Source: Nanobdellota archaeon
Lineage (GTDB): Archaea; Nanobdellota; Nanobdellia; Pacearchaeales; GW2011-AR1
Reading direction: 5' to 3'
Assembly: GCA_024654505.1 (NCBI GenBank)
Contig: JANLHN010000003.1
Location: 132,314 to 196,313, forward strand
DNA: 64,000 bases
Shown: in pieces, positions 1 through 64,000 of the stretch
How the letters are laid out: each line of letters opens with the position of its first letter
Position numbering within the stretch: the stretch's first letter is position 1
Translations under genes and position numbers: made by a program
Notes under the pieces: model-generated
The model's input: the letters and a program-made list of their open reading frames with translations, nothing else
The model's database searches: none
What the model was told of the DNA's origin: nothing

Positions 1-108
1 ATTTGACTTGTATGGATAATATGATGGGTATTGTTAGAATAAAACTGAATTCGGTTACGGGTGAAGAGATTTCTTTTGATAAAGGTAGTTTGATGGATTT
101 TATGGGTA

Positions 109-741
109 TTAAGAAAGGGTAGGTTTCCTAACTATAAGATTAATGTTCCTATCTTCCCATGATTTGATTATTTCAAATCCAATTTTTTTTAAGAGTTTTT
201 CTAATTCTTCTTTTTTGTAGATGTAGGTATATCTTTTTAATTTCTTGTCATATATCGTCCATGGGACAAAAGTCTTTCCTGTTCTTCCATTAATTCTTGG
301 GGCGTTCGGTCCCCAGGTGCTAATAAATGCCTTCTTCCCCGGCTTTAAAACTCTTAAAATTTCTTTTAGTGCCTCTTCTTTTCCCTTCTTAGAATCTATA
401 CAATGGAGGACGGCATGGAGTAGTACTGCATCAAAATAATTATTTTTGAATCCTGTTTTGTGTGCCTCTGCTTTTTTTAGTTTAACTTTTATTCCTAATT
501 TTTTTGCTTTTTTTATAGCATATCCCAACATCTCTTTGGAAAAATCTACACCATAAATTTGAATTTCTTTCCTTTTACTGAAGTTTCTCCCACTTCCACA
601 TCCAAGATCTAATACTTTCCCGTTTGAATCTTTAAGAAATTTCTTTACGTATGGGGAGGCTTTATTTCTAAATAGTCTCCAATGGTCTGCAAGTAAATCC
701 CACACTGCTTCTTGATTCATAGTTATTAAGAGAAACAACAA
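109..741 (-). CDS. Class I SAM-dependent methyltransferase
   Basis: The protein carries the glycine-rich SAM-binding motif DLGCGSG and has the expected Rossmann-fold length. The ORF runs 210 aa. Confidence 0.6.
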   Translation of the reverse strand: MLFLLITMNQEAVWDLLADHWRLFRNKASPYVKKFLKDSNGKVLDLGCGSGRNFSKRKEIQIYGVDFSKEMLGYAIKKAKKLGIKVKLKKAEAHKTGFKNNYFDAVLLHAVLHCIDSKKGKEEALKEILRVLKPGKKAFISTWGPNAPRINGRTGKTFVPWTIYDKKLKRYTYIYKKEELEKLLKKIGFEIIKSWEDRNINLIVRKPTLS

Positions 742-772
742 ATATATAAATAGCTTTGTAGTTTTACTTTTA

Positions 773-2734
773 ATGAAATTCGGAGGGGTAATCTTATTGT
801 TCTTAGGAGTTGTATTATTCAGTAGTTTAGTTTCTGCAGTTGGAAGTTGTGTAGATAGTGATACTATCTTTAAACTTTATGATGCAAGTTATAGTTCTCA
901 TGCAGGAACTTACCTATCCCCTTATAATTATGATGTTTGTTATTCTGATTTTTTTGGAGCCTATACTGGGAACACGACGGCAGTCCATAATTGTTATGGG
1001 AAGGATAATATTGTTTGGTTGAGTGGGACTACCAATGCTCATGCTTCCAATTCTTCTTCAAGCGTTTATAACACAAGTGTTTGTTATGGCAATTTAGACT
1101 GTGTTGTAGATACTACTTCTAGTCTAACATGTTATGATACTTCTAGGACTGTTATTGCTAGGATGAGTTCTAATCCTGGAACTTTAGGGGCAAGCAATCT
1201 AAGTTATAGTAATAAAATTTGTTGTAAGAAGACTTATGATGGAGACCAGTATCGTTGGGAAGGTTCTAGTGGAACAACTATAACTCAGGCAAGAGTCGGG
1301 GATACAGTTTATGCTTCTGCACAAGATTATGATGGAACCGCAGACTCTACATTTGATATTTATGAATATGATCCAACTATTTTTGATGTTGATGAAACTA
1401 TATTTTCAAATGCACAGGGAAGCGCATTTGGAACTAAATGGAGATATAATTGGACTATTCTAAAATCAGATATAATTGATAGTGGAACTGATGATTATGA
1501 TGATTTTAGATTTTGGATTAATCAAGAAGAGAGTAAGGATTTGAACATTACATTTTGTGGAGATGGTATGGAACAGCCTGCATTTGGAGAAGAATGTGAT
1601 ATCCCTAACGATGTTTGTACTTCCGGTTATGGTCAGTCTTGTAGTTTTTGTAATTCAACCTGTCAAGAAGATTATGTTGATACAACCTATTGCGGTGATG
1701 GTCAAGTATATGATGGGATAGAGGAATGTGATTTAGGGGCGAATAATTCTAACACCTGTACTCCAGAAACTGGGGGAATCTGTGATTATTGTATAAAAGA
1801 TGGGGCGAATAATTGTACTTGGGGAACTATTAATGATAATGATCCTTATTGGACAGATTTGTCTGGAGAACCAATTGCTACATCAAGTATTGGGTCGTTA
1901 GTGATGTTATGGTATAATAATGGTGGTGGACGGGGGTTTACCTCTTTTGATGTCTTTGAAGAAGATCCACTTTTTGATGATAGTGTAACTACTATACTTG
2001 GAGAGGATGGGACTGGAGATTATGATGGAGATTTCATAGGATTTTGGTTAATTACCCAGGGAGATGTTGATAAGGGTGGTGAGGAGGAAAATTATGCATT
2101 TAAATTTAGTATAGATGGTAAAGATTCTGCTAACTCTTTAGACATTGTTCCGGGAGGTGTTGACCAACCAATTGATTTGAAGATTATTAGTCCTGATTGT
2201 GGAGAGATATTTTATATGGGAGATGAGGTTACAATTGAATTTGAAGTTAATGATCCAGATGATTTGGTTAATGTGATTTTGACTATTAATGAAAATCCAG
2301 TTACTGAAATCCCTGATGAAACAAACGCTTTGGGAGGAACTCGTCGTTATAATTATACTTTCTCTGAGAGTGGAACTATACCTATTAGGGTTGTTGCCTC
2401 TAATGATGATGAAATGGCTTCGGTGGTATCAAATGTGATAGTGGTCAATCCAGCTATTAGTGCTGATTATGTTGCCGCGTGTATTAGTGAACCAAAGAAT
2501 TTTGAACGTATAAATAGTGATTTTGCTTCTTTTGATGCATCAAATTCTATAGCCATCTCTTATGATGGTTCTTCAATTACCACCCATAGCTTATCAGACA
2601 TGAGTTTTAACTGGGTGTTTAGTGATGGAAGGGCAAATCCTTATTCTTCAGGTGGTAACCCTTTAGCCTATAAATTTCAAAAATATTTCCAGAGTTCTGG
2701 AGATAATTGGGCTAAGTTGGATATTGGATTATAA
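773..2734 (+). CDS. Secreted Cys-rich repeat surface protein (CGDG...EECD repeats)
   Basis: There is an N-terminal signal peptide. Three or more repeats of the form CGDG-x(n)-EECD resemble the Myxococcus-type cysteine-rich repeat. The protein is Asp-, Thr- and Asn-rich and has Ig-like C-terminal segments. Confidence 0.5.
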   Translation: MKFGGVILLFLGVVLFSSLVSAVGSCVDSDTIFKLYDASYSSHAGTYLSPYNYDVCYSDFFGAYTGNTTAVHNCYGKDNIVWLSGTTNAHASNSSSSVYNTSVCYGNLDCVVDTTSSLTCYDTSRTVIARMSSNPGTLGASNLSYSNKICCKKTYDGDQYRWEGSSGTTITQARVGDTVYASAQDYDGTADSTFDIYEYDPTIFDVDETIFSNAQGSAFGTKWRYNWTILKSDIIDSGTDDYDDFRFWINQEESKDLNITFCGDGMEQPAFGEECDIPNDVCTSGYGQSCSFCNSTCQEDYVDTTYCGDGQVYDGIEECDLGANNSNTCTPETGGICDYCIKDGANNCTWGTINDNDPYWTDLSGEPIATSSIGSLVMLWYNNGGGRGFTSFDVFEEDPLFDDSVTTILGEDGTGDYDGDFIGFWLITQGDVDKGGEEENYAFKFSIDGKDSANSLDIVPGGVDQPIDLKIISPDCGEIFYMGDEVTIEFEVNDPDDLVNVILTINENPVTEIPDETNALGGTRRYNYTFSESGTIPIRVVASNDDEMASVVSNVIVVNPAISADYVAACISEPKNFERINSDFASFDASNSIAISYDGSSITTHSLSDMSFNWVFSDGRANPYSSGGNPLAYKFQKYFQSSGDNWAKLDIGL

Positions 2735-2770
2735 ACTAAAACATTTAAACCTATAATTTCTGTTTAATTC

Positions 2771-4135
2771 ATGAAATTCAGAAAGCCTACAAAGACTCTA
2801 TCTGGTGTTGCGCCCGTGGCGGTTATGCTTCCTCCTAGAAGGTGTGACCATGGGGCATGTACTTACTGTCCTACCTTAAAGGCTCCACAATCATATACTC
2901 CGGAGAGTCCGGCTGTTCTTAGAGCAAGGGCGTGTGGATATGCGCCTTTTGAGCAAGTTAAAGTTAGATTGGAAACCCTTAGTGTAATGGGACATCCAAC
3001 AGATAAGATTGAATTGATTATAATGGGTGGAACCTTTCTTTCTTATAAAAAAGATTTTCAATTTGATTTTATCAAGAAATGTTATGATGCCCTTAATGAA
3101 AAAGTTTCTAGGTCTCTTGATGAGGCAAAAAAATTAAATGAGACTGCGAAACACAGGTGTACTGCCCTTTGTATTGAAACAAGACCAGATGTCTGTACGG
3201 ATAAAGATGTTGCCAATATGTTAATGTGGGGGGCGACAAGAGTTGAGTTGGGTGTTCAAGCAATTGATGATGATATTTATAAAAAGGTTAATAGATGCCA
3301 TGACGTTCAGGCAGTTGTCGATGCTACTAAACGGTTAAAAAAGGCCGGATTTAAAATTGGTTACCATATCATGCCAGGGCTTCCCGGGAGTAATCCAAAG
3401 AAGGACATTAAAATGTTCAAAGAACTTTTTTCTTCTGAAAAGTTCAAACCAGACCAAATAAAGATTTACCCTTGTCAGGTCTTAAAAGGTGCTTTCCTTG
3501 AAGAGATTTATTATGGTGGAGAGTATTTGCCTTATTCGAAAGAACAAACAAAAGAGATTATTATTAAGATGCTTAAGTTGACCCCAAGGTATTGTAGGAT
3601 TATGAGGATTATGAGGGAAATTCCATTAGATTACTTGGTTGCAGGTATAAAGAATATTGATATGAGGCAAGACATAGAATCGGAGATTCGGCCAGGAAAA
3701 GTTAAAATTAATGAGATTCGTTTTCGAGAAATTGGTTTTGCATTAAGAGATGGTAGAAGAGTCAATACAGATATTAAAATAAAAACAACAAGTTACCCTG
3801 CCTCTTCAGGAAAAGAGTTTTTTATTGAAGCAGTTAACAAAGATGATGTTCTTTTTGGTCTTTTAAGGCTCAGACTTGAGAAAGATAAAAAAACCCCTGC
3901 GATGGTTCGTGAGCTTCACGTTTATGGACCTACACTTAAGATTGGAGAAAAATCTATAGAAAAATGGCAACATAAGGGCCTTGGGAAGAGACTAATGATC
4001 GAAGCCGAAAAGATAGCCAAGAAGAACGGTTATAAAGAGATTAGAGTAATATCTGGTATTGGTGTCAGAGAGTATTATAAAAATTTGGACTATGTTTTAG
4101 ATAGTAATGGAATTTATGTTAAGAAGGATTTATGA
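2771..4135 (+). CDS. elp3: Elp3 tRNA uridine(34) modification enzyme (radical SAM + GNAT)
   Basis: The radical-SAM Cys cluster (CDHGACTYCP) and the IIMGGTFLS motif are present. A C-terminal GNAT acetyltransferase region follows. Length (454 aa) and domain order match archaeal Elp3. Confidence 0.85.
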   Translation: MKFRKPTKTLSGVAPVAVMLPPRRCDHGACTYCPTLKAPQSYTPESPAVLRARACGYAPFEQVKVRLETLSVMGHPTDKIELIIMGGTFLSYKKDFQFDFIKKCYDALNEKVSRSLDEAKKLNETAKHRCTALCIETRPDVCTDKDVANMLMWGATRVELGVQAIDDDIYKKVNRCHDVQAVVDATKRLKKAGFKIGYHIMPGLPGSNPKKDIKMFKELFSSEKFKPDQIKIYPCQVLKGAFLEEIYYGGEYLPYSKEQTKEIIIKMLKLTPRYCRIMRIMREIPLDYLVAGIKNIDMRQDIESEIRPGKVKINEIRFREIGFALRDGRRVNTDIKIKTTSYPASSGKEFFIEAVNKDDVLFGLLRLRLEKDKKTPAMVRELHVYGPTLKIGEKSIEKWQHKGLGKRLMIEAEKIAKKNGYKEIRVISGIGVREYYKNLDYVLDSNGIYVKKDL

Positions 4136-4393
4136 TTAATTCTTTTTTCTAAGTAGCATATAAACTAGAAGAATTACTACTAAAATAGCTAAAACAATTA
4201 AGACTGTTACTCCAGTTCTCCCCATATTTCCTACCGATGCGCCAGTGATTGTTGAAGTGAATTTTTCGGGGGTCCCTTGAGGGTCCTCATAGCCTATTGG
4301 TTTAAGCACAGTTCTTTCCTCAGCGAAAACTAATGGGGCAATTGTTAGACTAATTATTAATATTACAAACAGAAAAGCTATCTCTTTTTTCAT
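4136..4393 (-). CDS. Small secreted/membrane-anchored protein
   Basis: An 85-aa ORF with an N-terminal signal-like hydrophobic segment and a C-terminal TM helix followed by an RKKN tail. Confidence 0.35.
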   Translation of the reverse strand: MKKEIAFLFVILIISLTIAPLVFAEERTVLKPIGYEDPQGTPEKFTSTITGASVGNMGRTGVTVLIVLAILVVILLVYMLLRKKN

Positions 4394-4544
4394 TTAAGTG
4401 TATGGATTTTTTTATTTATAGATTTATCCCTTCTTTATTTGTTCTTTTTCTCCCAATTTATTACTACTCATTTTTGATGAAGGATTTTATAAAATAGGGA
4501 TTAATCACAATAATACTTATATTCTTGGGATTTTATGATTCTGA

Positions 4545-5045
4545 ATGAAAGAAGATCTTAGGGTAACCCTTAAAAGAAAAATAAATGAATTTGATGGAAG
4601 AATTCGGAACTCTTTTGTTTTGATTAGGGAAGACATTAATGAATTGACAAAAACTGTTGATTTGATGAGAAGTTTTTTGAAGGAAAGAGAAAGAAAATTT
4701 GAAAATGCTTGGATTGATGAGGATAAACTTCGAAAGAAGTTAAAAAATAATGTGGATGAATTTAATCAGAATATTCTTCAGTTGAAGATTGCTTTGGCTT
4801 CTGTAAGGAAGATACAAAAAGACCTTGTATTGACTGGAGACCTTGCTAATATTGAGGAGGGAATTAAAATTTCTTTTAAGAATGAAATATTGGGTTACAG
4901 GGAGGAGCTAAAGTCCCTTAGGGAAATAGTGAAGGAAAGCGATAGAAAGATTGGTGTTCTAGAGAAGGGTGTGATTAAGAATGGAAATGGGGAAAAGAAT
5001 GGCTCTAAGAGAAAATGGTCTTTTTGGAGTAATCAACCAAGATAA
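4545..5045 (+). CDS. Coiled-coil hypothetical protein
   Basis: A 166-aa ORF with charged, heptad-like sequence. No recognisable catalytic motif. Confidence 0.4.
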   Translation: MKEDLRVTLKRKINEFDGRIRNSFVLIREDINELTKTVDLMRSFLKERERKFENAWIDEDKLRKKLKNNVDEFNQNILQLKIALASVRKIQKDLVLTGDLANIEEGIKISFKNEILGYREELKSLREIVKESDRKIGVLEKGVIKNGNGEKNGSKRKWSFWSNQPR

Positions 5046-5057
5046 TTTAGAGGTTAG

Positions 5058-5639
5058 TTATCTCATGGGAATAATCTTTCCTATATTATTATAATGTTTT
5101 TTTCCTTTTATTATTAATCCAAAATTCCTAATCTTTCCCCTATCCTGAACCAAATCATGCCATCTCTTTTCCAATTCTTTATAATCCAAATAGGTCCTGT
5201 TTGAAGACATGGGGTCCTCAAAAATTACTTTTTCTTTATCATACCCTATGGCAATAACATAATGTCCGGAATTCCAGGATTTTTTCCAATCTTTTATTGG
5301 TTTATTGGAGTATGCTTGAAGAAGAACAATAACAGGATTCCCCTTATCAATTTGTTTCTTTAAATCATTAATTGTTAAATTTTCTTTATCTATACATCTT
5401 AATCCTTTTTTCTTTAAAAAAGATATTATCCCACAGGTAGGTGTTCCTGTCTTATTTGTTTTTACGCCTATCATTATTTTTTCCTCTTTCATCTCAATCC
5501 CATAATAAGATAAAACTGATTGTGTTGTTTTTGCTCCACAATCATAACCATGTGTTTGTTTATACGACGGCAATTTTAAATGTTTCATGATGTTAACAGG
5601 ATTTTGTGTATTATAAACTTTGTTAAAAAACCACAACAA
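5058..5639 (-). CDS. Papain-like cysteine peptidase, C39-like family
   Basis: A Q...CG motif (QTHGYDCGA) supplies the catalytic Cys. GHYVIAIGYD supplies the His and FEDP the Asp. The arrangement matches C39 / BtrH-like peptidases. Confidence 0.55.
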   Translation of the reverse strand: MLWFFNKVYNTQNPVNIMKHLKLPSYKQTHGYDCGAKTTQSVLSYYGIEMKEEKIMIGVKTNKTGTPTCGIISFLKKKGLRCIDKENLTINDLKKQIDKGNPVIVLLQAYSNKPIKDWKKSWNSGHYVIAIGYDKEKVIFEDPMSSNRTYLDYKELEKRWHDLVQDRGKIRNFGLIIKGKKHYNNIGKIIPMR

Positions 5640-5682
5640 TATTTATAAGGTGGTCGTTCGATTCTTTTTGACGAGGCGAATT

Positions 5683-7572
5683 ATGTGGTCATTATTTGAA
5701 AAAAAAGAGAGTGATTATGGTATAGGGGCTGGTTTATTTGATTATACTGGAAAGAAACTTGAGCCACTTGTTTTTTCTAATGGAAAAACTCAGACAGATA
5801 TAGTCAAGGAGGTCTTAGATTCTATTAATGATGGAAATAAAGTTATTTTTATTCATGGTGTTTGTGGAACGGGTAAATCTGCTATTGCTCTAAACCTTGC
5901 TAGGCATTTTAAAAAAACTTCTATTGTTGTTCCAATTAAATCATTACAAGACCAATATGAGAATGATTATACTAAAAAGAAGTTTCTTTTGAAGAAAGAT
6001 GGAAACCCTTTAAAAATTGCGGTGATAAAGGGTAGAGGAAATTTTCCCTGTAATTTTGGGGGTGATAGGGCAAATGACCCTGAGATTCCCTGTATAATCG
6101 AAATTAAAGAAAGGAATAATGATTTACTTTTAAAATATATTGAGAAAAATCCTGCGACGGATAGAGAAGATTTTTCTTCTGCTTCAGATGTTCGAAGAAT
6201 GAATGTTGCTCCGGCTTGTCCTTACTGGGCCCCAATTATGCCATCCAATATTGAACCCCGGGGTTTGGGTGATTTTACAAGAAAAAAATATATGGCTGTT
6301 TGTGGGAAGGAATATGCATTATTTCAAAGAAAGAAGGGTTGTCCTTATTACGATCAATATGAGGCTTATGTGGATGCAGATGTTTTAATTTTCAATAGTA
6401 TGAAGTATAATTTAGAAATGTTAATGGGTAGAAAACCCAAAAGTGATTTAGATATTATCGATGAATGTGATGAGTTTATGGATAATTTTGCAAATGAAAG
6501 AAGAATTAATTTGAGCCGTTTGCACTCGTCTATTTCTAATTTAGTTTTAATTGATAGAGATAAACTTTTGAAGGCTAAGGAAATTTTGAAGTTGATTAAT
6601 GATTTATTATTTAATCCTGAAGAGTTGGATGTTATGAAAATTGATGGCTCTCCAGTTTACAATTTAGTTATGAAAATCTTGGAGAGCCAGGATTTGGCTG
6701 AGGAAGAAGAAGTTAGTTATTATAATAATGTTGTTGAGATTGTCAGGACTTTTGAGAACCTTTTGGAAGAAACTTACATTTCTATGGAGAAAGTTAAGAA
6801 AGATAGTGAACAGAAAGGGATTTTTGAAAAGAATTTTTCTTCTGAGGATAATGTTTTTGTAAATTTGGTCTCTATTAATTTAGCACAGAAATTTAGGGAG
6901 TTGGTTGACGCAAATAATGTTTTAGTTTTGATGTCTGGGACATTACATTCTGAGGAAGTCCTGAGAGATGTTTTTGGACTTGAAAATTTTAAGATTATTG
7001 AAGCAGAAACTAAAAACCCTGGGGAGACCCGAAAATGTAGAACTGGGCTTGAGAGGAATTGCAGTTTTGCCAATTTTAAGAATGGAACAGTTACTCGAGA
7101 GAGATATTTGAAAATGTTAGATGTTTGTATGGCAAATGCAGAACCACCTACACTAGTTCATATTAGTGCTTTTAAGGATTTGCCGACTGAAGAAGAGAAT
7201 AAAAAATATAAATTTGATAATCTTATCACTAAAGAAAGACTTCATGAATTACAAAGGTTTGGGAATTCCTCGGTTGATGAGTTTACTTCTGGAGAGACAA
7301 AGGTTTTGTTTACTACTAAATGTTCTCGTGGTGTTGATTTTCCTGGAGAGAAATGTAATTCTGTTGTAATTACTCGTTTTCCTTATCCTAATATTCAGGG
7401 TTTATTTTGGAGAATATTAAAAAAAGAACAGCCAGAGAAGTTTATGGAGTTCTATATGGACAAGGCCAGAAGAGACCTGGTTCAGAAGGTTGCTAGAGGT
7501 GTGAGGTTTAAGGGTGATAAAGTTGATTTGTGGAGTCCAGATGTCCGAGTTTTGAATAATGATTTTGGGTGA
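5683..7572 (+). CDS. XPD/Rad3-family Fe-S DNA helicase
   Basis: Walker A is GVCGTGKS. Four Cys lie between the helicase motifs (CNFGG...C...ACPYW...CPYY), forming an Fe-S domain. The DEAH-like box is IIDECDEF and a C-terminal helicase-C_2 region follows. The start was moved to the internal ATG at 5683 to avoid overlap with the divergent neighbour. Confidence 0.7.
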   Translation: MWSLFEKKESDYGIGAGLFDYTGKKLEPLVFSNGKTQTDIVKEVLDSINDGNKVIFIHGVCGTGKSAIALNLARHFKKTSIVVPIKSLQDQYENDYTKKKFLLKKDGNPLKIAVIKGRGNFPCNFGGDRANDPEIPCIIEIKERNNDLLLKYIEKNPATDREDFSSASDVRRMNVAPACPYWAPIMPSNIEPRGLGDFTRKKYMAVCGKEYALFQRKKGCPYYDQYEAYVDADVLIFNSMKYNLEMLMGRKPKSDLDIIDECDEFMDNFANERRINLSRLHSSISNLVLIDRDKLLKAKEILKLINDLLFNPEELDVMKIDGSPVYNLVMKILESQDLAEEEEVSYYNNVVEIVRTFENLLEETYISMEKVKKDSEQKGIFEKNFSSEDNVFVNLVSINLAQKFRELVDANNVLVLMSGTLHSEEVLRDVFGLENFKIIEAETKNPGETRKCRTGLERNCSFANFKNGTVTRERYLKMLDVCMANAEPPTLVHISAFKDLPTEEENKKYKFDNLITKERLHELQRFGNSSVDEFTSGETKVLFTTKCSRGVDFPGEKCNSVVITRFPYPNIQGLFWRILKKEQPEKFMEFYMDKARRDLVQKVARGVRFKGDKVDLWSPDVRVLNNDFG

Positions 7573-7645
7573 CTCCATAAGATTTATAAAGGATGTTAAC
7601 TATAGTGAACTACTTAAAACTAAACTCTCTGAAAGGAGGTCTACT

Positions 7646-8008
7646 ATGAAAAAAAATACGGCTATGTACTCAGTTACTACAAACAGAATCCTTTTGGGAT
7701 TATTAATGTTAATCCCTGGTTTATCAAAGTTATTCATAATGGGTGCCGATGCAGTTTCTGGAATGTTATCAGGATTTGGTTTTCCAGCTCCTCTGTTCTT
7801 TGCGTGGGTGTTAATTATTGCTGAAATCGCTACAGGTATTGCAATTATTGCTAATTTCAAGATTCGTTTGTCAGTAATCCCACCAATAATTATTATGGTT
7901 ATTGCAGGAATATTAACATTTAGTCCAGAAAGAATTCCTAGCCTAATCATGCATATAGTAATTGCATCAAATTATTGGGTCTTTGGAGCTTACGGAGATA
8001 ATAAATAA
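7646..8008 (+). CDS. DoxX-like small membrane protein
   Basis: Three to four TM helices in a DoxX-like pattern. The start was set at MKKNT, preceded by GGAGGT 6-13 nt upstream. The longer ORF beginning at 7559 overlaps the helicase. Confidence 0.45.
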   Translation: MKKNTAMYSVTTNRILLGLLMLIPGLSKLFIMGADAVSGMLSGFGFPAPLFFAWVLIIAEIATGIAIIANFKIRLSVIPPIIIMVIAGILTFSPERIPSLIMHIVIASNYWVFGAYGDNK

Positions 8009-8028
8009 TCTCGTAATTAAAGAAGAAC

Positions 8029-8613
8029 ATGAAAAAGAAAGTTTTAATTATAGTTGGTCATCCCAAGAGGAATAGTCTGTCTTCATCTATTTCTAAATCC
8101 TATTATGAGGGGGCTGTTTCCTCAGGGAACCTTGTTAAAGAACTTCATTTAAGAGATTTGAAATTTGATCCAATCCTTTGGGATGGATATTCTAATGATA
8201 CCCACCTAGAGTCAGATATAAAAAAGTCTCAGAAATTAATCAAATGGGCTGACCATCTAGTCTTTATTTATCCTGTTTGGTGGCATACAATGCCTGCCCT
8301 TATGAAGGGCTGGATGGATAAAGTTTTTCTTCCAAGTTTTGGATTTAAATATGAGAAGGGGATGAGAAAACCAACTAGACTCTTAACTGGGAAGACTGCA
8401 GAGATAATTAAGACCTCTGGTGGTCCTTGGTGGCTTCATGGATTGCCCGGTCCAACAGATAACCTTTTATGGAAGTTTGGAACTTTTGGGTTTATGGGAA
8501 TCAAGATGAAGCTTTTTGGGGTAACTCATTTTTCAAAGATAAGGATAGGAATGTCAAATGAAAGATTTGAAAAAATTATGAAGAAGGCTAGAAAGTTGGG
8601 TGAGAGAGTTTGA
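8029..8613 (+). CDS. Flavodoxin-like fold NAD(P)H oxidoreductase (Flavodoxin_2 family)
   Basis: The N-terminus MKKKVLIIVGHPKRNS...S matches the NQO1/MdaB-type FMN reductase pattern. The ORF runs 194 aa. Confidence 0.55.
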   Translation: MKKKVLIIVGHPKRNSLSSSISKSYYEGAVSSGNLVKELHLRDLKFDPILWDGYSNDTHLESDIKKSQKLIKWADHLVFIYPVWWHTMPALMKGWMDKVFLPSFGFKYEKGMRKPTRLLTGKTAEIIKTSGGPWWLHGLPGPTDNLLWKFGTFGFMGIKMKLFGVTHFSKIRIGMSNERFEKIMKKARKLGERV

Positions 8614-9075
8614 TTAAAGCCTTCTGCCAGTAAACTTTTCCAAAAAATATCTATAAATATTTATTATAGTTCCAAACAAAAGGAATGCCAAAAGCTGTGC
8701 TATTAATATAGATTCCCAAACCCCATGCCCTGTCTCTAAAAGGTGGCTAGATATCATAAATAAAGTTGGTTGATAAACCATAAATGCTGTGAAAGAAGCC
8801 ACAGGAGTGTAATATAACATATCTTTTGCTATTTTACCTGTTGAGAAACATCCACGTTTTTTATGATTTCTAACTCTTGTAACTAACCAAAAAACTGCGC
8901 AGCCAATAATAGAACCTAGTACAGCAAAAAAAGAAATAAAGTCTGGAGTAGGTTTTAGATGAAAGGCAATATATCCAAATATGGGAGAAGCAATCAGACC
9001 GCCAATTTCGGCAAAAAGAAGTTCATTATTAAAATGGATGGTGTCTTGTTCTATTTCTGGGAGGGAAATGTCCAT
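8614..9075 (-). CDS. Membrane protein, hypothetical
   Basis: A 153-aa ORF with four predicted TM helices. Confidence 0.4.
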   Translation of the reverse strand: MDISLPEIEQDTIHFNNELLFAEIGGLIASPIFGYIAFHLKPTPDFISFFAVLGSIIGCAVFWLVTRVRNHKKRGCFSTGKIAKDMLYYTPVASFTAFMVYQPTLFMISSHLLETGHGVWESILIAQLLAFLLFGTIINIYRYFLEKFTGRRL

Positions 9076-9165
9076 GATTAATAGATAAGTGAGGGTGTTT
9101 TTAAGGCTTTTTAGGGTATCCTCTTTTTTAGAAATTTTTAAATAACTGGAAACCCCTGTTAATCT

Positions 9166-9930
9166 ATGGATAGTAAGGAATGGGACGGTATTTCTAAAGA
9201 TTATTACACAGAGATACTCAGTCCTATAAGGGACAGCCAGAATAGTCCTTTGCTTAATGATTTAAAAATTATTAATCACAAAGAGAAACTATCTGTTGCT
9301 GACTTAGGTTGTGGACTTGGAGAGCTGTCACCTTTTTTGTCTAAATATTTTAATAGGGTTTTTTGTATGGACTTTTCACCCAAAATGATAGAAAGGGCAA
9401 AAAAGAGTAATAAAGACCTTTCTAATGTGGAATTTATTGTTCAAGATATATCTGACCTTAGAGAGTTCTATAATTCTTTTGATGTTATAACTTCCATTAA
9501 TTCAATACTTACACCAGACCTTCATAAAGTAGATAAGATATTTTTAGAGATATATAACTCTTTGAAACAAAAAGGGAAGTTTTTTTGCGTGTTACCTTCT
9601 ATGGAGGTTTTTTCTTATGAATCACTTCTTTTAGCACATGAGGAGATTGATAAAAAACATGAGAAAAAAATAGAAGACGTAAGAAAAATAGTGAGAAGTT
9701 TTATTAAAAGGAAGGAACATGATTTTTTACTTGGAATAACAAATTTTGAGGGAAAACAAAAAGCATATTATCGTTTTGAGATATTATGGCGACTAAATAA
9801 GGCTGGATTTAAAAATATAATAATCAAAAAGATTTTTTATCCTTGGGAAGAATTTGAGAAGGCTGGACAAAAAGCATTCCCTGATGAAGAAATGCTTCCT
9901 TGGGATTGGTATGTGATTGCGGATAAGTGA
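9166..9930 (+). CDS. Class I SAM-dependent methyltransferase
   Basis: The SAM-binding motif is VADLGCGLGELS. The stop codon TGA at 9928-9930 lies inside a tRNA 3'-end-mimic repeat. Confidence 0.6.
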   Translation: MDSKEWDGISKDYYTEILSPIRDSQNSPLLNDLKIINHKEKLSVADLGCGLGELSPFLSKYFNRVFCMDFSPKMIERAKKSNKDLSNVEFIVQDISDLREFYNSFDVITSINSILTPDLHKVDKIFLEIYNSLKQKGKFFCVLPSMEVFSYESLLLAHEEIDKKHEKKIEDVRKIVRSFIKRKEHDFLLGITNFEGKQKAYYRFEILWRLNKAGFKNIIIKKIFYPWEEFEKAGQKAFPDEEMLPWDWYVIADK

Positions 9931-9972
9931 TACGCCCACACCCTGCTCAAAGATACGCCCACACCAGGAATC
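9929..9972. repeat. Direct repeats mimicking a tRNA 3' end (GATACGCCCACACC...)
   Basis: The plus strand reads gatacgcccacaccctgctcaaa + gatacgcccacaccaggaatc. Each copy is the reverse complement of a ...GGGTGTGGGCG tRNA 3' acceptor end. Confidence 0.6.
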
Positions 9973-10058
9973 TGTTCGCATTTCACTCTTCTCTCAAAAT
10001 ATTTGTAGTAGTTCGAGAAGAGCAAAGATGCTCAAACCTGGACCCAGGTTCGAAGATA

Positions 10059-10139
10059 CGCCCATACCAGGAATCGAACCTGGGTACCCCGAAGGGTCAA
10101 GATTTCCAATCTTGTGCAATACCATTATGCGATGTGGGC
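10059..10139 (-). tRNA. tRNA-Ser (anticodon GGA)
   Basis: An 81-nt cloverleaf with acceptor GCCCACA/TATGGGC (one C-A mismatch). The anticodon stem is CAAGA/TCTTG with loop TTGGAAA. A long variable arm ACCCTTCGGGGTAC is present and the T arm is CCAGG-TTCGATT-CCTGG. Discriminator is G and no CCA is encoded. Confidence 0.7.
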
Positions 10140-10175
10140 TTATTATTACAGAATAAAATTAGTTTTTAAGGTTTT

Positions 10176-10435
10176 ACGCCCACACCCTGCTCAAAGATAC
10201 GCCCACACCCTGCTCAAAGATACGCCCACACCCTGCTCGCCTTTAGGTCTGCAATAATCTTTTCATTTGTTCAGACCTAAAAGCTCGGCACCCATTTGGT
10301 GTACCTCTGTTGAGGCAAATCGAAGGTTCGATGTCCGGGAAAACGCCCACACCCTGCTCGCCTTTAGGTCTGCAATAATCTTTTCATTTGTTCAGACCTA
10401 AAAGCTCGGAATCGAAGGTTCGATGTCCGGGAAAA
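10176..10435. repeat. Array of tRNA 3'-end mimics: 23-nt tandem units plus two 92/122-nt hairpin-containing units
   Basis: The 23-nt unit acgcccacaccctgctcaaagat is repeated 2.7 times (10176-10238). Two longer units follow, each starting acgcccacaccctgctcgcc and containing the inverted repeat TAGGTCTG...CAGACCTA. The proximal unit (10222-10342) carries a 30-nt insertion. Confidence 0.65.
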
Positions 10436-10516
10436 CGCCCACACCCGGAATCGAACCGGGATGCCAGTGAAGGCCCGGTTTTCTAGACCGGTGCAATACC
10501 ATTATACGATGTGGGC
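10436..10516 (-). tRNA. Class II tRNA (long variable arm), nominal anticodon AGA (Ser-like; atypical A34)
   Basis: An 81-nt cloverleaf with acceptor GCCCACA/TGTGGGC. The anticodon stem is CCGGT/ACCGG with loop CTAGAAA. The variable arm has a GCC..GGC stem and the T arm is CCCGG-TTCGATT-CCGGG. The first 25 nt are near-identical to tRNA-Ser(GGA). Confidence 0.5.
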
Positions 10517-10559
10517 TTTGCTTATAATTGATGAAGAAAATATGTTTTTAAAAGTTGGC

Positions 10560-11333
10560 TTAGGACAATTCTAACAAAACGGGGCAATGGTCGCTTCCGT
10601 GAACATCATTGAGAATATCTGTTTTCTTTATCTTCTTTCGAAGCTCGGGACTTATTCCAAAATAATCTAGACGCCAGCCGACATTTCTTGCTCTTGCATT
10701 CATTCTATAGGACCACCAAGAGTATTTTACTTTGTCTGGATGGCTGTGTCGGAAGGTGTCTATGAAACCTATGTCAAGAAGGTCTTGGAATCTTTCTCTT
10801 TCCTTATCTGTGAATCCTGGGCTTCCGGGGTTTGTTGCTGTAGTTTTATTTGAGTCTGGTCTTGCAATGTCTATTTCATGGTGAGCGACGTTTAAGTCTC
10901 CACAAAAGATTACAGGTTTATCTTTTTCTAATTTTTTTAGATGTTTTTTGAATGCAATGTCCCATTCATTGTATCTAAAATTTAATCTTGACAAATCTCC
11001 TTTTGAGTTTGGAGTATAAACATTTACTAAATAAAAACTTTCGAATTCGAGGGTTTGTACTCTGCCTTCCTCGTCGAGGATTCCTATTCCATTTTGGATA
11101 CTGATAGGTTTTATCTTTGAGAATGTTGCGGTCCCTGCATATCCTTTTCTTTCAGCAGGGTTCCAGAAATGGTGTGCGAAATCATCTGCCAATTCCATAT
11201 CAACTTGTTCGGGGTGTGCCTTTATTTCCTGTAAGCATAGGATGTCTGGGTCTTCTTTTTCAACAAATTTTACGAATCCTTTTTTAATCACCGCGCGAAT
11301 CCCATTTACATTCCAAGATATTAATTTCACCAT
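10560..11333 (-). CDS. xth: Exodeoxyribonuclease III / AP endonuclease (Xth family)
   Basis: The N-terminus MVKLISWNVNGIRA and the length (257 aa) fit the ExoIII/EEP fold. Confidence 0.8.
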   Translation of the reverse strand: MVKLISWNVNGIRAVIKKGFVKFVEKEDPDILCLQEIKAHPEQVDMELADDFAHHFWNPAERKGYAGTATFSKIKPISIQNGIGILDEEGRVQTLEFESFYLVNVYTPNSKGDLSRLNFRYNEWDIAFKKHLKKLEKDKPVIFCGDLNVAHHEIDIARPDSNKTTATNPGSPGFTDKERERFQDLLDIGFIDTFRHSHPDKVKYSWWSYRMNARARNVGWRLDYFGISPELRKKIKKTDILNDVHGSDHCPVLLELS

Positions 11334-11370
11334 TAAAGTATATTGGGAGAAGTGTTTATAAGATTAAGGA

Positions 11371-11733
11371 TTAAAGTTTAAACATTTTATTTAGGTCTTC
11401 TACACTTGGGATTGTGGGGTCTGTTCTTTCTTCCAAAGCCCTCATGTCTTGTGTTTCTAATGGCTCAAGACCTCTAAGAGAGTCACATTCGTCTTCATCT
11501 GAATATCTAGGTGCCCAATTTATTAATTGGTCTCCTCTTTTTCTTACCTTTCCTACTTCCCCACAGAATCTATCAAAATCGGGATGATTGTAAGAATCCG
11601 CCCTAACATCTTCTTCTTTTTCTCCAACATCTAAAGCAATATATTGAAAATGGCCTCCAGGATGCCTTGCGACATAAATTTTCTTTGACATGTTGTGTTC
11701 AGAGAAAGAGGTGTTTAAAAAACTAATCCCCAC
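11371..11733 (-). CDS. Hypothetical protein (downstream of rps10)
   Basis: ORF only. The start may be the internal MSKKIY at 11691. No motif was recognised. Confidence 0.35.
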   Translation of the reverse strand: MGISFLNTSFSEHNMSKKIYVARHPGGHFQYIALDVGEKEEDVRADSYNHPDFDRFCGEVGKVRKRGDQLINWAPRYSDEDECDSLRGLEPLETQDMRALEERTDPTIPSVEDLNKMFKL

Positions 11734-11784
11734 AGGACTGATAAAAGTTGTATTGTTATAAATGTCATGTTTTTAGGGGTGTAT

Positions 11785-12099
11785 TTAGTCTACCATCTCT
11801 ATTTTGATCTTGACTGTTCTTGGAATACTCACCCTCATTATACTGTGAAGAATTTTATCATTTGCTGGGAGGTCAATGATTCTCTTATGGATTCTCATTT
11901 CGAATCGATCAAAAGTTGCTGTACCATTTCCACAAGGAGATTTTCTTGTTGTTACTTTTAACTTTTTTGTTGGAAGAGGAATTGGGCCAGAAATGGGCAT
12001 GCCGGCGCTGCTAGCAATAAATTTTATCCGATCAATAACTTCGTTTAACTTATCGATCTCTACACTTTGCAGCTTTATCCGAACTGAACTCATATTCAT
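11785..12099 (-). CDS. rps10: 30S ribosomal protein S10 (uS10)
   Basis: The sequence IRIKL...GPIPLPTKKLKVTTRKSP...FDRFEMRIHKRIIDL is a near-canonical archaeal uS10. Confidence 0.85.
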   Translation of the reverse strand: MNMSSVRIKLQSVEIDKLNEVIDRIKFIASSAGMPISGPIPLPTKKLKVTTRKSPCGNGTATFDRFEMRIHKRIIDLPANDKILHSIMRVSIPRTVKIKIEMVD

Positions 12100-12140
12100 T
12101 TGACAAAAATTACACTTTTAAACCTTCCTGTCTATATTTC

Positions 12141-12851
12141 TTGATGGAGAGGAAGACTTACATTTTAGTCATTTTAGTAATTGTAACAGGAGTTCTTTAT
12201 TATATGGCGACAGAAGAAGTTGTAGTCCAAAAATCTGTTAAAATTGTTAGGGTTATCGACGGAGACACCGTTGAAACTAGTGGTGGTGAGAAGATTAGGT
12301 TAAAGGGAATAAATACTCCTGAAAAGGGAATGTCTTATTATCTCGAAGCTAAGAATCATTTAGAAAATTTGGTTTTGAATAAATCTGTGGAGCTTGAGGA
12401 TTATGGTTTGGACCAATATGGTCGAATTCTTGGTCATATCTATTTTGGAGAGGTTTATGTTAATGGGGAACTTGTCAAAAATGGGCTTGCTTTTTCTTAT
12501 TACTATGGAGAGGATAAACATTCTGAAGAGCTTTTGGATTTGGAAGATGTTGCTAGGGAGAAGGAGACAGGATTATGGAAAAAATCTCCTGATTTTGGTT
12601 GTTTAGAATTGATAGAACTAAGATATAAAGAGCCTGGTGAAAGATGTACTAATGGAGAGTTGTTGAGAATAAGAAATTCTTGTGATAAGAGCTTTAATTT
12701 TACTATAAAAGATGATGCAACACATATTTATAAAGAATTTATAGAAAAAAAAGGTTTTTTTGAAAAGACTTTCTCGTGTATATTTAATGATGATGGAGAT
12801 TCTTTATATGTTATAGATGATAAAGGTTTATTAATATTTTATCGTTACTGA
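12141..12851 (+). CDS. Membrane-anchored thermonuclease (SNase-like) with Cys-rich C-terminal extension
   Basis: An N-terminal TM helix anchors the protein. The staphylococcal-nuclease signature is VIDGDTVE...IRLKGINTPE. A roughly 80-aa tail carries four Cys. Confidence 0.65.
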   Translation: MMERKTYILVILVIVTGVLYYMATEEVVVQKSVKIVRVIDGDTVETSGGEKIRLKGINTPEKGMSYYLEAKNHLENLVLNKSVELEDYGLDQYGRILGHIYFGEVYVNGELVKNGLAFSYYYGEDKHSEELLDLEDVAREKETGLWKKSPDFGCLELIELRYKEPGERCTNGELLRIRNSCDKSFNFTIKDDATHIYKEFIEKKGFFEKTFSCIFNDDGDSLYVIDDKGLLIFYRY

Positions 12852-12858
12852 TTTTAAG

Positions 12859-13251
12859 ATGACTATTTTGAGTACTTATGTAGTTGATAAATTGAAAAGC
12901 ATCCTTTATCAGGAGTATTGGCTTAGAAACCAGCACAAATATGGTGGTCAGACTTCAGTGGAATATTGGCGTGATTGTGATAGGGCAATATCAGAGCCTT
13001 ATAGGAAGAAATTGGAGGCATTGGGGCGAGGAGAGTCAGTTAGGGAACTTGAAGATGGCTACGTTGAGGGGGTAAGGGCTGAGGTTAAAAGAGAAGGAGC
13101 TAGAAGATCTAAGTTAGAAGAAGAAGTTGAAGAAAGGAAAATTAGAAGTCATATTGAGCCGGAAAAACCGAGGCTTGAAGGGGGTTCTCGAGGTGGGCTG
13201 AGAAAGGTGTGGAACCTAATAACAAAGAAGAAGAAACAACCTCTCTATTAA
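12859..13251 (+). CDS. Hypothetical charged (Arg/Glu-rich) protein
   Basis: ORF only (130 aa). Confidence 0.35.
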   Translation: MTILSTYVVDKLKSILYQEYWLRNQHKYGGQTSVEYWRDCDRAISEPYRKKLEALGRGESVRELEDGYVEGVRAEVKREGARRSKLEEEVEERKIRSHIEPEKPRLEGGSRGGLRKVWNLITKKKKQPLY

Positions 13252-13294
13252 ATAAAAAGGGTAGGTTTTAATATATCTTTTTGGTGAGTATTAT

Positions 13295-13765
13295 ATGATA
13301 AACTTATTTAATTTTTCAGTTTTTGTGGGGATAATTTTTGAACCATTAGCTATGGTAATAATTGGTCTAGCGATTGCACTTTATTTGTTTGTGAGAAAAA
13401 TGAATAGAAGAGGATATTTCTTTGCTTCTATTTTAATTATTGCAGGAATTTTGATAAAGTTGTTTAAAGAATTTATTCAGAAGGCTAGACCATTGGATAT
13501 GCTTATTCAAGAGACAGGTTATGCTTTTCCAAGTGGACATGCAACAATTTCTGTTGTTTTCTTTGGCTCTCTTGCTTACCTAATATCTAGGAATAAATCT
13601 CAGAAGATTAAAGTTTTGTCTTCGGTGATTGCAGGAATTCTTGTTTTAATTACGGGATTTACAAGATTATATCTTGGAGTCCATGATGTCTATGATGTTC
13701 TCGGAGGATTTGTCCTTGGAGGGATAGTCTTAGTTATAGGGATTTTGTGGTTTGGGAAGGAGTAA
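13295..13765 (+). CDS. PAP2-family phosphatase (membrane)
   Basis: Three PAP2 motifs are present: KARPLD, PSGH, and LYLGVHDVYD. The protein has multiple TM helices. Confidence 0.65.
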   Translation: MINLFNFSVFVGIIFEPLAMVIIGLAIALYLFVRKMNRRGYFFASILIIAGILIKLFKEFIQKARPLDMLIQETGYAFPSGHATISVVFFGSLAYLISRNKSQKIKVLSSVIAGILVLITGFTRLYLGVHDVYDVLGGFVLGGIVLVIGILWFGKE

Positions 13766-14498
13766 GAAATTTTTCTAATTTTTTAAGATATCTTTCTAGC
13801 TTCTGGATATATGCCCTTTTCTCTTCTAGGCTTTTATGTGGTGTTTTGAAGTATAGCTTAAAAGTATCATGAACTATGTGGTCTTTATCTTTGATTGATT
13901 TGGTTAGTTTTTTCCAGCTATGTGGTGGATTTTTGCCCAAGACTTTTTGTTCATTTTCTATAAGCCAGAATATTTGTTTTAAAATTTCATGAATGTGGAA
14001 CTTGCCTTTTTTATAATCTGGTAAGAACCATGAGTTGAAGATCCCTATCATGTTTTTTAGTCTTTTTTCATGGCTTCCTTTAGGTAATGATTCAACGTTC
14101 AATGGTTCTCCGTAGATTAATTTGTAATTTTTCAAATGTTCAATCACTCTACTTGGAGCAGTTCCGGTATTTTTTCTTATCTTTAATCTTTTATTATTCT
14201 TTAACTCCCATAAAGAAAGACTGCCTAATTGAATCGGGGGTGAAAATTTCTTTCTATACTCTTTTTCTAGTTTCTTAATCTTCCCCACATATTTAGACCT
14301 TTTTAGCATGGTTGTCAAATCCACATCGCTATATTTGTTCATTTCACGACGAACAAAACTTCCTTTTAGGTAGATGGCAATAATTTCTTCTTGAGGGATA
14401 TTTTTGAGAATAATCTTTCTTGCAGATTTAACAGACTTTATTGCTTGTTTTTCTAGTTTTGTAACTCTCTTCCAGTCCTTCCAAAACCCAAAGTCCAT
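13734..14498 (-). CDS. Pol-beta-superfamily nucleotidyltransferase domain protein
   Basis: The motif GSFVRREMNKYSDVDL has the GS-x(n)-D-x-D pattern of minimal nucleotidyltransferases. Confidence 0.45.
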   Translation of the reverse strand: MDFGFWKDWKRVTKLEKQAIKSVKSARKIILKNIPQEEIIAIYLKGSFVRREMNKYSDVDLTTMLKRSKYVGKIKKLEKEYRKKFSPPIQLGSLSLWELKNNKRLKIRKNTGTAPSRVIEHLKNYKLIYGEPLNVESLPKGSHEKRLKNMIGIFNSWFLPDYKKGKFHIHEILKQIFWLIENEQKVLGKNPPHSWKKLTKSIKDKDHIVHDTFKLYFKTPHKSLEEKRAYIQKLERYLKKLEKFLTPSQTTKSL

Positions 14499-14590
14499 AC
14501 ATCAAAAATGTGAAAATAATATATAAAGTTAATCTATGTCAAAAATCGACGGTAAAGCTTTATAAAGAATAAATGCTATTATTATATTAG

Positions 14591-14800
14591 ATGGGAGTAG
14601 AGGGAGTGATTTGGTATTTGTTCTTGATAGATAGTTTATTCGCGAATGCGGGGGCATGGTTTTTTCCGAAATGGTATAAGAAGAAGTTTAGGGGATTGTG
14701 GAAACATTTGCCTTTAACTCGGGCATGGGCTTGTGTTTATTTAATCTTGATTATTTGGATTGGGTGTGCTCTTTTTAGACTTGGGGTTTTGTGGAGTTAA
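14591..14800 (+). CDS. Small membrane protein, hypothetical
   Basis: A 69-aa ORF with two hydrophobic helices. Confidence 0.3.
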   Translation: MGVEGVIWYLFLIDSLFANAGAWFFPKWYKKKFRGLWKHLPLTRAWACVYLILIIWIGCALFRLGVLWS

Positions 14801-15061
14801 TATTATAATATTATAAGAGGGCCGGCACACGCCGCGTGTGGTCGGCCCAATCATTGCAGCCTAAGCGCAATGACTATGATGTTTTTGGAAATTATTTTGA
14901 GTTAATAAATCAATCGCTCTGCTCACTATTCACTCTTGTGATTTAATTAATAGTCAAGAGCAAATTAGGAAGTTTAGTAATGTTGCAAACTCTTTGGAGG
15001 GGTTGGTTAGATTATTTATGCGCGAAGCGCTCTTTAGGAATATTTGTTGTGAAGCAACCTA

Positions 15062-15616
15062 TTATGCCGAAGGCAATATATTAAATTCAAGTTGTTTCAA
15101 GTCATAAGCTTGGCCGTCTTTGGTGATTACAAAATTATATTTTGCTGTGCAGGTTGGGGCATCAGTAGGGAATTCAAAAAAGACCGTTGCATGGTCAATC
15201 CACCCTTCTGGAATTTTGCCAAAACTATTTTTTCCCATTTTAATCCAAGATTCATTTGCGCAGGTATTTTTATCTGCTGTGAACTCATAAACAAAATAAT
15301 TTTCTCCAGAGGGATTTGGATTGTTTAAAGCGAAGGCTACACCAAAATATTGTCCTTTTGAAACGTTGATGTATCTTGTCGGAGGTAAATAGAATGCCAC
15401 CCCTTGATTCCTAATTTGACTACTGAGTATTCTTTGTATATTCTCATTGATGAATTGGAAATTATAGTTTTGATAATTAATTGTGGAGATGTTATCTTGA
15501 GTTACTTTAACCTCTTCTTGTTCTCCTTCCTGGTTTATGAATAATATAATTATCCCTATTGTTATAATAAATATTGTAAGAATTATCACAAAAATTATTT
15601 TTGTGTCTTTTATCAT
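15062..15616 (-). CDS. Membrane-anchored extracellular hypothetical protein
   Basis: An N-terminal TM helix followed by a hydrophilic domain. Confidence 0.4.
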   Translation of the reverse strand: MIKDTKIIFVIILTIFIITIGIIILFINQEGEQEEVKVTQDNISTINYQNYNFQFINENIQRILSSQIRNQGVAFYLPPTRYINVSKGQYFGVAFALNNPNPSGENYFVYEFTADKNTCANESWIKMGKNSFGKIPEGWIDHATVFFEFPTDAPTCTAKYNFVITKDGQAYDLKQLEFNILPSA

Positions 15617-16131
15617 TTGAGTTTTTTATAACCAAAGAAAACTAATGTAAAGAGTGCAATTCCTAAAAAGATGGTTCTTAGAACATCAGAGAGTTCGCTC
15701 CAATATCTTATTGTCCCATAAATCATTAGTATGGCTCCCCCGCCCATAAATCCTGTAGAGATTGCTTCCACAGATAAAAAGAACGCAAGAATAAGAATTA
15801 TTAGTCCTAAAAAGAGATTGATTATGAAGACATGAAACTCATAGGGTTCTTTTGCTGAGTTATATTCTTCATTACACATTGTATAAAAATCACAATATCC
15901 TTCTCTCCCGTCAGGGACTTTTTCAGCATAAGGTATCCAAGTTCCCTCTAACTCTAGACATTGTACTTCGTTGGTTATTTCAATAGGTCTATCAAATTTT
16001 CCACAATAATCCTCATATTTTGGAGAAGGATAAAATGACTGGATTGCGTAGGCAATAAAGAAGACGGCAATTAAAGCGATGGCTATAGCGAGTATAGTTT
16101 GTTTTGTCTTAGAATGTTTCCCTTTTACCAT
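15613..16131 (-). CDS. Membrane protein, hypothetical
   Basis: Two or three TM helices with a Cys-containing loop. The start overlaps the stop of the downstream gene by 4 nt, suggesting an operon. Confidence 0.4.
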   Translation of the reverse strand: MVKGKHSKTKQTILAIAIALIAVFFIAYAIQSFYPSPKYEDYCGKFDRPIEITNEVQCLELEGTWIPYAEKVPDGREGYCDFYTMCNEEYNSAKEPYEFHVFIINLFLGLIILILAFFLSVEAISTGFMGGGAILMIYGTIRYWSELSDVLRTIFLGIALFTLVFFGYKKLK

Positions 16132-16173
16132 GATAGATGTAGTCTAAATTAGTTTATAATCGTTTTGATAGTT

Positions 16174-16956
16174 TCAACTTCCTTCTATTACTTTGACGAG
16201 GCCTTTGTATCTTTTCTTTGCCTCCTTGCCTCTTTGTGGTTCGCCTGCAAGTGCTGCTTCTAAAGATTCTTGTTTCACTTGTTTAGACACATCTCTTGGA
16301 ACAACTAAATAAAAATGGTCTATCCTTTCTAAGGCCCCTCCACATGCAGGATAACAAACTTCAATAAGGGCATTATCCTCTGGTTTTTTATCATCTAATA
16401 ATCTGAAAGTTGCGTCGGCCAATTCTCTTTTTGTATATGTTTTTCCTCTAAATTCAAACTGACCATTCTTATTATTTACTCCAACTCCTTCTGGAAGATA
16501 TACCATCATAGGAATTCCTGTAGCTAAAATTTCTGGAGCTCTTTCTAGAATAGGTCTATGGTCTTCAAAAAAAGTAGGGTCTGAAAAAACCAGGCCATTG
16601 TTATCCATTTTAGGGAGATATTTATTAACATCTTTCGTCCAGTCAGAGCCAACAGTTAATGAAGGCCATCCATCGGTGTTTTTAACTAATTCTGCCCTGG
16701 GATTTTTTTTAATTTCGTGAAGAACCATTTCAGGGTCCAATGATGTAACTCTTTTGAGGATATCTCTTGCTTGAAAGGCAGAACCATCATAAAAACATCC
16801 TAGAGATTTTTCATATCTTCCTTCTCCTGAATGACATTCAAAGTAAAAGAAGGGGACTCCTTGTTTTGAGATGTTTGATAAAACTGCTTTAAGAACTCCA
16901 GATTTTACTACATCTGCACGATTATTAGGAGTATATCCTACTTTGATTTTTGCCAT
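16174..16956 (-). CDS. RlmJ-like (DUF519) rRNA adenine-N6 methyltransferase family protein
   Basis: NRADVVKSGVL...PFFYFECHSGEGRY aligns with E. coli RlmJ (NHADVLKHTV...PFLYLDTHAGAGRY). The motif-IV-like segment GLVFSDPTFF corresponds to RlmJ GLILIDPPYE. Confidence 0.55.
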   Translation of the reverse strand: MAKIKVGYTPNNRADVVKSGVLKAVLSNISKQGVPFFYFECHSGEGRYEKSLGCFYDGSAFQARDILKRVTSLDPEMVLHEIKKNPRAELVKNTDGWPSLTVGSDWTKDVNKYLPKMDNNGLVFSDPTFFEDHRPILERAPEILATGIPMMVYLPEGVGVNNKNGQFEFRGKTYTKRELADATFRLLDDKKPEDNALIEVCYPACGGALERIDHFYLVVPRDVSKQVKQESLEAALAGEPQRGKEAKKRYKGLVKVIEGS

Positions 16957-17060
16957 TCTCTTCGATAAATTTTTTTGTTTAAATACCTTCCCACGACTGT
17001 CTTAATTATATAGTTACAACTATCCCAAAGTTTTATAAATGGCAAATTCATCTATTTTTC

Positions 17061-17642
17061 ATGGAAAAGTCTGCTAATCAGATTGAAAAAAATGTTTCTG
17101 CAAGTTTTGGATATGTTAAGAAAGACATGCTTATGTTGAATGATGCGTTCTCAGATTTACATGATAAGATGCAGCACCTTAGTATGAATCATGCCGGTCT
17201 TTTGGAAGAAATTGGGAGATTAAGGGCAAAGATTGCTTCTCTCGAGGGAAAAAGGGCACCATCAAAGAAAATTGTGAAGAAAATTGTTGTGAAAAAGAGC
17301 CCTAATAAAAAAGAAGATTTAACAAAAGTAGAGGGTATTGGTCCTGCAATTAAGAATCTTTTATGGAAAAACAAGATTGACACTTATAAAATATTGGGTG
17401 ACAAGACTCCTGAGGAATTGAGGGCAATTCTTGATAGGGCTGGTCCAAAGTTCCAAATGCATAATCCATCAACTTGGCCAAGACAGGCAAGAATGGCAGC
17501 TGCTGGGGAATGGAAGGAATTGAAGGAACTTCAAGATAAGTTGAAGGGTGGATTGTTTGAAAAGAAAGTTGTGAAGAAAAAGGCTCCTGCTAATAAGAAA
17601 GAAGTGAAAAAGGTTGTTAAAGAAACAACCACTTATGGCTAA
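17061..17642 (+). CDS. Lys-rich helix-hairpin-helix protein
   Basis: The HhH motif is LTKVEGIGPAIKNLL. N-terminal coiled-coil and Lys-rich linkers are present. Confidence 0.45.
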   Translation: MEKSANQIEKNVSASFGYVKKDMLMLNDAFSDLHDKMQHLSMNHAGLLEEIGRLRAKIASLEGKRAPSKKIVKKIVVKKSPNKKEDLTKVEGIGPAIKNLLWKNKIDTYKILGDKTPEELRAILDRAGPKFQMHNPSTWPRQARMAAAGEWKELKELQDKLKGGLFEKKVVKKKAPANKKEVKKVVKETTTYG

Positions 17643-17681
17643 GCCCAATAGCATCTTCGCTAGGCCTTGATTTAATATTTA

Positions 17682-18254
17682 TTATACTAACCTCTTACCA
17701 ATATCCCCACTATTTGCCCATAAGAAAAAACCATCTGGTTTTACAATTCCTTCAAGGTTTTGAGAAAGTCTTCTAACTAAATCTGATTCAGAGCCAACAA
17801 CTTTATACATTACCTCTGGGCAATCTACAAGTCCTCTTGAATGGGCAGCATCGACAATAATTTTTCCAGAAGGGTCAATGACTAATTTATCTTGTTCAAA
17901 AAGTCTCGCTTGTATAAATCTAAAGTTCTCATCACTTGAACCCACATCTAAACCAATAGGGACAGCCCCCATATAATCTAAAACACGACAAAGCCAAGGT
18001 TCATAAATCCCATTGGTGTTACCTCTGGAATTGCTTGAACCAGAACCCAAATCTAAAATTGTTTTTCCTTTTAAGTTTGGAGTTTCAAAAGCCGCCATTA
18101 GATGAGCAAGACTAATCTGAGTAATTCCTGCTGCAGAAAGAGAGAACCTTTGGTTTTCAGCACTAAAAGAATTTACAACTTCTCCTGCAGGATGGTAATA
18201 ATTAATCCATGCATTTCCAATATCTTTATAATTTAAAATCTTCATCTTTAACAA
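17682..18254 (-). CDS. SAM-dependent methyltransferase-like protein
   Basis: ILDLGSGSS is a glycine-rich motif I. The remainder is divergent. Confidence 0.4.
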   Translation of the reverse strand: MLKMKILNYKDIGNAWINYYHPAGEVVNSFSAENQRFSLSAAGITQISLAHLMAAFETPNLKGKTILDLGSGSSNSRGNTNGIYEPWLCRVLDYMGAVPIGLDVGSSDENFRFIQARLFEQDKLVIDPSGKIIVDAAHSRGLVDCPEVMYKVVGSESDLVRRLSQNLEGIVKPDGFFLWANSGDIGKRLV

Positions 18255-18420
18255 AATTTAAGGCCCTTTAAAAAGCTTGTGTTTGTTGTTATTATTGAGT
18301 GATTAAATCTTCTTAAATAATCAAAGGAGTTAAACTTAAAAACTAAATCTCCAAAGAATATTTATGCCTCAATAGTATAAAGTAACATCCTAGATGTTGT
18401 ATGAATACAATTGAAGCAAA

Positions 18421-18492
18421 GCCTCAATAGTATAGTGGTTAGTACGTGGCCCTGTCGCGGCCAAGATCCGGGTTCAATCCCCGGTTGGGGCG
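18421..18492 (+). tRNA. tRNA-Asp (anticodon GUC)
   Basis: A 72-nt cloverleaf with acceptor GCCTCAA/TTGGGGC. The anticodon stem is TGGCC/GGCCA with loop CTGTCGC. The T arm is CCGGG-TTCAATC-CCCGG and the discriminator is G. Confidence 0.8.
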
Positions 18493-19038
18493 TAATACCT
18501 TTTTGACGGAATCAGGGGTTGTGTTTTCATTTAGCCTGATTCTTATCTTATTTTTTAATTGTCTTTTTTTATCTTCTTCTTTAAGAAATAGCTTACCTGC
18601 ATTAGTTAATACGATTTCTTTTTTTAAGAATCCAGAAATATGTTCTAAATAGAATAAGTTATTCATTTTTCCTCTGCCGTCAGGATCATTTATTATGGGT
18701 TTTGTTTTACTGAATATTTTATGGTATTCGTTGTTATTAACTCTGCCACCATCATTTCTTATCTTATCTAAAACAGAATATACTATGTCATCTCCCTTGG
18801 AATTTATTGTCATTGAAACCAATACTGGCACTCCCTTCCTGCTTTCTTTCGGAGAAGGATTAAGATTGACCAATCCTTTCTCATATAGACCTCTGCAATA
18901 TCTCCAAGCATTTTTAAAATCCATCTTTAGTTCTTGAGATATCTCTGAAATTGTTTTTGGTTTTTCCCAAAGTAAATTGATAATGTCTGCTTCTTTTATA
19001 GTTACTTTCTCTCCTAAGGGGTTAGTTATGTCATTCAT
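18439..19038 (-). CDS. Winged-HTH protein (putative transcriptional regulator); 3' end runs antisense through tRNA-Asp
   Basis: The N-terminal wHTH is ISEISQELKMDFKNAWRYCRGLYEKGLV. The ORF stop lies inside the tRNA gene on the other strand, so the C-terminus (…RGLNPDLGRDRATY) is uncertain. Confidence 0.4.
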   Translation of the reverse strand: MNDITNPLGEKVTIKEADIINLLWEKPKTISEISQELKMDFKNAWRYCRGLYEKGLVNLNPSPKESRKGVPVLVSMTINSKGDDIVYSVLDKIRNDGGRVNNNEYHKIFSKTKPIINDPDGRGKMNNLFYLEHISGFLKKEIVLTNAGKLFLKEEDKKRQLKNKIRIRLNENTTPDSVKKVLRPNRGLNPDLGRDRATY

Positions 19039-19111
19039 TTCGTATTTATTATGTTATTTTGAATATTTGATGACGAAGTTATTTATAAACTTATGTCAAA
19101 ATGATATCTTT

Positions 19112-19276
19112 ATGAAATCAACATTATTGCTACGAATTGACCTCAACCTAAAAGAGAAATTAAGACGCTTATCTAGAATTGAAAAGAGAAGTATGTGTGC
19201 AACTATCGGTAAGTTGGTAGAAGATTATGTTAAAGATTCTCAATTAAATATCAGGAAATCAAAAAATGCAAGATAG
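19112..19276 (+). CDS. Ribbon-helix-helix (CopG/antitoxin-like) small protein
   Basis: MKSTLLLRIDLNLKEKLRRLSRIEKRSM...IGKLVEDYV fits a beta-strand plus two helices pattern. The start is an internal ATG of ORF 18977..19276. Confidence 0.4.
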   Translation: MKSTLLLRIDLNLKEKLRRLSRIEKRSMCATIGKLVEDYVKDSQLNIRKSKNAR

Positions 19277-19674
19277 AGAAGCAAATCCTGTAATGAAAGC
19301 AATAATTGCACTATTGAGTTAAAAGAAGTTGGAAGTGGAGATCAGACTGTAGTTGGATATGATATTCAGATAGAAAGACATTCAAGAATCCTTGGTATTT
19401 TCGAGAAGAAAATGCAAGTAAGTGCAGAAGTTAATGCCGAAACAGGAGAGGTTATAAGTGAACACAAACCTTGGTGGGCATTTATAGCTACAGAACCGGC
19501 AGAATAAAACTAGTTTTTTACGAACCACTCATAATCTGGAAGTTAATACCTAACCCTTTTTAATTAACTGAAAAATAAATTGTTCACTCAGAAACGGCGG
19601 TTGGGACGTTCTACTTTAAAAGATAAATATACTGCCTTAGAAAGATTTAAATCCTTGATGACTTTTTTAGGTTT

Positions 19675-20097
19675 ATGGGATTTAAAATGAGAAATACTTC
19701 TGGCGAGTCTATTCGCCCACTTAATGATAGGATGGAAGAATCGGTTATGATGATAATGGAACATATAAATAAGACTCTAATGAAAAAAATGTTGGATGGA
19801 GTAAAATTTGGACAAATATCTTCAAAAGAAGAGCAGACTAAAATGCAGGGAATAGTAACTAGATTCATAGAAAACGTTCAATTTGTATCTAAAAGAATAA
19901 CATATCCAGAAGAAATTGCTAAAGCACTAATCAATAACGACAACAAAAATTTAGAGTACATAATGAATTTTTGGGTAGATAAAAAAGGAATAATCCTAAA
20001 AAAGTTAGATGGACCAATAGTTAAAGGTGGAGTAAATCAAGATGCAGAAGACTTTAAATTTGGCCTAAAAGGATTCTTAGACTCTATTAATAAGTAA
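19675..20097 (+). CDS. Hypothetical protein
   Basis: ORF only (140 aa). Confidence 0.4.
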   Translation: MGFKMRNTSGESIRPLNDRMEESVMMIMEHINKTLMKKMLDGVKFGQISSKEEQTKMQGIVTRFIENVQFVSKRITYPEEIAKALINNDNKNLEYIMNFWVDKKGIILKKLDGPIVKGGVNQDAEDFKFGLKGFLDSINK

Positions 20098-20224
20098 GAC
20101 ACAATAAAATATCTAAGAGAATTCTTTCCCTTAAAATGTCCTTAGGTTGTTGCGGTTGGAGTGTTGAACAATCGTAAGGTACATAAGTCTATATACTCCT
20201 TTATCCTTTAGATATTGGAGATAA

Positions 20225-20428
20225 ATGGTTATTAATAATATCAACAAGAAAGGTGTTGGCGGGTGGCTAGTTTGGGCAATTTTGTTCTTGATAATTTCAA
20301 TAATTGCTGGAATTTTTGGATTTGGATTCGTCTCAGGAGTTTCTTATACTTTAGCTAAGTGGTTGGCAATAATCTTCATAATTTTGTTTATAATCACAAT
20401 AATATCTCGTACAATAAAAAGAGCTTGA
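20225..20428 (+). CDS. Small membrane protein
   Basis: A 67-aa ORF with two TM helices. Confidence 0.35.
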   Translation: MVINNINKKGVGGWLVWAILFLIISIIAGIFGFGFVSGVSYTLAKWLAIIFIILFIITIISRTIKRA

Positions 20429-20527
20429 ATTTGATTAAATTATTCTAGGTCTATTATTTTGGTTGGTGACGTTCGGAATCTCTAATGACCAGTAACATTT
20501 AAAAGAAAGTATTTCTTAAATAATAAT

Positions 20528-20962
20528 ATGGGAAAGGGGTTGATTATTGGAGTGGTTGTTGTTTTAGTTTTGGCGGCATCAATCTTTTATGGAATAAGTT
20601 CTGGGGGAGATGATGAGGTCCCCTCTTCGGAGGACAAGGAAATTCCTTCCTTATGTTCAGAATTTAAAGAGGATGTCTGTGGATTGTTTGATTGTATGGT
20701 TAATTCTTGTTGGTGTGATGAAGGTGGTCCAGAGGCGGCCATTCTTTATGAACAATCTGGTGTCTCTTTGAGCACAGCAGGGGAGGCGGTGGATTATATT
20801 AAAAGATATGTTTCAACAAATGGTCTAGGTTATAATGTTAAGAACGCGGTTAAACTTAACAACATATTCTATAATGTCTTTTCCGAAGATAGTAATGGTG
20901 ATGAAATAGTTTACACATTATCTGTTGATGGAACAATCATCAAGACTATTTGTGGTGTTTAA
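20528..20962 (+). CDS. Secreted Cys-rich small protein
   Basis: A signal/TM segment at the N-terminus. The C/W-rich core is CSEFKEDVCGLFDCMVNSCWCDEGG. Confidence 0.4.
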   Translation: MGKGLIIGVVVVLVLAASIFYGISSGGDDEVPSSEDKEIPSLCSEFKEDVCGLFDCMVNSCWCDEGGPEAAILYEQSGVSLSTAGEAVDYIKRYVSTNGLGYNVKNAVKLNNIFYNVFSEDSNGDEIVYTLSVDGTIIKTICGV

Positions 20963-21236
20963 AATAGGTTTGTTTAATTAATAAAAATAAAAGATTTATT
21001 TTGTTTGATGGGAAGAAGCTTCGGAGGAGGTCATTGCTGTTAGAGTGTGTTATAAAACTGGATGGTTCAAGATAATTATCTGCAAGGGCCGGTTGGAAAG
21101 CTGACTACATAATAAGCCAAGATAAAGATTTGCTAAATTTAAAAGAATTTAGAGGTATGCCTATAATCAGACCAGAAGAGTTTTTAGAAATAATAAAAAA
21201 TAAAAGTATATAATATCTCTTATTTATTGACCTAAT

Positions 21237-22091
21237 ATGGAATTGGAGTATCTCCCAATGTTAGTTGAGGGAAAAGATATAACTCAGAATGAGATTCTCT
21301 TTATTTCCGACATAGAACATTTTGATCAGAAGATTAATACTTATTTATTAGATAGGATAAAAAAGGAGAGTTATAAGGCAGTTGTTTTAGTAGGAGATAT
21401 TTTATCGGGACTTGGAACATTCCATCCAGCATATAAAATCTTCCAAGAAAGCAATACGGCCTTTAATCTATTTTTTGATGTTAAGAAGCTAATGAAGAAA
21501 TATCTAAAGAAAGGTATTGAAGTGTATGATGTGGAAAGGTTTTGTGTTGGGAGTGTTGTATCTGATAACTTTTCAGAAAGCTACTCTAAAGAATTAAAAA
21601 ATTTCAAAAAATTTATAAAAAGATGTCATAAGGAGAAGATTCCAGTGGTCTTTTTTTCAGGAAATCATGATTCTCTCTTATCTCCGGGAAACGCTTATGA
21701 AACGAGGTTTATACCATTAATAGAAGAAATTCGTTCATTAAAGGGATTAATCATCCCAGGAGATTTAGAACTCATAAAGCTAGGAAAGGACCTTTACCTT
21801 ATGGGTGTTCATACTGAAGATGATGATATTAAAGAGCATGAATTCCATAAGATTAAGAACATCTTGAAAGAAATTGAAGCCATAAAAAACCCGGAAAATA
21901 TTATCTTTGTCTCTCATATTCCTGGAATTAAAAAATTTAGTAAGCTTGGGTCTCATGATATTACAAATCTAAAAAAAAGATATAAATTCAAGTATCATTA
22001 TCATGGCCATTGTAAAAATTACTATGGAGAATATGACGAGGAGGGAGTTCCAACAAAGTCAATCCATATAGAAGATGGTTTAGTTAGTTAA
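21237..22091 (+). CDS. Calcineurin-like metallophosphoesterase
   Basis: The motifs VVLVGDILSG (GD), FFSGNHD (GNHD/E), VSHIPG and GHCKNYY fit the MPP motif series. Confidence 0.55.
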   Translation: MELEYLPMLVEGKDITQNEILFISDIEHFDQKINTYLLDRIKKESYKAVVLVGDILSGLGTFHPAYKIFQESNTAFNLFFDVKKLMKKYLKKGIEVYDVERFCVGSVVSDNFSESYSKELKNFKKFIKRCHKEKIPVVFFSGNHDSLLSPGNAYETRFIPLIEEIRSLKGLIIPGDLELIKLGKDLYLMGVHTEDDDIKEHEFHKIKNILKEIEAIKNPENIIFVSHIPGIKKFSKLGSHDITNLKKRYKFKYHYHGHCKNYYGEYDEEGVPTKSIHIEDGLVS

Positions 22092-22097
22092 CTTAAA

Positions 22098-25000
22098 TTA
22101 TAATAGTTTCTTTATCTCTCGATCTAGTCTTTTTACTTCAGAATCTTCATTTTTCCACCAGTCCCTACTCCAAACTCGAAGAATGTTCCATCCGGAATTT
22201 TCCAAAATTTCTTGTCTATAAATGTCTCTTTCCTTTGCACTTTTTGATGAGTGGTACATTGCACCATCGCACTCTATCCCAACAATAAATTTTCCTTTTT
22301 GCTTTGGATGAACAACTGCAAGGTCAATCTTATATCCTTTACATCCAACTTGAGTTTTTATTTTATAGCCAATTTTAGACAGGGCATCCCTAACCTCTCC
22401 CTCAAAATCACTATCGTATGATTCAAATTCTGGCGATTCGGCATCTATTTTAAGTTCATTTAGAGAATCTAACTTTTCATCAGCCCTCTTGTAGTCTCCT
22501 TCAGAGATATACTTAGAATAGCTGAGGTAATCTCGCAAGAGTTTTGGCCCATCGAACGAACCACTATATTTCAATTCACTTGGGTCAAACGAGTTAAATA
22601 TTATTATTTTCTCTCTAGCTCTGCTTATTGCAACGTTAAGCCTATTAGGTCCATAAGGGCCGTTAAGAGGACCAAACATATATCTAAATTTCTTTGTTTT
22701 ATCGAAACCATAACTTATTGAAAAGATAATGATATCTCTTTCATCTCCCTGAACATTCTCAATATTTTTAACAAATATACCCGTATATTCATCTTGATTA
22801 TATCTTTCTCTTTCAGAATCGAGTAATTTTGCAAATAAGGGGTCCTTTGCAGCTTCTTCATCTAAAAGTTCTTCAATCAAGTCTTTTTGTTTAACATTAA
22901 AGGTTATAACTCCAAGAGTTGGCTGTTCTTTAGTTTTGAGTAACTCTTTTATCTTTTTTACAACTTCTTCAGCCTCTCGAAGGTTTATGCCCGAGTCCCA
23001 AATTCCCCTAACATTTTTGTATTCTATTGCCGTATCTTTCTTAACTTTATTTTTTGGAATAACCCTTAACGACTTATCATAGAAAGCATAGTTTGAAAAA
23101 TTAATTAATTCTTCATGGTTTGACCTATAATGGTATATAAGACGTTTTCCAGGAAGTGTTGTTTTTGCTCTTTCAAGTAAAGACTCGTTTTCTAGTAGCT
23201 GTTGTTCATCATAGTCTTCAAATTTTTCATCTTCAAATTCTTCTTGGGAAGCCATAAAAAATCTGCTTGGAGGCAACTGTTTTTCATCGCCAGCAACGAT
23301 TAAACTTTTTCCACGATTTATAGAAGGGATTGCCTTTTCAAGTCTTGTTTGTGAAGCTTCATCAAAAATAACTACATCAAAAAGATCTTTCTTTAAGGGG
23401 AATATAGATGATACTGTTTCTGGTGAACACATCCAACAAGGAAATAACTCTAAAAGACCTTCCCTATAGAATACATTGAAAAGTTCTCTAAACGTTAGTC
23501 TCTTTCTCTGTTTATTTAATTCATGAACCAGCCCTCTTAAATTATTATAATTTTTTCTTCTCCCATCATAATCATAATTTTTCCACTTTAGTTCGCTATA
23601 TTTATTCATAAAAGACTCATAGATGACTTCCGGTATAACTTCAATTTTTTTATTTATTAATTCAACTAATTTATTTTTGATTGATTGATAAGTTTCATCA
23701 GAAAAACTTCGAATTATAGGGTCATTAGATTCTGATTCATTAATCCAATGAATGAAGAAGCTATTTTCTATTGTTTTCCTCCAGATAGGGGTCATGTCAT
23801 CTCCCAAGTTTTGGCGAATACTACTATAGCATAAATTGGCAATCTTATACTCTAAGTTAGTCAACTTCTCAAGATTAGAATCAAAAAGAACAATCTCATC
23901 TAACTCCCCAAACAACTCTTTTATTTTAACAAAAATGATTGAATTCTTTTCAAAATTGATGAAGTTTTTTTCAATAGACTCTAAAAACTCTTCTTTAAAT
24001 AATAGGCGAATAAAGCTTAAAGAATCTTTTAGACTCTTAAGGGGTTTTTCCAATAAGTTCCATCTTTCAATTAGTTTTTCAAAGTCTTCAGGCGAACGAA
24101 TTTTAGAGTATTTTGATTTTAAACTCCACCATTTAGAGTCGAATATTCTCGAGAACCTATTCTTCTCTTTATCTTTTAAAAACTTAAGTTCTTCAGAGAT
24201 GTTGAATAGTTCCTCAATATTTAATTTTCTCTTAAAATTAATTAATTTTAAATCACTTTTAAATTCTTTATTATAAAAAGTCTTTTCAAGATTTTCAAAA
24301 ACTTTTATTGTATTTGCTACCTTCTCTTTAAATTCTAGCTCGTCAAATTTAGTGCTAAATCTTTTTCTAAGATAAATCGGTGAATCACTTTTTTCATATT
24401 TATAAAATTGGTTTGCAATCTTAGATATGCTCTCACTATAGGTCTTTAAATCATTAAAACTAACTTTTTCAAATAATTCACCTTTGATGTCCAAGATTGG
24501 TTTTTGTTCCTTATTAGAATGTCGGTAGAGTGAGTATAGGCTTATACCATGTTTACCTTTATCATGTATTAAACTAATTAATTTTTTTAATTCTAAAAGA
24601 CCCATATCAAAAGATTTAGCTTTTTCAAGCATCTTCTTCATATTTGGCTCTCCAGAAAAGCCATCTACCCCATCATCCTTTAGGTCGTATGCATTTAATG
24701 TAGAGGCCATCTGCTTAAAAATTTGATTTCTATCATTTTGGGAATCGTGGATGAGCAGACAGTGTTTGCTTATGCCCTTAGAAGCTAGTCTATTCTTCAC
24801 AACATCAAGTGCAGCTCTTTTTTCACAGACCAATAATATCTTTTTATCTCTTAGTAAGTTATCTGCAATAAGATTAGTAATTACTTGAGATTTTCCCGTT
24901 CCAGGAGGACCATGGATTACTAATCCTTTACCAGTTCTAGATTTGATTAAAACTTGCTCTTGACTTATATCTGGCTTAGTTATAAAATAATTATCTGCCT

Positions 25001-25856
25001 CTGGGGAATCAATTAATTTTTCATCATCAAATCTTTCTTCAAGGTCTCTTTCAGTATTTTCTCCAAGTATCAACTTAGAAGAATCAGATAAACTTTTGTC
25101 TTTTATTAGTTCATCATAATCATTATTCATTGCACTATTAAGTTGACTAAATTCTCCCAAGATAGCATAGGGTAGAAATTCTATTTTCCCAGAAAGATTT
25201 TTAGGATGCTCATCTTTAATAAGTGGTTTTAATGAATCAATCTTTGTTTTTTTAAATGTGTTAATATTTGTTTCCATGTTCAATCCCTCAAACAATTGTA
25301 CTGACCATTCAATCAACTCTTCAGACTTCAAATCCTCAATTTTTTTTAAATCTTCTAAATTTAAATTTTTATAACCCTTATTATATTTATTAAAAGCAAT
25401 AAAGAATGTCTTGTTTATTTGAACTGAAGAATCTGGAAGAGGTTTTATAGTAACTTTTCTAGTCGCCCTGTTAAAGTCTATTTGAATTGGGACAAGAAAT
25501 AAAGGTGCTCTAAAAAAAGAACCTTCAGAAAAGTTTCCCTGTATAAATGGGTAACCTAAGAAGCATTCATGATAACCTTTCTCTTTAAGTATAAACTCTA
25601 CATCTCTCTTAAGATATAGAATGTCTTTTAGAATTCTCTCTTCCTCTTTATTTTTAACGTTAATATCAATGAGGTTAGCAGATTTATTTTCAAAAAAAAG
25701 CTTGTTAACTACTTGGATTGGCTGATCACTTTCTATGTTAGATAAATCAGAAATATCAAAGGTTTTCTTTTTTATAATTCTGGAAAGTCTAATTGCTCTA
25801 TTTCTTCGACTAATATCATTTAATCTCTCCTGATACTTCTTGAGAACTTTCTCCAT
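22098..25856 (-). CDS. DUF4011 – Upf1-like SF1B helicase – DUF559 (Vsr-like endonuclease) fusion protein
   Basis: Walker A is IHGPPGTGKS and the Walker B region is VIFDEASQT...VAGDEKQLPP. Motifs YRSNHEELINFSNYAFY, GVITFNVKQ and NVQGDERDIIIFS match the Upf1/DNA2 series. The C-terminus DLAVVHPKQKGKFIVGIECDGAMYH...ILRVW matches the DUF559 nuclease fold. The roughly 300-aa N-terminal domain resembles DUF4011. Confidence 0.75.
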   Translation of the reverse strand: MEKVLKKYQERLNDISRRNRAIRLSRIIKKKTFDISDLSNIESDQPIQVVNKLFFENKSANLIDINVKNKEEERILKDILYLKRDVEFILKEKGYHECFLGYPFIQGNFSEGSFFRAPLFLVPIQIDFNRATRKVTIKPLPDSSVQINKTFFIAFNKYNKGYKNLNLEDLKKIEDLKSEELIEWSVQLFEGLNMETNINTFKKTKIDSLKPLIKDEHPKNLSGKIEFLPYAILGEFSQLNSAMNNDYDELIKDKSLSDSSKLILGENTERDLEERFDDEKLIDSPEADNYFITKPDISQEQVLIKSRTGKGLVIHGPPGTGKSQVITNLIADNLLRDKKILLVCEKRAALDVVKNRLASKGISKHCLLIHDSQNDRNQIFKQMASTLNAYDLKDDGVDGFSGEPNMKKMLEKAKSFDMGLLELKKLISLIHDKGKHGISLYSLYRHSNKEQKPILDIKGELFEKVSFNDLKTYSESISKIANQFYKYEKSDSPIYLRKRFSTKFDELEFKEKVANTIKVFENLEKTFYNKEFKSDLKLINFKRKLNIEELFNISEELKFLKDKEKNRFSRIFDSKWWSLKSKYSKIRSPEDFEKLIERWNLLEKPLKSLKDSLSFIRLLFKEEFLESIEKNFINFEKNSIIFVKIKELFGELDEIVLFDSNLEKLTNLEYKIANLCYSSIRQNLGDDMTPIWRKTIENSFFIHWINESESNDPIIRSFSDETYQSIKNKLVELINKKIEVIPEVIYESFMNKYSELKWKNYDYDGRRKNYNNLRGLVHELNKQRKRLTFRELFNVFYREGLLELFPCWMCSPETVSSIFPLKKDLFDVVIFDEASQTRLEKAIPSINRGKSLIVAGDEKQLPPSRFFMASQEEFEDEKFEDYDEQQLLENESLLERAKTTLPGKRLIYHYRSNHEELINFSNYAFYDKSLRVIPKNKVKKDTAIEYKNVRGIWDSGINLREAEEVVKKIKELLKTKEQPTLGVITFNVKQKDLIEELLDEEAAKDPLFAKLLDSERERYNQDEYTGIFVKNIENVQGDERDIIIFSISYGFDKTKKFRYMFGPLNGPYGPNRLNVAISRAREKIIIFNSFDPSELKYSGSFDGPKLLRDYLSYSKYISEGDYKRADEKLDSLNELKIDAESPEFESYDSDFEGEVRDALSKIGYKIKTQVGCKGYKIDLAVVHPKQKGKFIVGIECDGAMYHSSKSAKERDIYRQEILENSGWNILRVWSRDWWKNEDSEVKRLDREIKKLL

Positions 25857-26243
25857 TTTAATGGGAATAACCCTTTGTTTAATAAGGTTTTCTTTAGGTA
25901 TCTTAAGAAGATTAAACTAGATTACTTAACTTTGAAAATCTTAATCCCATGAAAAGGCACTATCTCAATAACACTTTTGTCTTTCAAATGATACAAAAGC
26001 TCCCAGCATTCTTTTTTTGTTATGGAAAAACCACTACATAGTCGATGAAACACAAGCGAGAAGGGAATAATGTCTTTTTTTGTTTCACTCCTTATTCTTT
26101 CTAACTTTTTGTAAACAAATACTTGTGCCCTACTTATTGTGGGTTAGTTTTGCTGGAGTTCTGAACTGGTTGAGCATATAATAAATTATGACTTCTACTT
26201 GCTCTTTAGTTAAACTTTTATACTCTTTTGTGTATTATTTATT

Positions 26244-26897
26244 ATGGATGCAAGAAATACTTTCAGGCAACATTTGATTGTGGGTATTTTTTCTTTGGGG
26301 TTGGTTTGTTTTTTTCACTATTTTCTTGATGTTTCCTGGACCGTTTCGTTTGCCAGAGTCTCTTTTATTCTTTTATTTTTAGTTTTAATTATTGGCCCAA
26401 TAATGAGATTGAAAAAACCAACGGAAAGCTCTACTCCATTTCTTACTCCGTGGAGTTGGAGGGGAGAATTAGGTATTTGGTTTACTTTAATGGCTTTGGT
26501 TCATTTTATTATTTTACTTACGGGAAGATCTCTTTCAAGTATGATAAAGTTGGGTGGAGAAGGTTATGGACTTACTAATTTACTTGGTTTGATTGCTTTA
26601 TTTTGGGCATTAATACTCACAGCCACATCTTTTGGGAAGGTGATTGTATTCTTGGGTATAGATTTATGGAAATGGCTCCATAGCTTAACTCATGTGGTAT
26701 TTTATTTAGTCTCTGGACATTTCATATATTTCCAGTTCTTCTCTACGTATGGGGGAAGGAGTCCTGATTGGTTTGGATATCTTGCTGTAGCAATGGTAAT
26801 CATAGTAGTGGTCTTGCAATTAATTGCCCTTTTATTGATGATTACAAAACATAGAGAAGAAGTTGTTCACCCAGATAAAAAATTGTTGAAGCGTTAA
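26244..26897 (+). CDS. Polytopic membrane protein, hypothetical
   Basis: A 217-aa ORF with about six TM helices. Confidence 0.45.
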   Translation: MDARNTFRQHLIVGIFSLGLVCFFHYFLDVSWTVSFARVSFILLFLVLIIGPIMRLKKPTESSTPFLTPWSWRGELGIWFTLMALVHFIILLTGRSLSSMIKLGGEGYGLTNLLGLIALFWALILTATSFGKVIVFLGIDLWKWLHSLTHVVFYLVSGHFIYFQFFSTYGGRSPDWFGYLAVAMVIIVVVLQLIALLLMITKHREEVVHPDKKLLKR

Positions 26898-26931
26898 GAT
26901 AGTTATATTTTTTGGTTTTGATTTTTAGTGC

Positions 26932-29469
26932 TTATTTCTTTTTAGAAGATTTCTTTTCTTTTAAGATTCTTCTTATAATCAAAATAGCAAAAACTAAGAA
27001 AATTATAATAATAAAACCCATTGTATATGACGTGCTGTTATTGCCAAAACCGGTAGTTGCAAATCCAGTGATTATACTTGAATCATAAATAACTGAATCT
27101 TCTAAAAGTGGTTTTTCCCCACCCTCATTTATTACAGATATCTTTAGCACGCCAGAGGGGTTATTGTCTCCAAGTTCTATAGTGATTTCATGTTCTGTTT
27201 TTTTGTCTTTTGTTAGTTCTACTTCTTGTGTTTGTTCTTTTATGAGGTCTTTGCCAGAGTAAATAGAAAATCTTAGGTTTGTGGTTTGGTCAGAATCAGA
27301 TTCAACAGAATATTTAATATAAATCTTGTTTTCCTTTTCTAGTACAATATTAGTAAATTCTATATTTAGGCTTGGTTTTATCATAATTAGTTTAATTGGA
27401 ACTTCTTTTTCTCCCTCCAAACATTCTATAAATATTTCTGGTTGTCCTGCATTGGATGGAGGTGTTAGTGTGAAGGCAAAATCCATTATCTCCCCCGCCC
27501 CTATATTCTCTACATCTGTGGAAGAAAACCAAGACCTTTGTTCTTCAGAGATTTTAAGTTGGCATTTATTTACTGTTTTAAGTGCATTGTTTTTAACAAC
27601 AACCTCAAGAGTTTTTTCTTCTCCAGGATATGCTATTATTTCTATAGATTCTATTTCCAAGTTTATTCCAGCTACATATGGTGTGTATGGACCACCACCA
27701 GAGCCACCTCCACCAGAGCTACTTTCTCCTCCACCGGCACCTCCACCGCTAGAGGTGTCTACCGAAAAACTTGAATTTGTACGATTACTGTTTCCTGCAG
27801 AATCATTAACATAAAAATTGAAAATGAAGTTAGCATCTACAGTAACTCCGAAGCTCGTAGATTGAGTACTGCAATTTACAGAAGTATTTGATATCTCTAA
27901 GCTTTCTCCTCTATAAACATTGTATAAACAACTTACCGGACTTGCATCGGAAACAGACCATGTTGCAGAAAGGGTTCTACTTGTCTTTGCACCAGTGGGT
28001 TCACTAACACTAACGCTTGGAGCAATAGTGTCTATATAGAAAGTTTTGTTTCCATTAGTGACAGAATTTCCAACAGAATCATTACATCCCACGTTCCATA
28101 AATATTCTCCATCAAGCAAATTTGAAGAGAATATATTTTCAATCCCATTTGTGGGGGAATTATCTGTTTGATTTATTTCAAATCCATTACCAAAATCTCC
28201 TAACAACCAACAAGAGTTTAAATCTAGGTCTGTTGGGGTATATCTAAATGTCACACTCTGAGAATTTGAATAAGAAGAATCTGTTGGAGAATTTAAAATA
28301 ATTGATGGGGCCCCAAGTTGTGTGGAAAATGTCACACTATCGCTTGCCAATTCCCCATTTGTATCATTCATATAAATATTTAATGTGTAATCTCTATCAT
28401 TCGGAATATCAAAAGTAGTATTTGTACAGCTTGCTAAACTTATGTTAGACTCTCCATTGAGGTTATACCAGCAAGAGTCTATGTTGTCATTAACATCAGA
28501 AGCAGAGAAATCAAGGGGCAGACTTTCATTGTAGCCATATGTTGCGCCTTCTTGTGGGGAAATAAGAGTTATTGTTGGTGCCTGATTTATTAAATCATAA
28601 CCAACATCTACACTTTCTAAACTTGAAGTTATGGATGAATCTGGACTTGTGAAGATGACTTTATATTGAAAATATTGGCCAACTAAATTGAAACTAGTTA
28701 AGTTGACATCTTGCCAGCTTCCATCACCACAATTAGATTGAGTACAATTTCTTACTTGAAAGGAAAGAGTTGTTGATTTTGTTTCACTCGAGAGGTCGTA
28801 TTGGTTAGCACTATCCTTGTCTGTAAAAGGTTGTTTCATTAAAACCCAATTTGCTCCTGAATCTGTGGATTTGTAGATCTCCTCATCCCTTGTAACAACA
28901 TAAAGATTTTCATTATTATCTTTAGTTAAACCCCTTGGCTCTCCAGATATTCCAGAGCCATTTACAACAATCCATGTTGCTCCTGAATCTGTGGATTTAT
29001 GAACTACTTTGTCTTTTGTTAAGATAAATAATCCTAAAGAAGTGGAGACACTTCCATAAATATCTTGGGAGAAATAAGAGTTATTTATTTCTGTCCAACT
29101 AGAACCATCATCGTTAGATCTCCAAACATCTTTGTCATTGTCGAAAGCGTAAAGGTAGCCGATATCAAGAGTAGAACTTGTTTCTGTCAAATTCGTCCAA
29201 GTTGCATCGGCACCGGCATCAAAAACCTTACTAGTGTATGTTCCTGAAACATTTCCGGAAGAGAGTATAACGGCGCTTCCATTATATCTAGTATTATTAT
29301 GGGTTCCCGAATCAAACTCTGACTGGTTTCCTTGACTAAATATAGCATATCCTGTTAGGTTTTTGAAGTTAAGAATTCCAGAGAGAAGAAGGATATTTAA
29401 GACGACCAGACCAAAAAGCACTAAGAATAACGTTCTTTCTATTTCTTTTCCTCTTTTCATAATAACCAT
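26932..29469 (-). CDS. Large surface protein with BNR/Asp-box repeats and C-terminal TM anchor
   Basis: A signal/TM segment at the N-terminus. Repeated SxDxGxxW motifs (SNDDGSSW, STDSGATW, STDSGANW). A Gly/Ser-rich linker (GGGAGGGESSSGGGGSGGG). The C-terminus has a TM helix plus a KEKKSSKKK tail. Confidence 0.55.
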   Translation of the reverse strand: MVIMKRGKEIERTLFLVLFGLVVLNILLLSGILNFKNLTGYAIFSQGNQSEFDSGTHNNTRYNGSAVILSSGNVSGTYTSKVFDAGADATWTNLTETSSTLDIGYLYAFDNDKDVWRSNDDGSSWTEINNSYFSQDIYGSVSTSLGLFILTKDKVVHKSTDSGATWIVVNGSGISGEPRGLTKDNNENLYVVTRDEEIYKSTDSGANWVLMKQPFTDKDSANQYDLSSETKSTTLSFQVRNCTQSNCGDGSWQDVNLTSFNLVGQYFQYKVIFTSPDSSITSSLESVDVGYDLINQAPTITLISPQEGATYGYNESLPLDFSASDVNDNIDSCWYNLNGESNISLASCTNTTFDIPNDRDYTLNIYMNDTNGELASDSVTFSTQLGAPSIILNSPTDSSYSNSQSVTFRYTPTDLDLNSCWLLGDFGNGFEINQTDNSPTNGIENIFSSNLLDGEYLWNVGCNDSVGNSVTNGNKTFYIDTIAPSVSVSEPTGAKTSRTLSATWSVSDASPVSCLYNVYRGESLEISNTSVNCSTQSTSFGVTVDANFIFNFYVNDSAGNSNRTNSSFSVDTSSGGGAGGGESSSGGGGSGGGPYTPYVAGINLEIESIEIIAYPGEEKTLEVVVKNNALKTVNKCQLKISEEQRSWFSSTDVENIGAGEIMDFAFTLTPPSNAGQPEIFIECLEGEKEVPIKLIMIKPSLNIEFTNIVLEKENKIYIKYSVESDSDQTTNLRFSIYSGKDLIKEQTQEVELTKDKKTEHEITIELGDNNPSGVLKISVINEGGEKPLLEDSVIYDSSIITGFATTGFGNNSTSYTMGFIIIIFLVFAILIIRRILKEKKSSKKK

Positions 29470-29551
29470 TGACTATATTACTATTTAAGTTTTATTCTAG
29501 TCTAATCTATTGATGAAGTTACAAAAAGTTTAAATACAATCTACCCCCTTC

Positions 29552-30340
29552 ATGAATATGAAAAATAGATTGGTTTTAGGTCTGTCTTGTCTTGTCTTGT
29601 TTTTATTGATTTCTTTGGTTTCTGCTGATTATTCTATAGATGTTTCTGGATTAAAGGAGTCCTACTCTATTGGCGAGAAAATTAGTTATAAAGTATTGTT
29701 GTTAGAAGATGGAAACCCAATTCAACAGAGTGTAGAAGTTATTTTTTCAAGTGATTTTGGCGATGAGGAGATAATTAAGAATGTAGTGTCTAATGAAAAG
29801 AATATTCTATTGGTTGAAGAAACTTTTTCTAGTCTTGGATGGCATATTAAAGCAAGTTATGGAGGCAAGGTTGTTGAACGGCCTTTTTTGATTCAGGAAA
29901 ACTCTGAAGTAGAATTTGTCATAGAAGGAAACAGTTTAATTATTAGAAATCGGGGGAATGTTAGATATACTCGAGATGTTCAAATCAAAATTGGAGATAT
30001 CACAGAGTCCTACACCCAAAATATTCCTGTTGGGGGAGAAAAGGTATGGAAATTGGTTGCTCCGGAAGGGAGTTATAATATAGAAATTACTGATGGTGTA
30101 AATAAGTTTTCTAAGAGTAATGTCCCCTTAACTAGTATAGGTACTGGTAATGCTATTGGAATGGTGAGCGAGGATTTTAGATTGACTGGACTCTTAGGAG
30201 GCCCAACAGACCCAGATAGTCTTGGAAGCTCGTTTACTCCCTTAAGAAACTATGTTGTTGTTCTAACTTTTGTTGGTGCTGTGTTTATTTTAGGAGTTTT
30301 GTTTCTTGTTGAGAAGAAATTAAAGAAGAAGAAAAAGTAA
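29552..30340 (+). CDS. Secreted protein with C-terminal TM anchor + poly-Lys tail
   Basis: A signal peptide at the N-terminus. The C-terminus ends LTFVGAVFILGVLFLVEKKLKKKKK. Confidence 0.45.
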   Translation: MNMKNRLVLGLSCLVLFLLISLVSADYSIDVSGLKESYSIGEKISYKVLLLEDGNPIQQSVEVIFSSDFGDEEIIKNVVSNEKNILLVEETFSSLGWHIKASYGGKVVERPFLIQENSEVEFVIEGNSLIIRNRGNVRYTRDVQIKIGDITESYTQNIPVGGEKVWKLVAPEGSYNIEITDGVNKFSKSNVPLTSIGTGNAIGMVSEDFRLTGLLGGPTDPDSLGSSFTPLRNYVVVLTFVGAVFILGVLFLVEKKLKKKKK

Positions 30341-30391
30341 ATTATAGTTTCTTACTAAAAGTTTATATTAGTAAAGATTATTCTAAGAATA

Positions 30392-30871
30392 ATGATAAAA
30401 AGATTTAAGAATAAAATAAAGAAACATTTTGAAGAAGTTCTTAGAATAAAGACCACTCCTAAAGAGATTGCCTTAGGTTTTGCTGTTGGAACATTCTTTG
30501 CTAATTTTCCTACATTTGGTCTCGAGTTTGTATTATTATTCCTCCTTGTTGCTATTTATAAAAAGATAAGTAAGATTTCTTTATTATTGGCTTATGTCGT
30601 TTGGAATCCTTTAATCACTTATCCATTGATTGCTATAAGTTATATAATTGGAAATGCGATTCTGGGAAATGCTCCAATGGTTTTAGTAAAATTGACGATC
30701 TTCCAAGAAGTTATTCGGTTTACTTTAAGGTATATAATTGGGAGTTTTATATTAGCAATGTTCTTTGCAATAATAAGTTATTTTGTGGTGTATTACCTCT
30801 CGAAGAAATATCAAAAAAGAGAAACCCCTATTTTACAAGTGCCCCTCCCAGATGATTTGTTTAACATTTAG
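30392..30871 (+). CDS. DUF2062-like membrane protein
   Basis: A basic N-terminus followed by three TM helices, resembling DUF2062 topology. Weak. Confidence 0.35.
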   Translation: MIKRFKNKIKKHFEEVLRIKTTPKEIALGFAVGTFFANFPTFGLEFVLLFLLVAIYKKISKISLLLAYVVWNPLITYPLIAISYIIGNAILGNAPMVLVKLTIFQEVIRFTLRYIIGSFILAMFFAIISYFVVYYLSKKYQKRETPILQVPLPDDLFNI

Positions 30872-30879
30872 AGTTGTTT

Positions 30880-32286
30880 TCAAAATGGTCTTTTTCCACC
30901 GATACAAAAATAACAAAGTTTTTCTCTGGAGATACCTAGTTTCTCAAAACCCTTCAACATTCCTTCAACAGAAAGAAATTTTACTTCTGCCCCTATTTCT
31001 TCACTAATTTCTTCATCTGTTTTCTTCCTTGATATGAAGTTGTCTGTTGGAGGCATATCTACTCCATACGAACACCCTCGAGGAACTCCATCTGAAGGGA
31101 CAATCCCTATTTTGGGAGTATAGTTAATAAAATAAATCTTCTTCACATCAACTTCTTTTTTTAAGAGTTCTATCGCTTTTTTTGAATTGTTTCCCCTAAC
31201 CGTGCTGTCATCTACTATAGCTATTGTTTTTCCTCTTAAGGATTCTTTAATATTTCTCCCATTAATCCCTGGTAGGAGAAATAAATTACTTGAGATTGAT
31301 TCCTTTCTTTCTTCAGTTGTTGAACCTAAAAAAGACCTTTCACTCCTTGTTTTGTAAAAAATGTCTATAAACTCTGCCTTTATTTCCTCTGCATATTTTC
31401 TTGCAGCAACTTCAGGACATCTAGGCAAGAAGGTTACAAAATCTACCTCTAAGGGGAATTCTTTTGCTAATTGTTCTCCCAATACTTCCCGGACCCTCCT
31501 AACACTAACCCCCTCTAGGATTGATCCCACATCTGCGATGTAATTCCATTCAAAGAAGCAATGCTTTGTTTTGTTTTCTATTATTTTTTTCTTTGAATAG
31601 TTCCCTTGTGGATGGAGGTAATAAGAATATCCAGGCTTCAAGTCATCAATGAATAATCCACCATTTTTTTTAAAGGCCACATCCTCTGAGGCTACAATGT
31701 ATTTTCCGTCTTTCCACCCCAGCGCTCCAGGTTTTATTCCCGATTGGTCTCTTAGAACTACTACTCCTTCTCCTTTTCTTGCTACGGCCAAGGTATATGC
31801 TCCAGGAATTGAAGAAAGAAGTCCTTTTTCTCCCATTTTGTTATATTTATGTAATAACCTTTCTGTGTCACAGTCTGTAGTCAATATTTCTTTGTTTATA
31901 TCACTTAGATATTCTTCTTCTACTTGACCATTGTGAACCATTACCGCATCACAATTAGTAATTATTACATGTTTTCCTCTATCTTCCAAGGTCCCCCCGA
32001 TTACTTGAGGATGTGCGTCTTGTAATATCTTGTCTTTCCTCCCCCTAGTCGCATACCTCACATGGGCCATATAGGTGTGGTAATCCTCACTTGGAAACAA
32101 GGTATAGAGGTCTTTAATGTCAAAGCGACCTACTTCCCCAGACCATTTAATCACATCAATCCTTTTGTCTCCAATGAAGGCTATGCCTGTAGCCTCTCTT
32201 CCTCTGTGCTGTAAGGACTTTATGAAAGAATAAACATCGTGGAGTGTATGGGCCACACAAAAACCACAGTTATGCCTCATCACCAT
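30880..32286 (-). CDS. purF: Amidophosphoribosyltransferase-like protein (class II glutamine amidotransferase + PRTase)
   Basis: An N-terminal Ntn-type Cys (…HNCGFCVAH). The C-terminal PRPP-binding loop is IAIVDDSTVRGNNSKK. Length 468 aa. Confidence 0.55.
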   Translation of the reverse strand: MVMRHNCGFCVAHTLHDVYSFIKSLQHRGREATGIAFIGDKRIDVIKWSGEVGRFDIKDLYTLFPSEDYHTYMAHVRYATRGRKDKILQDAHPQVIGGTLEDRGKHVIITNCDAVMVHNGQVEEEYLSDINKEILTTDCDTERLLHKYNKMGEKGLLSSIPGAYTLAVARKGEGVVVLRDQSGIKPGALGWKDGKYIVASEDVAFKKNGGLFIDDLKPGYSYYLHPQGNYSKKKIIENKTKHCFFEWNYIADVGSILEGVSVRRVREVLGEQLAKEFPLEVDFVTFLPRCPEVAARKYAEEIKAEFIDIFYKTRSERSFLGSTTEERKESISSNLFLLPGINGRNIKESLRGKTIAIVDDSTVRGNNSKKAIELLKKEVDVKKIYFINYTPKIGIVPSDGVPRGCSYGVDMPPTDNFISRKKTDEEISEEIGAEVKFLSVEGMLKGFEKLGISREKLCYFCIGGKRPF

Positions 32287-32413
32287 GGTTGGAAAAACTA
32301 ATCCCTCTTTTTAAGGATTATTGTGAAGATTTATACAATCCTCGGGTTCTTAGTCATAAAAATAAAGACTAAAATAAAAAAAATTATCTTTGGGGAGAGT
32401 TCTTAGACCTTAA

Positions 32414-32635
32414 TTATCTTCGGAAATTGTTTGGTCTAGGATTGTTCTTTTTGAAGCAATCCGTACAGAAAACATCTCTTCCTTCAGTTGGCTTGAATGG
32501 TACTTCGCATTCTTGTTTACATGAAGAACATACTGCTTTATGTTTTTCTGCAGGTCTTCTATCGAAGTCATTTCTATTATTGAAATTGCTCCTACCGCCA
32601 AAATTGCCTCTGCCTTCGGATTTTCTTTGTTCCAT
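32414..32635 (-). CDS. Small RG/N-rich zinc-ribbon protein
   Basis: CSSCKQEC...FCTDC gives a CxxC-x(n)-CxxC ribbon after an RGG/N-rich N-terminus. Confidence 0.35.
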   Translation of the reverse strand: MEQRKSEGRGNFGGRSNFNNRNDFDRRPAEKHKAVCSSCKQECEVPFKPTEGRDVFCTDCFKKNNPRPNNFRR

Positions 32636-32771
32636 ATTATACTTTTTCTCCTTTCATCTTATAGCTATCCTAGTTAGGGAAGATTTTGTTAGTTTAAAAA
32701 GGTATGTTATGGGTCTTAATTGTTTGAAAATTTTTGGGTTCTTGAAGTATTCTAAATTTCTTATTCTGTTT

Positions 32772-33590
32772 TTATAACCCTTCTGAGTCAAGATCATATA
32801 ATGTACCTGTGCACTCATAATTTGTCTCATCTTCGGTTGAAGAGTGAGCTGTTTTGTTTTCTAAATATTCTGTTTGAACAACCCAGTAGTCTAAATTGTA
32901 TTTACATGCCCCTTCTTTTCCCCCTAGATAACTGTTTTTCTCTGCAAAGTCTTTCTTGGCCTGTTCAATATCTATGTCAGTTTCCCCAGAGTCTTTGAGT
33001 TGTTGAATTAACTCGTCTGAAAAGGAAACTGTGACGTTAATAATTGTTTTATAAACTACACATCTGTCGCCATCCATCCCTTTAATTTCTTCATTAGTTT
33101 CTTGAGTTACAAACATCCCCGTTCCAAACATATCAAGGGGGACCGCACGGAAGATTCTTGCCTTTTTACATTCCTTTGATGCAAATGCGTAGCAATCATT
33201 GATTAGCTCGTCCGTGACTATTCCACAATCAACAACCCCTCCGGTCCTCTGTAGTTCAGGCGTTAATTCTGATGTATTGAGTCCTATAACTACAATAGCG
33301 TTAGACCCCTTTTCCCCTGTCATTAAAAAAAGTGCAACAATGATTCCGGCAACTACTATTGTTGCAATAATTATCCATAGCCACATTTTAGACTTATTTG
33401 AAGTTGGAGAAGACTCTTCCCTTTGTGGTGGCATTGGCTTAGATATTGAAAAGGAGATAGTTTGGCTTAATGCCCTATTTGCATCTTCAGGAGTATATCC
33501 ATTGTTTATTAACGCCTCCCTAATTTGATCAGTTGAAAATCCTTCTGTCCTTTGTTTATTTATCCAGAGCTTTAAATCGTCACTTACCAT
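32772..33590 (-). CDS. Single-pass membrane protein with extracellular Cys-rich domain
   Basis: A cytoplasmic N-terminal domain, one TM helix (WLWIIIATIVVAGIIVALFLM), and an ectodomain with six Cys. Confidence 0.4.
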   Translation of the reverse strand: MVSDDLKLWINKQRTEGFSTDQIREALINNGYTPEDANRALSQTISFSISKPMPPQREESSPTSNKSKMWLWIIIATIVVAGIIVALFLMTGEKGSNAIVVIGLNTSELTPELQRTGGVVDCGIVTDELINDCYAFASKECKKARIFRAVPLDMFGTGMFVTQETNEEIKGMDGDRCVVYKTIINVTVSFSDELIQQLKDSGETDIDIEQAKKDFAEKNSYLGGKEGACKYNLDYWVVQTEYLENKTAHSSTEDETNYECTGTLYDLDSEGL

Positions 33591-33692
33591 ATCACTCTCA
33601 AATTATACATCTTGGTGATTTAAGTTATTGTTTATATTTAAAGTTTATGGGAAATATAAAGAGTTATATAACTCATTTATCTTTGTATTTTT

Positions 33693-34868
33693 ATGGGAAT
33701 TTTTGATTTTTTGAAAAAGAAAAAGATTGAAAATACGGAACCTATTATAGAAGAAGTTTCTTTTGGAGAGATTACTGGCTGGCTTGATGGGAAAGAAAAG
33801 AGAATTAAGGAGAAAGAAGAAGATAGATTTAATTCCATAGGGGAGCAAATGAATGTCTTTTTTGAAGAAATTGATAAAAAAATAGTTATTTTGGCAAATT
33901 TTGATCTTGCTGCAAAGAAAGTTACTGAAAGAGAAAGAATAATTGTTAAGCAAGGATTTGATAATTATTTAAATCAGGTTAATGTATTTATTAAGGATAT
34001 TAAAGAAGTAAAAAGAGAAAATCTAGAGGATTTTATTAAAGATATAAATAAAATTTTTTCTATTTTTCATAAGCAGTCAAATATCTTTTACCATAGGGCA
34101 AATTATCTTATTGGAGATGAATTATTGGCAGTAAAACAAACGATTCAGGGCCTTTCAAAAGATTTTGTAGAAATTTTTAAAGGAGCTCATGCCGTGTTAA
34201 GTTCCCATAAAAATCTTGATTTGATTAGAGAGAAATTGAATGAGATTGAGTCTGTAGACAGAAATATTAAGGAGACCAAATCAGAGACTAACAAGATATC
34301 GGAAAAGATTTATGGATTAAAAGAACAGGAAGGAAAAATTTTAAGGGAGATTGGAAAAATTAAAATGAGCGATGATTATATAGAAAACCTCCAAAAAGGA
34401 GAAGTTGTGAGGAGTATTAATAAAAAATTGGAGGAATCTATTTGGAAATTAAAAGAATTGATTGATTTTAAGGCCCTAAGTAATGTATTTCATTCAGATA
34501 CTAAAACCATGGAAATAATTAAGAGATACAAAGAAAATTTTAAATCTATTTTTCAAAAAACTAAGGGGAATGATTTAATATCTTTGTTAAAAGAAGCAAA
34601 GATTGATAGCAAGCAAGTAATCATGCAAATTAAAGAGATTGGTTGTCTAAAAGAAGAAATTGTAAAAATTGGAGGGGGTCTTGTGAGAGATATTGTTGAA
34701 GACTTAATGATTGAAATTAGGTTATTAAAATCCGAAGTTGAAGATTTAGAAGGAGAAAAGGAAAAGACAAGGGGGCGTTTGGTAAAAATAGAAGAAACCA
34801 GAGATGATTTGTTAAAAGAGATTGGTGAAATGGTAAAAAATCTTGAGGGGAAGATTAAATGGGAATAA
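33693..34868 (+). CDS. Coiled-coil protein, hypothetical
   Basis: A 391-aa ORF rich in K/E heptads. Confidence 0.45.
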   Translation: MGIFDFLKKKKIENTEPIIEEVSFGEITGWLDGKEKRIKEKEEDRFNSIGEQMNVFFEEIDKKIVILANFDLAAKKVTERERIIVKQGFDNYLNQVNVFIKDIKEVKRENLEDFIKDINKIFSIFHKQSNIFYHRANYLIGDELLAVKQTIQGLSKDFVEIFKGAHAVLSSHKNLDLIREKLNEIESVDRNIKETKSETNKISEKIYGLKEQEGKILREIGKIKMSDDYIENLQKGEVVRSINKKLEESIWKLKELIDFKALSNVFHSDTKTMEIIKRYKENFKSIFQKTKGNDLISLLKEAKIDSKQVIMQIKEIGCLKEEIVKIGGGLVRDIVEDLMIEIRLLKSEVEDLEGEKEKTRGRLVKIEETRDDLLKEIGEMVKNLEGKIKWE

Positions 34869-35328
34869 TTCTTTCTGGCCAAATCTCGGTTAACTCTTGA
34901 CCGTTTAGTTCAAAAGTATTTAGTTTTCCAAAGACTTCCACTTTTCTTCCAACGTAACTACTAAGGTCTAAATTTCCTAAATAAACTTTTGTTCCATCAA
35001 TATCATAAGGTAGACATCTCATCAAGGTGGAATAAGATTTATTAGATAGTTCACAAGAGTTGTAATTTAAGATTCCTTTGAAAGATTCTTCTACTAAGAG
35101 AAGAGTTTCATATGAATTTCTATAACCCTCATCTAGAGAGGTTATATAGAGCCATTCATAAATAATGCCTGTGTAATTTGAACTATTTATTTGGGGAGGA
35201 ATTGTTTTTAGAATTTTTTCGTCCGTTCCATTATTATTTTTCTCTTTTGTTAAACTTCCCAAAGATATAATCAAAGTTATTAGGAGGATTATAGATATTA
35301 AGAGAATATAGTTATCTTTATTTTTCAT
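34855..35328 (-). CDS. Membrane-anchored secreted hypothetical protein
   Basis: An N-terminal TM helix followed by a hydrophilic domain. Confidence 0.4.
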   Translation of the reverse strand: MKNKDNYILLISIILLITLIISLGSLTKEKNNNGTDEKILKTIPPQINSSNYTGIIYEWLYITSLDEGYRNSYETLLLVEESFKGILNYNSCELSNKSYSTLMRCLPYDIDGTKVYLGNLDLSSYVGRKVEVFGKLNTFELNGQELTEIWPERIIPI

Positions 35329-35396
35329 AGTTACTTTTTCAAAAGGAAATATTTAAACTTTAGGGTTTTTTGTTAGTTTATTCTCCCTAATTGTTC

Positions 35397-35618
35397 TTAT
35401 TGGAAAATCCTCCGAACCATATTCTCTAGTCTTTTGGGTGGTCTTTTTTTACTTTCTCTTGTAGGTGGTCTTTCTAATTCTCCTAAAACCTTATTAGCCC
35501 TACAAATTAGGTAAGTAGATGCCTCGGAAGGGCTATAGCCAATTCTCCTCCTCTCATGATACAACTTCACATATTCTCTTACTCCAAAAACCATTAGAGG
35601 GTTGGCTCTTCCTTCCAT
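35397..35618 (-). CDS. Small basic ORF immediately downstream of the Cas4-like gene
   Basis: A 73-aa ORF that starts 2 nt after the upstream stop, in another frame. It may be a separate small gene or a frameshifted tail. Confidence 0.25.
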   Translation of the reverse strand: MEGRANPLMVFGVREYVKLYHERRRIGYSPSEASTYLICRANKVLGELERPPTRESKKRPPKRLENMVRRIFQ

Positions 35619-35619
35619 T

Positions 35620-36393
35620 TTATCTGTTTCCTTTAACTTTTTGAAAATAGGGACAGATGTTTTGATAGCCGCAGTAATTACATAGTTGGCTAATGCATGC
35701 AGGAAATTCTGTTGCGTTCTCTATTCTCGCGATTTTAATCATAACTTCTTCTTGCAATTTGTGGAGCTTTTCTTCCGTTGGTTCAGCAATCACTTGTTGG
35801 TTGTGAGCCAGCATATTCCAAACGAGTTTTATAGAATTGGCTTCTGGAAAATTATTCCTTGCCCAGATAGAATACATTGCAAGTTGTTTGTCATTTTCAA
35901 TTTCCCATTGTTCTTTCATTTGGGAACTTGTTTTATGATCTATAATATAATAATTACCTTCAGAATCTTTAGCAAAAAGATCAATCCGAACATGCCATTC
36001 ATTGCCATCTGGAAGAGTCATCATGTCTCTAGTCTCTAGTCCAATAATTTTTAACTTGTCAAATGGTGTGTGTTTGTCATAATAATCTAATAAGAATTTT
36101 TCTCCTTTTTTTCTATAATCGTCTGGAGTCATATATTCTTTTACAATTAAAATGTCGTCGTTGTATTCATTATCCCATAAGTTATTGTAAAATCTTATAG
36201 TTTCTTCTTTAGATAGTTTAAATAAAGTTTCAATGGTTTTGTAGAGTTTTTCTAGTGTTTGATGAACTAAATTTCCCATAAATCCTTCAATTGTTGTAGG
36301 GAAATCTGGTTTTAGCCAGTCTATATACTTCAACTTATATTGATATGGGCACTGTTCAAAAGTGCTTATTTTAGAATGGGAATATCTCGCCAT
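35620..36393 (-). CDS. Cas4/RecB-like PD-(D/E)xK nuclease with Fe-S cluster
   Basis: An N-terminal Cys (QCPYQY) plus the C-terminal CISQLCNYCGYQNIC give the four-Cys cluster typical of Cas4/AddB. The catalytic core is RIDLF...IIDHKTS (D...D-x-K). Confidence 0.6.
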   Translation of the reverse strand: MARYSHSKISTFEQCPYQYKLKYIDWLKPDFPTTIEGFMGNLVHQTLEKLYKTIETLFKLSKEETIRFYNNLWDNEYNDDILIVKEYMTPDDYRKKGEKFLLDYYDKHTPFDKLKIIGLETRDMMTLPDGNEWHVRIDLFAKDSEGNYYIIDHKTSSQMKEQWEIENDKQLAMYSIWARNNFPEANSIKLVWNMLAHNQQVIAEPTEEKLHKLQEEVMIKIARIENATEFPACISQLCNYCGYQNICPYFQKVKGNR

Positions 36394-36475
36394 GATTGTG
36401 AAAAAATCTAACCAGTATAAAAAGGTTTAGTGACCTATTTATAAAAAATAAAAAAATAAAAAAATAAAATTTTGT

Positions 36476-36712
36476 TTAGTTATGAGCTGTGCAGCATCCG
36501 TACCCTCTGTGCTTGCTCATCCTTCCGAAACCGAACAATAGTAGACCAATCAAATAGTACAATAATGCACCCCAGTTCCAAAAAAGGACCATACTTGCTA
36601 ACTGGACTTGAAAACCTGCTACTAAAAAGTAGATTCCAGCTGTCATAAGGATTATCCCCAATAATCCGGCACCGTGGTTACATGAACATTCTTCTTTTTT
36701 TGCCATCTTCAC
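36476..36712 (-). CDS. Small membrane protein with Cys pairs
   Basis: A 78-aa ORF with two TM helices, carrying CSC near the N-terminus and CC near the C-terminus. Confidence 0.35.
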   Translation of the reverse strand: MKMAKKEECSCNHGAGLLGIILMTAGIYFLVAGFQVQLASMVLFWNWGALLYYLIGLLLFGFGRMSKHRGYGCCTAHN

Positions 36713-36769
36713 CTCCTGATAAAATTAGAATAATTAACTTTATATATATTCTGATTTGATAAGATTCAT

Positions 36770-36887
36770 GCGTGGGTAGTATAAAGTAACAAACAAGTTG
36801 CTTCGAGAATACAACCCACAAATAAATCGCGTGGGTAGTATAAAGTAACGGCATAGCCGTTTCGAGAATACAACCCCCAAATAAATC
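36770..36887 (+). repeat. Two 59-nt-periodic pseudo-5'-end copies of tRNA-Gly (GCGTGGGTAGTATAAAGTAAC + spacer)
   Basis: Copies start at 36770 and 36829, and the real tRNA starts at 36888. In each copy the first 14 nt equal the tRNA 5' end, followed by AAAGTAAC instead of the D-loop. Confidence 0.7.
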
Positions 36888-36959
36888 GCGTGGGTAGTAT
36901 AGTGGTTATTATTCGACGTTGCCAACGTTGGGGCCCGGGTTCGATTCCCGGCCCGCGCA
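36888..36959 (+). tRNA. tRNA-Gly (anticodon GCC)
   Basis: A 72-nt cloverleaf with acceptor GCGTGGG/CCCGCGC. The anticodon stem is CGACG/CGTTG with loop TTGCCAA. The T arm is CCCGG-GTTCGATT-CCCGG and the discriminator is A. Confidence 0.8.
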
Positions 36960-37032
36960 TATTGGGGAATCGAACCCTGTGAGAGATTGGCCTCTGAGAG
37001 GTCTGCAACTTGTTGCCGAGGCCCGCGCATAT
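36960..37032 (+). repeat. 58-nt element plus duplicated tRNA-Gly 3' end (ggcccgcgcatat)
   Basis: The 13-nt direct repeat lies at 36950-36962 and 37020-37032. The intervening segment begins GGGGAATCGAACCC, the reverse complement of a T-arm, and contains the palindrome CCTCTGAGAGG. Confidence 0.6.
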
Positions 37033-37086
37033 CTATTTTTTATATGAAATCATTACATTTTTAAAGTTCTTTTATTTAGTTATTCA

Positions 37087-37812
37087 ATGAAAGGTGATGT
37101 TTTTTCAAAGAATAGTATTTTTTTATTAATGTTTATTCTTTTTGCTGCTGGTTATGTCATCGGAGGCCAAGTAGTTATAACAAAAGTTCCTGTTACTACT
37201 AATACACCTTTTCATAATTTAGTTAGTATCGCTGATTCTAGTGGTTTTTCTGTAGATAGTAATGCTGATAATAAAATTGATGCGGCGAATAATGCCGATT
37301 GGGCTACCAACGCTAGTAATGCTGAGAGTCTCGGTGGTGTAGTTGCTGCCAAATATGTTCGACGTGATTGTGTTTACTTAAAAGATAATACTGGAGGTAA
37401 TGCTGGCACCAATATATACAATTCAGGTAATGCCCATATTGTACCTGTCAATATTCCCTCAGGTGTTTGTGGAAATGGTTATGGTGCTCCGACCAAGTGT
37501 ACTATTGTTATGCTTACATCTAATTATGGTGGGAGTTCTGATACTGCCGTAGCAGAGTATTTCCAAAATGATGGTCTCGGTACGTGGGGAGCTATTGTGG
37601 GTGGTACGATTCGTGGTAGTGTTGCAGCTACAGGCAATTCAGGTAATAATGGCGATGGGATCAGAGATGTTATTATGAGAGATTCTCAATCTACAAAGAA
37701 GATTTTCTTGTATGATGACGATTCTTCTGAGACGAGCACCAATACCCAATGGGTTTTATCTGATAGTGATGATAACTGGGCTGTGAGTTGGGTTATGTTA
37801 TGTAACTATTAG
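37087..37812 (+). CDS. Secreted Gly/Asn/Ser-rich protein
   Basis: A signal/TM segment at the N-terminus. Low-complexity composition typical of surface proteins. Confidence 0.4.
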   Translation: MKGDVFSKNSIFLLMFILFAAGYVIGGQVVITKVPVTTNTPFHNLVSIADSSGFSVDSNADNKIDAANNADWATNASNAESLGGVVAAKYVRRDCVYLKDNTGGNAGTNIYNSGNAHIVPVNIPSGVCGNGYGAPTKCTIVMLTSNYGGSSDTAVAEYFQNDGLGTWGAIVGGTIRGSVAATGNSGNNGDGIRDVIMRDSQSTKKIFLYDDDSSETSTNTQWVLSDSDDNWAVSWVMLCNY

Positions 37813-37887
37813 TTGGGGCAGCCTTGTCTAAATGGCTTTGAAATTTACCACAATAATCCTTAATAACCTCTTATTTTTGTCTATTTT

Positions 37888-38553
37888 ATGATAGATGCTT
37901 TGATTCTCGCTGGAGAAAGAGCCATGTTCAGGCGGGCCCAGGTTCCAAAAGCCTTGATGAGAGTTAATGGAAAAGAACTAATTGCTCATCAAATTGATTA
38001 TTTAAAAGACAAGGTTTCTAGGATAATTGTTTCAACAGGTATTGGAGATTCTGCTAAGGAAATTGAAGATTTTGTTTATGAGTCTTATCCCGAATTAGCT
38101 ATTATTTGTGTCCCGGAAAATCAGCCTTTGGGGACTGCCGGAGCAATAAAAAACTGTGTGGGTGTAGTAGAAACTGATAGAGTCTTAGTTGTGAACTGTG
38201 ATGATATTTGTGATATTGATTTGGTTGAACTTGACAAACTTTTTGGAGATATTATATGTGTCCGTTCACCCCAATTACAATTTGGAATTATTAAACAAAA
38301 CTTCCCTGATGAAGAAAAGGTTCTTGGGAGATACTCTTTTGTGGAAAAGCCCATTCTTAAGGGATTATGGACTAGTTGTGGTTGGTATCTTTTGAAGAAA
38401 AAGACTATCAGGCAATTTCCAGTTAAGGGGAGTATAGAGTATAATGTATTTCCCAAACTTAATTTTAATGTTTACAAACACTTGGGAAAGTGGCACACAT
38501 TTAATACGCAGAAAGATGTTGAGGTTTTTGAAATGAATGGTGGGAAGATTTAA
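37888..38553 (+). CDS. Sugar-phosphate nucleotidyltransferase (NTP_transferase family)
   Basis: The N-terminus [16 protein letters not shown] resembles the LAGGxGxR motif of G1P nucleotidyltransferases. Confidence 0.55.
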
Positions 38554-40139
38554 TCATACCCAGACATATTGCTGAGGGTGCCAGGTCTTCCTTGAGATTT
38601 TCTTGCTGCAATAACATCATCGATTCGGAGAATCATTATTGCGACTTCGCTTGCAGAAGCTATTGCTTGTGTTTTGACTTTTAACGGCTCGATGATTCCT
38701 TTCATCATAGTATCTTCAATCTTCCCTGTGAAGAGGTTTAATCCTGCATTTCGATTATTTGCGTCATGACTTGCCCTTAGTTCTGTTAAAACGTCAATAG
38801 GGTCCATTCCTGCGTTTTCTGCAAGGGTTCTTGGGATAAACTCCATAGCCGAAGCAAATTCTTCAACAGCCAATCTTTCTCTTCCCCTGAGGGTATTTGC
38901 AAATTCTTTTAGTCTTTTACATAATTCTATTTCAACCGCCCCCCCACCAGCAACAACTTTTGAATCTTCCATTGTAGATGCAACATCTCCCAAGGCATCA
39001 CGAATGGCTCTTTCTACTTCGTCAATAACGTGGTCTGTTCCCCCACGGATTAGAATTGTTAGTGCTTTTGGATTTTTACAACCCATAATATATGTCATTC
39101 CCTCTCCACCCTCTTTTCTTTCCTCAACATATGCGGCAAACCCTAAATCTTCCTCCCTTAGTTCAGTTAATTTAGAAACCACTCTAGCTCCTGTGGCTTT
39201 TGAAAGGCTTTGCATATCTTTTTTTGAAACCCTTCTAACTACATAAATTCCTGCCCTTGCTAGATAAAATTGAACCAGCTCATCAATCCCTTTTTGAACA
39301 ATTAGAACGTTTGCTCCAGAATTTTTTATTTTTTCTACTTTAGATTTAAGGAGGGAGTCTTCTTGATTCATGAAACTTTGTAATTGTTCTGGTGTGGAAA
39401 TTGAGAGTCTTGTCTCTGTCTCGAGCCCTTTTATTTCTAGGGCCTCTTCTACAAGAGCAATTTTGGCATTTTCAACCCTTTTTGGCATTTCGAGATTAAC
39501 TCTCTCGTTATCTAGAACAATTCCTTTTATTAATTCGGTATCTTCTAGAGATTTCCCTTTTTGTTTCTCAATCCTTATATCTTCTAAATCTACTTTCCCC
39601 TTTTCAGAGACCATCTTTACTGCTTCAACGATTATCTCGCTGAATTTTTCTCTTAAATACTCTGCCCCCTTTCCTGTCATTGCAGTTTGGGCGATTTTCA
39701 TTAGTTCTTCTTCAGAATCTATCTCAACAGACAGCTCTTTTAGGATTATTTGTGCCTTTTCTTCAGCCCACCTATAGCCTCTAGTGATTATTGTAGGATG
39801 TATTCCTTGGTCAAGCAATTTTTCTGCATTCTCAAGGAACTTTCCTGCTAACATTACAGCGGTTGTTGTTCCATCCCCCACCTCTAAATCTTGGGTCTTT
39901 GCAATATCTACAATCATTTTTGCTGCAGGATGTTCAATATCCATCTCTTTGAGAATAGTTACCCCATCATTTGTGATTATAATGTTTCCCACCTTGTCAA
40001 CCAACATTTTATCCATTCCTTTTGGACCCAAAGTTGTTTTTACTGTTTCAGCGACGACTCTTGCAGCCAGAATATTGTTCCTTTGTGCATCTCTGCCTAG
40101 TATCCGACTACCTTCATTAGAAGTTATGTTCTCGACCAT
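38550..40139 (-). CDS. ths: Thermosome subunit (group II chaperonin)
   Basis: [35 protein letters not shown] and GGGAVE are all present. The start was set at MVENITS (40139). The longer ORF would run into the divergent promoter. Confidence 0.9.
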
Positions 40140-40160
40140 ATTTGAGGGAGAGTTGGTTTG

Positions 40161-40168
40161 TTTATAAG
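40161..40168 (-). promoter_or_regulatory. Candidate TATA box for thermosome gene
   Basis: TTATAAA on the minus strand lies about 22-29 nt upstream of the thermosome ATG. Spacing fits archaeal leaderless promoters. Confidence 0.3.
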
Positions 40169-40350
40169 AATTATTGTGGTGGGATTGGAGATTGGTTTGG
40201 GTAATTCTTTCCTTTGGAACTACATGCCGGAGGCATGAGTTAAGCACGTTCTCGCTATGCTCGCTTTCGCACTTAAAGAATTATTGTGGTGGGATTTGTC
40301 ACATTTGTGCAGTAAAAAAGATATTTAAAGATGTTTTACCTTGTTTAAAT

Positions 40351-40908
40351 ATGGAATCTGGTGTTAAAGTGGGAGATATTATGACTCGAAATTTTGTTCA
40401 TGTTACTCCTGAGACTGACCTCTTGAGTTGTGCAAGAACCATGATTAAAAAGAGGGTTGGAAGCTTAATCATCAAAGAAGGAGATAAATTAAAAGGAATT
40501 TTGACTGAAAAGGATATTATCTGGGCAATTGTTAAAAAGTCTAAGAGTGATTTAAAAGGGATTTTTGCAAAAGATTTAATGAAGAGGAAGGTGGTGACCA
40601 TAAAACCTTCTGCTGATTTGGCCGAGGCAATGAGACGTCTTAGAAAGAAGAAAGTTCGAAGATTGCCAGTCGTTGAAAATGGATTGGTTATTGGGATGTT
40701 AACATATAAAGACATTCTTAGAATTGATCCAGGGCTATATGACTTGATTTCTCAGAATTTTAGCATACGTGAGGAAGCTAAAAAACTAAAGAGGAGGTTT
40801 ATGGCAATTTCTCGAGGCCATGGTACCTGTGAAGAATGTGGAGAGCATGGGGTTCTATTTAAAACAGATATGCAAAGCTTATGTGAAAGTTGTTATAATA
40901 ACCGGTAA
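40351..40908 (+). CDS. CBS-domain pair protein with C-terminal zinc ribbon
   Basis: Two CBS motifs (VGDIMTRNFVHV...; DLMKRKVVTI...RRLPVV). The C-terminal ribbon is CEECGEHG...CESC. The start was set at MESGVKV with TATTTAAA about 25 nt upstream. Confidence 0.6.
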   Translation: MESGVKVGDIMTRNFVHVTPETDLLSCARTMIKKRVGSLIIKEGDKLKGILTEKDIIWAIVKKSKSDLKGIFAKDLMKRKVVTIKPSADLAEAMRRLRKKKVRRLPVVENGLVIGMLTYKDILRIDPGLYDLISQNFSIREEAKKLKRRFMAISRGHGTCEECGEHGVLFKTDMQSLCESCYNNR

Positions 40909-40960
40909 TCTTGCTCTCCAAAAACATTTATATACGCTTTTGTTCTTTTAAAAGACGAAG

Positions 40961-41455
40961 ATGGTACAGATAAAGAATGTATTGAAGCAAAATGTTAAAC
41001 AGAAGGGTCATTGGAATTTTGTTGATTTGTATAATCTTGGTTTTGAATGGTTTAAGGATAATAGTTACCATTTAATGGAGAAAGAATACACAGAGAAAAT
41101 ATCTGCTCTTGGGAAGGAGATTGTGCTTATATGGGAAGCTGAAAAAAAGGTAACTGACTATTTTAAATATAAAATTAGTATAAAATGGCATATTCTTGGG
41201 ATGAAGGATGTGGAAGCTGAAAAAGATGGACAGAAAATTGAGACTAATAAGGGAGATGTCAAAATGATATTTACGGCAGACCTTATTAAGGATTATGAGA
41301 AAAGGTGGGAAGATAAGCCCCTTTGGAAGTTCCTGAGAGGAACGTATGACCAGTATATTATTCGGACAACAGCCGAACAACATGAAAAGAAGCTAGAAGA
41401 GGATGCTCTAGAGCTCATATCCCAGGTAAAGGCGTTTTTGATGATGGGAAAATAG
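40961..41455 (+). CDS. Hypothetical protein
   Basis: ORF only (164 aa). Confidence 0.4.
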   Translation: MVQIKNVLKQNVKQKGHWNFVDLYNLGFEWFKDNSYHLMEKEYTEKISALGKEIVLIWEAEKKVTDYFKYKISIKWHILGMKDVEAEKDGQKIETNKGDVKMIFTADLIKDYEKRWEDKPLWKFLRGTYDQYIIRTTAEQHEKKLEEDALELISQVKAFLMMGK

Positions 41456-41464
41456 AAACAGGCG

Positions 41465-42868
41465 TTGAATCACAATAATCTTTATAAAATAATCTTGGCG
41501 TGTTTTCCTATGAGTAAATTGATGTTTTTAGTTGTGATGATGTTTTGTTTGGGAACTGTTTCTGCATTGGAAATTTCAGCTACTTCTGACACAAATGTAA
41601 TAGTTAAGGATGTTGGAAGTGTAATAAAATTAACTCTTAAAATAAGTAACGCTACAAATGGGAGTTATAATGTATACACCCTCTCAGATATCGCATTGAC
41701 TCCTTCAGAAGTTTTTGAAATTCCAGAAGGGTTTATTACCAAAGAGTTTATTTTGACTCCTTTAGACAATCTTGATGTAGAGGGGCCTTATACTTTTACC
41801 TATACTTTAAATCATCGTGATGTTGAAAAAATTGATAAAAAATTTACGGCCAATCTATTAAATCTTGAGGATGTAATTGAAATTGGTAGCGAGGAAATTA
41901 ATTCTAGTTCTAATGAAATTTCTTTTTATGTAAAAAATAAAGAAGATGTGTATCTAAAAGGTTTATCTGCGAAATTTAGTTCTCTTCTCTTTGATGTTGA
42001 GAAAACATTTGATTTAGAGCCATTCGAGAAAAAGATTATTAAAGTTGTTGTTGATGGTTTTAAATTGAAAAAAACAAAGGCAGGAGTATATATTATCTCG
42101 GGGGTATTTGATACTAACAAGGGTGGGAAAGAAATCAAAGGGAACCTTTATTTGGGAGAGAAAAAAGGTATTGTGGTTACGGAGGATTCTTCCGGTTTTT
42201 TAATTAAGACTTATACCATTAGTAAAATAAATACTGGAAATGTTTTTGAATCTGTGGAGATTGATATAGAAAAGAATATTATCTCGAGGCTATTTACTAA
42301 TTTTAATATAGAACCAACTTTCACTGAAAGATCTGGGTTTATTGTAAAATATGTTTGGACAAGGGATAGGCTTGGACCAACAGAGGTTTTGACAGTGAAA
42401 TCTGAGACAAATTATATCCTCCCATTATTCTTTATTATTGTTCTCTTAATTGTAATCTTTGGTTTTAAGAGGTTCAGAGAATCAAAATTGGTCTTAAATA
42501 AATCTGTGAAATATGTTAAAACTAAAGGAGGAGAATTTGCATTGAAAGTTACATTGTCATTAAAAGCTTCTAAGGCTATAAGTAATGTAACTTTAATTGA
42601 TAAGATTCCAATTGCTGTTAAGGTTTATGAAAAGTTTGGGATGGTTAAACCTGACAAAATTGATCCAGAAAGTAGAAGATTACACTGGCATATTGGGAAT
42701 TTAAATGCTGGAGAAGAAAGAATATTTAACTATATTGTCTATTCAAAAGTAGGTTTTGTTGGGAAGTTTGCTCTTCCAGAAGCCGTTGCCGTCTTTGAGA
42801 AAGAGGACAAAATCCATGAAGTTAATTCTAATCAGGTTTTCTTTATGAGTGACCAGGTTTCTGAATGA
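41465..42868 (+). CDS. Surface protein with signal peptide and TM segment near residue 320
   Basis: A signal peptide at the N-terminus. The TM helix is LPLFFIIVLLIVIFGF and a roughly 130-aa C-terminal domain follows. Confidence 0.45.
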   Translation: MNHNNLYKIILACFPMSKLMFLVVMMFCLGTVSALEISATSDTNVIVKDVGSVIKLTLKISNATNGSYNVYTLSDIALTPSEVFEIPEGFITKEFILTPLDNLDVEGPYTFTYTLNHRDVEKIDKKFTANLLNLEDVIEIGSEEINSSSNEISFYVKNKEDVYLKGLSAKFSSLLFDVEKTFDLEPFEKKIIKVVVDGFKLKKTKAGVYIISGVFDTNKGGKEIKGNLYLGEKKGIVVTEDSSGFLIKTYTISKINTGNVFESVEIDIEKNIISRLFTNFNIEPTFTERSGFIVKYVWTRDRLGPTEVLTVKSETNYILPLFFIIVLLIVIFGFKRFRESKLVLNKSVKYVKTKGGEFALKVTLSLKASKAISNVTLIDKIPIAVKVYEKFGMVKPDKIDPESRRLHWHIGNLNAGEERIFNYIVYSKVGFVGKFALPEAVAVFEKEDKIHEVNSNQVFFMSDQVSE

Positions 42869-42905
42869 TTGTAATGTTTTTATACCCTATACATATCGAT
42901 TTACT

Positions 42906-44063
42906 ATGGAAGAGAAGATTCATGGAAAGCTGAAGTATCGGGTTGGAGATTTCATCGTTGAAGAAATTGGAGACAACTGGGTTTGTAAAGTAGGGGGAGA
43001 ATCTAATTTAGTAGATAATTTAGAGGAAGAAAGAGATTTTCTTTGGTGTGAAATGGAAAAAGAGGATATAGATTTTTTTCAAGCAATTAAAGAACTTTCG
43101 CAAAAAATTGGTAAAGATATAAGGGATATTGGCTATGCTGGGACTAAAGATAAAAGAGCTTTGACTTCTCAAAGAATTTCAATATTTAAACCAGACTTAG
43201 AAAAAATCAAAAACTTTAAACATCCGAATATCACTTTGAAAAATTTTCGATGGAATAAGAGGAAAATTAAACTGGGTTATCTTGAAGGAAACCATTTTAA
43301 GATTGTTATTCGGGATGTGGATAAAAAAGATGCAATGGTTGTTGGGAAGAAAATAAAGGGAATGGGTTGGTTTCCAAATTATTTTGGAGCACAGAGATTC
43401 GGTTCTCTTCGTGGAAATAATGTCCATATTGGAAAGTTAATATTAAAAAGAGATTTTGAGAAAGCTGTTTGGGCTATTTTAACAGATATTTCTGAAAATG
43501 AGAGGTCTGAAAGTAGATTTGCTCGAGAAAAATTGAAGAAAGAGAAGGATTTTTATTCTGCCGCAAGATATTTCCCACATCATTTGAGATTGGAAAAACA
43601 AATTTTGTTTTGTTTGTCTAAAAATCCTGATGATTTTGTTGGAGCAATAAAAAGGGCAGATAGAAAAAATATGTTAATGTTTGTCAATGCTGTTCAAAGT
43701 AAGGTTTTTAATGAAATTTTAGAGAGAGCTTTAGAGAGAGGACTTGATTTTACTCAAAAAGGTCAGCAAAGTTGTCTTTTGCCAGGGTATAAAACAAGAT
43801 TTTATGAGGGCCCACTTGGGGAAATTGAAAAAGAAGTCTTGGCAGAGAATAATTTGGAGTTAAGTGATTTTGATGTTAGAGAGATTCCTTATTTAAGAAT
43901 TAAAGGTTCTTTTAGGAAGGCGATTACAGAGATTAAAGATTTAGTTGTTTCCGTCGAAGATGATAAGGATTTTCCAGGTTCAAAAAAGATTCTATTAGAG
44001 TTTAGCTTACCTTCAGGAGTTTATGCTACAACTTTCTTAGATAATTTTTTTAAATTTGATTAA
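42906..44063 (+). CDS. truD: tRNA pseudouridine synthase TruD/Pus7 family
   Basis: The catalytic motif IGYAGTKDKRALTSQRIS matches the TruD AG-x-KD...T-Q signature. Length is about 385 aa from MEEKIHG. Confidence 0.7.
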   Translation: MEEKIHGKLKYRVGDFIVEEIGDNWVCKVGGESNLVDNLEEERDFLWCEMEKEDIDFFQAIKELSQKIGKDIRDIGYAGTKDKRALTSQRISIFKPDLEKIKNFKHPNITLKNFRWNKRKIKLGYLEGNHFKIVIRDVDKKDAMVVGKKIKGMGWFPNYFGAQRFGSLRGNNVHIGKLILKRDFEKAVWAILTDISENERSESRFAREKLKKEKDFYSAARYFPHHLRLEKQILFCLSKNPDDFVGAIKRADRKNMLMFVNAVQSKVFNEILERALERGLDFTQKGQQSCLLPGYKTRFYEGPLGEIEKEVLAENNLELSDFDVREIPYLRIKGSFRKAITEIKDLVVSVEDDKDFPGSKKILLEFSLPSGVYATTFLDNFFKFD

Positions 44064-44093
44064 TTTTATAAACTATGATTCCTTTTTTAGTTC

Positions 44094-44570
44094 ATGAAAG
44101 ATTCTGTAAAGGTGGGACTAGGCTTTGGTTTGACCTCAGGTATTATTACAACACTTGGTGTGATGATTGGTCTTGATGTTGGGACTGGACTCAAACTAGC
44201 TGTTATTGGGGGTATTCTGACCGTCGCTATTGCGGATGCTTTCTCGGATGCTTTGGGGATTCATATCTCTGAAGAATCCAATAAGAAAAATAGTCACAAG
44301 GCAATTTGGGAATCTACTATTGCCACATTTTTTACGAAGTTAATTGTTGCTTTGACGTTTGTTATTCCAATCCTTTTCTTTAATTTGAAAAGTGCGATAG
44401 TTATTAATCTTGTTTGGGGATCTCTTCTTTTGATTGTTTTTAATTATTTTCTTGCTAAACAGCGAGGAGAAAGCCCTATGAAGATTATTATTTCTCATTT
44501 AGGAATTGCGATAGTAGTAATAATTTCAACGTATTTTGTGGGTAGATTGATTGCAACATATTTTGGATGA
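44094..44570 (+). CDS. Polytopic membrane protein, hypothetical
   Basis: A 158-aa ORF with 4-5 TM helices and Gly-rich helices (GIITTLGVMIGLDVGTG). Confidence 0.45.
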   Translation: MKDSVKVGLGFGLTSGIITTLGVMIGLDVGTGLKLAVIGGILTVAIADAFSDALGIHISEESNKKNSHKAIWESTIATFFTKLIVALTFVIPILFFNLKSAIVINLVWGSLLLIVFNYFLAKQRGESPMKIIISHLGIAIVVIISTYFVGRLIATYFG

Positions 44571-44590
44571 TATTATAAAAAGGGATCGAA

Positions 44591-44608
44591 CCGCGTCCGA
44601 AGACGCGG
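44591..44608. terminator. GC hairpin with UUCG tetraloop (minus-strand sense) followed by T5
   Basis: The plus strand reads ccgcgtc-cgaa-gacgcgg. The minus strand reads CCGCGUC-UUCG-GACGCGG followed by ...CCCTTTTT. Confidence 0.3.
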
Positions 44609-44732
44609 CCTGATACTCTTAAAAAATATAATGTGTTTTTAAACCTTGTGTTGAGAAAGATTAACCTAAAGATGTGAGGTGACGCACAAAAATAAAACGC
44701 CCCTCTAAAAGTTAAAATAATTTAAAGAAAAT

Positions 44733-44795
44733 TTACTTCTTTTTCTTCTTCACTACTTTTTTCTTTTTTACTGCTTTTTTCTTTTTTGCTGCCAT
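44733..44795 (-). CDS. Tiny poly-Lys peptide ORF (MAAKKKKAVKKKKVVKKKKK) with strong SD
   Basis: GGAGGTT sits 6 nt upstream of the ATG. The ORF is 20 codons and a candidate terminator hairpin lies downstream. It falls below the ORF-track cutoff. Confidence 0.25.
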   Translation of the reverse strand: MAAKKKKAVKKKKVVKKKKK

Positions 44796-44977
44796 TTTTC
44801 AACCTCCTTTTGTTTTAATTATTAGAATAATTATCACTTGTAATCAATGTATCTTTAATTTATAAACTTTGTTAAAAAAATAATTTAGAAAATATTTTAT
44901 AAATAATGCAAAAAATTAATCTCCGTCGGTGAATTCTTAATTATCAAATTTGCCTAAATTATACACTAAATATTTTT

Positions 44978-45136
44978 TTATTTTTTTATTTTTCCTCTCC
45001 AAATTAAAAAAATTGTTGCAATTAAAAAAATTCCTGATCTAATAAACCAGAGAGAATTTGTTGTTAAAAATCCTATAACGGCAAAGATTAGTGAAATAAT
45101 CATAAAGGCAATTGAAAGTCCCATTTCTCTTTCCAT
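44978..45136 (-). CDS. Small membrane peptide (52 aa)
   Basis: The product MEREMGLSIAFMIISLIFAVIGFLTTNSLWFIRSGIFLIATIFLIWRGKIKK has two hydrophobic helices. It falls below the ORF-track cutoff. Confidence 0.25.
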   Translation of the reverse strand: MEREMGLSIAFMIISLIFAVIGFLTTNSLWFIRSGIFLIATIFLIWRGKIKK

Positions 45137-45257
45137 ATTTTTCTTAATGTGATTGATTATAAAAATTTAATGTTTTTAGATTAAATTGTGGAGAAGCGAT
45201 AATAAATAAAAAATAAATGGTTCAAGGATGAGCTTGATAAGGTGGTAACAAGAGAGA

Positions 45258-45296
45258 TTACTTCTTCTTTTTCTTGGCCTTCTTTTTTGCTGGCAT
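45258..45296 (-). CDS. Tiny poly-Lys peptide ORF (MPAKKKAKKKKK) with strong SD
   Basis: GGAGGTG sits 6 nt upstream of the ATG. It is a paralogue of the peptide at 44733-44795. Confidence 0.2.
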   Translation of the reverse strand: MPAKKKAKKKKK

Positions 45297-45429
45297 TTTA
45301 AACACCTCCAAAGTTTTTAAATAGGGTCGCAAAACCTTTATCATTTTAAGTATTAAAAGATTATAAATGTATGTTTTATTTTGGTGTTTGGAAAATTTGG
45401 ATTGGTTTGGGTTATTACATACATTTCAA

Positions 45430-45539
45430 GACAGCGACGGAGAATTTGTTTTTTTGTTTTTTGGATAAATCCCCGGCCGGCTCACAATTGGTGTACTTCT
45501 GCTGAAGCAAATCGAAAGTTCGATTCCGATATATTAGAA
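45430..45539. repeat. tRNA-Tyr downstream element with duplicated 3' end and conserved stem-loop module
   Basis: aatccccggcc (45468-45479) duplicates the tRNA 3' end at 45537-45550. The module TTGGTGTACTTCTGCTGAAGCAAATCGAAAGTTCGAT (45488-45529) matches 10296-10337 with compensatory stem changes. Confidence 0.55.
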
Positions 45540-45610
45540 TCCCCCCGGCCAGAATCGAACTGGCACATATCGGGCTACAGCCGAATGTTCTACCATTGAA
45601 CTACGGAGGG
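45540..45610 (-). tRNA. tRNA-Tyr (anticodon GUA)
   Basis: A 71-nt cloverleaf with acceptor CCCTCCG/CGGGGGG and the archaeal C1-G72 pair. The anticodon loop is CTGTAGC and the T arm is GCCAG-TTCGATT-CTGGC. Discriminator is A. Confidence 0.75.
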
Positions 45611-45668
45611 TTTGTCACCTACGGAATTCTCATGAAACGGCTATGCCGTTACTTTGAACTACGAAGGG
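45611..45668 (-). repeat. Pseudo-5'-end copy of tRNA-Tyr (CCCTTCGTAGTTCAAAGTAAC + spacer)
   Basis: The copy lies 58 nt upstream of the tRNA 5' end and contains GGCATAGCCGTTTC, also found upstream of tRNA-Gly. Confidence 0.6.
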
Positions 45669-45744
45669 TTATAATTTAACCTAGAATAGGGGATTTTTAA
45701 GGGTTGTGGGTTAGATTATTAAACCTACTTCTTCTTTCCTAATT

Positions 45745-46587
45745 ATGGTAAGAGTACGTTATAGCTTCGGTTCGAGACACACCGGACATATGGAGAATAT
45801 TCAGAAGCAGAGGGTAAAATATCCTCGAGTGATGAAAGAAGTTATTGACATCTCGGAGATTGTTCTAGAGATTCTTGATGCACGTTATATAGATGAGACT
45901 AGGAATATTGATATTGAAGAAGATTTGATTAAAAAGGGAAAGAAAATTATTTTTGTTTTAAATAAAGCAGATTTAGTTGATGTAAAAAAAATTGAAGCAG
46001 AACTTCCAAAAGATTTGAAGCCATATGTTTTTGTTTCGGCTAAGACTAAACAAGGTTCTAGAGATTTAAGGGAGAGAATTAGAATTGAAGCTAAACGTGT
46101 TGAGTTGCCCGAGAACATGAAAAGGGTTCATGTAGGGATTATAGGCTACCCAAATGCTGGAAAGAGTTCTATAATTAACTTAGTTACTCGAAGGAGTGTT
46201 ACTGGAATCTCTAAACAGGCGGGATATACTAGAGGGATGCAAAAGGTTAGGATGACAGATAAGATATTAATATTAGACACTCCAGGAGTTATTCCGGACT
46301 CAAAATATTCTTCCTCGGCAAAGGCTGCTTCTTCTCAAGATGCAAAGGTTGGAGCAAGAACCTATAGTCATGTTAAAGATCCTGAAGATGTTATTAATTA
46401 CTTAATGAAAGATTATAGCAAGACAATTGAAAAATTTTATAAAATTGATGCTGAGGGTGATGTCGAGATTTTAATTGAAAAGTTGGGAAAGAAAATGAAT
46501 TATCTAAAGAAAGGCGGACAGATTGATTCGGATAGAACTGCTAGATTAATTTTGAAGGATTGGCAGGAAGGCAAAATAAGAATTTAG
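45745..46587 (+). CDS. Circularly permuted GTPase (YlqF/YawG family)
   Basis: The motif order is G4 (VLNKADL), G1 (GYPNAGKSS), then G3 (DTPG). The true start may be an internal Met near MENIQ or MKEVID. Confidence 0.6.
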   Translation: MVRVRYSFGSRHTGHMENIQKQRVKYPRVMKEVIDISEIVLEILDARYIDETRNIDIEEDLIKKGKKIIFVLNKADLVDVKKIEAELPKDLKPYVFVSAKTKQGSRDLRERIRIEAKRVELPENMKRVHVGIIGYPNAGKSSIINLVTRRSVTGISKQAGYTRGMQKVRMTDKILILDTPGVIPDSKYSSSAKAASSQDAKVGARTYSHVKDPEDVINYLMKDYSKTIEKFYKIDAEGDVEILIEKLGKKMNYLKKGGQIDSDRTARLILKDWQEGKIRI

Positions 46588-46625
46588 TGGGCCTTCCTAA
46601 TTGACCTCTAAGAAGTTGTTTTAAA

Positions 46626-46769
46626 TCATCTCCTAGCAATCCAACCCCCACCATGAGCTTCCCAATCGGCTCCACCCATAACAGCATCTACCGCCCTTAC
46701 TACTTCATCTCCGGTTCGTCTCCCCGAAGTGCTCATGTCGTCATATAACACCTCTATTTTTACTATCAT
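46626..46769 (-). CDS. Small ORF (47 aa) with SD
   Basis: GGAGGTAAAA lies upstream of the ATG. The product is MIVKIEVLYDDMSTSGRRTGDEVVRAVDAVMGGADWEAHGGGWIARR. It falls below the ORF-track cutoff. Confidence 0.25.
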   Translation of the reverse strand: MIVKIEVLYDDMSTSGRRTGDEVVRAVDAVMGGADWEAHGGGWIARR

Positions 46770-46916
46770 TTTTACCTCCTTAACGATGGGAAGTCTTTTT
46801 TCTTTATATAGAATCGTAGATTTGAAAGTATATTTGAGAGGATAATTTCCTTTATATAGCGATTTACTTTCAAGGAGTACAGAGTTATTTGAAAGTGGTA
46901 AATGGATTATTTGGAC

Positions 46917-47729
46917 TTATTTGAAGCTCTTGCTTATCCCTTCTTTCCAGAAACTTGGGAGAGGATTAGAAATAAATCCCCTGAATTCTCCCGAATAAAT
47001 GTAGGCAAGACCCCTGTCGGGGTTATATTTTTCAAACTTTTCTTGAGCATCTGAGTACATTTTCTGTATAATCTTCCTCTCAAACTCTTTTTGGAGAAGG
47101 GATGACTTCTTTAGCACTAAAAAATCTGCTTGTCTTAAGATATTAACTTCTAAATTTGAAGAATTTTGGGAAATAAAGAGAATGTTGAGATTTTTATGTC
47201 GAGATATTAAGATAAGTTGGCTGAGCATTTTGTTCGCATTACTCATTGAACTTCTTGAATTAAAGGTTATTCCCCCCTCATCAATAAGTACCCAAGAATC
47301 ATTTTCTAGTTCTGAAATGTCTGAAACTATTTTTATCCAGGATGGAAATTCTTCTGATTTAAATCCCAGAGCAAAACACTTTTTTTTAGATTTTGTGTAG
47401 ATATTTTCTAAAAACTTTACTCCAATTGCTGTTTTTCCAGAGCCCCTGGCCCCCAAGATAAGTCCTATTTGGCTATCTGATTTTGTAATTTTATCAAAGA
47501 AAGTTTTGTAATCCCCATCAATAGTTTCAATAATCTTGAAGGGAGAATATTTATATCCTATAGAATCTCTTTTTCTTTTTATCTCCTTCTCTTGAGAATC
47601 TTTTGATTCTTTTTCAATTTGTCTTATTTTTCCTTTAATAGCATAATAAGGGAGTTTTATAGTAAATAAGGCTCCTTTTCCTAAGTATTTCCAGAATATT
47701 GAATGTTTTTTCTTTTTTCTTTTTTCCAT
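46917..47729 (-). CDS. P-loop NTPase, Zot/packaging-ATPase-like
   Basis: Walker A is GARGSGKT and Walker B is WVLIDEGG. ISRHKNLNILFISQ is the sensor region. A basic roughly 90-aa N-terminal extension is present. Confidence 0.5.
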   Translation of the reverse strand: MEKRKKKKHSIFWKYLGKGALFTIKLPYYAIKGKIRQIEKESKDSQEKEIKRKRDSIGYKYSPFKIIETIDGDYKTFFDKITKSDSQIGLILGARGSGKTAIGVKFLENIYTKSKKKCFALGFKSEEFPSWIKIVSDISELENDSWVLIDEGGITFNSRSSMSNANKMLSQLILISRHKNLNILFISQNSSNLEVNILRQADFLVLKKSSLLQKEFERKIIQKMYSDAQEKFEKYNPDRGLAYIYSGEFRGFISNPLPSFWKEGISKSFK

Positions 47730-47751
47730 GGTTTTGGTAGAAGATTATTTG

Positions 47752-48678
47752 CTAGGATTTATTCTGAATATATTGGTAGGCAAAGTAAGATGCGGTGACA
47801 CCTTCGGCTACGCCAGTTATTGCTTGTTTGAATTCTGTGTCTATAACATCTCCGGCGGCGAAGAATCCAAGAATATTTGTTTCAGAGTTTCTATTAACTT
47901 TAACCTCTCCTTTCTCGTTTAAGTTTACCTTGAGTTGTTTTGCCAAATCACTAAGGGGGATGTGACCAATTTCAATGAAAACCCCATCAAGCTTAAACTC
48001 TTTACTTCCATTATAGGGTTTATCCAGAACAACATGGTCGAGTTTTCCCTCTCCAACTATTTTTACAATGTTGGTGTTGTTTATAATTTTAATATTTTTA
48101 GATTCCTTAATTTTCTTTCCATTTACTGGTTCTGGTCGAATTGATTCTCCTCGATAGATTATATAGACTTTTTCTGCATGTCTTGAGAGAAGGAGTGCCT
48201 CTTTTGCTGCGCTGTCACTTCCCCCAACAACACCGAGGATTTTATTTTTATAGAAAGGAGCATCACAAAGAGCACAAGTATGGACTCCCCTCCCCATCAA
48301 TTCTTTTTCTCCTGGAACTCCAAGTTCTTTTGCCTTTGTTCCTGTTGTGAGGATAACTGTTTTTGCTTCAAAGATAGATGTTGATGATTCTGCTTTGAAA
48401 ACCTCTCCTTCTTTAGAGATTCTATCAATAAATTCTCCTAAAATTGTTATGTCATACTCCATGGCGTGTTCTTTGATTTTGTTTGCCAATTCCGTCCCAG
48501 TTAGATTCTTGAATCCAGGATAGTTTGAGACCTCATCTGTTTGAGTTATTGTTCCTCCCTCTAAATCACCGACGACAATTGTCTTTAGATTGAATCTTGC
48601 AGAATACATCGCTGTTGCTAATCCCGTCACCCCAGTCCCAATGATTAAGACATCACAGGAATAATTTTTCTTTGCCAT
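47752..48678 (-). CDS. trxB: Thioredoxin-disulfide reductase
   Basis: FAD motif DVLIIGTGVTG. Redox centre HTCALCDAPF (CxxC). NADPH motif GVVGGGDSAAKEA. Confidence 0.85.
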   Translation of the reverse strand: MAKKNYSCDVLIIGTGVTGLATAMYSARFNLKTIVVGDLEGGTITQTDEVSNYPGFKNLTGTELANKIKEHAMEYDITILGEFIDRISKEGEVFKAESSTSIFEAKTVILTTGTKAKELGVPGEKELMGRGVHTCALCDAPFYKNKILGVVGGSDSAAKEALLLSRHAEKVYIIYRGESIRPEPVNGKKIKESKNIKIINNTNIVKIVGEGKLDHVVLDKPYNGSKEFKLDGVFIEIGHIPLSDLAKQLKVNLNEKGEVKVNRNSETNILGFFAAGDVIDTEFKQAITGVAEGVTASYFAYQYIQNKS

Positions 48679-48737
48679 TTTTTCTTTGAAGTTAGGTAAT
48701 TCGCTAGATTTATAAGTTTTAGTGTATCTTGTGAACT

Positions 48738-49493
48738 ATGGGATTTTGGCCAGTTGTTCTAAATGTTCTTAGGAACTCAGATGTTGTGCTTTTATTAGTG
48801 GATGCTAGGATGCCAGAGCTAACAAGGAATTCTGAGATAATCAAGAAGGTTGAAGCGATGAAGGGAAAACGATTGGTTTTGGTTTTTAATAAGTGTGATT
48901 TGGCTAGTAAAAAAGATTTAGATAAATTGAGGGAAGATTATCATGGGGCCTTTTTTATTTCTTGTACTAAGAAGAAAAATGTAAAAGAATTAGGGGATTA
49001 TTTAAGGAATTTGGCAGATAACTGGAATAGTTTAAGTCTTCGTGTTGGTCTTGTTGGTTATCCCAATGTTGGGAAGTCCGCTTTGATAAATATCTTGGCC
49101 CCTATGGCAAAAGCAAAGGTTTCTCCTGTTTCTGGAACGACAAAGAAGACACAATGGGCTCGAAATGGAAACATTAGGATAATGGATTCTCCGGGAGTTA
49201 TTCCCTTTGGAGATAGGAAGGTTCAAGTTGGAATGTCCTCGGCGAAGGACCCTCATAGAATTAGAAACCCTGAAAAAGTTGCATTGAGAGTGGTTGAGTT
49301 TTTAGACGAAAGAAATGACGGAACCCTTGGGAGATTTTATGGCGTTGATAAAAAGTTAAAAGGTTATGATTTATTTTTGGCTATTGGAAAGAAGATGGGG
49401 TACTTGGTTAAGGGTGGAGAAATTGATGAACATCGAACAGCTATTAAGATTTTGATTGACTGGCAACAAGGGAAGATTAGTTTGAGGGGTTAG
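48738..49493 (+). CDS. Circularly permuted GTPase (YlqF/YawG family), paralogue of 45745..46587
   Basis: G4 FNKCDL, G1 GYPNVGKSA and G3 DSPG. It aligns along its length with the other copy. Confidence 0.6.
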   Translation: MGFWPVVLNVLRNSDVVLLLVDARMPELTRNSEIIKKVEAMKGKRLVLVFNKCDLASKKDLDKLREDYHGAFFISCTKKKNVKELGDYLRNLADNWNSLSLRVGLVGYPNVGKSALINILAPMAKAKVSPVSGTTKKTQWARNGNIRIMDSPGVIPFGDRKVQVGMSSAKDPHRIRNPEKVALRVVEFLDERNDGTLGRFYGVDKKLKGYDLFLAIGKKMGYLVKGGEIDEHRTAIKILIDWQQGKISLRG

Positions 49494-49537
49494 TTTACTA
49501 TATAAATAGATTTAAACCCTTTTTATTTTTAGATTTT

Positions 49538-50314
49538 ATGAATTTTAGTCTAATAGATTTGTCCCATATTCCTGGAAGGGAAGATTCCTTAAAAAGTATT
49601 CAGAGATATATGCACCACATCACCCCTGTGATGTATTATAGGACCAATCTTCTAACCCACTCAAGGAGGGTTTCTGGACATCTTGAGGAGGCAGTAGAGG
49701 ATATCCTTTCTGTCCATCCAGGATTTGATGTGGAACTTGCTAGAACTTTGGCCCTTGTTCATGATGATGCAGAAATAATAACGGGAGATGTTCAACTTAT
49801 TGATAAGGAGGGAATGACTAAAGAACAAAAAAGAGAACTCTGGGTGGCAGAAGAAGCGGCGGCGGCAGAATTGGTTAAAAGATATGGTCCTAAGATAAAT
49901 GGGTTAGATTATGCTAAATTATTAGAGTTGGTTGGAACTAAAGAAGTTATAGAAGCTCAATTCGTTTCTTTTTTTGATAAATTCGATGGTGGGGGAGAGG
50001 CGTGGCATGAAGTTTGGGCTGGAAATGAAAGGTTCTTGCTTCCCGCCGGAGGACATCATGGGAGAAGTGGAGGATACGTCAGAAGATTAAACGCTTTTTT
50101 AGAGACATATCCGGCGATGAGAGCTTTTTTTAAAGAATTTCCAGGGTATCTCCCCGAACCTTTTGATTTTAAGTCTGCCGCAAAAACTGGGAAGCCACAC
50201 ACAGTTGATTCTTTAAAAGAAGATAGTGGTTTTCCTCCTTATGAAAGATGGAAGAAAAGTGTTATCAAAAAAGAAGGAACTTCGAATCTTACAACCCGAG
50301 TAGAGTTTCCTTAA
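49538..50314 (+). CDS. HD-domain phosphohydrolase (YfbR-like)
   Basis: H...LALVHDDAEIITGDV fits the HD motif with a downstream Asp. Confidence 0.55.
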   Translation: MNFSLIDLSHIPGREDSLKSIQRYMHHITPVMYYRTNLLTHSRRVSGHLEEAVEDILSVHPGFDVELARTLALVHDDAEIITGDVQLIDKEGMTKEQKRELWVAEEAAAAELVKRYGPKINGLDYAKLLELVGTKEVIEAQFVSFFDKFDGGGEAWHEVWAGNERFLLPAGGHHGRSGGYVRRLNAFLETYPAMRAFFKEFPGYLPEPFDFKSAAKTGKPHTVDSLKEDSGFPPYERWKKSVIKKEGTSNLTTRVEFP

Positions 50315-51690
50315 CGTCTTCCTCTTCTGTTAGAAGTGTTTCTTCCACCACCCCTGAATCCTGTTCTTGGTTTTGAATCTCTATTTCTATTATGACTTGG
50401 TCTTCGATTATCCGAGTCTGAGCTTCTTCTTGGAGGACCTCTTGGTCCTCTGCCATCTTGTGTAGGTCTTCTTGGGGGGCCTCTACTTCCTCCAGATCTT
50501 GGTGGTCCTCGAGATCCGCCCCTTCCACCCCTCATAGGTCTTCCCCTTTCTCTTGGGGCTTCCCATTTGACAAAGATTCTTGGAAATTGTGGAGTCATTT
50601 CTCTCTTGATTATAACTTCTGGATTATGTCTTTGAAAATTTGCAAAGTTATCATAGTCTCTACTAGTAATTATGTTAATAGCTATCCCTTCTTTTCCTGC
50701 CCTTGCTGTCCTACCTATTCTGTGGATATAATCTTTTGAGTCTGATGGAATGTCATAATTATATATATGTGAAACTCCTTCAATATCTAAACCTCTTGCG
50801 GCAACATCTGTACAAACCAAAATATTTACTTTAGAACTATCAAATCCTTTCATAACCCTATTCCTTTTTGATTGTTCCATCCCTCCATGAATTACTTGTG
50901 CACTTATTCCATTATCGTTGAGATTCTTTGCAACAAAATCCGCATTTCTCCTAGTGTTACAGAAAATCATAACTAGGTGTGCTTTTTCATGGTTTAGTAA
51001 ATGAACTAAAAGAGAGAATTTTTCGTTGTCTCGAGCATCATAATAAATTTGTTTTAATTTTGTTGCATCAACATAATGTTTTACTGCTACTTCTGTGGGA
51101 GATTTCATATATTTTGAGGAGAAATCTGCTAACTCTGAAGATATAGTCGCTGAAAAAAGCATTGTTTGTCTTTTTACTGGGCAGGCCTTTACTATTTTCC
51201 CCACATCATCTTTGAAACCCATATCCCACATCCTATCTGCCTCATCCAAAACAAGGAAATCTACGTGGCTGAGGTCAATTGACTTCTGACTCATATGGTC
51301 TAAAAGTCTTCCTGGTGTGGCCACAACGACTTCGGCAGTAGTCAACCGTTTTATTTGATGGTTTATTGAAACTCCACCATACACTGGAAGAACTTCTAAT
51401 CCCTTATGGTAAGCAAATTCTTCAATTGCCTGAGCTACTTGTTCTGCTAATTCTCTTGTAGGTGTTAAAATTAATGCTTGGACTCCTTTTCCTTTCTGAA
51501 CGTTTTTGATTATTCCAACAGCGAAAGCAAGAGTTTTTCCAGAACCCGTTGCCGAACCGGCTATAATATCTTTTCCCTCTAAAATTATTGGAATTGCTCT
51601 CTCTTGAATCTCGCTTGGCTTCTCAAATTTCTTCGCAGAGATTACTCTAATAATATCTTCGCTTATTCCTAACTTCTTGAAACTTTCCAT
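50311..51690 (-). CDS. DEAD-box ATP-dependent RNA helicase with RGG-rich C-terminal tail
   Basis: The Q motif, GSGKTLAF, PTRELA, DEADRM, SAT and HRIGRTAR are all present. The tail is GGRGGSRGPPRSGG... Confidence 0.85.
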   Translation of the reverse strand: MESFKKLGISEDIIRVISAKKFEKPSEIQERAIPIILEGKDIIAGSATGSGKTLAFAVGIIKNVQKGKGVQALILTPTRELAEQVAQAIEEFAYHKGLEVLPVYGGVSINHQIKRLTTAEVVVATPGRLLDHMSQKSIDLSHVDFLVLDEADRMWDMGFKDDVGKIVKACPVKRQTMLFSATISSELADFSSKYMKSPTEVAVKHYVDATKLKQIYYDARDNEKFSLLVHLLNHEKAHLVMIFCNTRRNADFVAKNLNDNGISAQVIHGGMEQSKRNRVMKGFDSSKVNILVCTDVAARGLDIEGVSHIYNYDIPSDSKDYIHRIGRTARAGKEGIAINIITSRDYDNFANFQRHNPEVIIKREMTPQFPRIFVKWEAPRERGRPMRGGRGGSRGPPRSGGSRGPPRRPTQDGRGPRGPPRRSSDSDNRRPSHNRNRDSKPRTGFRGGGRNTSNRRGRR

Positions 51691-51803
51691 TTTATTATTC
51701 TAGAAAAATCTTGAACGCGAATCCTCACGACTTACGTCCAAGGACTCTGACCGATTTATCTATCTGTATATAATTCATCCTAGAAGTGGCTTTATAAAAC
51801 CTC

Positions 51804-52799
51804 CTAATCTTCTTTTAGAGATTCTGATTCGTCTTCTTTTTTATCTTCTGCTTGTTCCTTTAGAAATTTAAGTTCTTCTTCTTTTTTATCTAATTTTGCT
51901 TTTGCTTCTTCATGATTCTCTACACTCTTTAGGGCTTTTAGTTCTTTTTCTTCCTCGGCTAATTTTGCTTTTGCTTTTCTTACTTCTTCTTCTTGTTTAT
52001 CGTCTCCCCTTAGAGTTCTTAGTTCTTTTTCTTCCTCGGCTAATTTTGCTTTTGCTTTTCTTACTTCTTCTATTTGTTTCTTCCCTTCTTTTATAATCTT
52101 TATTTCAAGTTCTTTTTTTCTTATTTGTTCTTGAATCTTTTTTAATTCTCTGTTGCTTGCAGGAGTTGCTACATCTATAACACTTGAACCTTTGTAAAAC
52201 ATCTTTACTAAAAGGAAAACAAAAACAAGTGCAAAGATTATGCCTATAAACCAGATATATCCCTTTAGTGAACCATCATTATTTGTAAAAATTGCTTTGC
52301 CAGTTATTGGGAGAATCTCTTCTTCAACTACATCTGCTGGAACATCAGTGGTATTTTCTACAACAGATTCTTCCTCGGTTATGTTCTCTGGAACCTCGGT
52401 GACCTCTTCGACAATTGGTTTTTCCGCCACTTTTTTTGCTAACTCTTCCATTGCTATAGCATCAATATTCATAATACACTCTCCATTGGAAACACACTCA
52501 AAGAGTAATGGATTGGCAGTGCTTCCCTCAAGGCTTGCATCATTTACCTTACTGGTTCCCTTCCAGATTCTTATTTTATACTTGACATCTGGTTCATTCA
52601 AGGAAAAGAATGTTTTTGATATACGCCCCTCTCCATCTGCAGTGCCCCTTAACTCATTTAAATAGGTCCCTCCATCAGAAGAGAATATTTCAAAGACAAC
52701 ATAATTGCTTGGTTCTGTTATTATGGTTATTGGACCATTCATGGCAAAGACGCTGCTAAAAAACATTAGGAAGAGGAATGCTATCAACAGCTTTTTCAT
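51804..52799 (-). CDS. Secreted/membrane protein with cytoplasmic K/E-rich tandem repeats
   Basis: A signal peptide, a TM helix (IWFIGIIFALVFVFLLV), and 27-aa repeats EEVRKAKAKLAEEEKEL. Confidence 0.45.
   Translation of the reverse strand: MKKLLIAFLFLMFFSSVFAMNGPITIITEPSNYVVFEIFSSDGGTYLNELRGTADGEGRISKTFFSLNEPDVKYKIRIWKGTSKVNDASLEGSTANPLLFECVSNGECIMNIDAIAMEELAKKVAEKPIVEEVTEVPENITEEESVVENTTDVPADVVEEEILPITGKAIFTNNDGSLKGYIWFIGIIFALVFVFLLVKMFYKGSSVIDVATPASNRELKKIQEQIRKKELEIKIIKEGKKQIEEVRKAKAKLAEEEKELRTLRGDDKQEEEVRKAKAKLAEEEKELKALKSVENHEEAKAKLDKKEEELKFLKEQAEDKKEDESESLKED
51939..52070. repeat. 81-bp tandem direct repeat (x1.6) inside CDS
   Basis: tagttctttttcttcctcggctaattttgcttttgcttttcttacttcttc appears at 51939 and 52020. 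Confidence 0.6.
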
Positions 52800-52875
52800 G
52801 TTTGGGAGAGGCTTTTGTTATTTAAAAAGATTTCGTGAGTGGAAAGTATAAAAAGAAGGCTAGATTTGATGAAAA

Positions 52876-53013
52876 ATGAAAAAATGTCCAGTGTGTAATT
52901 CATCTCGATATGAGGTTGTTGAAGGTAATCATTGTTGTGCGAGGTGTGGTTATGTTAATAAGTCTGTGAAGAATGTTAATAAGGAACTTAAAGAAAAAGA
53001 TTATCCATCCTGA
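52876..53013 (+). CDS. Small zinc-ribbon protein (45 aa)
   Basis: The product is MKKCPVCNSSRYEVVEGNHCCARCGYVNKS... with a CPxC...CxRC ribbon. It falls below the ORF-track cutoff. Confidence 0.3.
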   Translation: MKKCPVCNSSRYEVVEGNHCCARCGYVNKSVKNVNKELKEKDYPS

Positions 53014-53630
53014 AGGTTAAATAGGGCCTCGTGGGCCCGCACTAAATCTATTTTATTTATATAGACTACAAACTCTGGAGGAGATACTACGATTTCCTCG
53101 ATGTTCACATCACAAAGACTTATTTCCCCAGAGATTCTTGCGAGAACACCTTTTGTTTTTATGGCTTTTGGATCAAGAATTAAACTTATTTCTGAAAGCC
53201 CATCCCTAAAGGAAATAATGTGTTTTTTACTAAAGAAATTCTTGGCCAAGTCTATTAGAGAATTATATAAAATAATCTTTGTGGAATTCTCCCCTGTAAT
53301 GACTTTTAGCTCGTGTGTCTTAACTTCTGGAAGAGAATACCATTCAAAGAGCGGAGCAGATTTTTTTAGAACAATACAGGCAATATTACTTCTTGTCTTT
53401 ATCATCCCTGCTTTAAAAATTTCCCTTAGGTTTTTCTCTTTTAGAGATTTTTCAGATTCAGAGTCGTACCTTCTTATGGCGCTGAGAACAGAATCAAGGG
53501 ATGTCTTAAGATTGTATTTTTTTATTAAATATACGGCGAGAGCTCTTGAATTGAGAACCCCCCTCAAGATATTTTTTTGTATGCTTAAGTCTTTGTCTAT
53601 AATATTTTGAACTAGTTGATTCATATTCAT
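53001..53630 (-). CDS. Hypothetical protein
   Basis: ORF only (209 aa). Confidence 0.4.
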   Translation of the reverse strand: MNMNQLVQNIIDKDLSIQKNILRGVLNSRALAVYLIKKYNLKTSLDSVLSAIRRYDSESEKSLKEKNLREIFKAGMIKTRSNIACIVLKKSAPLFEWYSLPEVKTHELKVITGENSTKIILYNSLIDLAKNFFSKKHIISFRDGLSEISLILDPKAIKTKGVLARISGEISLCDVNIEEIVVSPPEFVVYINKIDLVRAHEALFNLQDG

Positions 53631-53766
53631 AGTTAATTAAAGTAGAAGAACTATATAAATCTTCTGAAATATGTCAAGATTATAGTTTTTTGGTCAAAAT
53701 AGGTATTTTTTTGTTATTTAGGTCAATAAGTATTTAATACTCTTTGTATTAATATTATAGAATAAC

Positions 53767-54138
53767 ATGGAAGAAACAACAGACTTAAGGGTTGCGGGGC
53801 CCCAACTTACTCGGGAGAGTGTTCCCCTTAGAAAACTTGAGGGTTTAGCAGGTTCTGATGATGACGGAGCTCTTGATAAATTTGCAAGAAGAATAGTTAA
53901 TGATGGAGGGATTCATTGTGATGGTTGTGGAGGGCGTACGAGGAAGGTAGATATGACAATGGTCTACGCTGGAATAGTTGTTGTTGCCTTTGAAGATTGT
54001 GTACATATTAGAGAATATGTTGTTCCTGGTTCAGAAGTTAGAAATAATGTTCATTTTGTCCGAGTCCCGGGAGGGTTTAGAGCCGTTTATGGAGAGAAAC
54101 CTAAAGAAAAGTTACCCCCTTATATGACTCGGGGATGA
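53767..54138 (+). CDS. Hypothetical protein with HCDGCGG motif
   Basis: ORF only (123 aa). A possible Zn site. Confidence 0.35.
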   Translation: MEETTDLRVAGPQLTRESVPLRKLEGLAGSDDDGALDKFARRIVNDGGIHCDGCGGRTRKVDMTMVYAGIVVVAFEDCVHIREYVVPGSEVRNNVHFVRVPGGFRAVYGEKPKEKLPPYMTRG

Positions 54139-54154
54139 TTATTTTATTTGGATA

Positions 54155-54262
54155 GAGAATGGCCCCACCAAGAATCTTCTCACAAAATGCATTTCACAAT
54201 TAATATTTTTCTGTTTGATTGTTCAAAGCGTTTTGTTCGCCTTGGGCACCCAAGTTCGAGAA
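54155..54262. repeat. tRNA-Val downstream element + duplicated 3' end (gagaatggccccaccaagaatc)
   Basis: The 22-nt direct repeat lies at 54155-54176 and 54258-54279. The element contains the palindrome CTTGGGTGCCCAAG, built from the tRNA T-stem sequence. Confidence 0.6.
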
Positions 54263-54333
54263 TGGCCCCACCAAGAATCGAACTTGGGCATTCTCGGTGT
54301 AAACGAGATGTTCTGCCATTAGACTATGGGGCC
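54263..54333 (-). tRNA. tRNA-Val (anticodon UAC)
   Basis: A 71-nt cloverleaf with acceptor GGCCCCA/TGGGGCC. The anticodon stem is TCTCG/CGAGA with loop TTTACAC. The T arm is CCAAG-TTCGATT-CTTGG and the discriminator is A. Confidence 0.8.
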
Positions 54334-54387
54334 ATAGCTCCGTTGTCTTCATGAAACATCTATGATGTTCCTTTAGACTATGGGGCC
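54334..54387 (-). repeat. Pseudo-5'-end copy of tRNA-Val (GGCCCCATAGTCTAAAGGAAC + spacer)
   Basis: The copy lies 54 nt upstream of the tRNA 5' end. AAAGGAAC replaces the D-loop. Confidence 0.6.
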
Positions 54388-54457
54388 GTTTAGAGGAGAA
54401 CAAATTCTTTGCTTTTAAAACTTATGATTGGGGAATAGTGATAACATTTAAATAAGA

Positions 54458-56338
54458 TTGATTCAAAATATAGATATGGACAAAAGCCATAAGAAATTAT
54501 CTGAGAGTGGTTCTGTAGAGCAAAATTTGGCTAAAGATTATGTTCCCAAATCTAAACTTGGAAGTCTTCCAATGTCTGAGAGTATTGATGAAACATTAAA
54601 AAAGAAAATGGATGCTACCCAGAAAGGAATTATAAAATTTAAGGATGAGCTCACAAAAAAATACAAATTTATTGAAGTGGTTGGAATAATTCCTGCTCAG
54701 GCTGCTCAAAAGATAGAAGAGGAGTATGAAATTTCTGAAGCAGATACTAAAAGGGGCCTTATCCACTTATTGATTGTAATCCCTGAAAAACATTTTAAGA
54801 ACATTGGGAAAATTCGGCTTGATGCTATTGATATGGCTAAGAAGATTAACGATAAGTTTTGGGCCCATATAATGACCCCTGTTGATATTTGGAATTTAGG
54901 TCTTGACTCTAAATTTGATGTTATGGAAGCTATTTCTATGTCTTATCCTGTTTTAGATAAGAATGGATTACTTGGTTCACTTAGAGTTACACAAATCCAT
55001 AAATCTTTGGTATTAAGGAAATTTGAAAAGTATGTAACAAGTTATGTTATTGGGGGTTCAATTGTCCGTGGAGAAACTACAAAAACTTCGGATGTGGATG
55101 TGTTTGTTATAATTGATGACACGGATGTTAAACGAATGCCTCGACTCGAATTAAAAGAGAAGCTTAGGGGGATAATTTATTCTTATATCCAAGAAGCAGA
55201 AACAATGTCTGGGGTGAAAAATAAACTGTCTCCTCAAATTTATTTGATGACTGATTTTTGGGATGCTGTAAAAGATGCTCACCCAGTTATGTTTACTTTT
55301 ATCAGGGACGGGATTCCATTATATGACCGGGGGGCATTTTTGCCTTGGAAATCTCTCCTTAGAATGGGAAAGATTAGACCTTCTCCCGAAGCAATGGATA
55401 TGTTTATGTCCTCAGGAGATAAGTTAAAAGAAACTGTTGAACGAAGAGTCTTTGATATTGCAACATTAGATTTATTCTATGGAATTTTTACACCAACCCA
55501 AGGCCTTTTGATGCTTTATGGACAAGCACCCAAAAACCATAGAGAAACTGTTAAGGCATTTAGAGAAACTTTTGTAGATAAAGAAAAAATGATAGAGAAG
55601 CGATATGCAGATATTCTTGAAGAAATTGTAATTGAGTATTTTAAGGGAATGGAACATGGAAAGTTAAAACCGGGAGATGTTAGTGGAGCAAAGTTAGATG
55701 AATTGACAAAAAATTCTTTGGATTATATAAAAAGACTTAAGGAACTCAGAGAACAAATTGAGAAGAGGGTCCAGGAAAAATCTATTGAGCAAGTCTATGA
55801 CGATGTTTTTGGAATGCTTGGTGCGCTTTTAAAGAAGAGTGGAGAGGCTGCAATAATAAAAGCTTTTGATGAAAAACTAGTCAAGGAAGGAAAATTCCCT
55901 CCAAAATTCTTGAATAGTTTAAGGTTGATTTCCCAAACAAAAAAGACAGTGGTTAAAACCTGTGGAGAAACTGGAAAAAAGAAGGATCGTAGTTTAACTG
56001 CTAAGCAGAGTCGACATGTAGATAATGCAAGAAAGTTAGGATTAGAAATTACAAATGCTTTGGTAGAATATACTCAAAGAAAGGAGATTGCATCTTTTAA
56101 TAAAGTCCGATTTTTACTGAAAGGAAGAAATTCTGATGCAGAAATTCTCTTTTTAAAAGAGACTTTTATTACCCAGGGTGGGAAAATTCAAAAGATTTCT
56201 AATGGAAATGTGGTTGATTCTACTCCAGAAGAGCTTGAAGAACAGATTGATTCTCAAAAGGGAACGGGAGTCAAGATTGATTTTAAGGCAATGGACGTCT
56301 TAAAGAAGATGTTTGGGGAATTTGAGTTGATTCAATAA
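54458..56338 (+). CDS. Large Pol-beta-superfamily nucleotidyltransferase domain protein
   Basis: The motif GGSIVRGETTKTSDVDVFVIIDD (GS...D-x-D) sits around residue 205 of 626. The flanking domains are unassigned. Confidence 0.5.
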   Translation: MIQNIDMDKSHKKLSESGSVEQNLAKDYVPKSKLGSLPMSESIDETLKKKMDATQKGIIKFKDELTKKYKFIEVVGIIPAQAAQKIEEEYEISEADTKRGLIHLLIVIPEKHFKNIGKIRLDAIDMAKKINDKFWAHIMTPVDIWNLGLDSKFDVMEAISMSYPVLDKNGLLGSLRVTQIHKSLVLRKFEKYVTSYVIGGSIVRGETTKTSDVDVFVIIDDTDVKRMPRLELKEKLRGIIYSYIQEAETMSGVKNKLSPQIYLMTDFWDAVKDAHPVMFTFIRDGIPLYDRGAFLPWKSLLRMGKIRPSPEAMDMFMSSGDKLKETVERRVFDIATLDLFYGIFTPTQGLLMLYGQAPKNHRETVKAFRETFVDKEKMIEKRYADILEEIVIEYFKGMEHGKLKPGDVSGAKLDELTKNSLDYIKRLKELREQIEKRVQEKSIEQVYDDVFGMLGALLKKSGEAAIIKAFDEKLVKEGKFPPKFLNSLRLISQTKKTVVKTCGETGKKKDRSLTAKQSRHVDNARKLGLEITNALVEYTQRKEIASFNKVRFLLKGRNSDAEILFLKETFITQGGKIQKISNGNVVDSTPEELEEQIDSQKGTGVKIDFKAMDVLKKMFGEFELIQ

Positions 56339-56368
56339 GTTTTTAAATGAATTTCTCACATAATAAAC

Positions 56369-56635
56369 ATGGTCACTGGACGAGTTATACAATTTAGGCG
56401 AGGAAGAAAAAATTATACTCCTAGACATTTCCTCATAGAAGTTGAGGGAACAGATACTCGGGAGAAGGCGGCAAAGTTCGTCGGAAAATCTGTTTCTTGG
56501 AAGAGTCCGGGAAAAGAACCAAAAGTGATTAATGGGAAGGTTTCTTCAGCTCATGGAGGGAATGGGGTTATTCGTGCAATTTTTGAAAGAGGTTTACCTG
56601 GTCAAGCAATTGGAACGGAGGTTGTGATTAATTAA
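56369..56635 (+). CDS. rpl35ae: 50S ribosomal protein L35Ae (eL33)
   Basis: GRVIQFRRG...VSWKSPGK...GKVSSAHGGNGVIRAIFERGLPGQAIG matches archaeal L35Ae. Confidence 0.75.
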   Translation: MVTGRVIQFRRGRKNYTPRHFLIEVEGTDTREKAAKFVGKSVSWKSPGKEPKVINGKVSSAHGGNGVIRAIFERGLPGQAIGTEVVIN

Positions 56636-56636
56636 T

Positions 56637-57176
56637 ATGGCATTAAGAAAGGCTTCTGCTTATAGTAAAAATTATGCTTTGCCTTATACTCGTAAGTCTA
56701 AAACAAAGTCGAAATCATATATTAAGACTATCCCAAACTCTAAGATTGTGAGATTTAAAATGGGAGATATAATTGGTTTTGATGGGGGGAAGTATTCTAC
56801 CATAATTAAGATTAAATCTAAAGAGAGATGCCAGATTAGAGATAATTCAATTGAGGCTGTTCGACAGTATTTGAATAGATTTCTCCAAACAAAGATGGGT
56901 AAGGACTTTTATTTAGAAGTAAAAATTTATCCACACCATGTTTTAAGGGAAAATAAAATGATTACTGGTGCAGGTGCTGACCGTATGCAGACAGGTATGG
57001 CTCGTTCTTTTGGTAAGACTGTAGGGAGAGCTGCTTTAGTTGTTCCCGAACAAGTATTATTTATTGTTGGAGTGAAGCTCCTAAAGCATGAAATTGAAGC
57101 AAGAAAACTCATTAGTGCAATCAAAGCCCGATTGCCTTGTAAAGTTGGAACTGAGACTTTTCGAGCTAAACCTTAA
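56637..57176 (+). CDS. rpl10e: 50S ribosomal protein L10e (uL16)
   Basis: MALRKASAYSK...RFKMGD and a conserved core. The start overlaps the stop of the upstream gene, suggesting an operon. Confidence 0.8.
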   Translation: MALRKASAYSKNYALPYTRKSKTKSKSYIKTIPNSKIVRFKMGDIIGFDGGKYSTIIKIKSKERCQIRDNSIEAVRQYLNRFLQTKMGKDFYLEVKIYPHHVLRENKMITGAGADRMQTGMARSFGKTVGRAALVVPEQVLFIVGVKLLKHEIEARKLISAIKARLPCKVGTETFRAKP

Positions 57177-57200
57177 AAACTTCTAATCTTAGTTATTTTT

Positions 57201-58280
57201 ATGAAAAAATTCTTTGTTTTGGGTCGTAATCCTACACTCTCGCGTTTGGAAGTTTTATCTTTTTTGGAAGCTAGGAAGAGGGAGTATAAAGAAATTTTAT
57301 TCGATGAGAATCTTTTGGTCTTGGAATTTCCTGGTGAGGAGAAGGTGAATGTTCAGGAGTTTGGAGGTGTTTTAAAAATTGGAGATATATTATTTGAGGG
57401 TGAAGAGAAAGATTTTAGAAATTATTTAGATGGTGAAGAGATTATACCTTCAGATAAATTTTCTTATTCTATTTTTGGGAATGGAGACGAAGATTTAATT
57501 AAACAGAAGTTTAAATCTGAAAAGAAAAAGGCTGTATTAAGGCGTGGCCGTAATCGTATGAAAATGCAAGAGGGTTCTTTTTTGAATGTGGGAAATGCTG
57601 ATTTTTCTTTGTTTTACTATAAAAAAAATGATATGGTCCTATTTGGTTTAGTTAATCAAGACTATAATTACGAGCCCGTTAAGGACCGTGATATGAACAA
57701 ACCCGTTCGAAGAGAGGAATTGGCTATTTCCCCAAGATTGGCTAAAATTCTAATTAATCTTGCAGGTTCTAAACCAGGTTCTTTGCTTTTAGACCCCTTT
57801 TGTGGGATTGGAGGGATATTGCAGGAATCTTTAGTTAAGGGCATTAAGTGTTATGGTATAGACCACAATCAGGAGGCAATAAAGGATGCCGAGAAGAATC
57901 TTAAATGGTTATGTGGAAAGTATAATATTAGGGGAGATTACCGGCTAGAAAATATTGATTCTCGTAAGGCCCCCGATCTACAGTTTGGTTCTATTGCAAC
58001 AGAGACCCCCTTAGGGGTTGTTTTACGTAAGAAACCTAATGATAACCATGCCAAGAAGATAATCCTTGATTTTGAGGCTTTAATGATACCTATCCTTTTG
58101 AGACTTAAGAAAGTTAAGAAGCCGGGTGCTAAAATATCAATTACTTTTCCTGTGGTTAGGGGTTTCCATGTTAATGCCGGGAAGGTTGCCGGGAAGGTTG
58201 GATTAAGGATACTTAACGGACCTATTTTAGAATCTCGTGAGGACCAGTTCATTTCTAGAGATATTGTAGTTTTTGTTTAG
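57201..58280 (+). CDS. THUMP-domain SAM-dependent tRNA/rRNA methyltransferase (Trm11/Trm14-like)
   Basis: The N-terminal ferredoxin-like/THUMP region is followed by the MTase motif I LLDPFCGIGGIL and a class I fold. Confidence 0.55.
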   Translation: MKKFFVLGRNPTLSRLEVLSFLEARKREYKEILFDENLLVLEFPGEEKVNVQEFGGVLKIGDILFEGEEKDFRNYLDGEEIIPSDKFSYSIFGNGDEDLIKQKFKSEKKKAVLRRGRNRMKMQEGSFLNVGNADFSLFYYKKNDMVLFGLVNQDYNYEPVKDRDMNKPVRREELAISPRLAKILINLAGSKPGSLLLDPFCGIGGILQESLVKGIKCYGIDHNQEAIKDAEKNLKWLCGKYNIRGDYRLENIDSRKAPDLQFGSIATETPLGVVLRKKPNDNHAKKIILDFEALMIPILLRLKKVKKPGAKISITFPVVRGFHVNAGKVAGKVGLRILNGPILESREDQFISRDIVVFV

Positions 58281-58327
58281 ATTATTAAAAGCGAAACCTT
58301 TATATACTTATTTCTCCAAGGTATTTC

Positions 58328-58744
58328 ATGGAAAAAACACCTATTTCACAAGGAAATACCTGGAATACCTCAGGAGATATTGAAGCTATGGGGACTGGAG
58401 GAGTAGACTCTCTTAAAGAAGCTATTGAGGAGGTAGATGAGTTAATTAGAAAGAGAGAAATTCTAAGTCAGAGGTTTCTTGCTGAGGGAGAAAAAATGAA
58501 GACAAAGATTAATAATTTCTTGTCTGAAAGTGCTCCTAAGGGAGATGATGATTCTGAATTTGCTCGTGAACGGGCAGAGCTTAGAAAAAAACAGATTGAA
58601 ATTTCTGAGATGCAATTGAATGAAACTGTTGGTGCCTGGAGAGATATCGCCCTTTTGAAAAAGGAATTAAGAGATAGAACCAAGGAATTACATGAAAAAA
58701 CTAGTAGGGCTGAAGCTCTTGGAAGGATTATGGAGGGAGAATGA
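58328..58744 (+). CDS. Coiled-coil protein, translationally coupled to downstream ATPase
   Basis: A 138-aa ORF. Its stop overlaps the start of 58741 (ATGA). Confidence 0.4.
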   Translation: MEKTPISQGNTWNTSGDIEAMGTGGVDSLKEAIEEVDELIRKREILSQRFLAEGEKMKTKINNFLSESAPKGDDDSEFARERAELRKKQIEISEMQLNETVGAWRDIALLKKELRDRTKELHEKTSRAEALGRIMEGE

Positions 58745-60648
58745 CATTTCAACACCCATTAACTGTTGAAGAAATTTGTAATAAACTTCGTCCTGTTTAT
58801 GGAGATAAAGTAGATAAGATTTATTTTCAGTATACCGTAGCAGAAAGTAAAGAAGAAAAGGAAGAAATATTCCATTTTTTGAATGCATTATATCAAAAGA
58901 ACCTAAGTAAACTTCTTGACACTGGTGTTTTGTTAGAACCTCCTAGAGAAGAGATGATTGATGGAACTTATGAACTAGGGACGGTAAGTTATGCTAATAG
59001 GAGACTTTTTCCATTTAAATTGAGGGAAAAAGATTGGCCTAGGCATGTTTGTATTACTGGGATGTCGGGTTCTGGAAAAACGACTTTGGCTTTTAGTATT
59101 GTAGATGCTCTAAAGAAAAATGGTAAGCCTTTTTTGATTTTTGACTGGAAAAAATCTTTTAGGCCGTTGTTAAAAGAAGACCATTCTTTATTATGTTTTA
59201 CTGTTGGAAATGATTTAGTTAGTAACTTGTTTAAAACAAATATAAATCAGCCACCAAGAGGGGTTGCTCCAAAAGAGTGGATTAATGTTTTGGCGGATTT
59301 ATTGACTGAATGTTTCTACGCATCTTTTGGTGTTCATAAAGTTATTTTGGAAACTCTTGATGAGGCATTTAAGGAATGGGGAATTTATAATGGATCTCTT
59401 AATTATCCTACCTGGAATCATATTAAGTGGAGGTTAGAAGAAAAACTAAAGAAACAGACGGGTAGAGAAGGTGGTTGGTTAGAGTCTGCCCTAAGAATTG
59501 CTACAGTACTAACTTTCGGAGAATTTGGAAAGACGGTTAATTATAAGGGAGAGAATAGTGTTTCCGTAGAGGACCTATTGAACCAAAGAGTAATTTTAGA
59601 ACTTAATTCGTTAGGGAATATTGAAAAAACTTTCTTTTGTGATTTTGTTTTAATGTATATTTACAAATTGAAAAAAGTTACACAAACAGAAGTTAATCAC
59701 AGTTTTGATCATGCAATTATTGTTGATGAGGCCCATAATATCTTTCTTAAAAGAGAGACTAATTTTGCTAATGAATCTGTAACTGATATGATTTATAGGG
59801 AAATGAGAGAGTATGGGACAAGTCTTATTTGTTTAGACCAACATATTTCTAAAATATCGGATACAGTTAAGGGAAATAGTGCTTGCCATATGGCTTTTCA
59901 ACAGCAATTACCTGCAGATGTTTCAGACATTAGTGATTTGATGCAACTTTGGGAGAAAAAACATTACTTCTCTCAGCTACCTGTTGGAAGTGCGATTGTA
60001 AAACTTTCTGAAAGATATACAAAACCCTTCTTAGTAGAGGTTCCATTGGCAAATGTTAGGAATTTTGATGTAAATGATGTAGAAGTAAGGAGTAGAATGA
60101 ATGCAATGAGTTTGACTAAAGATTTCGAGAAGAATATCGACGAGGAATTTAATGAAGAAATAATTCAACCAAGGCCTGTCTTTGAAGAATCTGAAAAAGT
60201 TATTAGTGATGAAGAAACAAAACCAAGAAATATTGGAGATATTTTATATAATTTTGTTATTGGTTACTTAAATAAAGGTGTTGAACTCCATGAAGTTGAG
60301 AAGATTTTAGAAGAAAGTAAGTCTCAAGGTGGGTATACTTCTGAAGATATAATTAAGGTCATCAATCGTGTCTTTGAGGAACAAGGAAAAGTAAAGTTTA
60401 AAAAAGAGGAGTCCCCTAATAATCTTGGCGATGGATTAAATCAAAATCCCGATAGGCAAGAATTCCTTGAATTTTTGCAAAAGAACCCGAACCATAATTT
60501 TAGTACAGTTGAACTGTACAAACAAATTGGTCTTTCCCCTAGGAAAGGCACTAAAATAAAAAAGGAGCTCGAAGCCGAAGAGCTCATTCGGGTTGAAGAA
60601 GAAAAGAATGAGAAAGGTTGGAAGAAATATATCCGCCTCGCTCGTTAA
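58741..60648 (+). CDS. HerA/DUF87-family P-loop ATPase with C-terminal winged helix
   Basis: Walker A is ITGMSGSGKTT. PFLIFDWKKSF resembles the HerA L-I-F-D-x-x-G-E-Y region. Walker B is IIVDEAHNIF. The C-terminal wHTH is FSTVELYKQIGLSPRKGTKIKKELEAEEL. Confidence 0.6.
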   Translation: MTFQHPLTVEEICNKLRPVYGDKVDKIYFQYTVAESKEEKEEIFHFLNALYQKNLSKLLDTGVLLEPPREEMIDGTYELGTVSYANRRLFPFKLREKDWPRHVCITGMSGSGKTTLAFSIVDALKKNGKPFLIFDWKKSFRPLLKEDHSLLCFTVGNDLVSNLFKTNINQPPRGVAPKEWINVLADLLTECFYASFGVHKVILETLDEAFKEWGIYNGSLNYPTWNHIKWRLEEKLKKQTGREGGWLESALRIATVLTFGEFGKTVNYKGENSVSVEDLLNQRVILELNSLGNIEKTFFCDFVLMYIYKLKKVTQTEVNHSFDHAIIVDEAHNIFLKRETNFANESVTDMIYREMREYGTSLICLDQHISKISDTVKGNSACHMAFQQQLPADVSDISDLMQLWEKKHYFSQLPVGSAIVKLSERYTKPFLVEVPLANVRNFDVNDVEVRSRMNAMSLTKDFEKNIDEEFNEEIIQPRPVFEESEKVISDEETKPRNIGDILYNFVIGYLNKGVELHEVEKILEESKSQGGYTSEDIIKVINRVFEEQGKVKFKKEESPNNLGDGLNQNPDRQEFLEFLQKNPNHNFSTVELYKQIGLSPRKGTKIKKELEAEELIRVEEEKNEKGWKKYIRLAR

Positions 60649-61026
60649 TCATACTTTCACACATCACGACATCCACACACAAAACCAGTAACGACATGAG
60701 CTTTACCGCCCATCTCAACACTCCAGAAACTCGTGGATAAGCAAGATACTTTCAAATGGAAACTTTTGAGAGAATCTATGTGCTAGTCGTGACTGTGTTT
60801 CTGAAACAAATGCGTCGGAATATCTTAGAAATAAGTGTCTGACGTATGCTCTGATGGTGAAATACGTGTCTTAAGTCACTTAGCTTATACAAAGCGCTGG
60901 ATGTCTCCTTGAGGGAGGGCTTCCAGAGAAACGGGGTGTTCCTGTAGTGGCTGTTTTTTGTCGCCCTGATGGTCGGGGTGATTCTTTTTATCGGCTGAGA
61001 CGAAGGCGTCTCGGGAAGGAGTTCGC

Positions 61027-61272
61027 GTGATTAGGATGGGCAACGGACATAGGAGTTCGGAGAAGAAGGAGGGGAAGGTGAAGATAGTGAGGACACCTGC
61101 TCCCCCTTCTGATGAGGCACTGCTTCAGGAGCGGCTGCGCCAGATGGATGTGGCTTCCGGGAAGCTGCCCAGGATGGGGCGGAAGAAGGGGAACAACGGC
61201 TTCAACGGGGAGTCGAACGGCCAGCAGCTAGATGACCCGCTCCGTTCGATGATCCTCCCCAACCACCTCTAG
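61027..61272 (+). CDS. Small basic ORF in GC island
   Basis: GTG start with AAGGAG upstream. 81 aa. Confidence 0.3.
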   Translation: MIRMGNGHRSSEKKEGKVKIVRTPAPPSDEALLQERLRQMDVASGKLPRMGRKKGNNGFNGESNGQQLDDPLRSMILPNHL

Positions 61273-61281
61273 AAGGGAGGG

Positions 61282-61557
61282 GTGATGGGACGGAAGAAGC
61301 AGTGCTATGGGAGAGAGGGAGTCTGTTTGACTCCTAATTGTCCCTACGCCCTGGGTTGTATCCAGATCTGGGGCAGAGACCGACTCCTTAAGAAGAGGGG
61401 AGTTGGGGTAGAACAAAGCGTGCCGAGGGGCTCGGTGCGTTCCAAGGGCCCGCAGGGCAAAGTGTCCCGGGAAAGAAGAATTGGAGGGAGGATAGTAAGT
61501 GAGCAGACCGATTTTCTCAACACCATCTCAGATGATGGTGGGACTCCCAGAAGTTAG
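61282..61557 (+). CDS. Small Cys-containing ORF in GC island
   Basis: CYGREGVCLTPNCPYALGC in the N-terminus. 91 aa. Confidence 0.3.
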   Translation: MMGRKKQCYGREGVCLTPNCPYALGCIQIWGRDRLLKKRGVGVEQSVPRGSVRSKGPQGKVSRERRIGGRIVSEQTDFLNTISDDGGTPRS

Positions 61558-61843
61558 TGGGGGGAGGAAGGTCTCGGTGGACCGCGCCCTGGAAGTCCTG
61601 GGGTTGACGGCATCCACCTTCAGAGACAAGATACAGAGGGAGGAAGGTTTCGACATGGATAACCTCGTTGCTGGGGGGAAGAAGTTCTCTGCGAAGGGGG
61701 CGCCTCTGGCTGGGGGGGAATTCCTCCTCCGGGTCTTCATCGGAGGAAACATCGAGGCCAGAGTTCTCCTGGACCCTGAACGACAGAGGGTACTCTCAAC
61801 TCAGGAAGTCCAGATGACTAGAGAGGGGGTAGTGGCCCTGTAA
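61499..61843 (+). CDS. Excisionase/AlpA-like HTH protein (in GC island)
   Basis: VSVDRALEVLGLTASTFRDKIQREEGF fits the Xis/HTH_17 pattern L-s-x-x-E-a-a-x-l-L-G-v-S-x-s-T-x-y-R. Confidence 0.35.
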   Translation: MSRPIFSTPSQMMVGLPEVSGGRKVSVDRALEVLGLTASTFRDKIQREEGFDMDNLVAGGKKFSAKGAPLAGGEFLLRVFIGGNIEARVLLDPERQRVLSTQEVQMTREGVVAL

Positions 61844-61872
61844 GAGGTCATGGGCTCCTAGACGGGACGATG

Positions 61873-61931
61873 CTGGGGGTGTGGGCTAGGGAGGAAGTTC
61901 TGCCTACACCCCCAGACAGGCTGATTTTTTT
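61873..61931 (+). terminator. GC-rich hairpin (10-bp stem) followed by T7
   Basis: CTGGGGGTGT...ACACCCCCAG then ...ctgattttttt. The stem includes GGGTGTGGGC, identical to the tRNA-Ser 3'-end core. Confidence 0.35.
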
Positions 61932-62169
61932 AGTAATAGGGTCAAGAAAGAAAGGAGAATCTCATGAGTAACAATCTTTGGACCACGTTTGTTTTTTTGT
62001 TTTTTTGTTTTTTTTTGCCTTTATCTATATACTTTAATATATATGTTGAAGAATATAGGTTGAAAATTGTTTTTTGTTTGAGTTTTTGGGGCTGGCCGCC
62101 CCGAATAAAGAATTTGAAGTTTGTTGGAACCACAACAAACTTTATATAATCCTTGAGATAATCTTTGTT

Positions 62170-64000
62170 ATGGGTGATAAATATGTTCGGTGGTTGTCTT
62201 CTCTTTCTAAAAAAGACTTAAACCTTGCTGGAGGAAAGGGTGCAAACTTGGGAGAGATGTATAATAATAAATTTCCTGTTCCACAAGCATTTGTTGTGAC
62301 GACTGATGCCTTTTTTTATTTTCTTAAGGAAACAAAAATCAAGGATGAAATAAGGGCGTTGTTAAACCGAATTGATGTAGATGATTCGGATAAATTGGCA
62401 AAGATAGCTGAAGAAATTCGAGAAACTATCACTAATGCTAAAATGCCAGAAGTTTTAGAAAGAGAAATTATTGAAGCATATGACCATTTTAATGTTGATT
62501 TGGATGGTTTAAAGAGTTCTCCAGGGGCGCTTTCTATTTTGAGGTCTTCGAGAGAACCTGTTTTTGTTTCTGTGAGGTCTTCGGCAACAGCAGAGGATTT
62601 GGAGGGAGCAAGTTTTGCAGGACAGCAAGAGAGTTTTATTAATGTTCGAGGAAATAAAGAATTAATTGAAAAGGTAAAACGTTGTCTCGCATCTATATTT
62701 ACTGCTCGGTCTCTATTTTATCGTAAGAAGAAGGGCTTTGAAGATTTTGTAGGGATTGCAGCTGTCGTTCAGCGAATGGTTAACTCTGAAAAATCTGGTG
62801 TTATGTTTTCTAGACATCCTGTAAAAAATAATGACGAAATTTTAATTGAGGCTGTTTTTGGTCAGGGAGAGGGAATTGTTTCTGGACAAATTAAACCAGA
62901 CCAACACACAGTTAGTAGGGATTTTAAGATTCTTGATGAAAAAATATCTGATAAAAAAATTGAAATTATCCGAACCTCTGGAGGACAAACAAAAACTAAA
63001 GAGTTAGGACCAGAGAAATCTAAGGGCCGTGTTTTGAAAACTTATGAGATTAAACAATTAGCAGAGTTTGCAATTAAACTTGAGAACCATTATAAGAAGC
63101 CGCAAGATATTGAGTTTGCTATTGAAAATGGAGAAATATATATTTTACAAACTCGCCCAATGACTGCACTGAAAAAAGATTATAAGGAAATGGAAGAACT
63201 TGAAGGTCATCTTTTAACGAGTGGTTTGGCTGCATCTCCAGGGGTTGCTTCTGGTCCTGTGAGAATTGTTAATTCTATGGAGGATTTGGGAAAGGTTCGT
63301 GATGGAGATATTCTAGTTACTACAATGACTAATCCTGATATGGTTGTTACTATGCAAAAGGCTGCTGCGATTGTAACTAGTGAGGGAGGTGTTACTGCCC
63401 ACGCCGCGATTGTGTCAAGAGAAATGGGAATTCCTGCCGTCGTCGGAACAAGTGATGCGATGGATGTTTTGACTGATGGAATGGAAGTAACAGTTGATGG
63501 TTTTAATGGAAGAGTTTTTGCTGGAAAAGCTGAAAATAAAAGTGTGAAGATTCTTCCAATAGTGCATACAAAAACCAAAATTAAAGTTTTGGTCGATTTA
63601 CCTCAATTTGCAGAGAGGGCAGCAAAGACCGAAGCTGATGGTGTTGGTTTGGTGAGGCTTGAAGGCTTAATTGCTAGCTCAGGTAAACATCCCTTGGCCT
63701 ATGAAGGAGAAAACAAATTAGAAGAATATCAGGAAATGTTGAAAAAAGGGCTTCTTAAAATTGCAGAGGTCTTTATCGGAAAACCTATTTGGGTTAGAAC
63801 ATCAGATATACGAAGTGATGAGTACTCAAATCTTGAAGGAGCACCTAAAGAAATTGAAAAAAATCCTATGCTTGGAGATCATGGAATTCATTTTTCGTTG
63901 AAACATCCAGAAATTTTAAAAGCCGAACTTAAGGCAATTAATGAACTTACGAAAAAAGGACATAAATTTGGTGTAATGTTTCCTCAGATAATCTCTGTCG
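62170..64000 (+). CDS. ppsA: Phosphoenolpyruvate synthase (PEP-utilising enzyme), 3'-truncated by window end
   Basis: The N-terminus is MGDKYVRWLSSLSKKDLNLAGGKGANLGEM. The phospho-His motif is GGVTAHAAIVSREMGIP. The ORF is absent from the ORF track because no stop occurs before the window end. Confidence 0.85.
   Translation, partial: MGDKYVRWLSSLSKKDLNLAGGKGANLGEMYNNKFPVPQAFVVTTDAFFYFLKETKIKDEIRALLNRIDVDDSDKLAKIAEEIRETITNAKMPEVLEREIIEAYDHFNVDLDGLKSSPGALSILRSSREPVFVSVRSSATAEDLEGASFAGQQESFINVRGNKELIEKVKRCLASIFTARSLFYRKKKGFEDFVGIAAVVQRMVNSEKSGVMFSRHPVKNNDEILIEAVFGQGEGIVSGQIKPDQHTVSRDFKILDEKISDKKIEIIRTSGGQTKTKELGPEKSKGRVLKTYEIKQLAEFAIKLENHYKKPQDIEFAIENGEIYILQTRPMTALKKDYKEMEELEGHLLTSGLAASPGVASGPVRIVNSMEDLGKVRDGDILVTTMTNPDMVVTMQKAAAIVTSEGGVTAHAAIVSREMGIPAVVGTSDAMDVLTDGMEVTVDGFNGRVFAGKAENKSVKILPIVHTKTKIKVLVDLPQFAERAAKTEADGVGLVRLEGLIASSGKHPLAYEGENKLEEYQEMLKKGLLKIAEVFIGKPIWVRTSDIRSDEYSNLEGAPKEIEKNPMLGDHGIHFSLKHPEILKAELKAINELTKKGHKFGVMFPQIISV

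Follow-up and report, generated by a model that had tools for sequence, protein, structure and literature searches.

Why should the tRNA genes of an archaeon be preceded by copies of their own 5′ ends? The initial annotation of a tRNA-Gly locus raised this question, and we addressed it in the 64-kb stretch of DNA that surrounds the gene (hereafter the window), which is archaeal (it encodes a thermosome and has ∼34% G+C) and whose nearest thermosome homologues, one of them 100% identical, belong to Nanoarchaeota or Pacearchaeota MAGs. ARAGORN and Rfam find six contiguous, intact tRNA genes there (51–64 bits versus RF00005), and five copies of a 54–59 nt unit lie in front of four of them, two at Gly and one each at Asp, Tyr and Val; the two tRNA-Ser genes are without an upstream unit. 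The tRNA-Gly start had been described as present in two further perfect copies at 59-nt periodicity, and the pseudo-5′ ends at 36770 and 36829 are indeed exact copies of tRNA nt 1–14, at offsets of 118 and 59 from the intact tRNA-Gly(GCC) gene (36888..36959, plus strand; found by both ARAGORN and Rfam). The same arrangement, reported for three other genes, is found at each of them: the copy is exact at tRNA-Asp (18366, offset 55; gene at 18421–18492, plus strand) and tRNA-Val(TAC) (54387, minus strand, offset 54; gene at 54263–54333), while at tRNA-Tyr (45668, minus strand, offset 58; gene at 45540–45610) 13 of 14 positions agree (CCCTTCG versus CCCTCCG). The number of exact 14-mer self-matches expected by chance 40–70 nt upstream of six tRNAs is 3.7e–7, which rules out a chance origin. 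The tRNA pseudo-5′ ends of the window are real and far beyond chance.

The promoters are placed with respect to these copies. Among 16 first units, 14 have a TATA 8-mer that starts –33..–29 from the first base of the first pseudo copy. The spacing is canonical for the pseudo copy and not for the tRNA, and tRNAs that have no unit show the same spacing when it is measured from the real +1. The TATA-like boxes of the window are TTTATATA at 36739..36746 for tRNA-Gly (plus strand, –31..–24 from the first pseudo-5′ end), TTAAAAAC at 18336..18343 for tRNA-Asp (plus strand, –30..–23 from its pseudo-5′ end), and the boxes at 45693–45700 for tRNA-Tyr and 54413–54420 for tRNA-Val. As a rule, the archaeal TATA box is centred about 26 nt upstream of the transcription start, and by this rule transcription would begin on or next to nt 1 of the upstream copy, X′. 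To go by this spacing, the unit is probably transcribed as a 5′ leader, with its first nucleotide in a base pair.

The anatomy of the unit emerges from an alignment of 19 distinct examples, taken from the window and from other genomes. Each runs from X′ (the copy of tRNA nt 1–14) through a core, M, to antiX (the complement of nt 13–1) and a linker of 2–11 nt. The core has 26 nt and consists of AAAG(U/G)AAC, a variable hairpin of 3 bp, 3 nt and 3 bp, and GUU(U/G)(C/U)RWGA. It joins a 3 × 4 internal loop (AAA opposite RWGA) to the stem G-N-A-A-C/G-U-U-N-C, with the three variable, compensating base pairs added. On the 3′ side of M, columns 40–43 complement the D-stem 5′-strand; after A-A, columns 46–52 are imperfectly complementary to the acceptor 5′-strand, and last come the linker and the real tRNA. 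The AAAG(T/G)AAC motif that had been proposed as shared by these pseudo-5′ ends does recur, but what is shared is far longer than 8 nt, namely the 26-nt core with the complement. On the two strands of the window together the motif itself has 11 occurrences, 5 of them directly after a pseudo-5′ end; the common spacer strings GGCATAGCCGTTTC and GAGAATACAACCC are present as quoted.

We built a covariance model, R1, from the 19 units. Run over the whole 64-kb window with filters off, it gave more than 15 bits only to the five tRNA-linked units. In Gly leader unit 2 (36829..36887, plus strand, 66.2 bits) X′ occupies 36829–36842, M 36842–36867, antiX 36868–36880 and the linker 36881–36887; in the Asp unit (18366..18420, plus strand, 60.9 bits), which its tRNA directly follows, the same parts lie at 18366–18379, 18379–18404, 18405–18417 and 18418–18420. 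Gly leader unit 1 (36770..36828, plus strand, 60.6 bits; X′ at 36770–36783) has an atypical core, AAAGTAACAAACAAGTTGCTTCGAGA, and ATACAACCCAC as its antiX. The Val (54334..54387, 66.1 bits) and Tyr (45611..45668, 64.2 bits) units are on the minus strand. No copy away from gene 5′ ends or in antisense was found by R1 in the 64 kb with filters off, and the repeats of the window are restricted to tRNA flanks.

Over the 19 units, standard pairs fill 87.4% of the cells of the proposed helices versus 34–45% when the 3′ partners are slid by 1–3 columns. The covariation score is 0.48 versus 0.07–0.14 with slid partners, both-sided changes are seen in 13 of 18 pairs, and RNAalifold recovered the same helices unguided. 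Pairs 6:47, 10:43 and 13:40 are intact in all 19 units and 5:48 is mismatched in 10; position 18:34 is U·U in most tRNA units and A–U in one mRNA leader (L044, see below), where it lengthens the core stem. As far as can be judged from the sequences, the pseudo-5′ end is one strand of a long irregular hairpin predicted to clamp the conserved core. Together with the TATA spacing from the pseudo copy, this conserved and covarying hairpin favours the promoter/leader module that the initial annotation had put forward as one explanation, the other being a conserved mechanism that generates the copies. The unit shows what is expected of a cis-acting structured leader, a conserved structure with compensatory changes, with no bias of G·U over A·C: the helices contain 12 G·U and 11 A·C cells, and at such equal frequencies a helix in the sense RNA is not distinguishable from a DNA-level palindrome or an origin by inverted duplication.

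The unit is also present in other genomes. A degenerate core pattern scanned over 185,579 species genomes gave 13 matches. Six of these are in archaeal MAGs (one Candidatus Woesearchaeota, the others named only ‘archaeon’), where all six have the full architecture and precede tRNA-Gln, Gly(TCC), Tyr, Arg and Val. The seven bacterial matches are without it and are close in number to the ∼9 chance matches that had been estimated in advance from the information content of the pattern. A scan of metagenomes added 12 matches, 11 of them with the architecture, two with three tandem units before tRNA-Gln. Altogether 17 further archaeal loci (MAG and metagenome contigs) carry the unit, before tRNA-Gln, Val, Gly, Tyr and Arg, and the core is carried by at least eight different genes. 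A single recently duplicated segment is excluded as the source, since the four loci of the window span 36 kb and units are also present at 17 independent archaeal loci. Absence of the pattern at other tRNA genes, or its restriction to one such segment, would have spoken against the initial annotation; the pattern stands at four of six window tRNAs and at all these loci. On this evidence, the putative leader recurs across tRNA species and across uncultured genomes of Pacearchaeota/Woesearchaeota type.

It is not, however, present at every ortholog. In a syntenic contig of a relative (L042; thermosome 81% identical) both tRNA-Gly(GCC), which is 71/72 identical to that of the window, and tRNA-Tyr are without the unit, and the TATA box is at –31..–24 from the real +1. 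Similarly, tRNA-Val(TAC) of L014 has no unit and the same promoter sequence (aagttttaaaagcaaa) as the window gene, while the window and L022 have the unit. Comparison with relatives thus had two outcomes: units precede tRNAs at the 17 archaeal loci, yet they are absent from the orthologous Gly, Tyr and Val genes. Since promoter spacing is the same at these orthologs, we are dealing with a presence/absence polymorphism, and the empty alleles imply that the unit is dispensable and is cleanly gained or lost. Its exact loss, like its amplification in tandem, could be accounted for by recombination between the two direct repeats of 14 nt.

The same module is found in leaders of ribosomal-protein mRNAs. 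R1 matched the S28e 5′ UTR at 41.7 bits in 10 metagenome contigs, all with one near-identical locus, and in L042 the 5′ UTRs of S28e (28.4 bits) and L7Ae (21.1 bits). In these modules X′ duplicates the start-codon region of the downstream gene, over ∼13 nt. The duplicated stretch is present twice, as ATGGCTAAAGAAA in L044 and as ACAATGGYAAAAG in L042, with a complementary antiX in both. In the L042 L7Ae leader antiX, TTTTCATTTTG, is a perfect complement of CAAAATGAAAA, immediately 5′ of the ATG. The module was not found in the L7Ae operon of three other lineages.

The tRNA 3′ ends are duplicated too. Trailers follow 5 of the 6 window tRNAs and are found on tRNA-Gln, Leu, Arg and Gly genes at other loci, both with and without leaders. 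They open with the T-arm 5′ half in inverted form; next come a T-stem 5′-strand copy and a 30–65 nt insert, and a copied tRNA 3′ end closes the trailer. The repeated tRNA segments measure 10–22 nt at the 3′ end and 13–14 nt at the 5′ end. The Gly trailer (36960..37032, plus strand) comprises the inverted T-arm copy GGGGAATCGAACCC, the hairpin CCTCTGAGAGG and the 3′-end copy, after which there is a T-run. The tRNA-Gly gene had been said to be followed by a duplicate of its last 13 nt. Such a duplicate exists (GGCCCGCGCATAT, 37020–37032), but it is made of 10 nt of the tRNA and 3 flanking nt, 60 nt past the gene. The Gly trailer is ∼75% identical to a unit in L042, with a compensatory CCTC/GAGG to CCCC/GGGG change, so at least this trailer family is conserved.

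Other trailers of the window differ in content. That of tRNA-Tyr (45470..45539, minus strand) ends in a degenerate 3′-end copy, CCGGCCGGGGA, and has the block ATCGAACYTTCGATTTGCYTCARCAGARGTACACCAA in common with the second tRNA-Ser(AGA) trailer (unit B). The Val trailer (54160..54262, minus strand) is built of the reverse complement of T-arm nt 48–58, a copy of nt 46–53, a ∼60-nt insert that carries the palindrome AAATGCATTT, and a copy of nt 57–73, which with 5 flanking nt forms a 22-nt direct repeat whose distal copy reaches 54155. It belongs to one family with an Arg trailer (L007), in which the AAATGCATTT palindrome is found as well; the tRNA-Ser(GGA) trailer and a Gln trailer (L025) form another, with one common block. 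tRNA-Ser(AGA) is followed by four successive 3′-end copies, GGGTGTGGGCG (10177..10435, minus strand; two long trailer units and two 23-nt units), and tRNA-Ser(GGA) by a trailer and a 23-nt unit with two 3′-end copies (9933..10058, minus strand). The distal copies at Ser(GGA) pair perfectly with the 5′ strand, while the gene's own 3′ strand has a C6·A67 mismatch. The trailers belong to several module families, separate from the leaders, and for them a scar of integration or accretion fits the Ser arrays and the Ser(GGA) mismatch better than it fits the leaders.

Searches among known families gave no counterpart. In Rfam 15 only the tRNAs matched, and the module had no match at the gathering threshold or at relaxed E-values. 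No description of it was found in full-text literature on the tRNA genes, tRNA leaders and RNase P of DPANN archaea, on tRNAs that are leaderless or processed through BHB motifs, or on the leaders of ribosomal-protein genes in archaea; a hairpin module built from a gene's own first 14 nt appears undescribed. Several known types of element were considered and rejected. Integrase att duplication would give the flanking repeats that are seen, but the inserts are 40–100 nt and there is neither an integrase nor a viral match; in a Pfam scan, none of ∼30 window ORFs matched an integrase, transposase, Cas1 or reverse transcriptase. Viral or plasmid origin was dismissed after four pattern scans for the leader and trailer modules in viral contigs, which returned only chance matches in coding DNA. 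The genes are contiguous and, as judged from inspection and predicted folds, have no 3-nt/4-bp/3-nt motif, which speaks against a BHB intron and a split or permuted tRNA. A MITE or dispersed family does not fit target-specific arms, copies only in sense orientation at gene 5′ ends and the lack of constant inverted repeats; direct repeats of ∼13–14 nt, which might be compared with a target duplication, are present at tRNAs and S28e and always start from the gene's first nucleotide or start region. Hammerhead and other ribozyme cores were rejected in a by-eye comparison, the order of conserved strands being unsuited. Box C/D RNAs have a C box RUGAUGA, a D box CUGA and a flanking guide of 10–12 nt (PMC5539422). 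Only UCAUGA before the 13-nt complement resembles this, with no D box apart from a chance UGA in Tyr, so a box C/D cis guide was discarded.

The operon context of the L7Ae leader first suggested that M binds L7Ae as a k-turn. Such a motif requires a 3-nt bulge with tandem G·A and A·G pairs after it (PMC6298567), and the M loop, placed between a G–C pair and the flanking helix, sets AAA opposite RWGA with no 5′-GA-3′ on the opposing strand. A canonical k-turn (CC-AAU-GA…GA-GG) is in place upstream of L7Ae in all five lineages examined, and in L042 it shares one L7Ae UTR with M. Because M cannot form the tandem G·A pairs and a separate k-turn lies upstream of each L7Ae examined, the k-turn reading was dropped.

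Some known systems nevertheless come close. In Nanoarchaeum equitans the TATA box is placed for a start on the first nucleotide of the tRNA. Transcription of its tRNAs is leaderless (PMC10941002, PMC3491384). As in this DPANN-type organism, TATA spacing would start transcription here on the first tRNA-like nucleotide, with or without a unit; unlike there, this nucleotide belongs to a 14-nt decoy and the intact tRNA comes only 52–63 nt later, so that 5′ processing is required. Fragments left by integrative elements also place a partial copy of a terminus as a direct repeat beside a complete gene, but they flank kilobases that include a recombinase (PMC9897764, PMC3293823), while the unit here has an insert of ∼40 nt with a conserved core, is complementary to its target, covaries with it and is also present in mRNA leaders. 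The L7Ae k-turn is a protein-operated stem-loop in the 5′ UTR of l7ae mRNA that alters access to the start region (PMC5539422, PMC6298567). It resembles our module in being a small 5′ UTR stem-loop of the same operon (L7Ae-S28e-L24e); M differs in that it has no capacity for the 3-nt bulge with tandem G·A/A·G pairs. In attenuators, T-box leaders and expression platforms of riboswitches, one segment has two alternative partners with mutually exclusive outcomes. antiX likewise can pair exclusively with X′ or with the real 5′ end, but here there is no recognisable terminator or ligand domain, the partners are identical copies, regulation would act on a tRNA fold and also on the start region of an mRNA, and the hosts are archaea. 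Casposons target tRNA 3′ ends and have terminal inverted repeats and genes, with no target-complementary arm. The duplication of ∼14 nt of a tRNA around a short insert is reminiscent of casposon or Cas1-type integration, whereas the 5′-end position and the target-complementary arm are not, and no Cas1 was seen among the window ORFs. Of these nearest systems (Nanoarchaeum, integration fragments, the L7Ae k-turn, alternative-pairing leaders) none builds a clamp from the first 14 nt of its gene, once copied and once as complement.

How might such a unit act? That we are looking at a genuine, conserved and transcribed family of hairpin leaders is highly probable. The whole reading that we favour, in which a 5′-terminal clamp could alternatively use its antiX arm to sequester the true 5′ end, has about an even chance of being right. 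Transcription would start, by promoter geometry, at or within ∼2 nt of base 1 of X′. Nucleotides 1–13 of X′ pair with antiX, as covariation shows, in a helix that would clamp the 26-nt core. With the clamp held, the tRNA could fold, and RNase P or a protein-only equivalent would cut off the 52–63 nt leader. If antiX moved onto the real 5′ strand instead, folding and processing would be blocked, and in the mRNA version access to the start region would be blocked in the same way by antiX on the real 5′ end. Because antiX complements both X′ and the identical real 5′ strand, the two foldings compete, and X′ would be a decoy in cis. Most tentatively, M might be a recognition site for a putative trans factor that sets the balance of clamp and decoy. 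Such a module could couple tRNA maturation to ribosomal-protein expression, a link made possible by the same design on the start-codon regions of S28e and L7Ae. That this lineage needs a 5′-end endonuclease is shown by one dicistron (L004), in which just 2 nt separate tRNA-Gly from tRNA-Leu.

Predicted energies of nascent transcripts (the leader and the first 14 nt of the tRNA) bring the two states close together. The X′:antiX clamp and the hairpin of antiX with the real 5′ end have –13.8 and –11.6 kcal/mol for Asp, –16.3 and –14.0 for Gly, –16.1 and –14.6 for Val, and –15.2 and –14.8 for Tyr, a gap of just 0.4–2.3 kcal/mol. In the minimum-energy fold of the full Gly and Val precursors, the pseudo copy enters the acceptor stem, so the leader could be harmful and not helpful. 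It should also be noted that the unit is missing from orthologous tRNAs and from three L7Ae operons; it is thus not essential, which suits an insertion better than a regulator.

The main rival to this reading, which we consider unlikely, is that the unit is primarily a DNA-level insertion element or the product of a copying mechanism, with the RNA hairpin as a by-product. On this account a ∼40-nt module would land ∼14 nt into highly transcribed genes, duplicate their first ∼14 nt in the manner of a target-site duplication and gain an inverted copy, and it would persist because the duplication restores an intact gene. Filled and empty orthologous sites with identical promoter spacing are in line with this, as are direct duplications of ∼13–14 nt in unrelated targets (tRNAs, S28e, possibly L7Ae), tandem arrays of 2–3 units, the same core in at least eight different genes, the patchy occurrence in tRNAs and in the L7Ae operon, and the lack of a G·U excess over A·C. 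Casposases, moreover, make target duplications of 14–15 bp at tRNA genes. It is more difficult to explain in this way why the 3′ arm matches its own target in every copy, as no generic transposon end does, and why mismatches are position-specific and not uniform. Constant terminal inverted repeats are absent, of the copies in the genome only Gly-2 and Tyr are homogeneous, and the filter-free search of the 64 kb gave no copies in antisense or off gene 5′ ends. Nor were there copies in viral contigs, or a transposase, integrase, Cas1 or reverse transcriptase among the ∼30 larger window ORFs. Insertion as the origin and the clamp leader as the present role of the RNA are not mutually exclusive. 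It is rather unlikely, by our estimate, that a tiny self-propagating element is at work, which would make target-templated, hairpin-forming insertions ∼14 nt past the transcription starts of very highly expressed RNA genes such as those for tRNAs and ribosomal-protein mRNAs. The first stretch would be copied once directly and once inverted, with the complement of the target built in and the gene restored; we know of no described counterpart of such a mechanism in archaea.

Two further explanations concern the tRNA genes themselves. The pseudo copy might be the true mature 5′ end of tRNAs transcribed without leaders, as in Nanoarchaeum; the ∼55 nt before the second copy would then be a D-loop insertion resembling an intron, spliced out or retained. 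Promoter spacing, which puts the start on the first base of the first copy as at leaderless genes, is compatible with this, either copy yields an identical mature sequence, and in the Gly and Val minimum-energy folds the partner of the 3′ acceptor strand is the pseudo copy. We nevertheless find it very improbable, given a linker that varies from 2 to 11 nt, no bulge-helix-bulge, by eye or in folds, in whatever register the repeat is read, the multiple splicing events that tandem arrays would need, the same module in mRNAs, and a dicistron in L004 that implies endonucleolytic 5′ maturation. The other explanation is that the units are attachment-site scars, left where integrative elements recombined with a tRNA gene, duplicated a terminal segment and then lost all but their arms by deletion, as in remnants of cis-mobilisable elements. 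tRNA genes are classic integration targets and archaeal islands are flanked by partial tRNA copies (PMC9897764); in Caldiarchaeum a tRNA-Thr 5′ fragment that precedes a full gene was traced to a recombinase-bearing element (PMC3293823). Among the trailers, the Val repeat that extends 5 nt past the tRNA, the mismatched 3′ strand of Ser(GGA) beside its perfect distal copies, and 3′-end arrays that resemble accretion would all agree with scars. For the leaders the account fails to explain an insert of just ∼40 nt, one design at every site, covariation with the unit's own tRNA and a module that is also in mRNA leaders. There is, besides, no integrase in the window (Pfam, ∼30 ORFs), neither the leader nor the trailer module is in viral contigs, and two genomes with thermosomes only 81% identical have the Gly trailer in common, with a compensatory change. 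We regard scars as extremely unlikely.

tRNA 5′ leaders are usually short, unconserved and unstructured, and to our knowledge almost no such cis control by RNA is known for the archaeal translation apparatus. If the clamp reading is true, the module would be a shared cis-regulatory device for that apparatus; alternatively, it could be what a mechanism of copying or insertion has left behind at transcription starts. R1 is a searchable motif in either case, and the filled and empty alleles are natural material on transcript start and processing of DPANN tRNAs. Pseudo-termini of this kind can mislead tRNA annotation as well as callers of att sites and genomic islands. At tRNA-Gly, leader and trailer have a further relation: AACAAGTTGC of leader unit 1 complements GCAACTTGTT of the trailer (37006–37015), and in the predicted fold of the Gly transcript the outermost helix is formed by the first X′ and the distal 3′ copy (z = –4.6).

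Modules of a second kind, trailers, lie 3' of five of the six tRNA genes in the window. In each of them, copies of the T-arm (inverted), the T-stem and the 3' end of the tRNA are combined with an insert of 30–65 nt. They fall into several families, some of which are common to different tRNAs and genomes. Trailers follow tRNA-Gly (36960–37032, + strand), tRNA-Tyr (45470–45539, − strand) and tRNA-Val (54160–54262, − strand), while behind tRNA-Ser(AGA) (10177–10435, − strand) and tRNA-Ser(GGA) (9933–10058, − strand) they form arrays, and 23-nt tandem units are found among the arrays of both tRNA-Ser genes.

Several of the tRNA genes are themselves unusual. The tRNA-Ser gene at 10436–10516 (− strand), separated from tRNA-Ser(GGA) by 296 nt, has the anticodon AGA; A34 is unusual in archaeal tRNA-Ser. 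Outside the window, comparison locus L007 holds at 3937–4120 a second, truncated copy of tRNA-Arg(TCG) that has its own promoter and leader unit, has ∼65 nt inserted 3' of the anticodon arm, lacks the 3' acceptor strand and lies directly 5' of the intact tRNA-Arg gene, itself preceded by a leader. At another locus (L004, 5381–5612, − strand) what appears to be a single transcription unit comprises, in this order, a leader unit, tRNA-Gly(TCC) (which contains a canonical 20-nt intron), a 2-nt spacer and tRNA-Leu(CAA). Introns of 49–74 nt are present in the tRNA-Tyr genes of L014 and L019 and in a near-identical gene in L005.

In the module-bearing S28e leaders of L042, the syntenic contig of a relative, and of L044, a short upstream ORF starts at the copied start codon and crosses the module (L042 14515–14563, − strand; L044 2375–2440, + strand); the predicted peptides are MVKVTFKKFHVAILS and MAKETFKMFHESIFIGKIKYG, each closed by a stop codon. 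In L042 this ORF stops 4 nt short of the genuine ATG, and in L044 it overlaps that ATG, an arrangement that suggests possible translational coupling. The L7Ae 5' UTRs of the DPANN lineages L042 (∼14973–15000, − strand), L054, L058 and L065 (about 60–100 nt 5' of the ATG in the latter three) share a conserved k-turn hairpin of canonical form (CC-AAU-GA...GA-GG), which extends the reported L7Ae autoregulation motif to this group.

Elsewhere in the window, an island at ∼60900–61900 has a far higher G+C content (0.47 in a 2-kb window versus about 0.34 elsewhere). It contains one ORF (114 aa, 61499–61843), has no match in Rfam and could be either an unrecognised RNA or DNA of foreign origin. Three imperfect 81-nt direct repeats (51825–52055, one spaced 69 nt) lie within the ORF at 51804–52799 (− strand) and probably encode a repetitive, charged protein segment.

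Follow-up and report, generated by a model that had tools for sequence, protein, structure and literature searches.

The 64-kb stretch of DNA analysed here (the window), from a small DPANN archaeon of Woese- or Pacearchaeota type, contains an intact tRNA-Tyr gene whose 3′ flank recurs in an array of tRNA-Ser fragments, raising the question of whether the shared sequence is one conserved RNA. The first-pass annotation had described it as a stem-loop module with compensatory base changes, and the repeat itself is real: a 26-nt stretch, TTGCYTCARCAGARGTACACCAAWTG, matched twice on the minus strand (10293-10318 and 45485-45510) against a chance expectation of 0, confirming both copies at their reported places. 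The likeness also proved longer than the 40 nt initially noticed, since pairwise alignment of the Tyr and Ser loci runs further 3′, through all 29 nt of a unit that we call E (TGCCTCAnCAGAGGTACACCAAnTGGGTG) and the CCG that follows it. The module is, however, composite, consisting of a tRNA-derived palindrome and E.

The palindrome had been taken to mimic a T-loop. It is T-loop-like, but it is an actual inverted and direct copy of the T-arm of the adjacent tRNA. At each locus ATCGAAC-N-TTCGAT consists of the tRNA's own T-arm in inverted form (GAATCGAACT for Tyr, ATCGAACC for Ser) and a direct TTCGATT, and its central dinucleotide (CT versus CC) corresponds to the last T-stem bases of the respective tRNA. 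At the Tyr locus the inverted repeat joins 45517-45526 with 45552-45561. The sequence ATCGAACYTTCGAT matched three times in the window, always on the minus strand (10319-10332, 10411-10424 and 45511-45524), where 0.05 matches were expected by chance. The Tyr and Ser palindromes are thus similar because each was copied from its own tRNA, that is, through conservation of the tRNAs, and as this half of the module derives from tRNA, its conservation is no evidence for a new RNA.

E has two copies in the window by covariance model R1, a canonical one in the Ser array and a divergent one at the Tyr locus, and at both loci it splits a T-arm copy precisely where T-loop position 60 meets T-stem position 61. 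Each tandem tRNA-Ser(AGA) unit is ordered TTTT, CCCGGAC, palindrome ATCGAACC/TTCGATT, CCGAG, a 13-bp hairpin, GAGCA and GGGTGTGGGCG, the last being a copy of the final 11 nt of tRNA-Ser(AGA). Apart from E, units A and B are the same, with 104 nt at 100% identity, and E is therefore a clean 29-nt indel, in the only clean filled/empty pair available for E. The repeats flanking it, of 37 nt and 67 nt, are 100% identical between the units, the junctions show neither target duplication nor microhomology, and the edges of the indel are the conservation edges found in other genomes. Slippage deletion was considered as the origin of the difference between A and B and rejected: the sole direct repeat, TGCC, would drop 27 nt and leave TG, which does not match the observation. 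As an empty-site check at the tRNA-Tyr locus, exact look-ups of two neighbouring window proteins returned no record; in relatives with a 71-75% identical GTPase, the tRNA is missing at the matching position.

It had been allowed at the outset that just two copies might exist. Instead, E was found in 22 distinct intergenic contexts in DPANN contigs of Woese-, Pace- and Nanoarchaeota type, nearly invariant over its 29 nt across these labels, loop-adjacent unpaired bases included. TT directly precedes it in 19 of the 22 contexts (p ~ 4e-19). The neighbouring genes differ among loci (TyrRS, TBP, AspRS, RecJ-like, RRM protein, HNH endonuclease and others), no conserved synteny was detected among the loci compared, and most copies are far from any tRNA; settings include divergent-gene and convergent-gene spacers, an antisense position in an operon spacer, and tRNA pseudo-copies. 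Blocks of 95-230 nt that carry E recur in unrelated gene contexts (L018/L027, L023/L039 and L007/L032). A strict pattern matched just 5 species among the 185,579 of the GTDB species collection, and a 965-kb contig had a single match, which marks the distribution of E as sporadic and low-copy; contigs hold 1-3 copies, with a maximum of 3 in one MAG, counts from which diverged copies may have escaped. Bacterial matches to the search pattern were at chance level, their likeness stopping at the pattern edges, and viral contigs gave no matches to E.

Pairing in hairpin 1 of E is preserved. The CTTC/GAAG versus CCTC/GAGG difference between the window copies reflects a genuine change of both bases, from C-G to U-A, by which the Tyr copy retains hairpin 1, and an independent two-sided change, U-A to C-G, was found in L027; one-sided changes (G.U to G-C, G.U to A-U and U-A to U.G) also occur. 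Helix 1 is 100% paired, with changes on both sides at 2 pairs. Helix 2 is invariant save in the Tyr copy, where it is broken, and a third hairpin, CACC/GGTG, is formed in the Ser copy and disrupted in the Tyr copy. The covariation claimed for the module is nevertheless modest in E, involving 2 of 9 pairs with an observed value reached in 13 of 500 shuffles, and a DNA hairpin element would be just as likely to show it. At Rfam gathering thresholds, tRNAs alone passed in the window and 18 loci and E matched no family, leaving the suggested small RNA with little to support it; permissive scans of the Ser array and L018 returned just chance-level snoRNA and miRNA matches (E-value >= 0.38). The other suggested role, as a tRNA trailer-processing or terminator element, does not agree with the position of E: T-runs precede E rather than follow it (in the Ser array it comes after two T4 runs, each behind a tRNA-type 3′ end), it is sense on the 3′ side of tRNAs and antisense on the 5′ side, and most copies are away from tRNAs.

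Several larger structures were also considered. A conserved outer stem around E, forming a three-way junction, was rejected, as pairing between matched flanks is only marginally stronger than between mismatched flanks (p ~ 0.03) and a subset of loci drives the effect. A longer structured RNA beginning at E (L018, L027, L023, L039 and L029) was likewise set aside, the RNAalifold consensus being unconvincing past hairpin 1. Identity of E with a fragment of rRNA, RNase P or SRP RNA was without Rfam support. In L013, GCGGGCTTATC may resemble the CR-V region of RNase P.

The E copies in the window sit within a broader pattern of tRNA-derived cassettes (Table 1). A 5′ cassette, made up of a copy of about nt 1-15, a hairpin that is conserved and covaries, and an antisense segment, accompanies four of the six tRNA genes of the window, and a 3′ cassette, consisting of an inverted T-arm piece, an insert and a 3′-end copy, accompanies five of the six; the same types occur in other DPANN genomes. 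The DNA enclosed by the tRNA-end copies measures 12-120 nt, with 5′ repeats of 14-15 nt and 3′ copies of 9-36 nt. The 5′ core has the form AAGTAAC-stem-loop-GTTTCATGA; the Tyr and second Gly cores are identical over 20 nt, and their flanks are tRNA-specific. Covariation of this core is strong, with 98% of cells paired and the observed value reached in 0 of 500 shuffles. TATA-like boxes are positioned 25-32 nt upstream of the outer 5′ copy, and from this spacing the 5′ cassette is almost certainly transcribed. For one and the same tRNA type, a cassette can be present in one genome and absent from another, as for Arg-tcg (L028 versus L040) and Ser-aga (the window versus L014). Like 3′ cassettes are found with E in L011, where a hicAB pair follows the cassette, and without E in L040, and both read ...CAATTCGCTT at the site.

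Table 1. Positions of tRNA genes, tRNA-derived cassettes and copies of unit E in the window
Feature	Position	Strand	Description
Third minimal Ser unit	9933-9955		23 nt
tRNA-Ser(GGA) and 3′ cassette	9956-10139	-	gene 10059-10139; cassette 9956-10058: inverted T-arm piece TCGAACCTGGGT, direct CCAGGTTTGA, hairpin insert ending GTGAAATGCGAACA, outer 3′ copy GATTCCTGGTGTGGGCG
Minimal Ser units (2)	10177-10222	-	23 nt each; TATCTTTGAGCA and 3′-end copy GGGTGTGGGCG
Tandem tRNA-Ser(AGA) 3′ cassettes (2)	10223-10435	-	unit A 10344-10435, without E; unit B 10223-10343, with E
Unit E, canonical copy	10289-10317	-	TGCCTCAACAGAGGTACACCAAATGGGTG; covariance model R1, 52.2 bits
tRNA-Ser(AGA)	10436-10516	-	ARAGORN; Rfam
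tRNA-Asp 5′ cassette	18366-18420	+	nt 1-14 copy, core AAGTAACATCCTAGATGTTGTATGA, antisense ATACAATTGAAGC, spacer AAA
tRNA-Gly 5′ cassettes (2, tandem)	36770-36887	+	59 nt each
tRNA-Gly 3′ cassette	36960-37029	+	inverted T-arm GGGAATCGAACCC, insert, copy of last 9 nt GCCCGCGCA
Degenerate outer copy of tRNA-Tyr 3′ end	45470-45480	-	CCGGCCGGGGA versus real CTGGCCGGGGGGA; read from sequence
Unit E, divergent copy	45481-45509	-	TGCTTCAGCAGAAGTACACCAATTGTGAG; covariance model R1, 45.1 bits; sequence checked
T-loop palindrome (hairpin 1 of the first-pass annotation)	45510-45526	-	inverted tRNA-Tyr T-arm copy GAATCGAACT abutting direct copy TTCGATT
tRNA-Tyr(GTA), intact	45540-45610	-	ARAGORN; Rfam tRNA, 64.2 bits
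tRNA-Tyr 5′ cassette	45611-45668	-	outer copy of nt 1-15, core hairpin, antisense, spacer TGACAAA
Imperfect antisense of nt 1-13 in tRNA-Tyr 5′ cassette	45618-45629		GAATTCCGTAGG
Core hairpin in tRNA-Tyr 5′ cassette	45630-45653		AGTAACGGCATAGCCGTTTCATGA
Outer copy of nt 1-15 in tRNA-Tyr 5′ cassette	45654-45668		one mismatch
tRNA-Val 3′ cassette	54159-54262	-	inverted GAACTTGGG, insert ending GTGAAATGCATTTTGTGAGAA, copy of last 18 nt
tRNA-Val 5′ cassette	54334-54388	-	core AAGGAACATCATAGATGTTTCATGA

We favour, with about an even chance of being right, a reading of the region not as one RNA gene but as nested selfish or relic non-coding DNA of insertional origin, in which E is a REP- or double-hairpin-like insertion element. 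E would then be mobile, the constraint upon it would act at the level of DNA rather than RNA, and an enzyme that serves it would exist. In a first layer, small insertions of just 43-120 nt would strike a tRNA gene and supply a replacement end, leaving the gene intact, as integrating elements do, and the cassettes would later be amplified in tandem through unequal recombination between repeats. On the 5′ side, the cassettes run from a direct copy of nt 1-15 through the hairpin core and an imperfect antisense of nt 1-13 to the tRNA; on the 3′ side, the tRNA is followed by an inverted T-arm piece that abuts a direct T-loop copy, then by an insert whose own ends are conserved, and finally by a direct 3′-end copy. 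The tRNA-Ser(GGA) gene has a C6.A67 mismatch with its own 3′ strand, and the outer copy GATTCCTGGTGTGGGCG would leave no mismatch against the 5′ acceptor strand, a pattern which suggests that the gene may carry an imported end. In a second layer, E would be a separate element whose gain or loss is exact, duplicates no target and takes place 3′ of TT, frequently in the hairpin loops of cassettes and in T-rich intergenic DNA. Both stems would be kept because E is recognised or propagated as folded single-stranded DNA, and E would act like the hairpin ends of REP or IS200-IS605-type elements or like mitochondrial double-hairpin elements.

Known systems resemble E in part. REP/REPIN sequences with RAYT and the subterminal hairpins of IS200/IS605 are short intergenic imperfect palindromes with compensatorily kept stems, placed seamlessly without target duplication. 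E shares with them the short imperfect palindromes with compensatory stem changes and the seamless placement 3′ of a short target (TT), but it packs two dissimilar hairpins into 29 nt and its host is a DPANN archaeon. REP-type families also reach tens to hundreds of copies, against the 1-3 per contig of E, and no Y1/HUH transposase (RAYT or TnpA) was found in the 64-kb window. Small hairpin and double-hairpin insertion elements are known in organelle genomes (PMC2800124). Mitochondrial double-hairpin elements, yeast GC clusters and repetitive hairpin-forming elements (PMC2800124, PMC4478555) match E in their size of tens of nucleotides, their one or two hairpins, their scatter in AT-rich spacers of small genomes, their presence or absence between near-identical sequences and their lack of a known function or enzyme; they differ in their eukaryotic organelle hosts and unrelated sequence, and E is far more conserved across lineages. 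Unlike a MITE, E has neither terminal inverted repeats nor target duplication, and complementarity of its flanks is confined to a subset of loci (p ~ 0.03). The arm of a tRNA-targeting mobile element was the closest of the three functions suggested in the first-pass annotation, although no mobilising enzyme was found in the window ORFs: among the 40 ORFs, Pfam detected no integrase, transposase, Cas1 or reverse transcriptase. The low copy number of E counts against an insertional origin, as do the lack of viral matches, the single filled/empty pair, the strong covariation of the 5′ core and the likely transcription of the 5′ cassette, and the direct/inverted/direct order around a conserved core matches no known mechanism. 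E is also conserved where its bases are unpaired, and at one orthologous site; purifying selection for a host function would have this effect, and the insertional reading is weakened accordingly.

Two alternatives would give these sequences a cellular role. The cassettes could be functional pre-tRNA leader and trailer structures, with a transcript starting from the outer 5′ copy, hairpins that guide or buffer 5′ and 3′ end maturation (e.g. in a lineage with reduced RNase P) or give stable leader small RNAs, and E as an accessory stem-loop; we regard this as unlikely. The pattern is systematic on both sides of the window tRNAs and likewise in other genomes, the TATA-like boxes are at a fitting distance from the outer copy, the core hairpin covaries, the antisense segments follow each tRNA's own D-stem and acceptor sequence, and in minimum-free-energy folds the outer copies are able to replace the inner ends, completing a tRNA-like shape. 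The cassettes are nonetheless dispensable, none being present 5′ of the Ser genes, 3′ of the Asp gene, at L004 Ile or 5′ of the L040 Arg gene, and they vary in number (Gly, Ser and L014 have them in tandem). In Ser(AGA), L028 and L040, T4 runs come straight after the inner 3′ end and imply that several 3′ cassettes are probably past the terminator, a 5′ core occurs together with E between rpoA'' and rpl30e in L025 with no tRNA near, bulge-helix-bulge geometry could not be drawn by hand at the junctions, and E is antisense in two leaders and sense in three trailers. Alternatively, E might serve the host in cis, as a DNA or RNA site bound by a sequence-specific protein (regulatory, 3′-UTR or site-specific recombination) under purifying selection, its presence in tRNA cassettes being incidental. 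Such a role appears quite unlikely. It would account for the near invariance of all 29 nt, unpaired bases included, and the few copies; for E often lying in sense orientation 40-70 nt past a stop codon, e.g. of RRM and Zn-ribbon RNA-binding protein genes; for the orthologous E downstream of the Zn-ribbon gene in L034 and L040, where the surrounding intergenic DNA has diverged; for homology between loci that stops at the 3′ edge of E in two comparisons; and for a subfamily with a conserved extension, CCCACCC..GAGAGA.., in which alternative pairing of GGGUG is possible. It accommodates less readily the restriction of the strict pattern to five GTDB species, the missing synteny, the mixed settings (divergent, convergent, operon-antisense and tRNA pseudo-copies) and a Zn-ribbon homologue in the window that has no E downstream, and a regulatory site would hardly be expected to appear as a clean indel between tandem units that otherwise match completely.

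Other alternatives liken the sequences to established classes of tRNA-associated DNA. Archaea possess non-canonical tRNA introns, for which transposition has been proposed, and E or the cassettes could be bulge-helix-bulge introns or pieces of split or permuted tRNA genes. The exact 60/61 position of E at both window loci, as of a short conserved insert at one tRNA position in differing contexts, the 5′ insert after nt 15 within the D-loop, the presence of exon-complementary sequence in inserts and the tRNA-like folds with outer copies are all reminiscent of introns. Yet the hosts are T-arm and 3′-end fragments lacking most of the tRNA, so that removal of the insert would not yield a complete tRNA, and each adjoins an intact, intron-less gene; neither E at 60/61 nor the 5′ insert at 15/16 allows a 3-nt bulge/4-bp helix/3-nt bulge with cleavage at the observed junctions, both 5′-insert junctions are preceded by the same 4 nt instead of by complementary bases, and most E copies are outside any tRNA context. 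We therefore disfavour this explanation as highly improbable. Casposon or Cas1-type integration targets tRNA genes and produces 14-15-bp target duplications, and the cassettes share both the target and the 14-15-nt 5′ direct repeat, but they lack terminal inverted repeats, their 3′ copies span 9-36 nt, no casposase or Cas1 was present in the window ORFs, and inverted target copies would stay unexplained. The cassettes could also be decayed scars of kb-scale integrated viruses or plasmids, i.e. classical att duplications, with E as leftover arm sequence, which we consider distinctly improbable. A complete tRNA gene with a nearby direct, partial copy of its terminal segment is the textbook signature of such events (PMC9897764), partial tRNA copies being a by-product of element integration in PYG1 of Pyrococcus yayanosii (PMC9897764); the Ser(GGA) mismatch fits an imported 3′ end, and the hicAB pair behind the L011 cassette is also compatible with this origin. 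However, the known cases involve 9-23 kb elements that encode an integrase and are bounded by repeats of ~44 bp (PMC9897764), whereas the inserts here are all short (12-120 nt), lie on 5′ and 3′ sides alike, always include a hairpin core and a tRNA-specific inverted copy, which integrase recombination does not create, and have no integrase or recombinase nearby by Pfam. The same conserved cores adjoin the outer copy in Asp, Gly, Tyr, Val, Ser, Arg and Gln, and independent deletions would not converge on one minimal structure in all of these. Viral contigs gave no matches to the 3′ core and 16 to the 5′ core, all chance matches in coding sequence.

Literature searches found no description of the E sequence or of this cassette architecture. 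It is conceivable, although we attach a low probability to it, that the cassettes represent an undescribed tRNA gene architecture in DPANN archaea of Woese- and Pacearchaeota type, with self-templated leader and trailer cassettes made by, or serving, dedicated machinery (a new, target-regenerating insertion mechanism that acts on tRNA genes and creates direct/inverted/direct copies, or RNA-level maturation or protection); on this view, E would be smaller than any discrete mobile or recombinogenic DNA unit yet seen in archaea. If E moves seamlessly, as the favoured insertional reading would have it, REP and double-hairpin selfish DNA would extend to ultra-small archaeal genomes, and E would offer a handle for finding its enzyme. 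The wider cassette pattern, in which nearly every tRNA gene of the window is wrapped in copies of its own ends and antisense copies around conserved hairpins, may matter more than E. It bears on the survival of tRNA genes as insertion targets, on the origin of partial tRNA 'genes' that mislead annotation and possibly on tRNA end maturation in DPANN archaea. In practice, tRNA-fragment arrays and T-loop palindromes are to be expected near DPANN tRNA genes and should not be called RNA genes.

Two further readings of E were rejected. It contains GAGGT 7 nt before A/T/G-TG, reminiscent of a small ORF or translation-initiation cassette, but the downstream ORFs have 10-45 codons and are unconserved. 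L040 holds two direct copies of E, considered as the possible ends of an integrated element, and translations of the intervening 6 kb correspond to GatD/E/B-like housekeeping genes.

Both sequences of the stem-loop module that the first-pass annotation had placed downstream of tRNA-Tyr and tRNA-Ser, as a product of selection on RNA structure, were present at the positions it gave. ATCGAACYTTCGAT occurred three times in the window (0.05 expected) and the 26-nt TTGCYTCARCAGARGTACACCAAWTG twice (0 expected). Folding of the module produced three small hairpins; the third (CACC/GGTG) forms in the Ser copy but is disrupted in the Tyr copy. The Tyr trailer, read on the tRNA-sense strand, consists of TTCTAATATATCG, GAATCGAACT, TTCGATT, 29 nt and CCGGCCGGGGA, where GAATCGAACT exactly reverse-complements AGTTCGATTC of the tRNA-Tyr T-arm (inverted repeat I2) and TTCGATT...C(C)GGCCGGGG(--)A directly repeats the tRNA-Tyr T-loop and 3′ end in degenerate form. 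The Ser units carry CCCGGACATCGAACC, which apart from one extra C reverse-complements the Ser T-arm (CCCGGAATCGAACC), and then direct TTCGATTCCGaG, an insert and GGGTGTGGGCG. These trailer/T-arm comparisons for Tyr and Ser indicate that the first proposed hairpin is made up of an inverted and an adjoining direct copy of the T-loop of the gene's own tRNA. The palindrome read as a covarying conserved hairpin is real, but its conservation is tRNA-derived: its similarity between Tyr and Ser, and the central CT versus CC, reflect tRNA sequence and not a shared new element. A three-way alignment further showed that Ser unit B equals unit A plus exactly 29 nt, and a repeat search (families D3 and D4) found the 37 nt and 67 nt flanking this block to be 100% identical between the units. 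The 29-nt double-hairpin unit is called E below.

The flanks of each window tRNA were searched for copies of its own ends and then laid out. Nearly every tRNA gene proved to have direct and antisense copies of its ends on its flanks, arranged around conserved hairpin cores; these are referred to here as cassettes. In the window, 5′ cassettes (54–59 nt upstream) were found at Asp, Gly (two tandem units), Tyr and Val, and in other DPANN loci matched by our scans (L numbers) at L028 (Arg), L014 (Ser, two units) and L038 (Gln). The window ones comprise a copy of the first 14–15 nt, AAGTAAC-stem-loop-GTTTCATGA, an imperfect reverse complement of nt 1–13, 0–9 nt and the tRNA, with TATA-like boxes (TTTATATA, TTAAAAAT, TTTTAAAA, CTTAAAAAC) 25–32 nt upstream of the outer copy. 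Covariation of the 5′ core hairpin was strong: 98% of cells are paired, both sides have changed in three pairs, and no shuffle out of 500 reached the observed value. Over 20 nt the Tyr core does not differ from the Gly-2 core, despite tRNA-specific flanks. The 3′ cassettes were found in the window at Gly, Val, Tyr and both Ser genes and elsewhere at L032 (Ser), L040 (Arg, 36-nt copy), L038, L014 and L011. In the window, the T-arm 5′ half recurs inverted a few nt past the tRNA, usually abutted by a direct T-loop copy; an insert with a conserved distal end (...GAAATGC..TTGyGAryA) and a direct copy of the last 9–18 nt of the tRNA follow. Their core across the window and other loci is GTGAGCAATTCGCTT...GGAATGCAAATTGCGAGTA, and the 23-nt TATCTTTGAGCA+GGGTGTGGGCG repeats of the Ser region are minimal 3′ cassettes. 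No cassette was found at L004 (Ile), 5′ of Arg in L040, 5′ of the window Ser genes or 3′ of window Asp. We know of no mechanism that produces such a direct/inverted/direct arrangement.

Coordinates of cassettes, E copies and neighbouring features (window positions unless a locus is named)
Feature	Position	Strand	Remark
Window tRNA cassettes	18366-18420, 36770-36887, 36960-37029	+	
Window tRNA cassettes	45611-45668, 54334-54388, 54159-54262, 9933-10058	-	
5′-cassette core with E in loop	L025 575-650		no tRNA nearby
E near RNA-binding protein genes	L040 2826-2854, L040 8971-8999, L034 7365-7393	-	Zn-ribbon site common to two genomes
E extension subfamily	L018 2500-2643 (-); L027 3419-3560; L023; L039; L029		
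HNH-type ORF	L037 1701-2252 / L019	+	apparent
hicB/hicA-like pair	L011 1860-2330		apparent
tRNA-Ser(GGA)	10059-10139	-	
Outer 3′ copy, tRNA-Ser(GGA)	9956-9972		TGTGGGC
tRNA-Ser(AGA)	10436-10516	-	
tRNA-Ser(AGA)	L014 200-280	+	
SF1 helicase fusion	22098-25856	-	1252 aa
PD-(D/E)XK / Cas4-like nuclease	35620-36393	-	
HerA/Zot-like ATPase	58741-60648		
GC-rich stretch	~60650-61950		1.3 kb

A scan of one genome per GTDB species gave 14 loci with the E pattern: six from five DPANN MAGs (labelled Woesearchaeota, Pacearchaeota, Nanoarchaeota or "archaeon") and eight bacterial, the latter within coding sequence and without extension past the search pattern. A metagenome scan leaving two stem pairs free gave 29 loci, 24 of them low-GC, DPANN-like and carrying the full unit. 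With a covariance model of E (R1), two more copies were recovered, one of them the second in L040 and the other, a diverged one, in L011; on the window with filters off the model returned the two known copies and no others. Together with the 20 distinct contexts to which the E loci collapse, these copies dispose of the worry that the module exists only twice. The consensus is TGCCTCA(n)CAGAGGTACACCAA(n)TGGGTG. Its last four bases, absent from both search patterns, were kept in all 19 full-length contexts other than the window Tyr copy (the L016 copy, cut by a contig end, was left out of the 19). A 965-kb contig had a single strict match, as did contigs of 218 and 255 kb, and E is therefore low-copy. 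No copy was present in the viral contigs searched, and no Rfam family matched E in scans of the E loci and window.

Maintenance of the hairpin by covariation was upheld in part. Pairing in helix 1 is preserved in its variants (U-A to C-G in L027, C-G to U-A in window Tyr, U.G in L028, and G.U to G-C and to A-U in the second copies of L040 and L011), but the formal signal is modest, with double-sided changes in two of nine pairs and the observed value reached by 13 of 500 shuffles. In 21 of 22 contexts the loop of hairpin 2 has A, T or G at its variable base (position 23 of E), so that GAGGT is followed 7 nt on by ATG, TTG or GTG, an arrangement resembling a Shine-Dalgarno site and start codon; the ensuing ORFs are 10–45 codons long and unconserved.

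E occurs in the 5′ core loop, antisense to the tRNA, in L014 and L028, and in 3′ cassettes, sense to the tRNA, in L011 and at window Tyr and Ser B; L040 has a related 3′ cassette with no E at the matching ...CAATTCGCTT site. The genes around E are unrelated among loci, and may be convergent, divergent or co-oriented; one copy is antisense, in the spacer between RNA polymerase A′′-like (rpoA′′) and L30e/L7Ae-like (rpl30e) genes of L025. TT directly precedes E in 19 of 22 contexts (p ~4e-19 versus local composition) and C follows in 13 of 21, while flank-to-flank pairing was confined to a subset of loci (p ~0.03). In pairwise comparisons, blocks of 95–230 nt with E recur in unrelated gene contexts (L018/L027, L023/L039, L007/L032), and homology stops at the 3′ edge of E in L013/L018 and L034/L040. 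The strongest evidence that E is a discrete unit, gained or lost precisely, comes from units A and B, which differ by a seamless 29-nt indel between otherwise identical repeats, with ends matching the conservation boundaries set by other genomes. The indel shows no microhomology through which slippage could account for it.

Partial tRNA copies classically arise by integration of an element whose attachment site holds a tRNA fragment (PMC9897764). The cassettes likewise combine an intact gene with a displaced end, the promoter staying with the outer 5′ copy. In contrast to such elements, their inserts are only 12–120 nt, both gene ends are involved, seven tRNA species and several genomes share the same conserved cores, and every insert has a tRNA-specific inverted copy. 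None of 40 window ORFs had a Pfam match to an integrase, transposase, Cas1 or reverse transcriptase, and the viral contigs searched contained no counterpart of the cores. The most likely explanation is that the cassettes are insertion-derived and E a second-order hairpin insertion; mobility, DNA-level constraint and an enzyme are inferred. The cassettes would be small insertions that regenerate the target tRNA gene, later amplified by unequal recombination; E would insert seamlessly, preferring TT, and its stems would be kept as for an element handled as folded single-stranded DNA. Stem conservation is expected of elements so handled, such as REP and IS200-IS605 ends, or of the double-hairpin and hairpin-forming elements known in organelle genomes (PMC2800124). 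Partial tRNA copies and small hairpin repeats are both known kinds; neither this cassette form nor E turned up in Rfam or the literature searched. That the self-copy architecture reflects a new mechanism is given a minority chance.

The regularity of the cassettes, their promoter position and the 5′ core covariation could instead indicate leader and trailer structures acting at the RNA level in tRNA maturation. We consider this improbable, however, as cassettes are dispensable and vary in tandem copies, T4 runs separate several tRNAs from their own 3′ cassettes, one core copy lies away from any tRNA (L025), bulge-helix-bulge geometry is absent and E occurs in opposite orientations. Slightly less probable still is that E is a host cis-element; its sporadic distribution, absence of synteny and clean indel weigh against this, whereas its extreme conservation at low copy number, the orthologous site in L034 and L040 (downstream of a Zn-ribbon gene, across an otherwise diverged spacer) and the conserved downstream extension of one subfamily are in its favour. 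The fit is poor for ordinary decayed prophage scars, BHB introns and chance alike.

The window homologue of this Zn-ribbon gene has no E downstream. In L040 and L034, genes for two apparent RNA-binding proteins, an RRM and a double Zn-ribbon protein, have E 40–70 nt past their stop codons. The subfamily extension comprises CCCACCC, 4–9 nt, GAGAGA, a GC-rich stretch, a GUCC..GGAC hairpin and AGAUAGC; GGGUG, the 3′ strand of E hairpin 2, could pair alternatively with the downstream CACCC. Part of the extension is present in L013 in inverted orientation. In L037/L019, an ORF whose translation shows an HNH-endonuclease-type motif overlaps E at its 5′ end, the terminal GTG of E being in frame; the contig also has a diverged Zn-ribbon gene and a core-like AAGTAAC..GTTTCATGG. 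In L011 an apparent hicB/hicA-like toxin-antitoxin pair directly follows the E-containing 3′ cassette, and the second E lies 1.8 kb beyond.

The window (GC ~34%) encodes archaeal housekeeping proteins, including ribosomal protein S10, TruD, exonuclease III, a thioredoxin-reductase-like protein and GTPases by translation, and ribosomal L10e, thermosome and PEP synthase by Pfam. The GTPase adjoining tRNA-Tyr is 100% identical to a protein of an NCBI MAG labelled "archaeon", with relatives labelled Pacearchaeota or Nanoarchaeota, and tRNA-Tyr itself (71 nt, short variable region) is of archaeal type. The nuclease gene adjoins the tRNA-Gly cassettes, and the SF1 helicase is fused to an MTES_1575-type restriction endonuclease domain. 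One stretch between the ATPase gene and PEP synthase is clearly GC-richer (0.47 across 60001-62000), has few long ORFs and ends in a GC-rich hairpin (CTGGGGGTGT..ACACCCCCAG) and T-run; this may be foreign DNA or an RNA not yet recognised.

The gene's own 3′ strand leaves tRNA-Ser(GGA) with a C6.A67 mismatch in the acceptor stem. The displaced outer 3′ copy would pair perfectly with the 5′ strand, and the minimum-free-energy fold uses this copy. Anticodon AGA, with A at position 34, is unusual in archaea; tRNA-Ser(AGA) was present in the window and in L014, and the window gene lies ~300 nt from tRNA-Ser(GGA), with which the codons read overlap.

Follow-up and report, generated by a model that had tools for sequence, protein, structure and literature searches.

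A GC-rich segment in a variable slot between a HerA-like ATPase gene and ppsA of an A+T-rich archaeon

Introduction

The GC-rich segment described here lies in a window of 64,000 nucleotides, i.e., the whole stretch of DNA that was analysed, and shares features with several described systems. tRNA-associated genomic islands and islets likewise feature an anomalous composition, a cargo of orphan genes and a fixed site between conserved genes where the cargo differs from one relative to the next, and in some relatives of the archaeon the same slot holds tRNA genes or an rve integrase together with bacterial genes. Nevertheless, the segment in the window lacks a tRNA, an integrase and att direct repeats, it measures only 1.07 kb, and its Cys4 cargo gene is also found in an AT-rich, native-looking form in a relative (locus L157).

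A second group of comparable systems are large structured RNAs, whose classes include GOLLD, ROOL and OLE. Such non-coding RNAs have been sought as long GC-rich intergenic regions of A+T-rich genomes (GC-IGR searches; PMC8723152, PMC11109978). The segment resembles them as a long GC-rich intergenic stretch with a strand-specific fold signal in an A+T-rich genome, and the same slot of L157 carries a 620-nt RNA free of open reading frames (ORFs) with a fold z of -11.8. Still, it differs from them by the absence of an Rfam match and of conserved sequence, and by a true coding signal in two of its ORFs. Integron cassettes with their attC sites are similar in combining a variable, promoter-less cargo of small genes behind a fixed leader with an imperfect hairpin that ends each unit. 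In contrast to integrons, an integron integrase is absent, there is one unit per locus instead of an array, and the hairpin arms lack the R''/R' cores (RYYYAAC / GTTRRRY); GTTRRRY is absent from both arms of the terminal hairpin, CTGGGGGTGTGGGC and GCCTACACCCCCAG.

Little is understood of gene gain and loss in DPANN archaea, which rely on partner cells and whose genomes are tiny. The present host is an A+T-rich Pacearchaeota- or Woesearchaeota-like member of this group. Next to a conserved gene for a DNA-translocase-like ATPase, a fixed slot holds, depending on the species, tRNAs, bacterial genes (FliS, CsrA), an integrase, orphan GC-rich genes or a very strongly folded RNA. If this slot is an import site, it would mark the passage of DNA into Pacearchaeota from other lineages or even from another domain; should the GC-rich modules turn out to be functional RNAs, they may represent a new class of RNA. 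For the original prediction, which saw in the segment an element with an excisionase and a tRNA-Ser att mechanism, the practical outcome is negative on both counts.

Extent, Composition and Assembly of the Segment

In 150-nt windows, positions 60863-61985 form the sole stretch above 0.5 GC that exceeds 342 bp (1123 bp, peak 0.64), the remaining ones in the window being tRNA loci or portions of genes. GC amounts to 0.53-0.58 across about 60800-61999, compared to 0.31-0.40 in the flanks and 0.35 in the whole window. Likewise, the bin 61001-62000 reaches 0.563, while every other 1-kb bin lies at 0.28-0.43. The abrupt change in composition that had been read from the letters was thus confirmed by sliding-window GC, and a uniform profile was not seen. 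The position between the HerA-like gene and ppsA was correct as well, and the interval had to be shortened: 60868-61931 is GC-rich as predicted, whereas 60650-60867 is a structured leader with a GC of 0.40-0.43 (Table 1).

The GC-type codon usage ascribed to the ORFs of the island was also found, with a GC3 of 0.66-0.78 as opposed to 0.26 in the adjacent HerA-like gene. Composition and codon usage are therefore both unlike the host, as is characteristic of genomic islands. Arginine in these ORFs is mostly encoded by AGG or AGA, which is host-like and unlike GC-rich bacteria. A G-rich + strand is common to the islands of the window and of the relative L005, and a search of the window island for G-quadruplex motifs found none. 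The segment had further been regarded as the strongest signal of horizontal transfer in the window; this holds for it as the strongest compositional anomaly, but not as an excisionase element linked to tRNA-Ser att sites. The comparison with mobile elements proposed at the time yielded no donor, as the island DNA had no nucleotide match among phages, plasmids and viral contigs, nor among the fetched loci of relatives.

An abrupt switch in composition and a segment without homologs anywhere could also arise from contamination or a chimeric assembly, with a GC-rich fragment of another organism spliced into the contig. However, the segment is located inside a 370-kb contig, its junctions bear no exact repeats, and the Cys4 gene connects it with the corresponding locus of L152 and of L157. 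Moreover, gene order is identical in two NCBI records, and islands of odd composition occupy the same place in four independent assemblies from other studies; these last two observations make an assembly error behind the island most unlikely.

Conserved Flanks of the Slot

The best NCBIfam match of the HerA-like protein is partial, to the CedD DNA-translocating ATPase. Homologs with 45-83% identity occur in more than 130 contigs of Pacearchaeota, Woesearchaeota or Nanoarchaeota, always with a gene for a 138-aa protein upstream. The HerA-like gene is a conserved host gene, forming the left anchor of the slot outside of the island. It is followed by the leader, which contains the motifs CCAGAAACTCGTGGATAA (60723), AGTCGTGACTGTGTTTCTGAA (60784) and CTGATGGTGAAATACG (60848) and whose minimum free energy is low for its composition (z = -4.3 on the + strand, reached by 0 of 200 shuffles; -2.5 on the - strand). 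The same motifs follow the HerA-like gene in the same order in L152, L157 and L005, the leader of L157 folding with a z of -5.2. A long-range helix, UCACGAC/GUCGUGA, can be read from the sequences of the window and L157, and in L152 its place is taken by CUAUGAA/UUCAUAG. The leader is a host feature and not island DNA. Alignment of the leaders by MAFFT with RNAalifold was poor, and an HMM built from three of them matched only those three sequences. In viral contigs, the hairpin core of the leader was met 20 times, which corresponds to the chance level.

On the right side, the promoter-like block upstream of ppsA is 77-86% identical (blastn) to the end of L152 (6763-6815) and to the regions upstream of ppsA in L108, L034, L004 and L087.

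Table 1. Features of the slot and its flanks (positions in the window).
Feature	Position	Strand	Remarks
DUF87/HerA-like P-loop ATPase gene	58741..60648	+	Pfam DUF87 and Zot; NCBI MCR4284465.1
Structured leader	60649..60867	+	~220 nt after the HerA-like stop codon; GC 0.40-0.43
GC-rich cargo (island proper)	60868..61931	+	1.07 kb; GC 0.57; + strand G 0.36 / A 0.23
Hairpin GTCGCCCTGA-TGG-TCGGGGTGAT then TCTTTTTAT	60960..60992	+	From terminator scan; terminator-like
ORF1	61036..61272 (alternative GTG start 61027)	+	78-aa basic orphan; NUV97_00285 / MCR4284466.1
ORF2	61285..61557	+	Small protein with N-terminal Cys4 motif (MGRKKQCYGREGVCLTPNCPYALGCIQIW); no NCBI call; 3' part overlaps hairpin cluster
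Cluster of four 9-10-bp GC hairpins	61347..61480	+	Within the folded stretch 61260-61520
ORF3	61532..61843 (alternative GTG start 61499, giving 114 aa)	+	103-aa orphan alpha/beta protein; NUV97_00290 / MCR4284467.1
Terminal hairpin + 9-nt spacer + T7	61873..61931	+	14-bp stem, 15-nt loop; 5' arm holds GGGTGTGGGC
ppsA upstream region	61932..62170	+	AT-rich; conserved promoter-like block 62008-62060; right anchor of the slot

Coding Content of the Island

The three predicted small ORFs of the + strand are present (61027-61272, 61282-61557 and 61499-61843). Their lengths are no evidence of coding, since in random sequence of equal composition the longest open stretch averages 142 aa, compared to 114 aa here (P = 0.78). 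Coding is supported for ORF1 and ORF3 by their period-3 signal. In ORF1, the period-3 power is 4.9 versus 0.75 in shuffles (p < 0.001), and GC by codon position is 0.60/0.40/0.78; the signal of ORF3 is significant at p <= 0.001, and ORF2 shows none (p = 0.49). At NCBI, both ORF1 and ORF3 are singleton clusters, the latter recorded on 2 contigs. AlphaFold predicts for the ORF1 product a single helix in a mostly disordered chain (pTM 0.21) and for that of ORF3 an alpha/beta structure (pLDDT 67, pTM 0.55) without a significant fold match.

Searches for homologs of the three ORFs found nothing in Pfam, PHROGs, NCBIfam, PADLOC, viral contigs and JGI metagenomes, nor by tblastn against phages and plasmids or by a word search of 5.8 billion clusters. 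A HMMER scan of 1.84 billion representative proteins with ORF3 returned only itself and one spurious repeat protein. The Cys4 N-terminus of ORF2, with the pattern CxGx(3-6)Cx(2-4)NCPYx(3)C, is, in turn, conserved in two relatives: BLASTP matched it to positions 4875-5102 of L152 (E = 5e-9) and to a called 73-aa gene of L157 (9362-9583; E = 7e-9). The gene of L157 is AT-rich (GC3 0.23) and lies directly upstream of ppsA. As read from the sequences, the codon differences between the three versions include the synonymous pairs TGT/TGC, CCC/CCG and GGG/GGC. Finally, GGAGG stands 5-9 nt upstream of each ORF start of the island, and a Shine-Dalgarno motif precedes only 2 of 47 host genes. This Shine-Dalgarno argument is weak because GGAGG is no more common in the island than its composition predicts.

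The Proposed Excisionase and the tRNA-Ser Cores

According to the original prediction, the segment is a small integrative element that encodes an AlpA/Xis-like excisionase, targets tRNA-Ser-type att cores and ends in a terminator hairpin bearing such a core. Like the excisionases of phages and ICEs (lambda Xis, AlpA/HTH_17, MerR-like), ORF3 is small, and its stretch VSVDRALEVLGLTASTFRDKIQ resembles a helix-turn-helix by eye. In contrast to these proteins, it has no partner integrase and no profile match at E <= 1 (0 Pfam families). PHROG, NCBIfam and PADLOC gave no match either, phmmer detected nothing in the PDB at E <= 10, and the predicted fold is not a winged helix. With an HTH_17, Xis or MerR signal absent from both sequence and predicted fold, the assignment of ORF3 as an AlpA-type excisionase was rejected.

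The shared core itself was correctly recognized: GGGTGTGGGC occurs in the terminal stem (61877) and around two tRNA-Ser genes (9934-10446), there in six exact copies and one with one mismatch. The foreign composition would suit a tRNA-Ser element, too, and so would the fragments of tRNA ends that are duplicated at two tRNA loci of the window and suggest that tRNA-targeting elements have probably been active in this genome. Still, the link consists of a single 10-mer. Among dinucleotide-shuffled versions of the island, 3.9% match the tRNA-Ser repeat unit over 10 nt and 47% match any of the six tRNAs over that length, so that the chance probability ranges from 0.04 to 0.47 depending on the framing. 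A repeat search revealed no direct repeats (attL/attR) flanking the island, GGGTGTGGGC being present at the right end and not at the left border. Neither a tRNA nor a fragment of one was detected in 60400-62300, and the island holds no remnant of the tRNA-Gln of L152. Pfam identified no integrase domain in the ORFs of the island, nor did the neighbours tested at the tRNA-Ser and tRNA-Gly loci reveal an integrase (methyltransferase, ExoIII, SNase, flavodoxin-like protein, PD-(D/E)XK nuclease and two proteins without Pfam match). Besides, the slot of the closest relative adjoins tRNA-Gln and not tRNA-Ser. The element model is thus largely refuted and retains hardly any likelihood.

Hairpins and RNA Folding

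Several hairpins structure the + strand of the island. The first of them (60960..60992) may mark the end of the transcript that comprises the HerA-like gene and the leader. L005 has a similar hairpin core, CTGGTGTTCGGGGTGTTTCTT, about as far from its HerA-like gene; a search of 1.58 Mb of loci with up to 2 mismatches allowed found no further copy. The right end had been described as a 10-bp GC stem plus T7. An inverted repeat and a T7 are present, but the stem extends over 14 bp, and the T-run begins at some distance: the arms 61873-61886 and 61902-61915 (14 nt each) are 93% complementary with one G.T pair, and T7 (61925-61931) starts 9 nt past the stem. By this spacing, the structure departs from the canonical form of an intrinsic terminator, and it did not appear in the results of the terminator scan. 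Archaeal transcription can terminate at a T-run alone, and the cargo transcript presumably ends at this feature. The islands of L005, L152 and L157 are likewise closed by a GC hairpin with a subsequent T-run, just before the AT-rich ppsA promoter block.

The folding signals raise the question of whether the locus primarily encodes stable RNA. In this case, one or more large structured RNAs, non-coding or of dual function and specific to the lineage, would follow the HerA-like gene, the small ORFs being secondary or partly spurious; GC-richness would be kept by selection for structure in an A+T-rich genome, as it is for tRNAs. Consistent with this, all other GC-rich patches outside genes in the window are tRNA loci, tRNA genes occupy the slot in relatives, the lengths of the ORFs are within chance and the leader is structured. 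The region of the hairpin cluster (61260-61520) has a fold z of -3.3 (0 of 200 shuffles) and 60868-61540 one of -3.6, and the signal is stronger on the + strand, with z from -2.7 to -3.7 in 200-nt windows of the cluster compared to -0.3 to -2.0 on the - strand. The 620-nt stretch of L157, which is free of ORFs and uncalled, folds with a z of -11.8 on the + strand and of -5.1 on the - strand. Both this stretch and the structured portions of the window island suggest a function at the RNA level. However, Rfam covariance models gave no hit on the window island at gathering thresholds (at E <= 10 only weak chance matches far below the gathering score), no family on the L157 region even at permissive thresholds, and nothing beyond tRNA on the islands of L005 and L152. 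Alignable homologs of the island were not found among the fetched loci, and sequence conservation between the islands is likewise missing. Furthermore, the codon periodicity of ORF1 and ORF3 is clear, the fold z over both being about 0, and the conserved part of ORF2 is protein-like. An RNA locus is accordingly an option worth considering, albeit a rather unlikely one.

The Same Slot in Relatives

The slot of relatives repeatedly contains unrelated cargo whose composition is likewise odd. L152 is the closest of them (HerA-like gene 83% identical), and its island, at 4266-6710, spans at least 2.4 kb with a GC of 0.55-0.64. A tRNA-Gln gene at its left edge features U1-A72, G73 and an encoded CCA, and no attR-like repeat of its 3' end was detected in L152. 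The orphan genes of this island are strongly coding (GC3 0.65-0.82). A 386-aa protein of L152 gave no match in Pfam, the PDB, plasmids or viruses. In L157, the island (8190-9200) comprises about 1 kb at a GC of 0.5-0.66, and in L005 it measures 1.2 kb with a GC of 0.47-0.56, ends in a hairpin with T5 and contains orphan ORFs for which searches found no homologs. The slot of L019 holds FliS (E = 1.4e-31) and three tRNA-like genes, that of L153 an rve integrase and CsrA. In several relatives, + strand tRNA genes lie 0.3-2 kb past the HerA-like gene. Together with the tRNA-Gln at the edge of the L152 island, they indicate that the slot is tRNA-associated, although not via tRNA-Ser. Comparison of the islands with each other, at the nucleotide level and in six frames, revealed only the short leader motifs, the Cys4 N-terminus and the ppsA promoter block. 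Judged by the HerA-like protein, L005 is not the sister lineage of the window, so that the cargo shows a patchy distribution.

The different GC3 of the Cys4 gene in L157 and in the window allows a further explanation, in which a local process raises GC and accelerates divergence, e.g., GC-biased gene conversion at a recombination hotspot or strand-biased A-to-G mutation, so that native sequence including the Cys4 gene became GC-enriched in situ. Such a process agrees with the Cys4 gene, whose AT-rich form in L157 contrasts with GC-rich forms in the window and L152 that show synonymous AT-to-GC differences to it, with the host-like choice of arginine codons and with the G-richness of the same strand in the window and L005. 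On the other hand, its mechanism is neither known nor encoded nearby, and the sharp boundaries of the segment match the end of the leader and the terminator. In addition, the clearly bacterial FliS and CsrA and the rve integrase in the slots of relatives show that real import happens there. Enrichment in place is therefore improbable.

Taken together, a cargo that was imported or turns over fast in a tRNA-associated variable slot is the best reading of the locus. The space between the HerA-like gene and ppsA would be a variable cargo slot of the lineage that begins past the leader of about 220 nt, and 60868-61931 would most likely be DNA acquired from a gene pool of higher GC or by exchange with it, be it that of a related archaeon, of its mobile element or of the partner of the symbiont. 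Cargo may have entered by tRNA-linked integration or by recombination across the conserved flanks. As integrase, tRNA and att repeats are all absent, the segment may now be a decayed remnant. It can be read on the + strand as a putative small operon with stable hairpins between the genes, whose products would be a disordered basic 78-aa protein, a Cys4 mini-protein of a locus-specific family and an alpha/beta orphan of 103-114 aa; the transcript would end at the 14-bp hairpin with T7, just before the ppsA promoter. As a whole, this scenario of a decayed GC-rich cargo is put forward tentatively, with confidence slightly short of even. Directly observed are the anomalous composition, the coding signal of ORF1 and ORF3, the homology of ORF2 and the recurring odd cargo of relatives, whereas import, transcription as an operon and the route of entry are inferred. 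It has to accommodate that no donor was found, with ORF1-3 lacking homologs in 5.8 billion clusters and ORF3 among 1.84 billion representative proteins. Moreover, the AT-rich and apparently native Cys4 gene of L157 suggests that the cargo is at least partly the lineage's own rather than foreign.

A bolder proposal connects the folded RNAs with the coding cargo. In this clade of Pacearchaeota, the region 3' of the HerA-like gene might be a dedicated expression slot, consisting of leader, fast-turnover GC-rich module and hairpin with T-run. Large structured RNAs and mini-proteins of a class not described before would be harboured there and kept GC-rich against the A+T bias of the genome. The 620-nt RNA of L157 would represent this class most clearly, and the window island would be a variant that bears proteins. 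The modules might act in the interaction between symbiont and host or with the adjacent DNA-translocase-like ATPase. This proposal is speculative and, at present, to be regarded as unlikely.

As a minor observation, GC-rich patches in the loci L017 and L045 turned out to be ordinary low-complexity protein genes, unrelated to the island.

Composition and Limits of the Island

The abrupt jump in composition on which the original prediction was founded is borne out: in 400-nt windows, GC reaches 0.53-0.58 at ~60800-62000 compared with 0.31-0.40 in both flanks, and the bin 61001-62000 has a GC of 0.563, with all remaining 1-kb bins of the window at 0.28-0.43. In 150-nt windows, 60863-61985 (1123 bp, peak GC 0.64) is the sole stretch above 0.5 GC in the 64-kb window that exceeds 342 bp, the others being tRNA loci or lying inside genes. 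The proposed start at 60650 has to be shifted, as the first ~220 nt form a leader of lower GC, directly 3' of which the GC-rich cargo begins at ~60868; the equivalent position in L152, the nearest relative found (HerA-like gene 83% identical), is the start of a tRNA-Gln gene. Both the terminal inverted repeat and the T7 described for the right end are present, with a stem of 14 rather than 10 nt and the T-run located 9 nt past the stem.

Features of the island, its flanks and related loci (window coordinates unless a related archaeal contig, L, is named; cargo features in their order on the + strand)
Feature	Position	Strand	Size	Remarks
138-aa coiled-coil protein gene	58328-58744		138 aa	upstream of HerA-like gene
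DUF87/HerA-like P-loop ATPase gene	58741-60648		635 aa	flanks island
Leader	60649-60867			GC 0.40-0.43
GC-rich cargo	60868-61931	+		between leader and ppsA
Terminator-like hairpin + T5	60960-60992	+		
ORF1	61036-61272	+		
ORF2	61285-61557	+		N-terminal Cys4 motif
ORF3	61532-61843	+		earlier called excisionase-like
Terminal inverted repeat, then T7	61873-61886 / 61902-61915	+	14 nt per arm	one G.T, 15-nt loop
tRNA-Ser genes	10059-10139 and 10436-10516	-		region 9932-10520
tRNA-Gly gene	36888-36959			region 36770-37035
tRNA-Gln(CUG) gene	L152:4190-4265			after leader; Rfam 65.6 bits
Folded stretch	L157:8190-8810	+	620 nt	

Coding Capacity and the Excisionase Assignment

The three small + strand ORFs are present as described, and GC-type codon usage is confirmed for ORF1 and ORF3 by positional GC values of 0.60/0.40/0.78 and 0.63/0.43/0.66, compared with 0.45/0.30/0.26 in the HerA-like neighbour. 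ORF length is uninformative, since the longest open stretch averages 142 aa in composition-matched Markov shuffles versus 114 aa observed. Three-base periodicity is strong in ORF1 and ORF3 (p <= 0.001), and exactly these two island ORFs were annotated by the NCBI pipeline as NUV97_00285 (78 aa, ORF1) and NUV97_00290 (103 aa, ORF3), which are present in two NCBI records, on a 369,652-bp contig. For ORF1, a single helix in an otherwise mostly disordered chain is predicted. ORF2 is without periodicity and absent from the NCBI gene calls; its residues 1-30 (MGRKKQCYGREGVCLTPNCPYALGCIQIW) are homologous to small same-locus ORFs in L152 and L157 (E = 5e-9 and 7e-9), and synonymous codon changes (TGT/TGC, CCC/CCG, GGG/GGC) occur among the differences. 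Moreover, ORF2 overlaps four clustered hairpins of 9-10 bp (z = -3.3), the RNA-fold z being ~0 across ORF1 and ORF3 and -2.7 to -3.7 in between. GGAGG precedes every island ORF, yet its frequency lies within the expectation from composition. Among the window ORFs of at least 150 aa, a Shine-Dalgarno-like motif is found upstream of 2/47, and the upstream regions are AT-rich with TATA-like blocks, suggesting that the host organism initiates translation on leaderless mRNAs or otherwise without an SD motif.

The reading of ORF3 as an AlpA/Xis-like protein finds no match in Pfam (E <= 1), PHROGs, NCBIfam, PADLOC or PDB sequences. A word-indexed search of 5.8 billion clusters returned nothing, and HMMER, run in full over 1.84 billion representatives, recovered no more than ORF3 itself and one spurious repeat protein. 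An AlpA- or Xis-like protein in the island is thus unsupported, both by sequence and by predicted fold. The associated idea of an element targeting tRNA-Ser att cores fares no better. GGGTGTGGGC occurs at 61877 and multiple further times in the tRNA-Ser area 9934-10446; nevertheless, the shared sequence is one 10-mer only, situated within an arm of the hairpin at the right end. The left border carries no copy of it, and no direct repeat flanks the island. When the island is dinucleotide-shuffled, 3.9% of the shuffles match the tRNA-Ser repeat unit over 10 nt or more, and 47% match any of the six tRNAs to this extent. No integrase was found among the genes adjoining the tRNA-Ser and tRNA-Gly loci, which encode housekeeping enzymes or are without Pfam match. 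The excisionase/att account, from which the finding drew its appeal, accordingly fails, and a tRNA-Ser element with its own excisionase is regarded as very improbable.

A Proposed Variable Cargo Slot 3' of a Conserved Leader

The main new result emerged from the comparison of the same slot, the space between the HerA-like gene with its leader and ppsA, across relatives. The HerA-like gene and the 138-aa gene form a conserved pair in more than 130 Pacearchaeota-, Woesearchaeota- or Nanoarchaeota-labelled contigs (45-83% identity). The ATPase features a winged-helix-like tail at its C-terminus, and its top NCBIfam match is partial and far under the family cutoff (DNA-translocating ATPase CedD); the pair may be a DNA-translocation module. 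The distance from the HerA-like gene to ppsA ranges from 0.4 to 9 kb with differing intervening genes, which makes the region 3' of the HerA-like gene variable in this group. The leader adopts a closed multi-branch fold (z = -4.3 on the + strand versus -2.5 on the - strand; -5.2 in L157), and the motifs CCAGAAAC(N)GTGGATAA, AGTCGTGACTGT(G)TTTCTGA and GAYGG..AAATA reappear in unchanged order in L152, L157 and L005. By an anecdotal reading by eye, its long-range helix UCACGAC/GUCGUGA (window and L157) is shifted to CUAUGAA/UUCAUAG in L152.

In L005, a 415-kb Pacearchaeota contig whose HerA-like gene is 68-70% identical, the slot holds a 1.2-kb island of orphan ORFs (GC 0.47-0.56 versus 0.35) that closes with a GC hairpin plus T5 and resembles the window island at neither the nucleotide nor the protein level. 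By the HerA-like protein, L005 and the window do not pair as nearest relatives, so GC-rich content is distributed patchily. The L152 tRNA-Gln combines U1-A72 and G73 with a gene-encoded CCA, which the tRNA-Ser and tRNA-Gly genes of the window lack; these features we take to fit a bacterial GlnRS-type rather than an archaeal tRNA-Gln. It is followed by an island of at least 2.4 kb (GC 0.55-0.64) with four orphan ORFs, of which those of 174, 386 (with a lipobox signal, LAAC) and 129 aa are strongly and a 75-aa Cys4 ORF weakly coding (period-3 p = 0.03), and which ends in a hairpin and T9 ahead of an AT-rich promoter block common to the window. In L019, the locus closest to L005, FliS (a bacterial flagellar chaperone; Pfam E = 1.4e-31) lies directly 3' of the leader of a Pacearchaeota contig (L019:12139-13500), followed by three tRNA-like genes whose anticodon loops are unusual, one of them being a UUA suppressor according to ARAGORN; this content looks like cross-domain or phage-derived cargo. 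The slot of L153 (8225-13859; the same in L154) contains orphan genes, an rve-type integrase/transposase (HTH_32 + rve + rve_3) and a gene for the bacterial regulator CsrA. Furthermore, + strand tRNA genes lie 0.3-1.9 kb 3' of the HerA-like gene in L020, L043 and L017.

An assembly chimera, which would make the composition jump an artefact, is very improbable, as the same kind of island occupies the same place in four independent assemblies, three of them linked by the Cys4 gene; the island is therefore a real genomic feature. FliS and CsrA, both bacterial, together with the rve integrase and the seemingly bacterial-type tRNA-Gln found in relatives, argue for a slot that can take up outside DNA. 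Tentatively, and at somewhat less than an even chance, we propose, as the account covering the largest part of the evidence, a variable, tRNA-gene-associated cargo slot 3' of the conserved leader, of which the window island would be a small decayed instance encoding three mini-proteins.

This proposal is tempered by the absence of a donor among the sequences searched and by the content of L157 (70% identity in the HerA-like gene, the same synteny upstream), so that the GC-richness might have another origin. There, the leader is followed by ~1 kb of GC-rich DNA, including a 620-nt stretch with an MFE of -245.5 kcal/mol versus -190.5 +/- 4.7 in shuffles (z = -11.8, compared with -5.1 for the opposite strand). 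The stretch is without ORF, called gene or Rfam match, has no homolog among the compared loci, and stands as a candidate for a novel large structured RNA. That so strongly folded an RNA fills this slot favors selection on RNA structure as the source of the GC-richness, which is considered rather unlikely overall. Next come a GC-rich ORF of 93 aa, a hairpin and a T-run; the DNA then turns AT-rich and carries a 73-aa Cys4 gene under a promoter of its own, ahead of ppsA. This native-looking copy speaks for an origin of the GC-richness other than import, and a local GC-raising process is held to be improbable. Doubtful as well, if less so, is that the slot holds GC-rich modules of RNA and mini-proteins that are linked to the HerA-like ATPase and constitute a new class. 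An orphan-gene islet of foreign composition is as such of an already known kind; unusual for the cargo slot are its fixed position, the structured leader, the heterogeneous, partly bacterial cargo across species and the inclusion of the L157 RNA.

Further Observations

The tRNA-Ser region contains 23-bp tandem repeats of the tRNA-Ser 3' end (tacgcccacaccctgctcaaaga) and, between the two genes, a ~55-nt module in two copies. These repeats resemble scars left by several rounds of integration and excision at tRNA-Ser; the neighbouring genes are a methyltransferase and ExoIII, with no integrase nearby. The tRNA-Gly gene is the second tRNA locus of the window with duplicated end fragments: its 5' end recurs ahead of the gene in two partial copies (gcgtgggtagtataaagtaac), and its 3' end is duplicated (ggcccgcgcata at 36950 and 37022).

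A conserved ~90-aa gene (MPRISDEKIEKISEQILSYLY...RMRWRISNRAH), located immediately 5' of ppsA on the - strand and divergent from it, was found in L014, L040, L034, L108, L087, L016 and L015, which represent one subclade; the window and L005 lack this gene, whose product looks like a winged-helix regulator. In L025 (10001-12322), the HerA-like gene encodes 773 aa, the surplus being due to a low-complexity repeat (GDASRIVGDASNISGDVSNVIGNVSNLIG...) inserted in the linker before the C-terminal domain. Finally, a GC-rich patch of the window (50377-50612, - strand) seemingly lies inside the - strand ORF 50311-51690; read by eye, it may encode a Gly/Arg-rich low-complexity segment and seems to be an effect of amino-acid composition, not foreign DNA.
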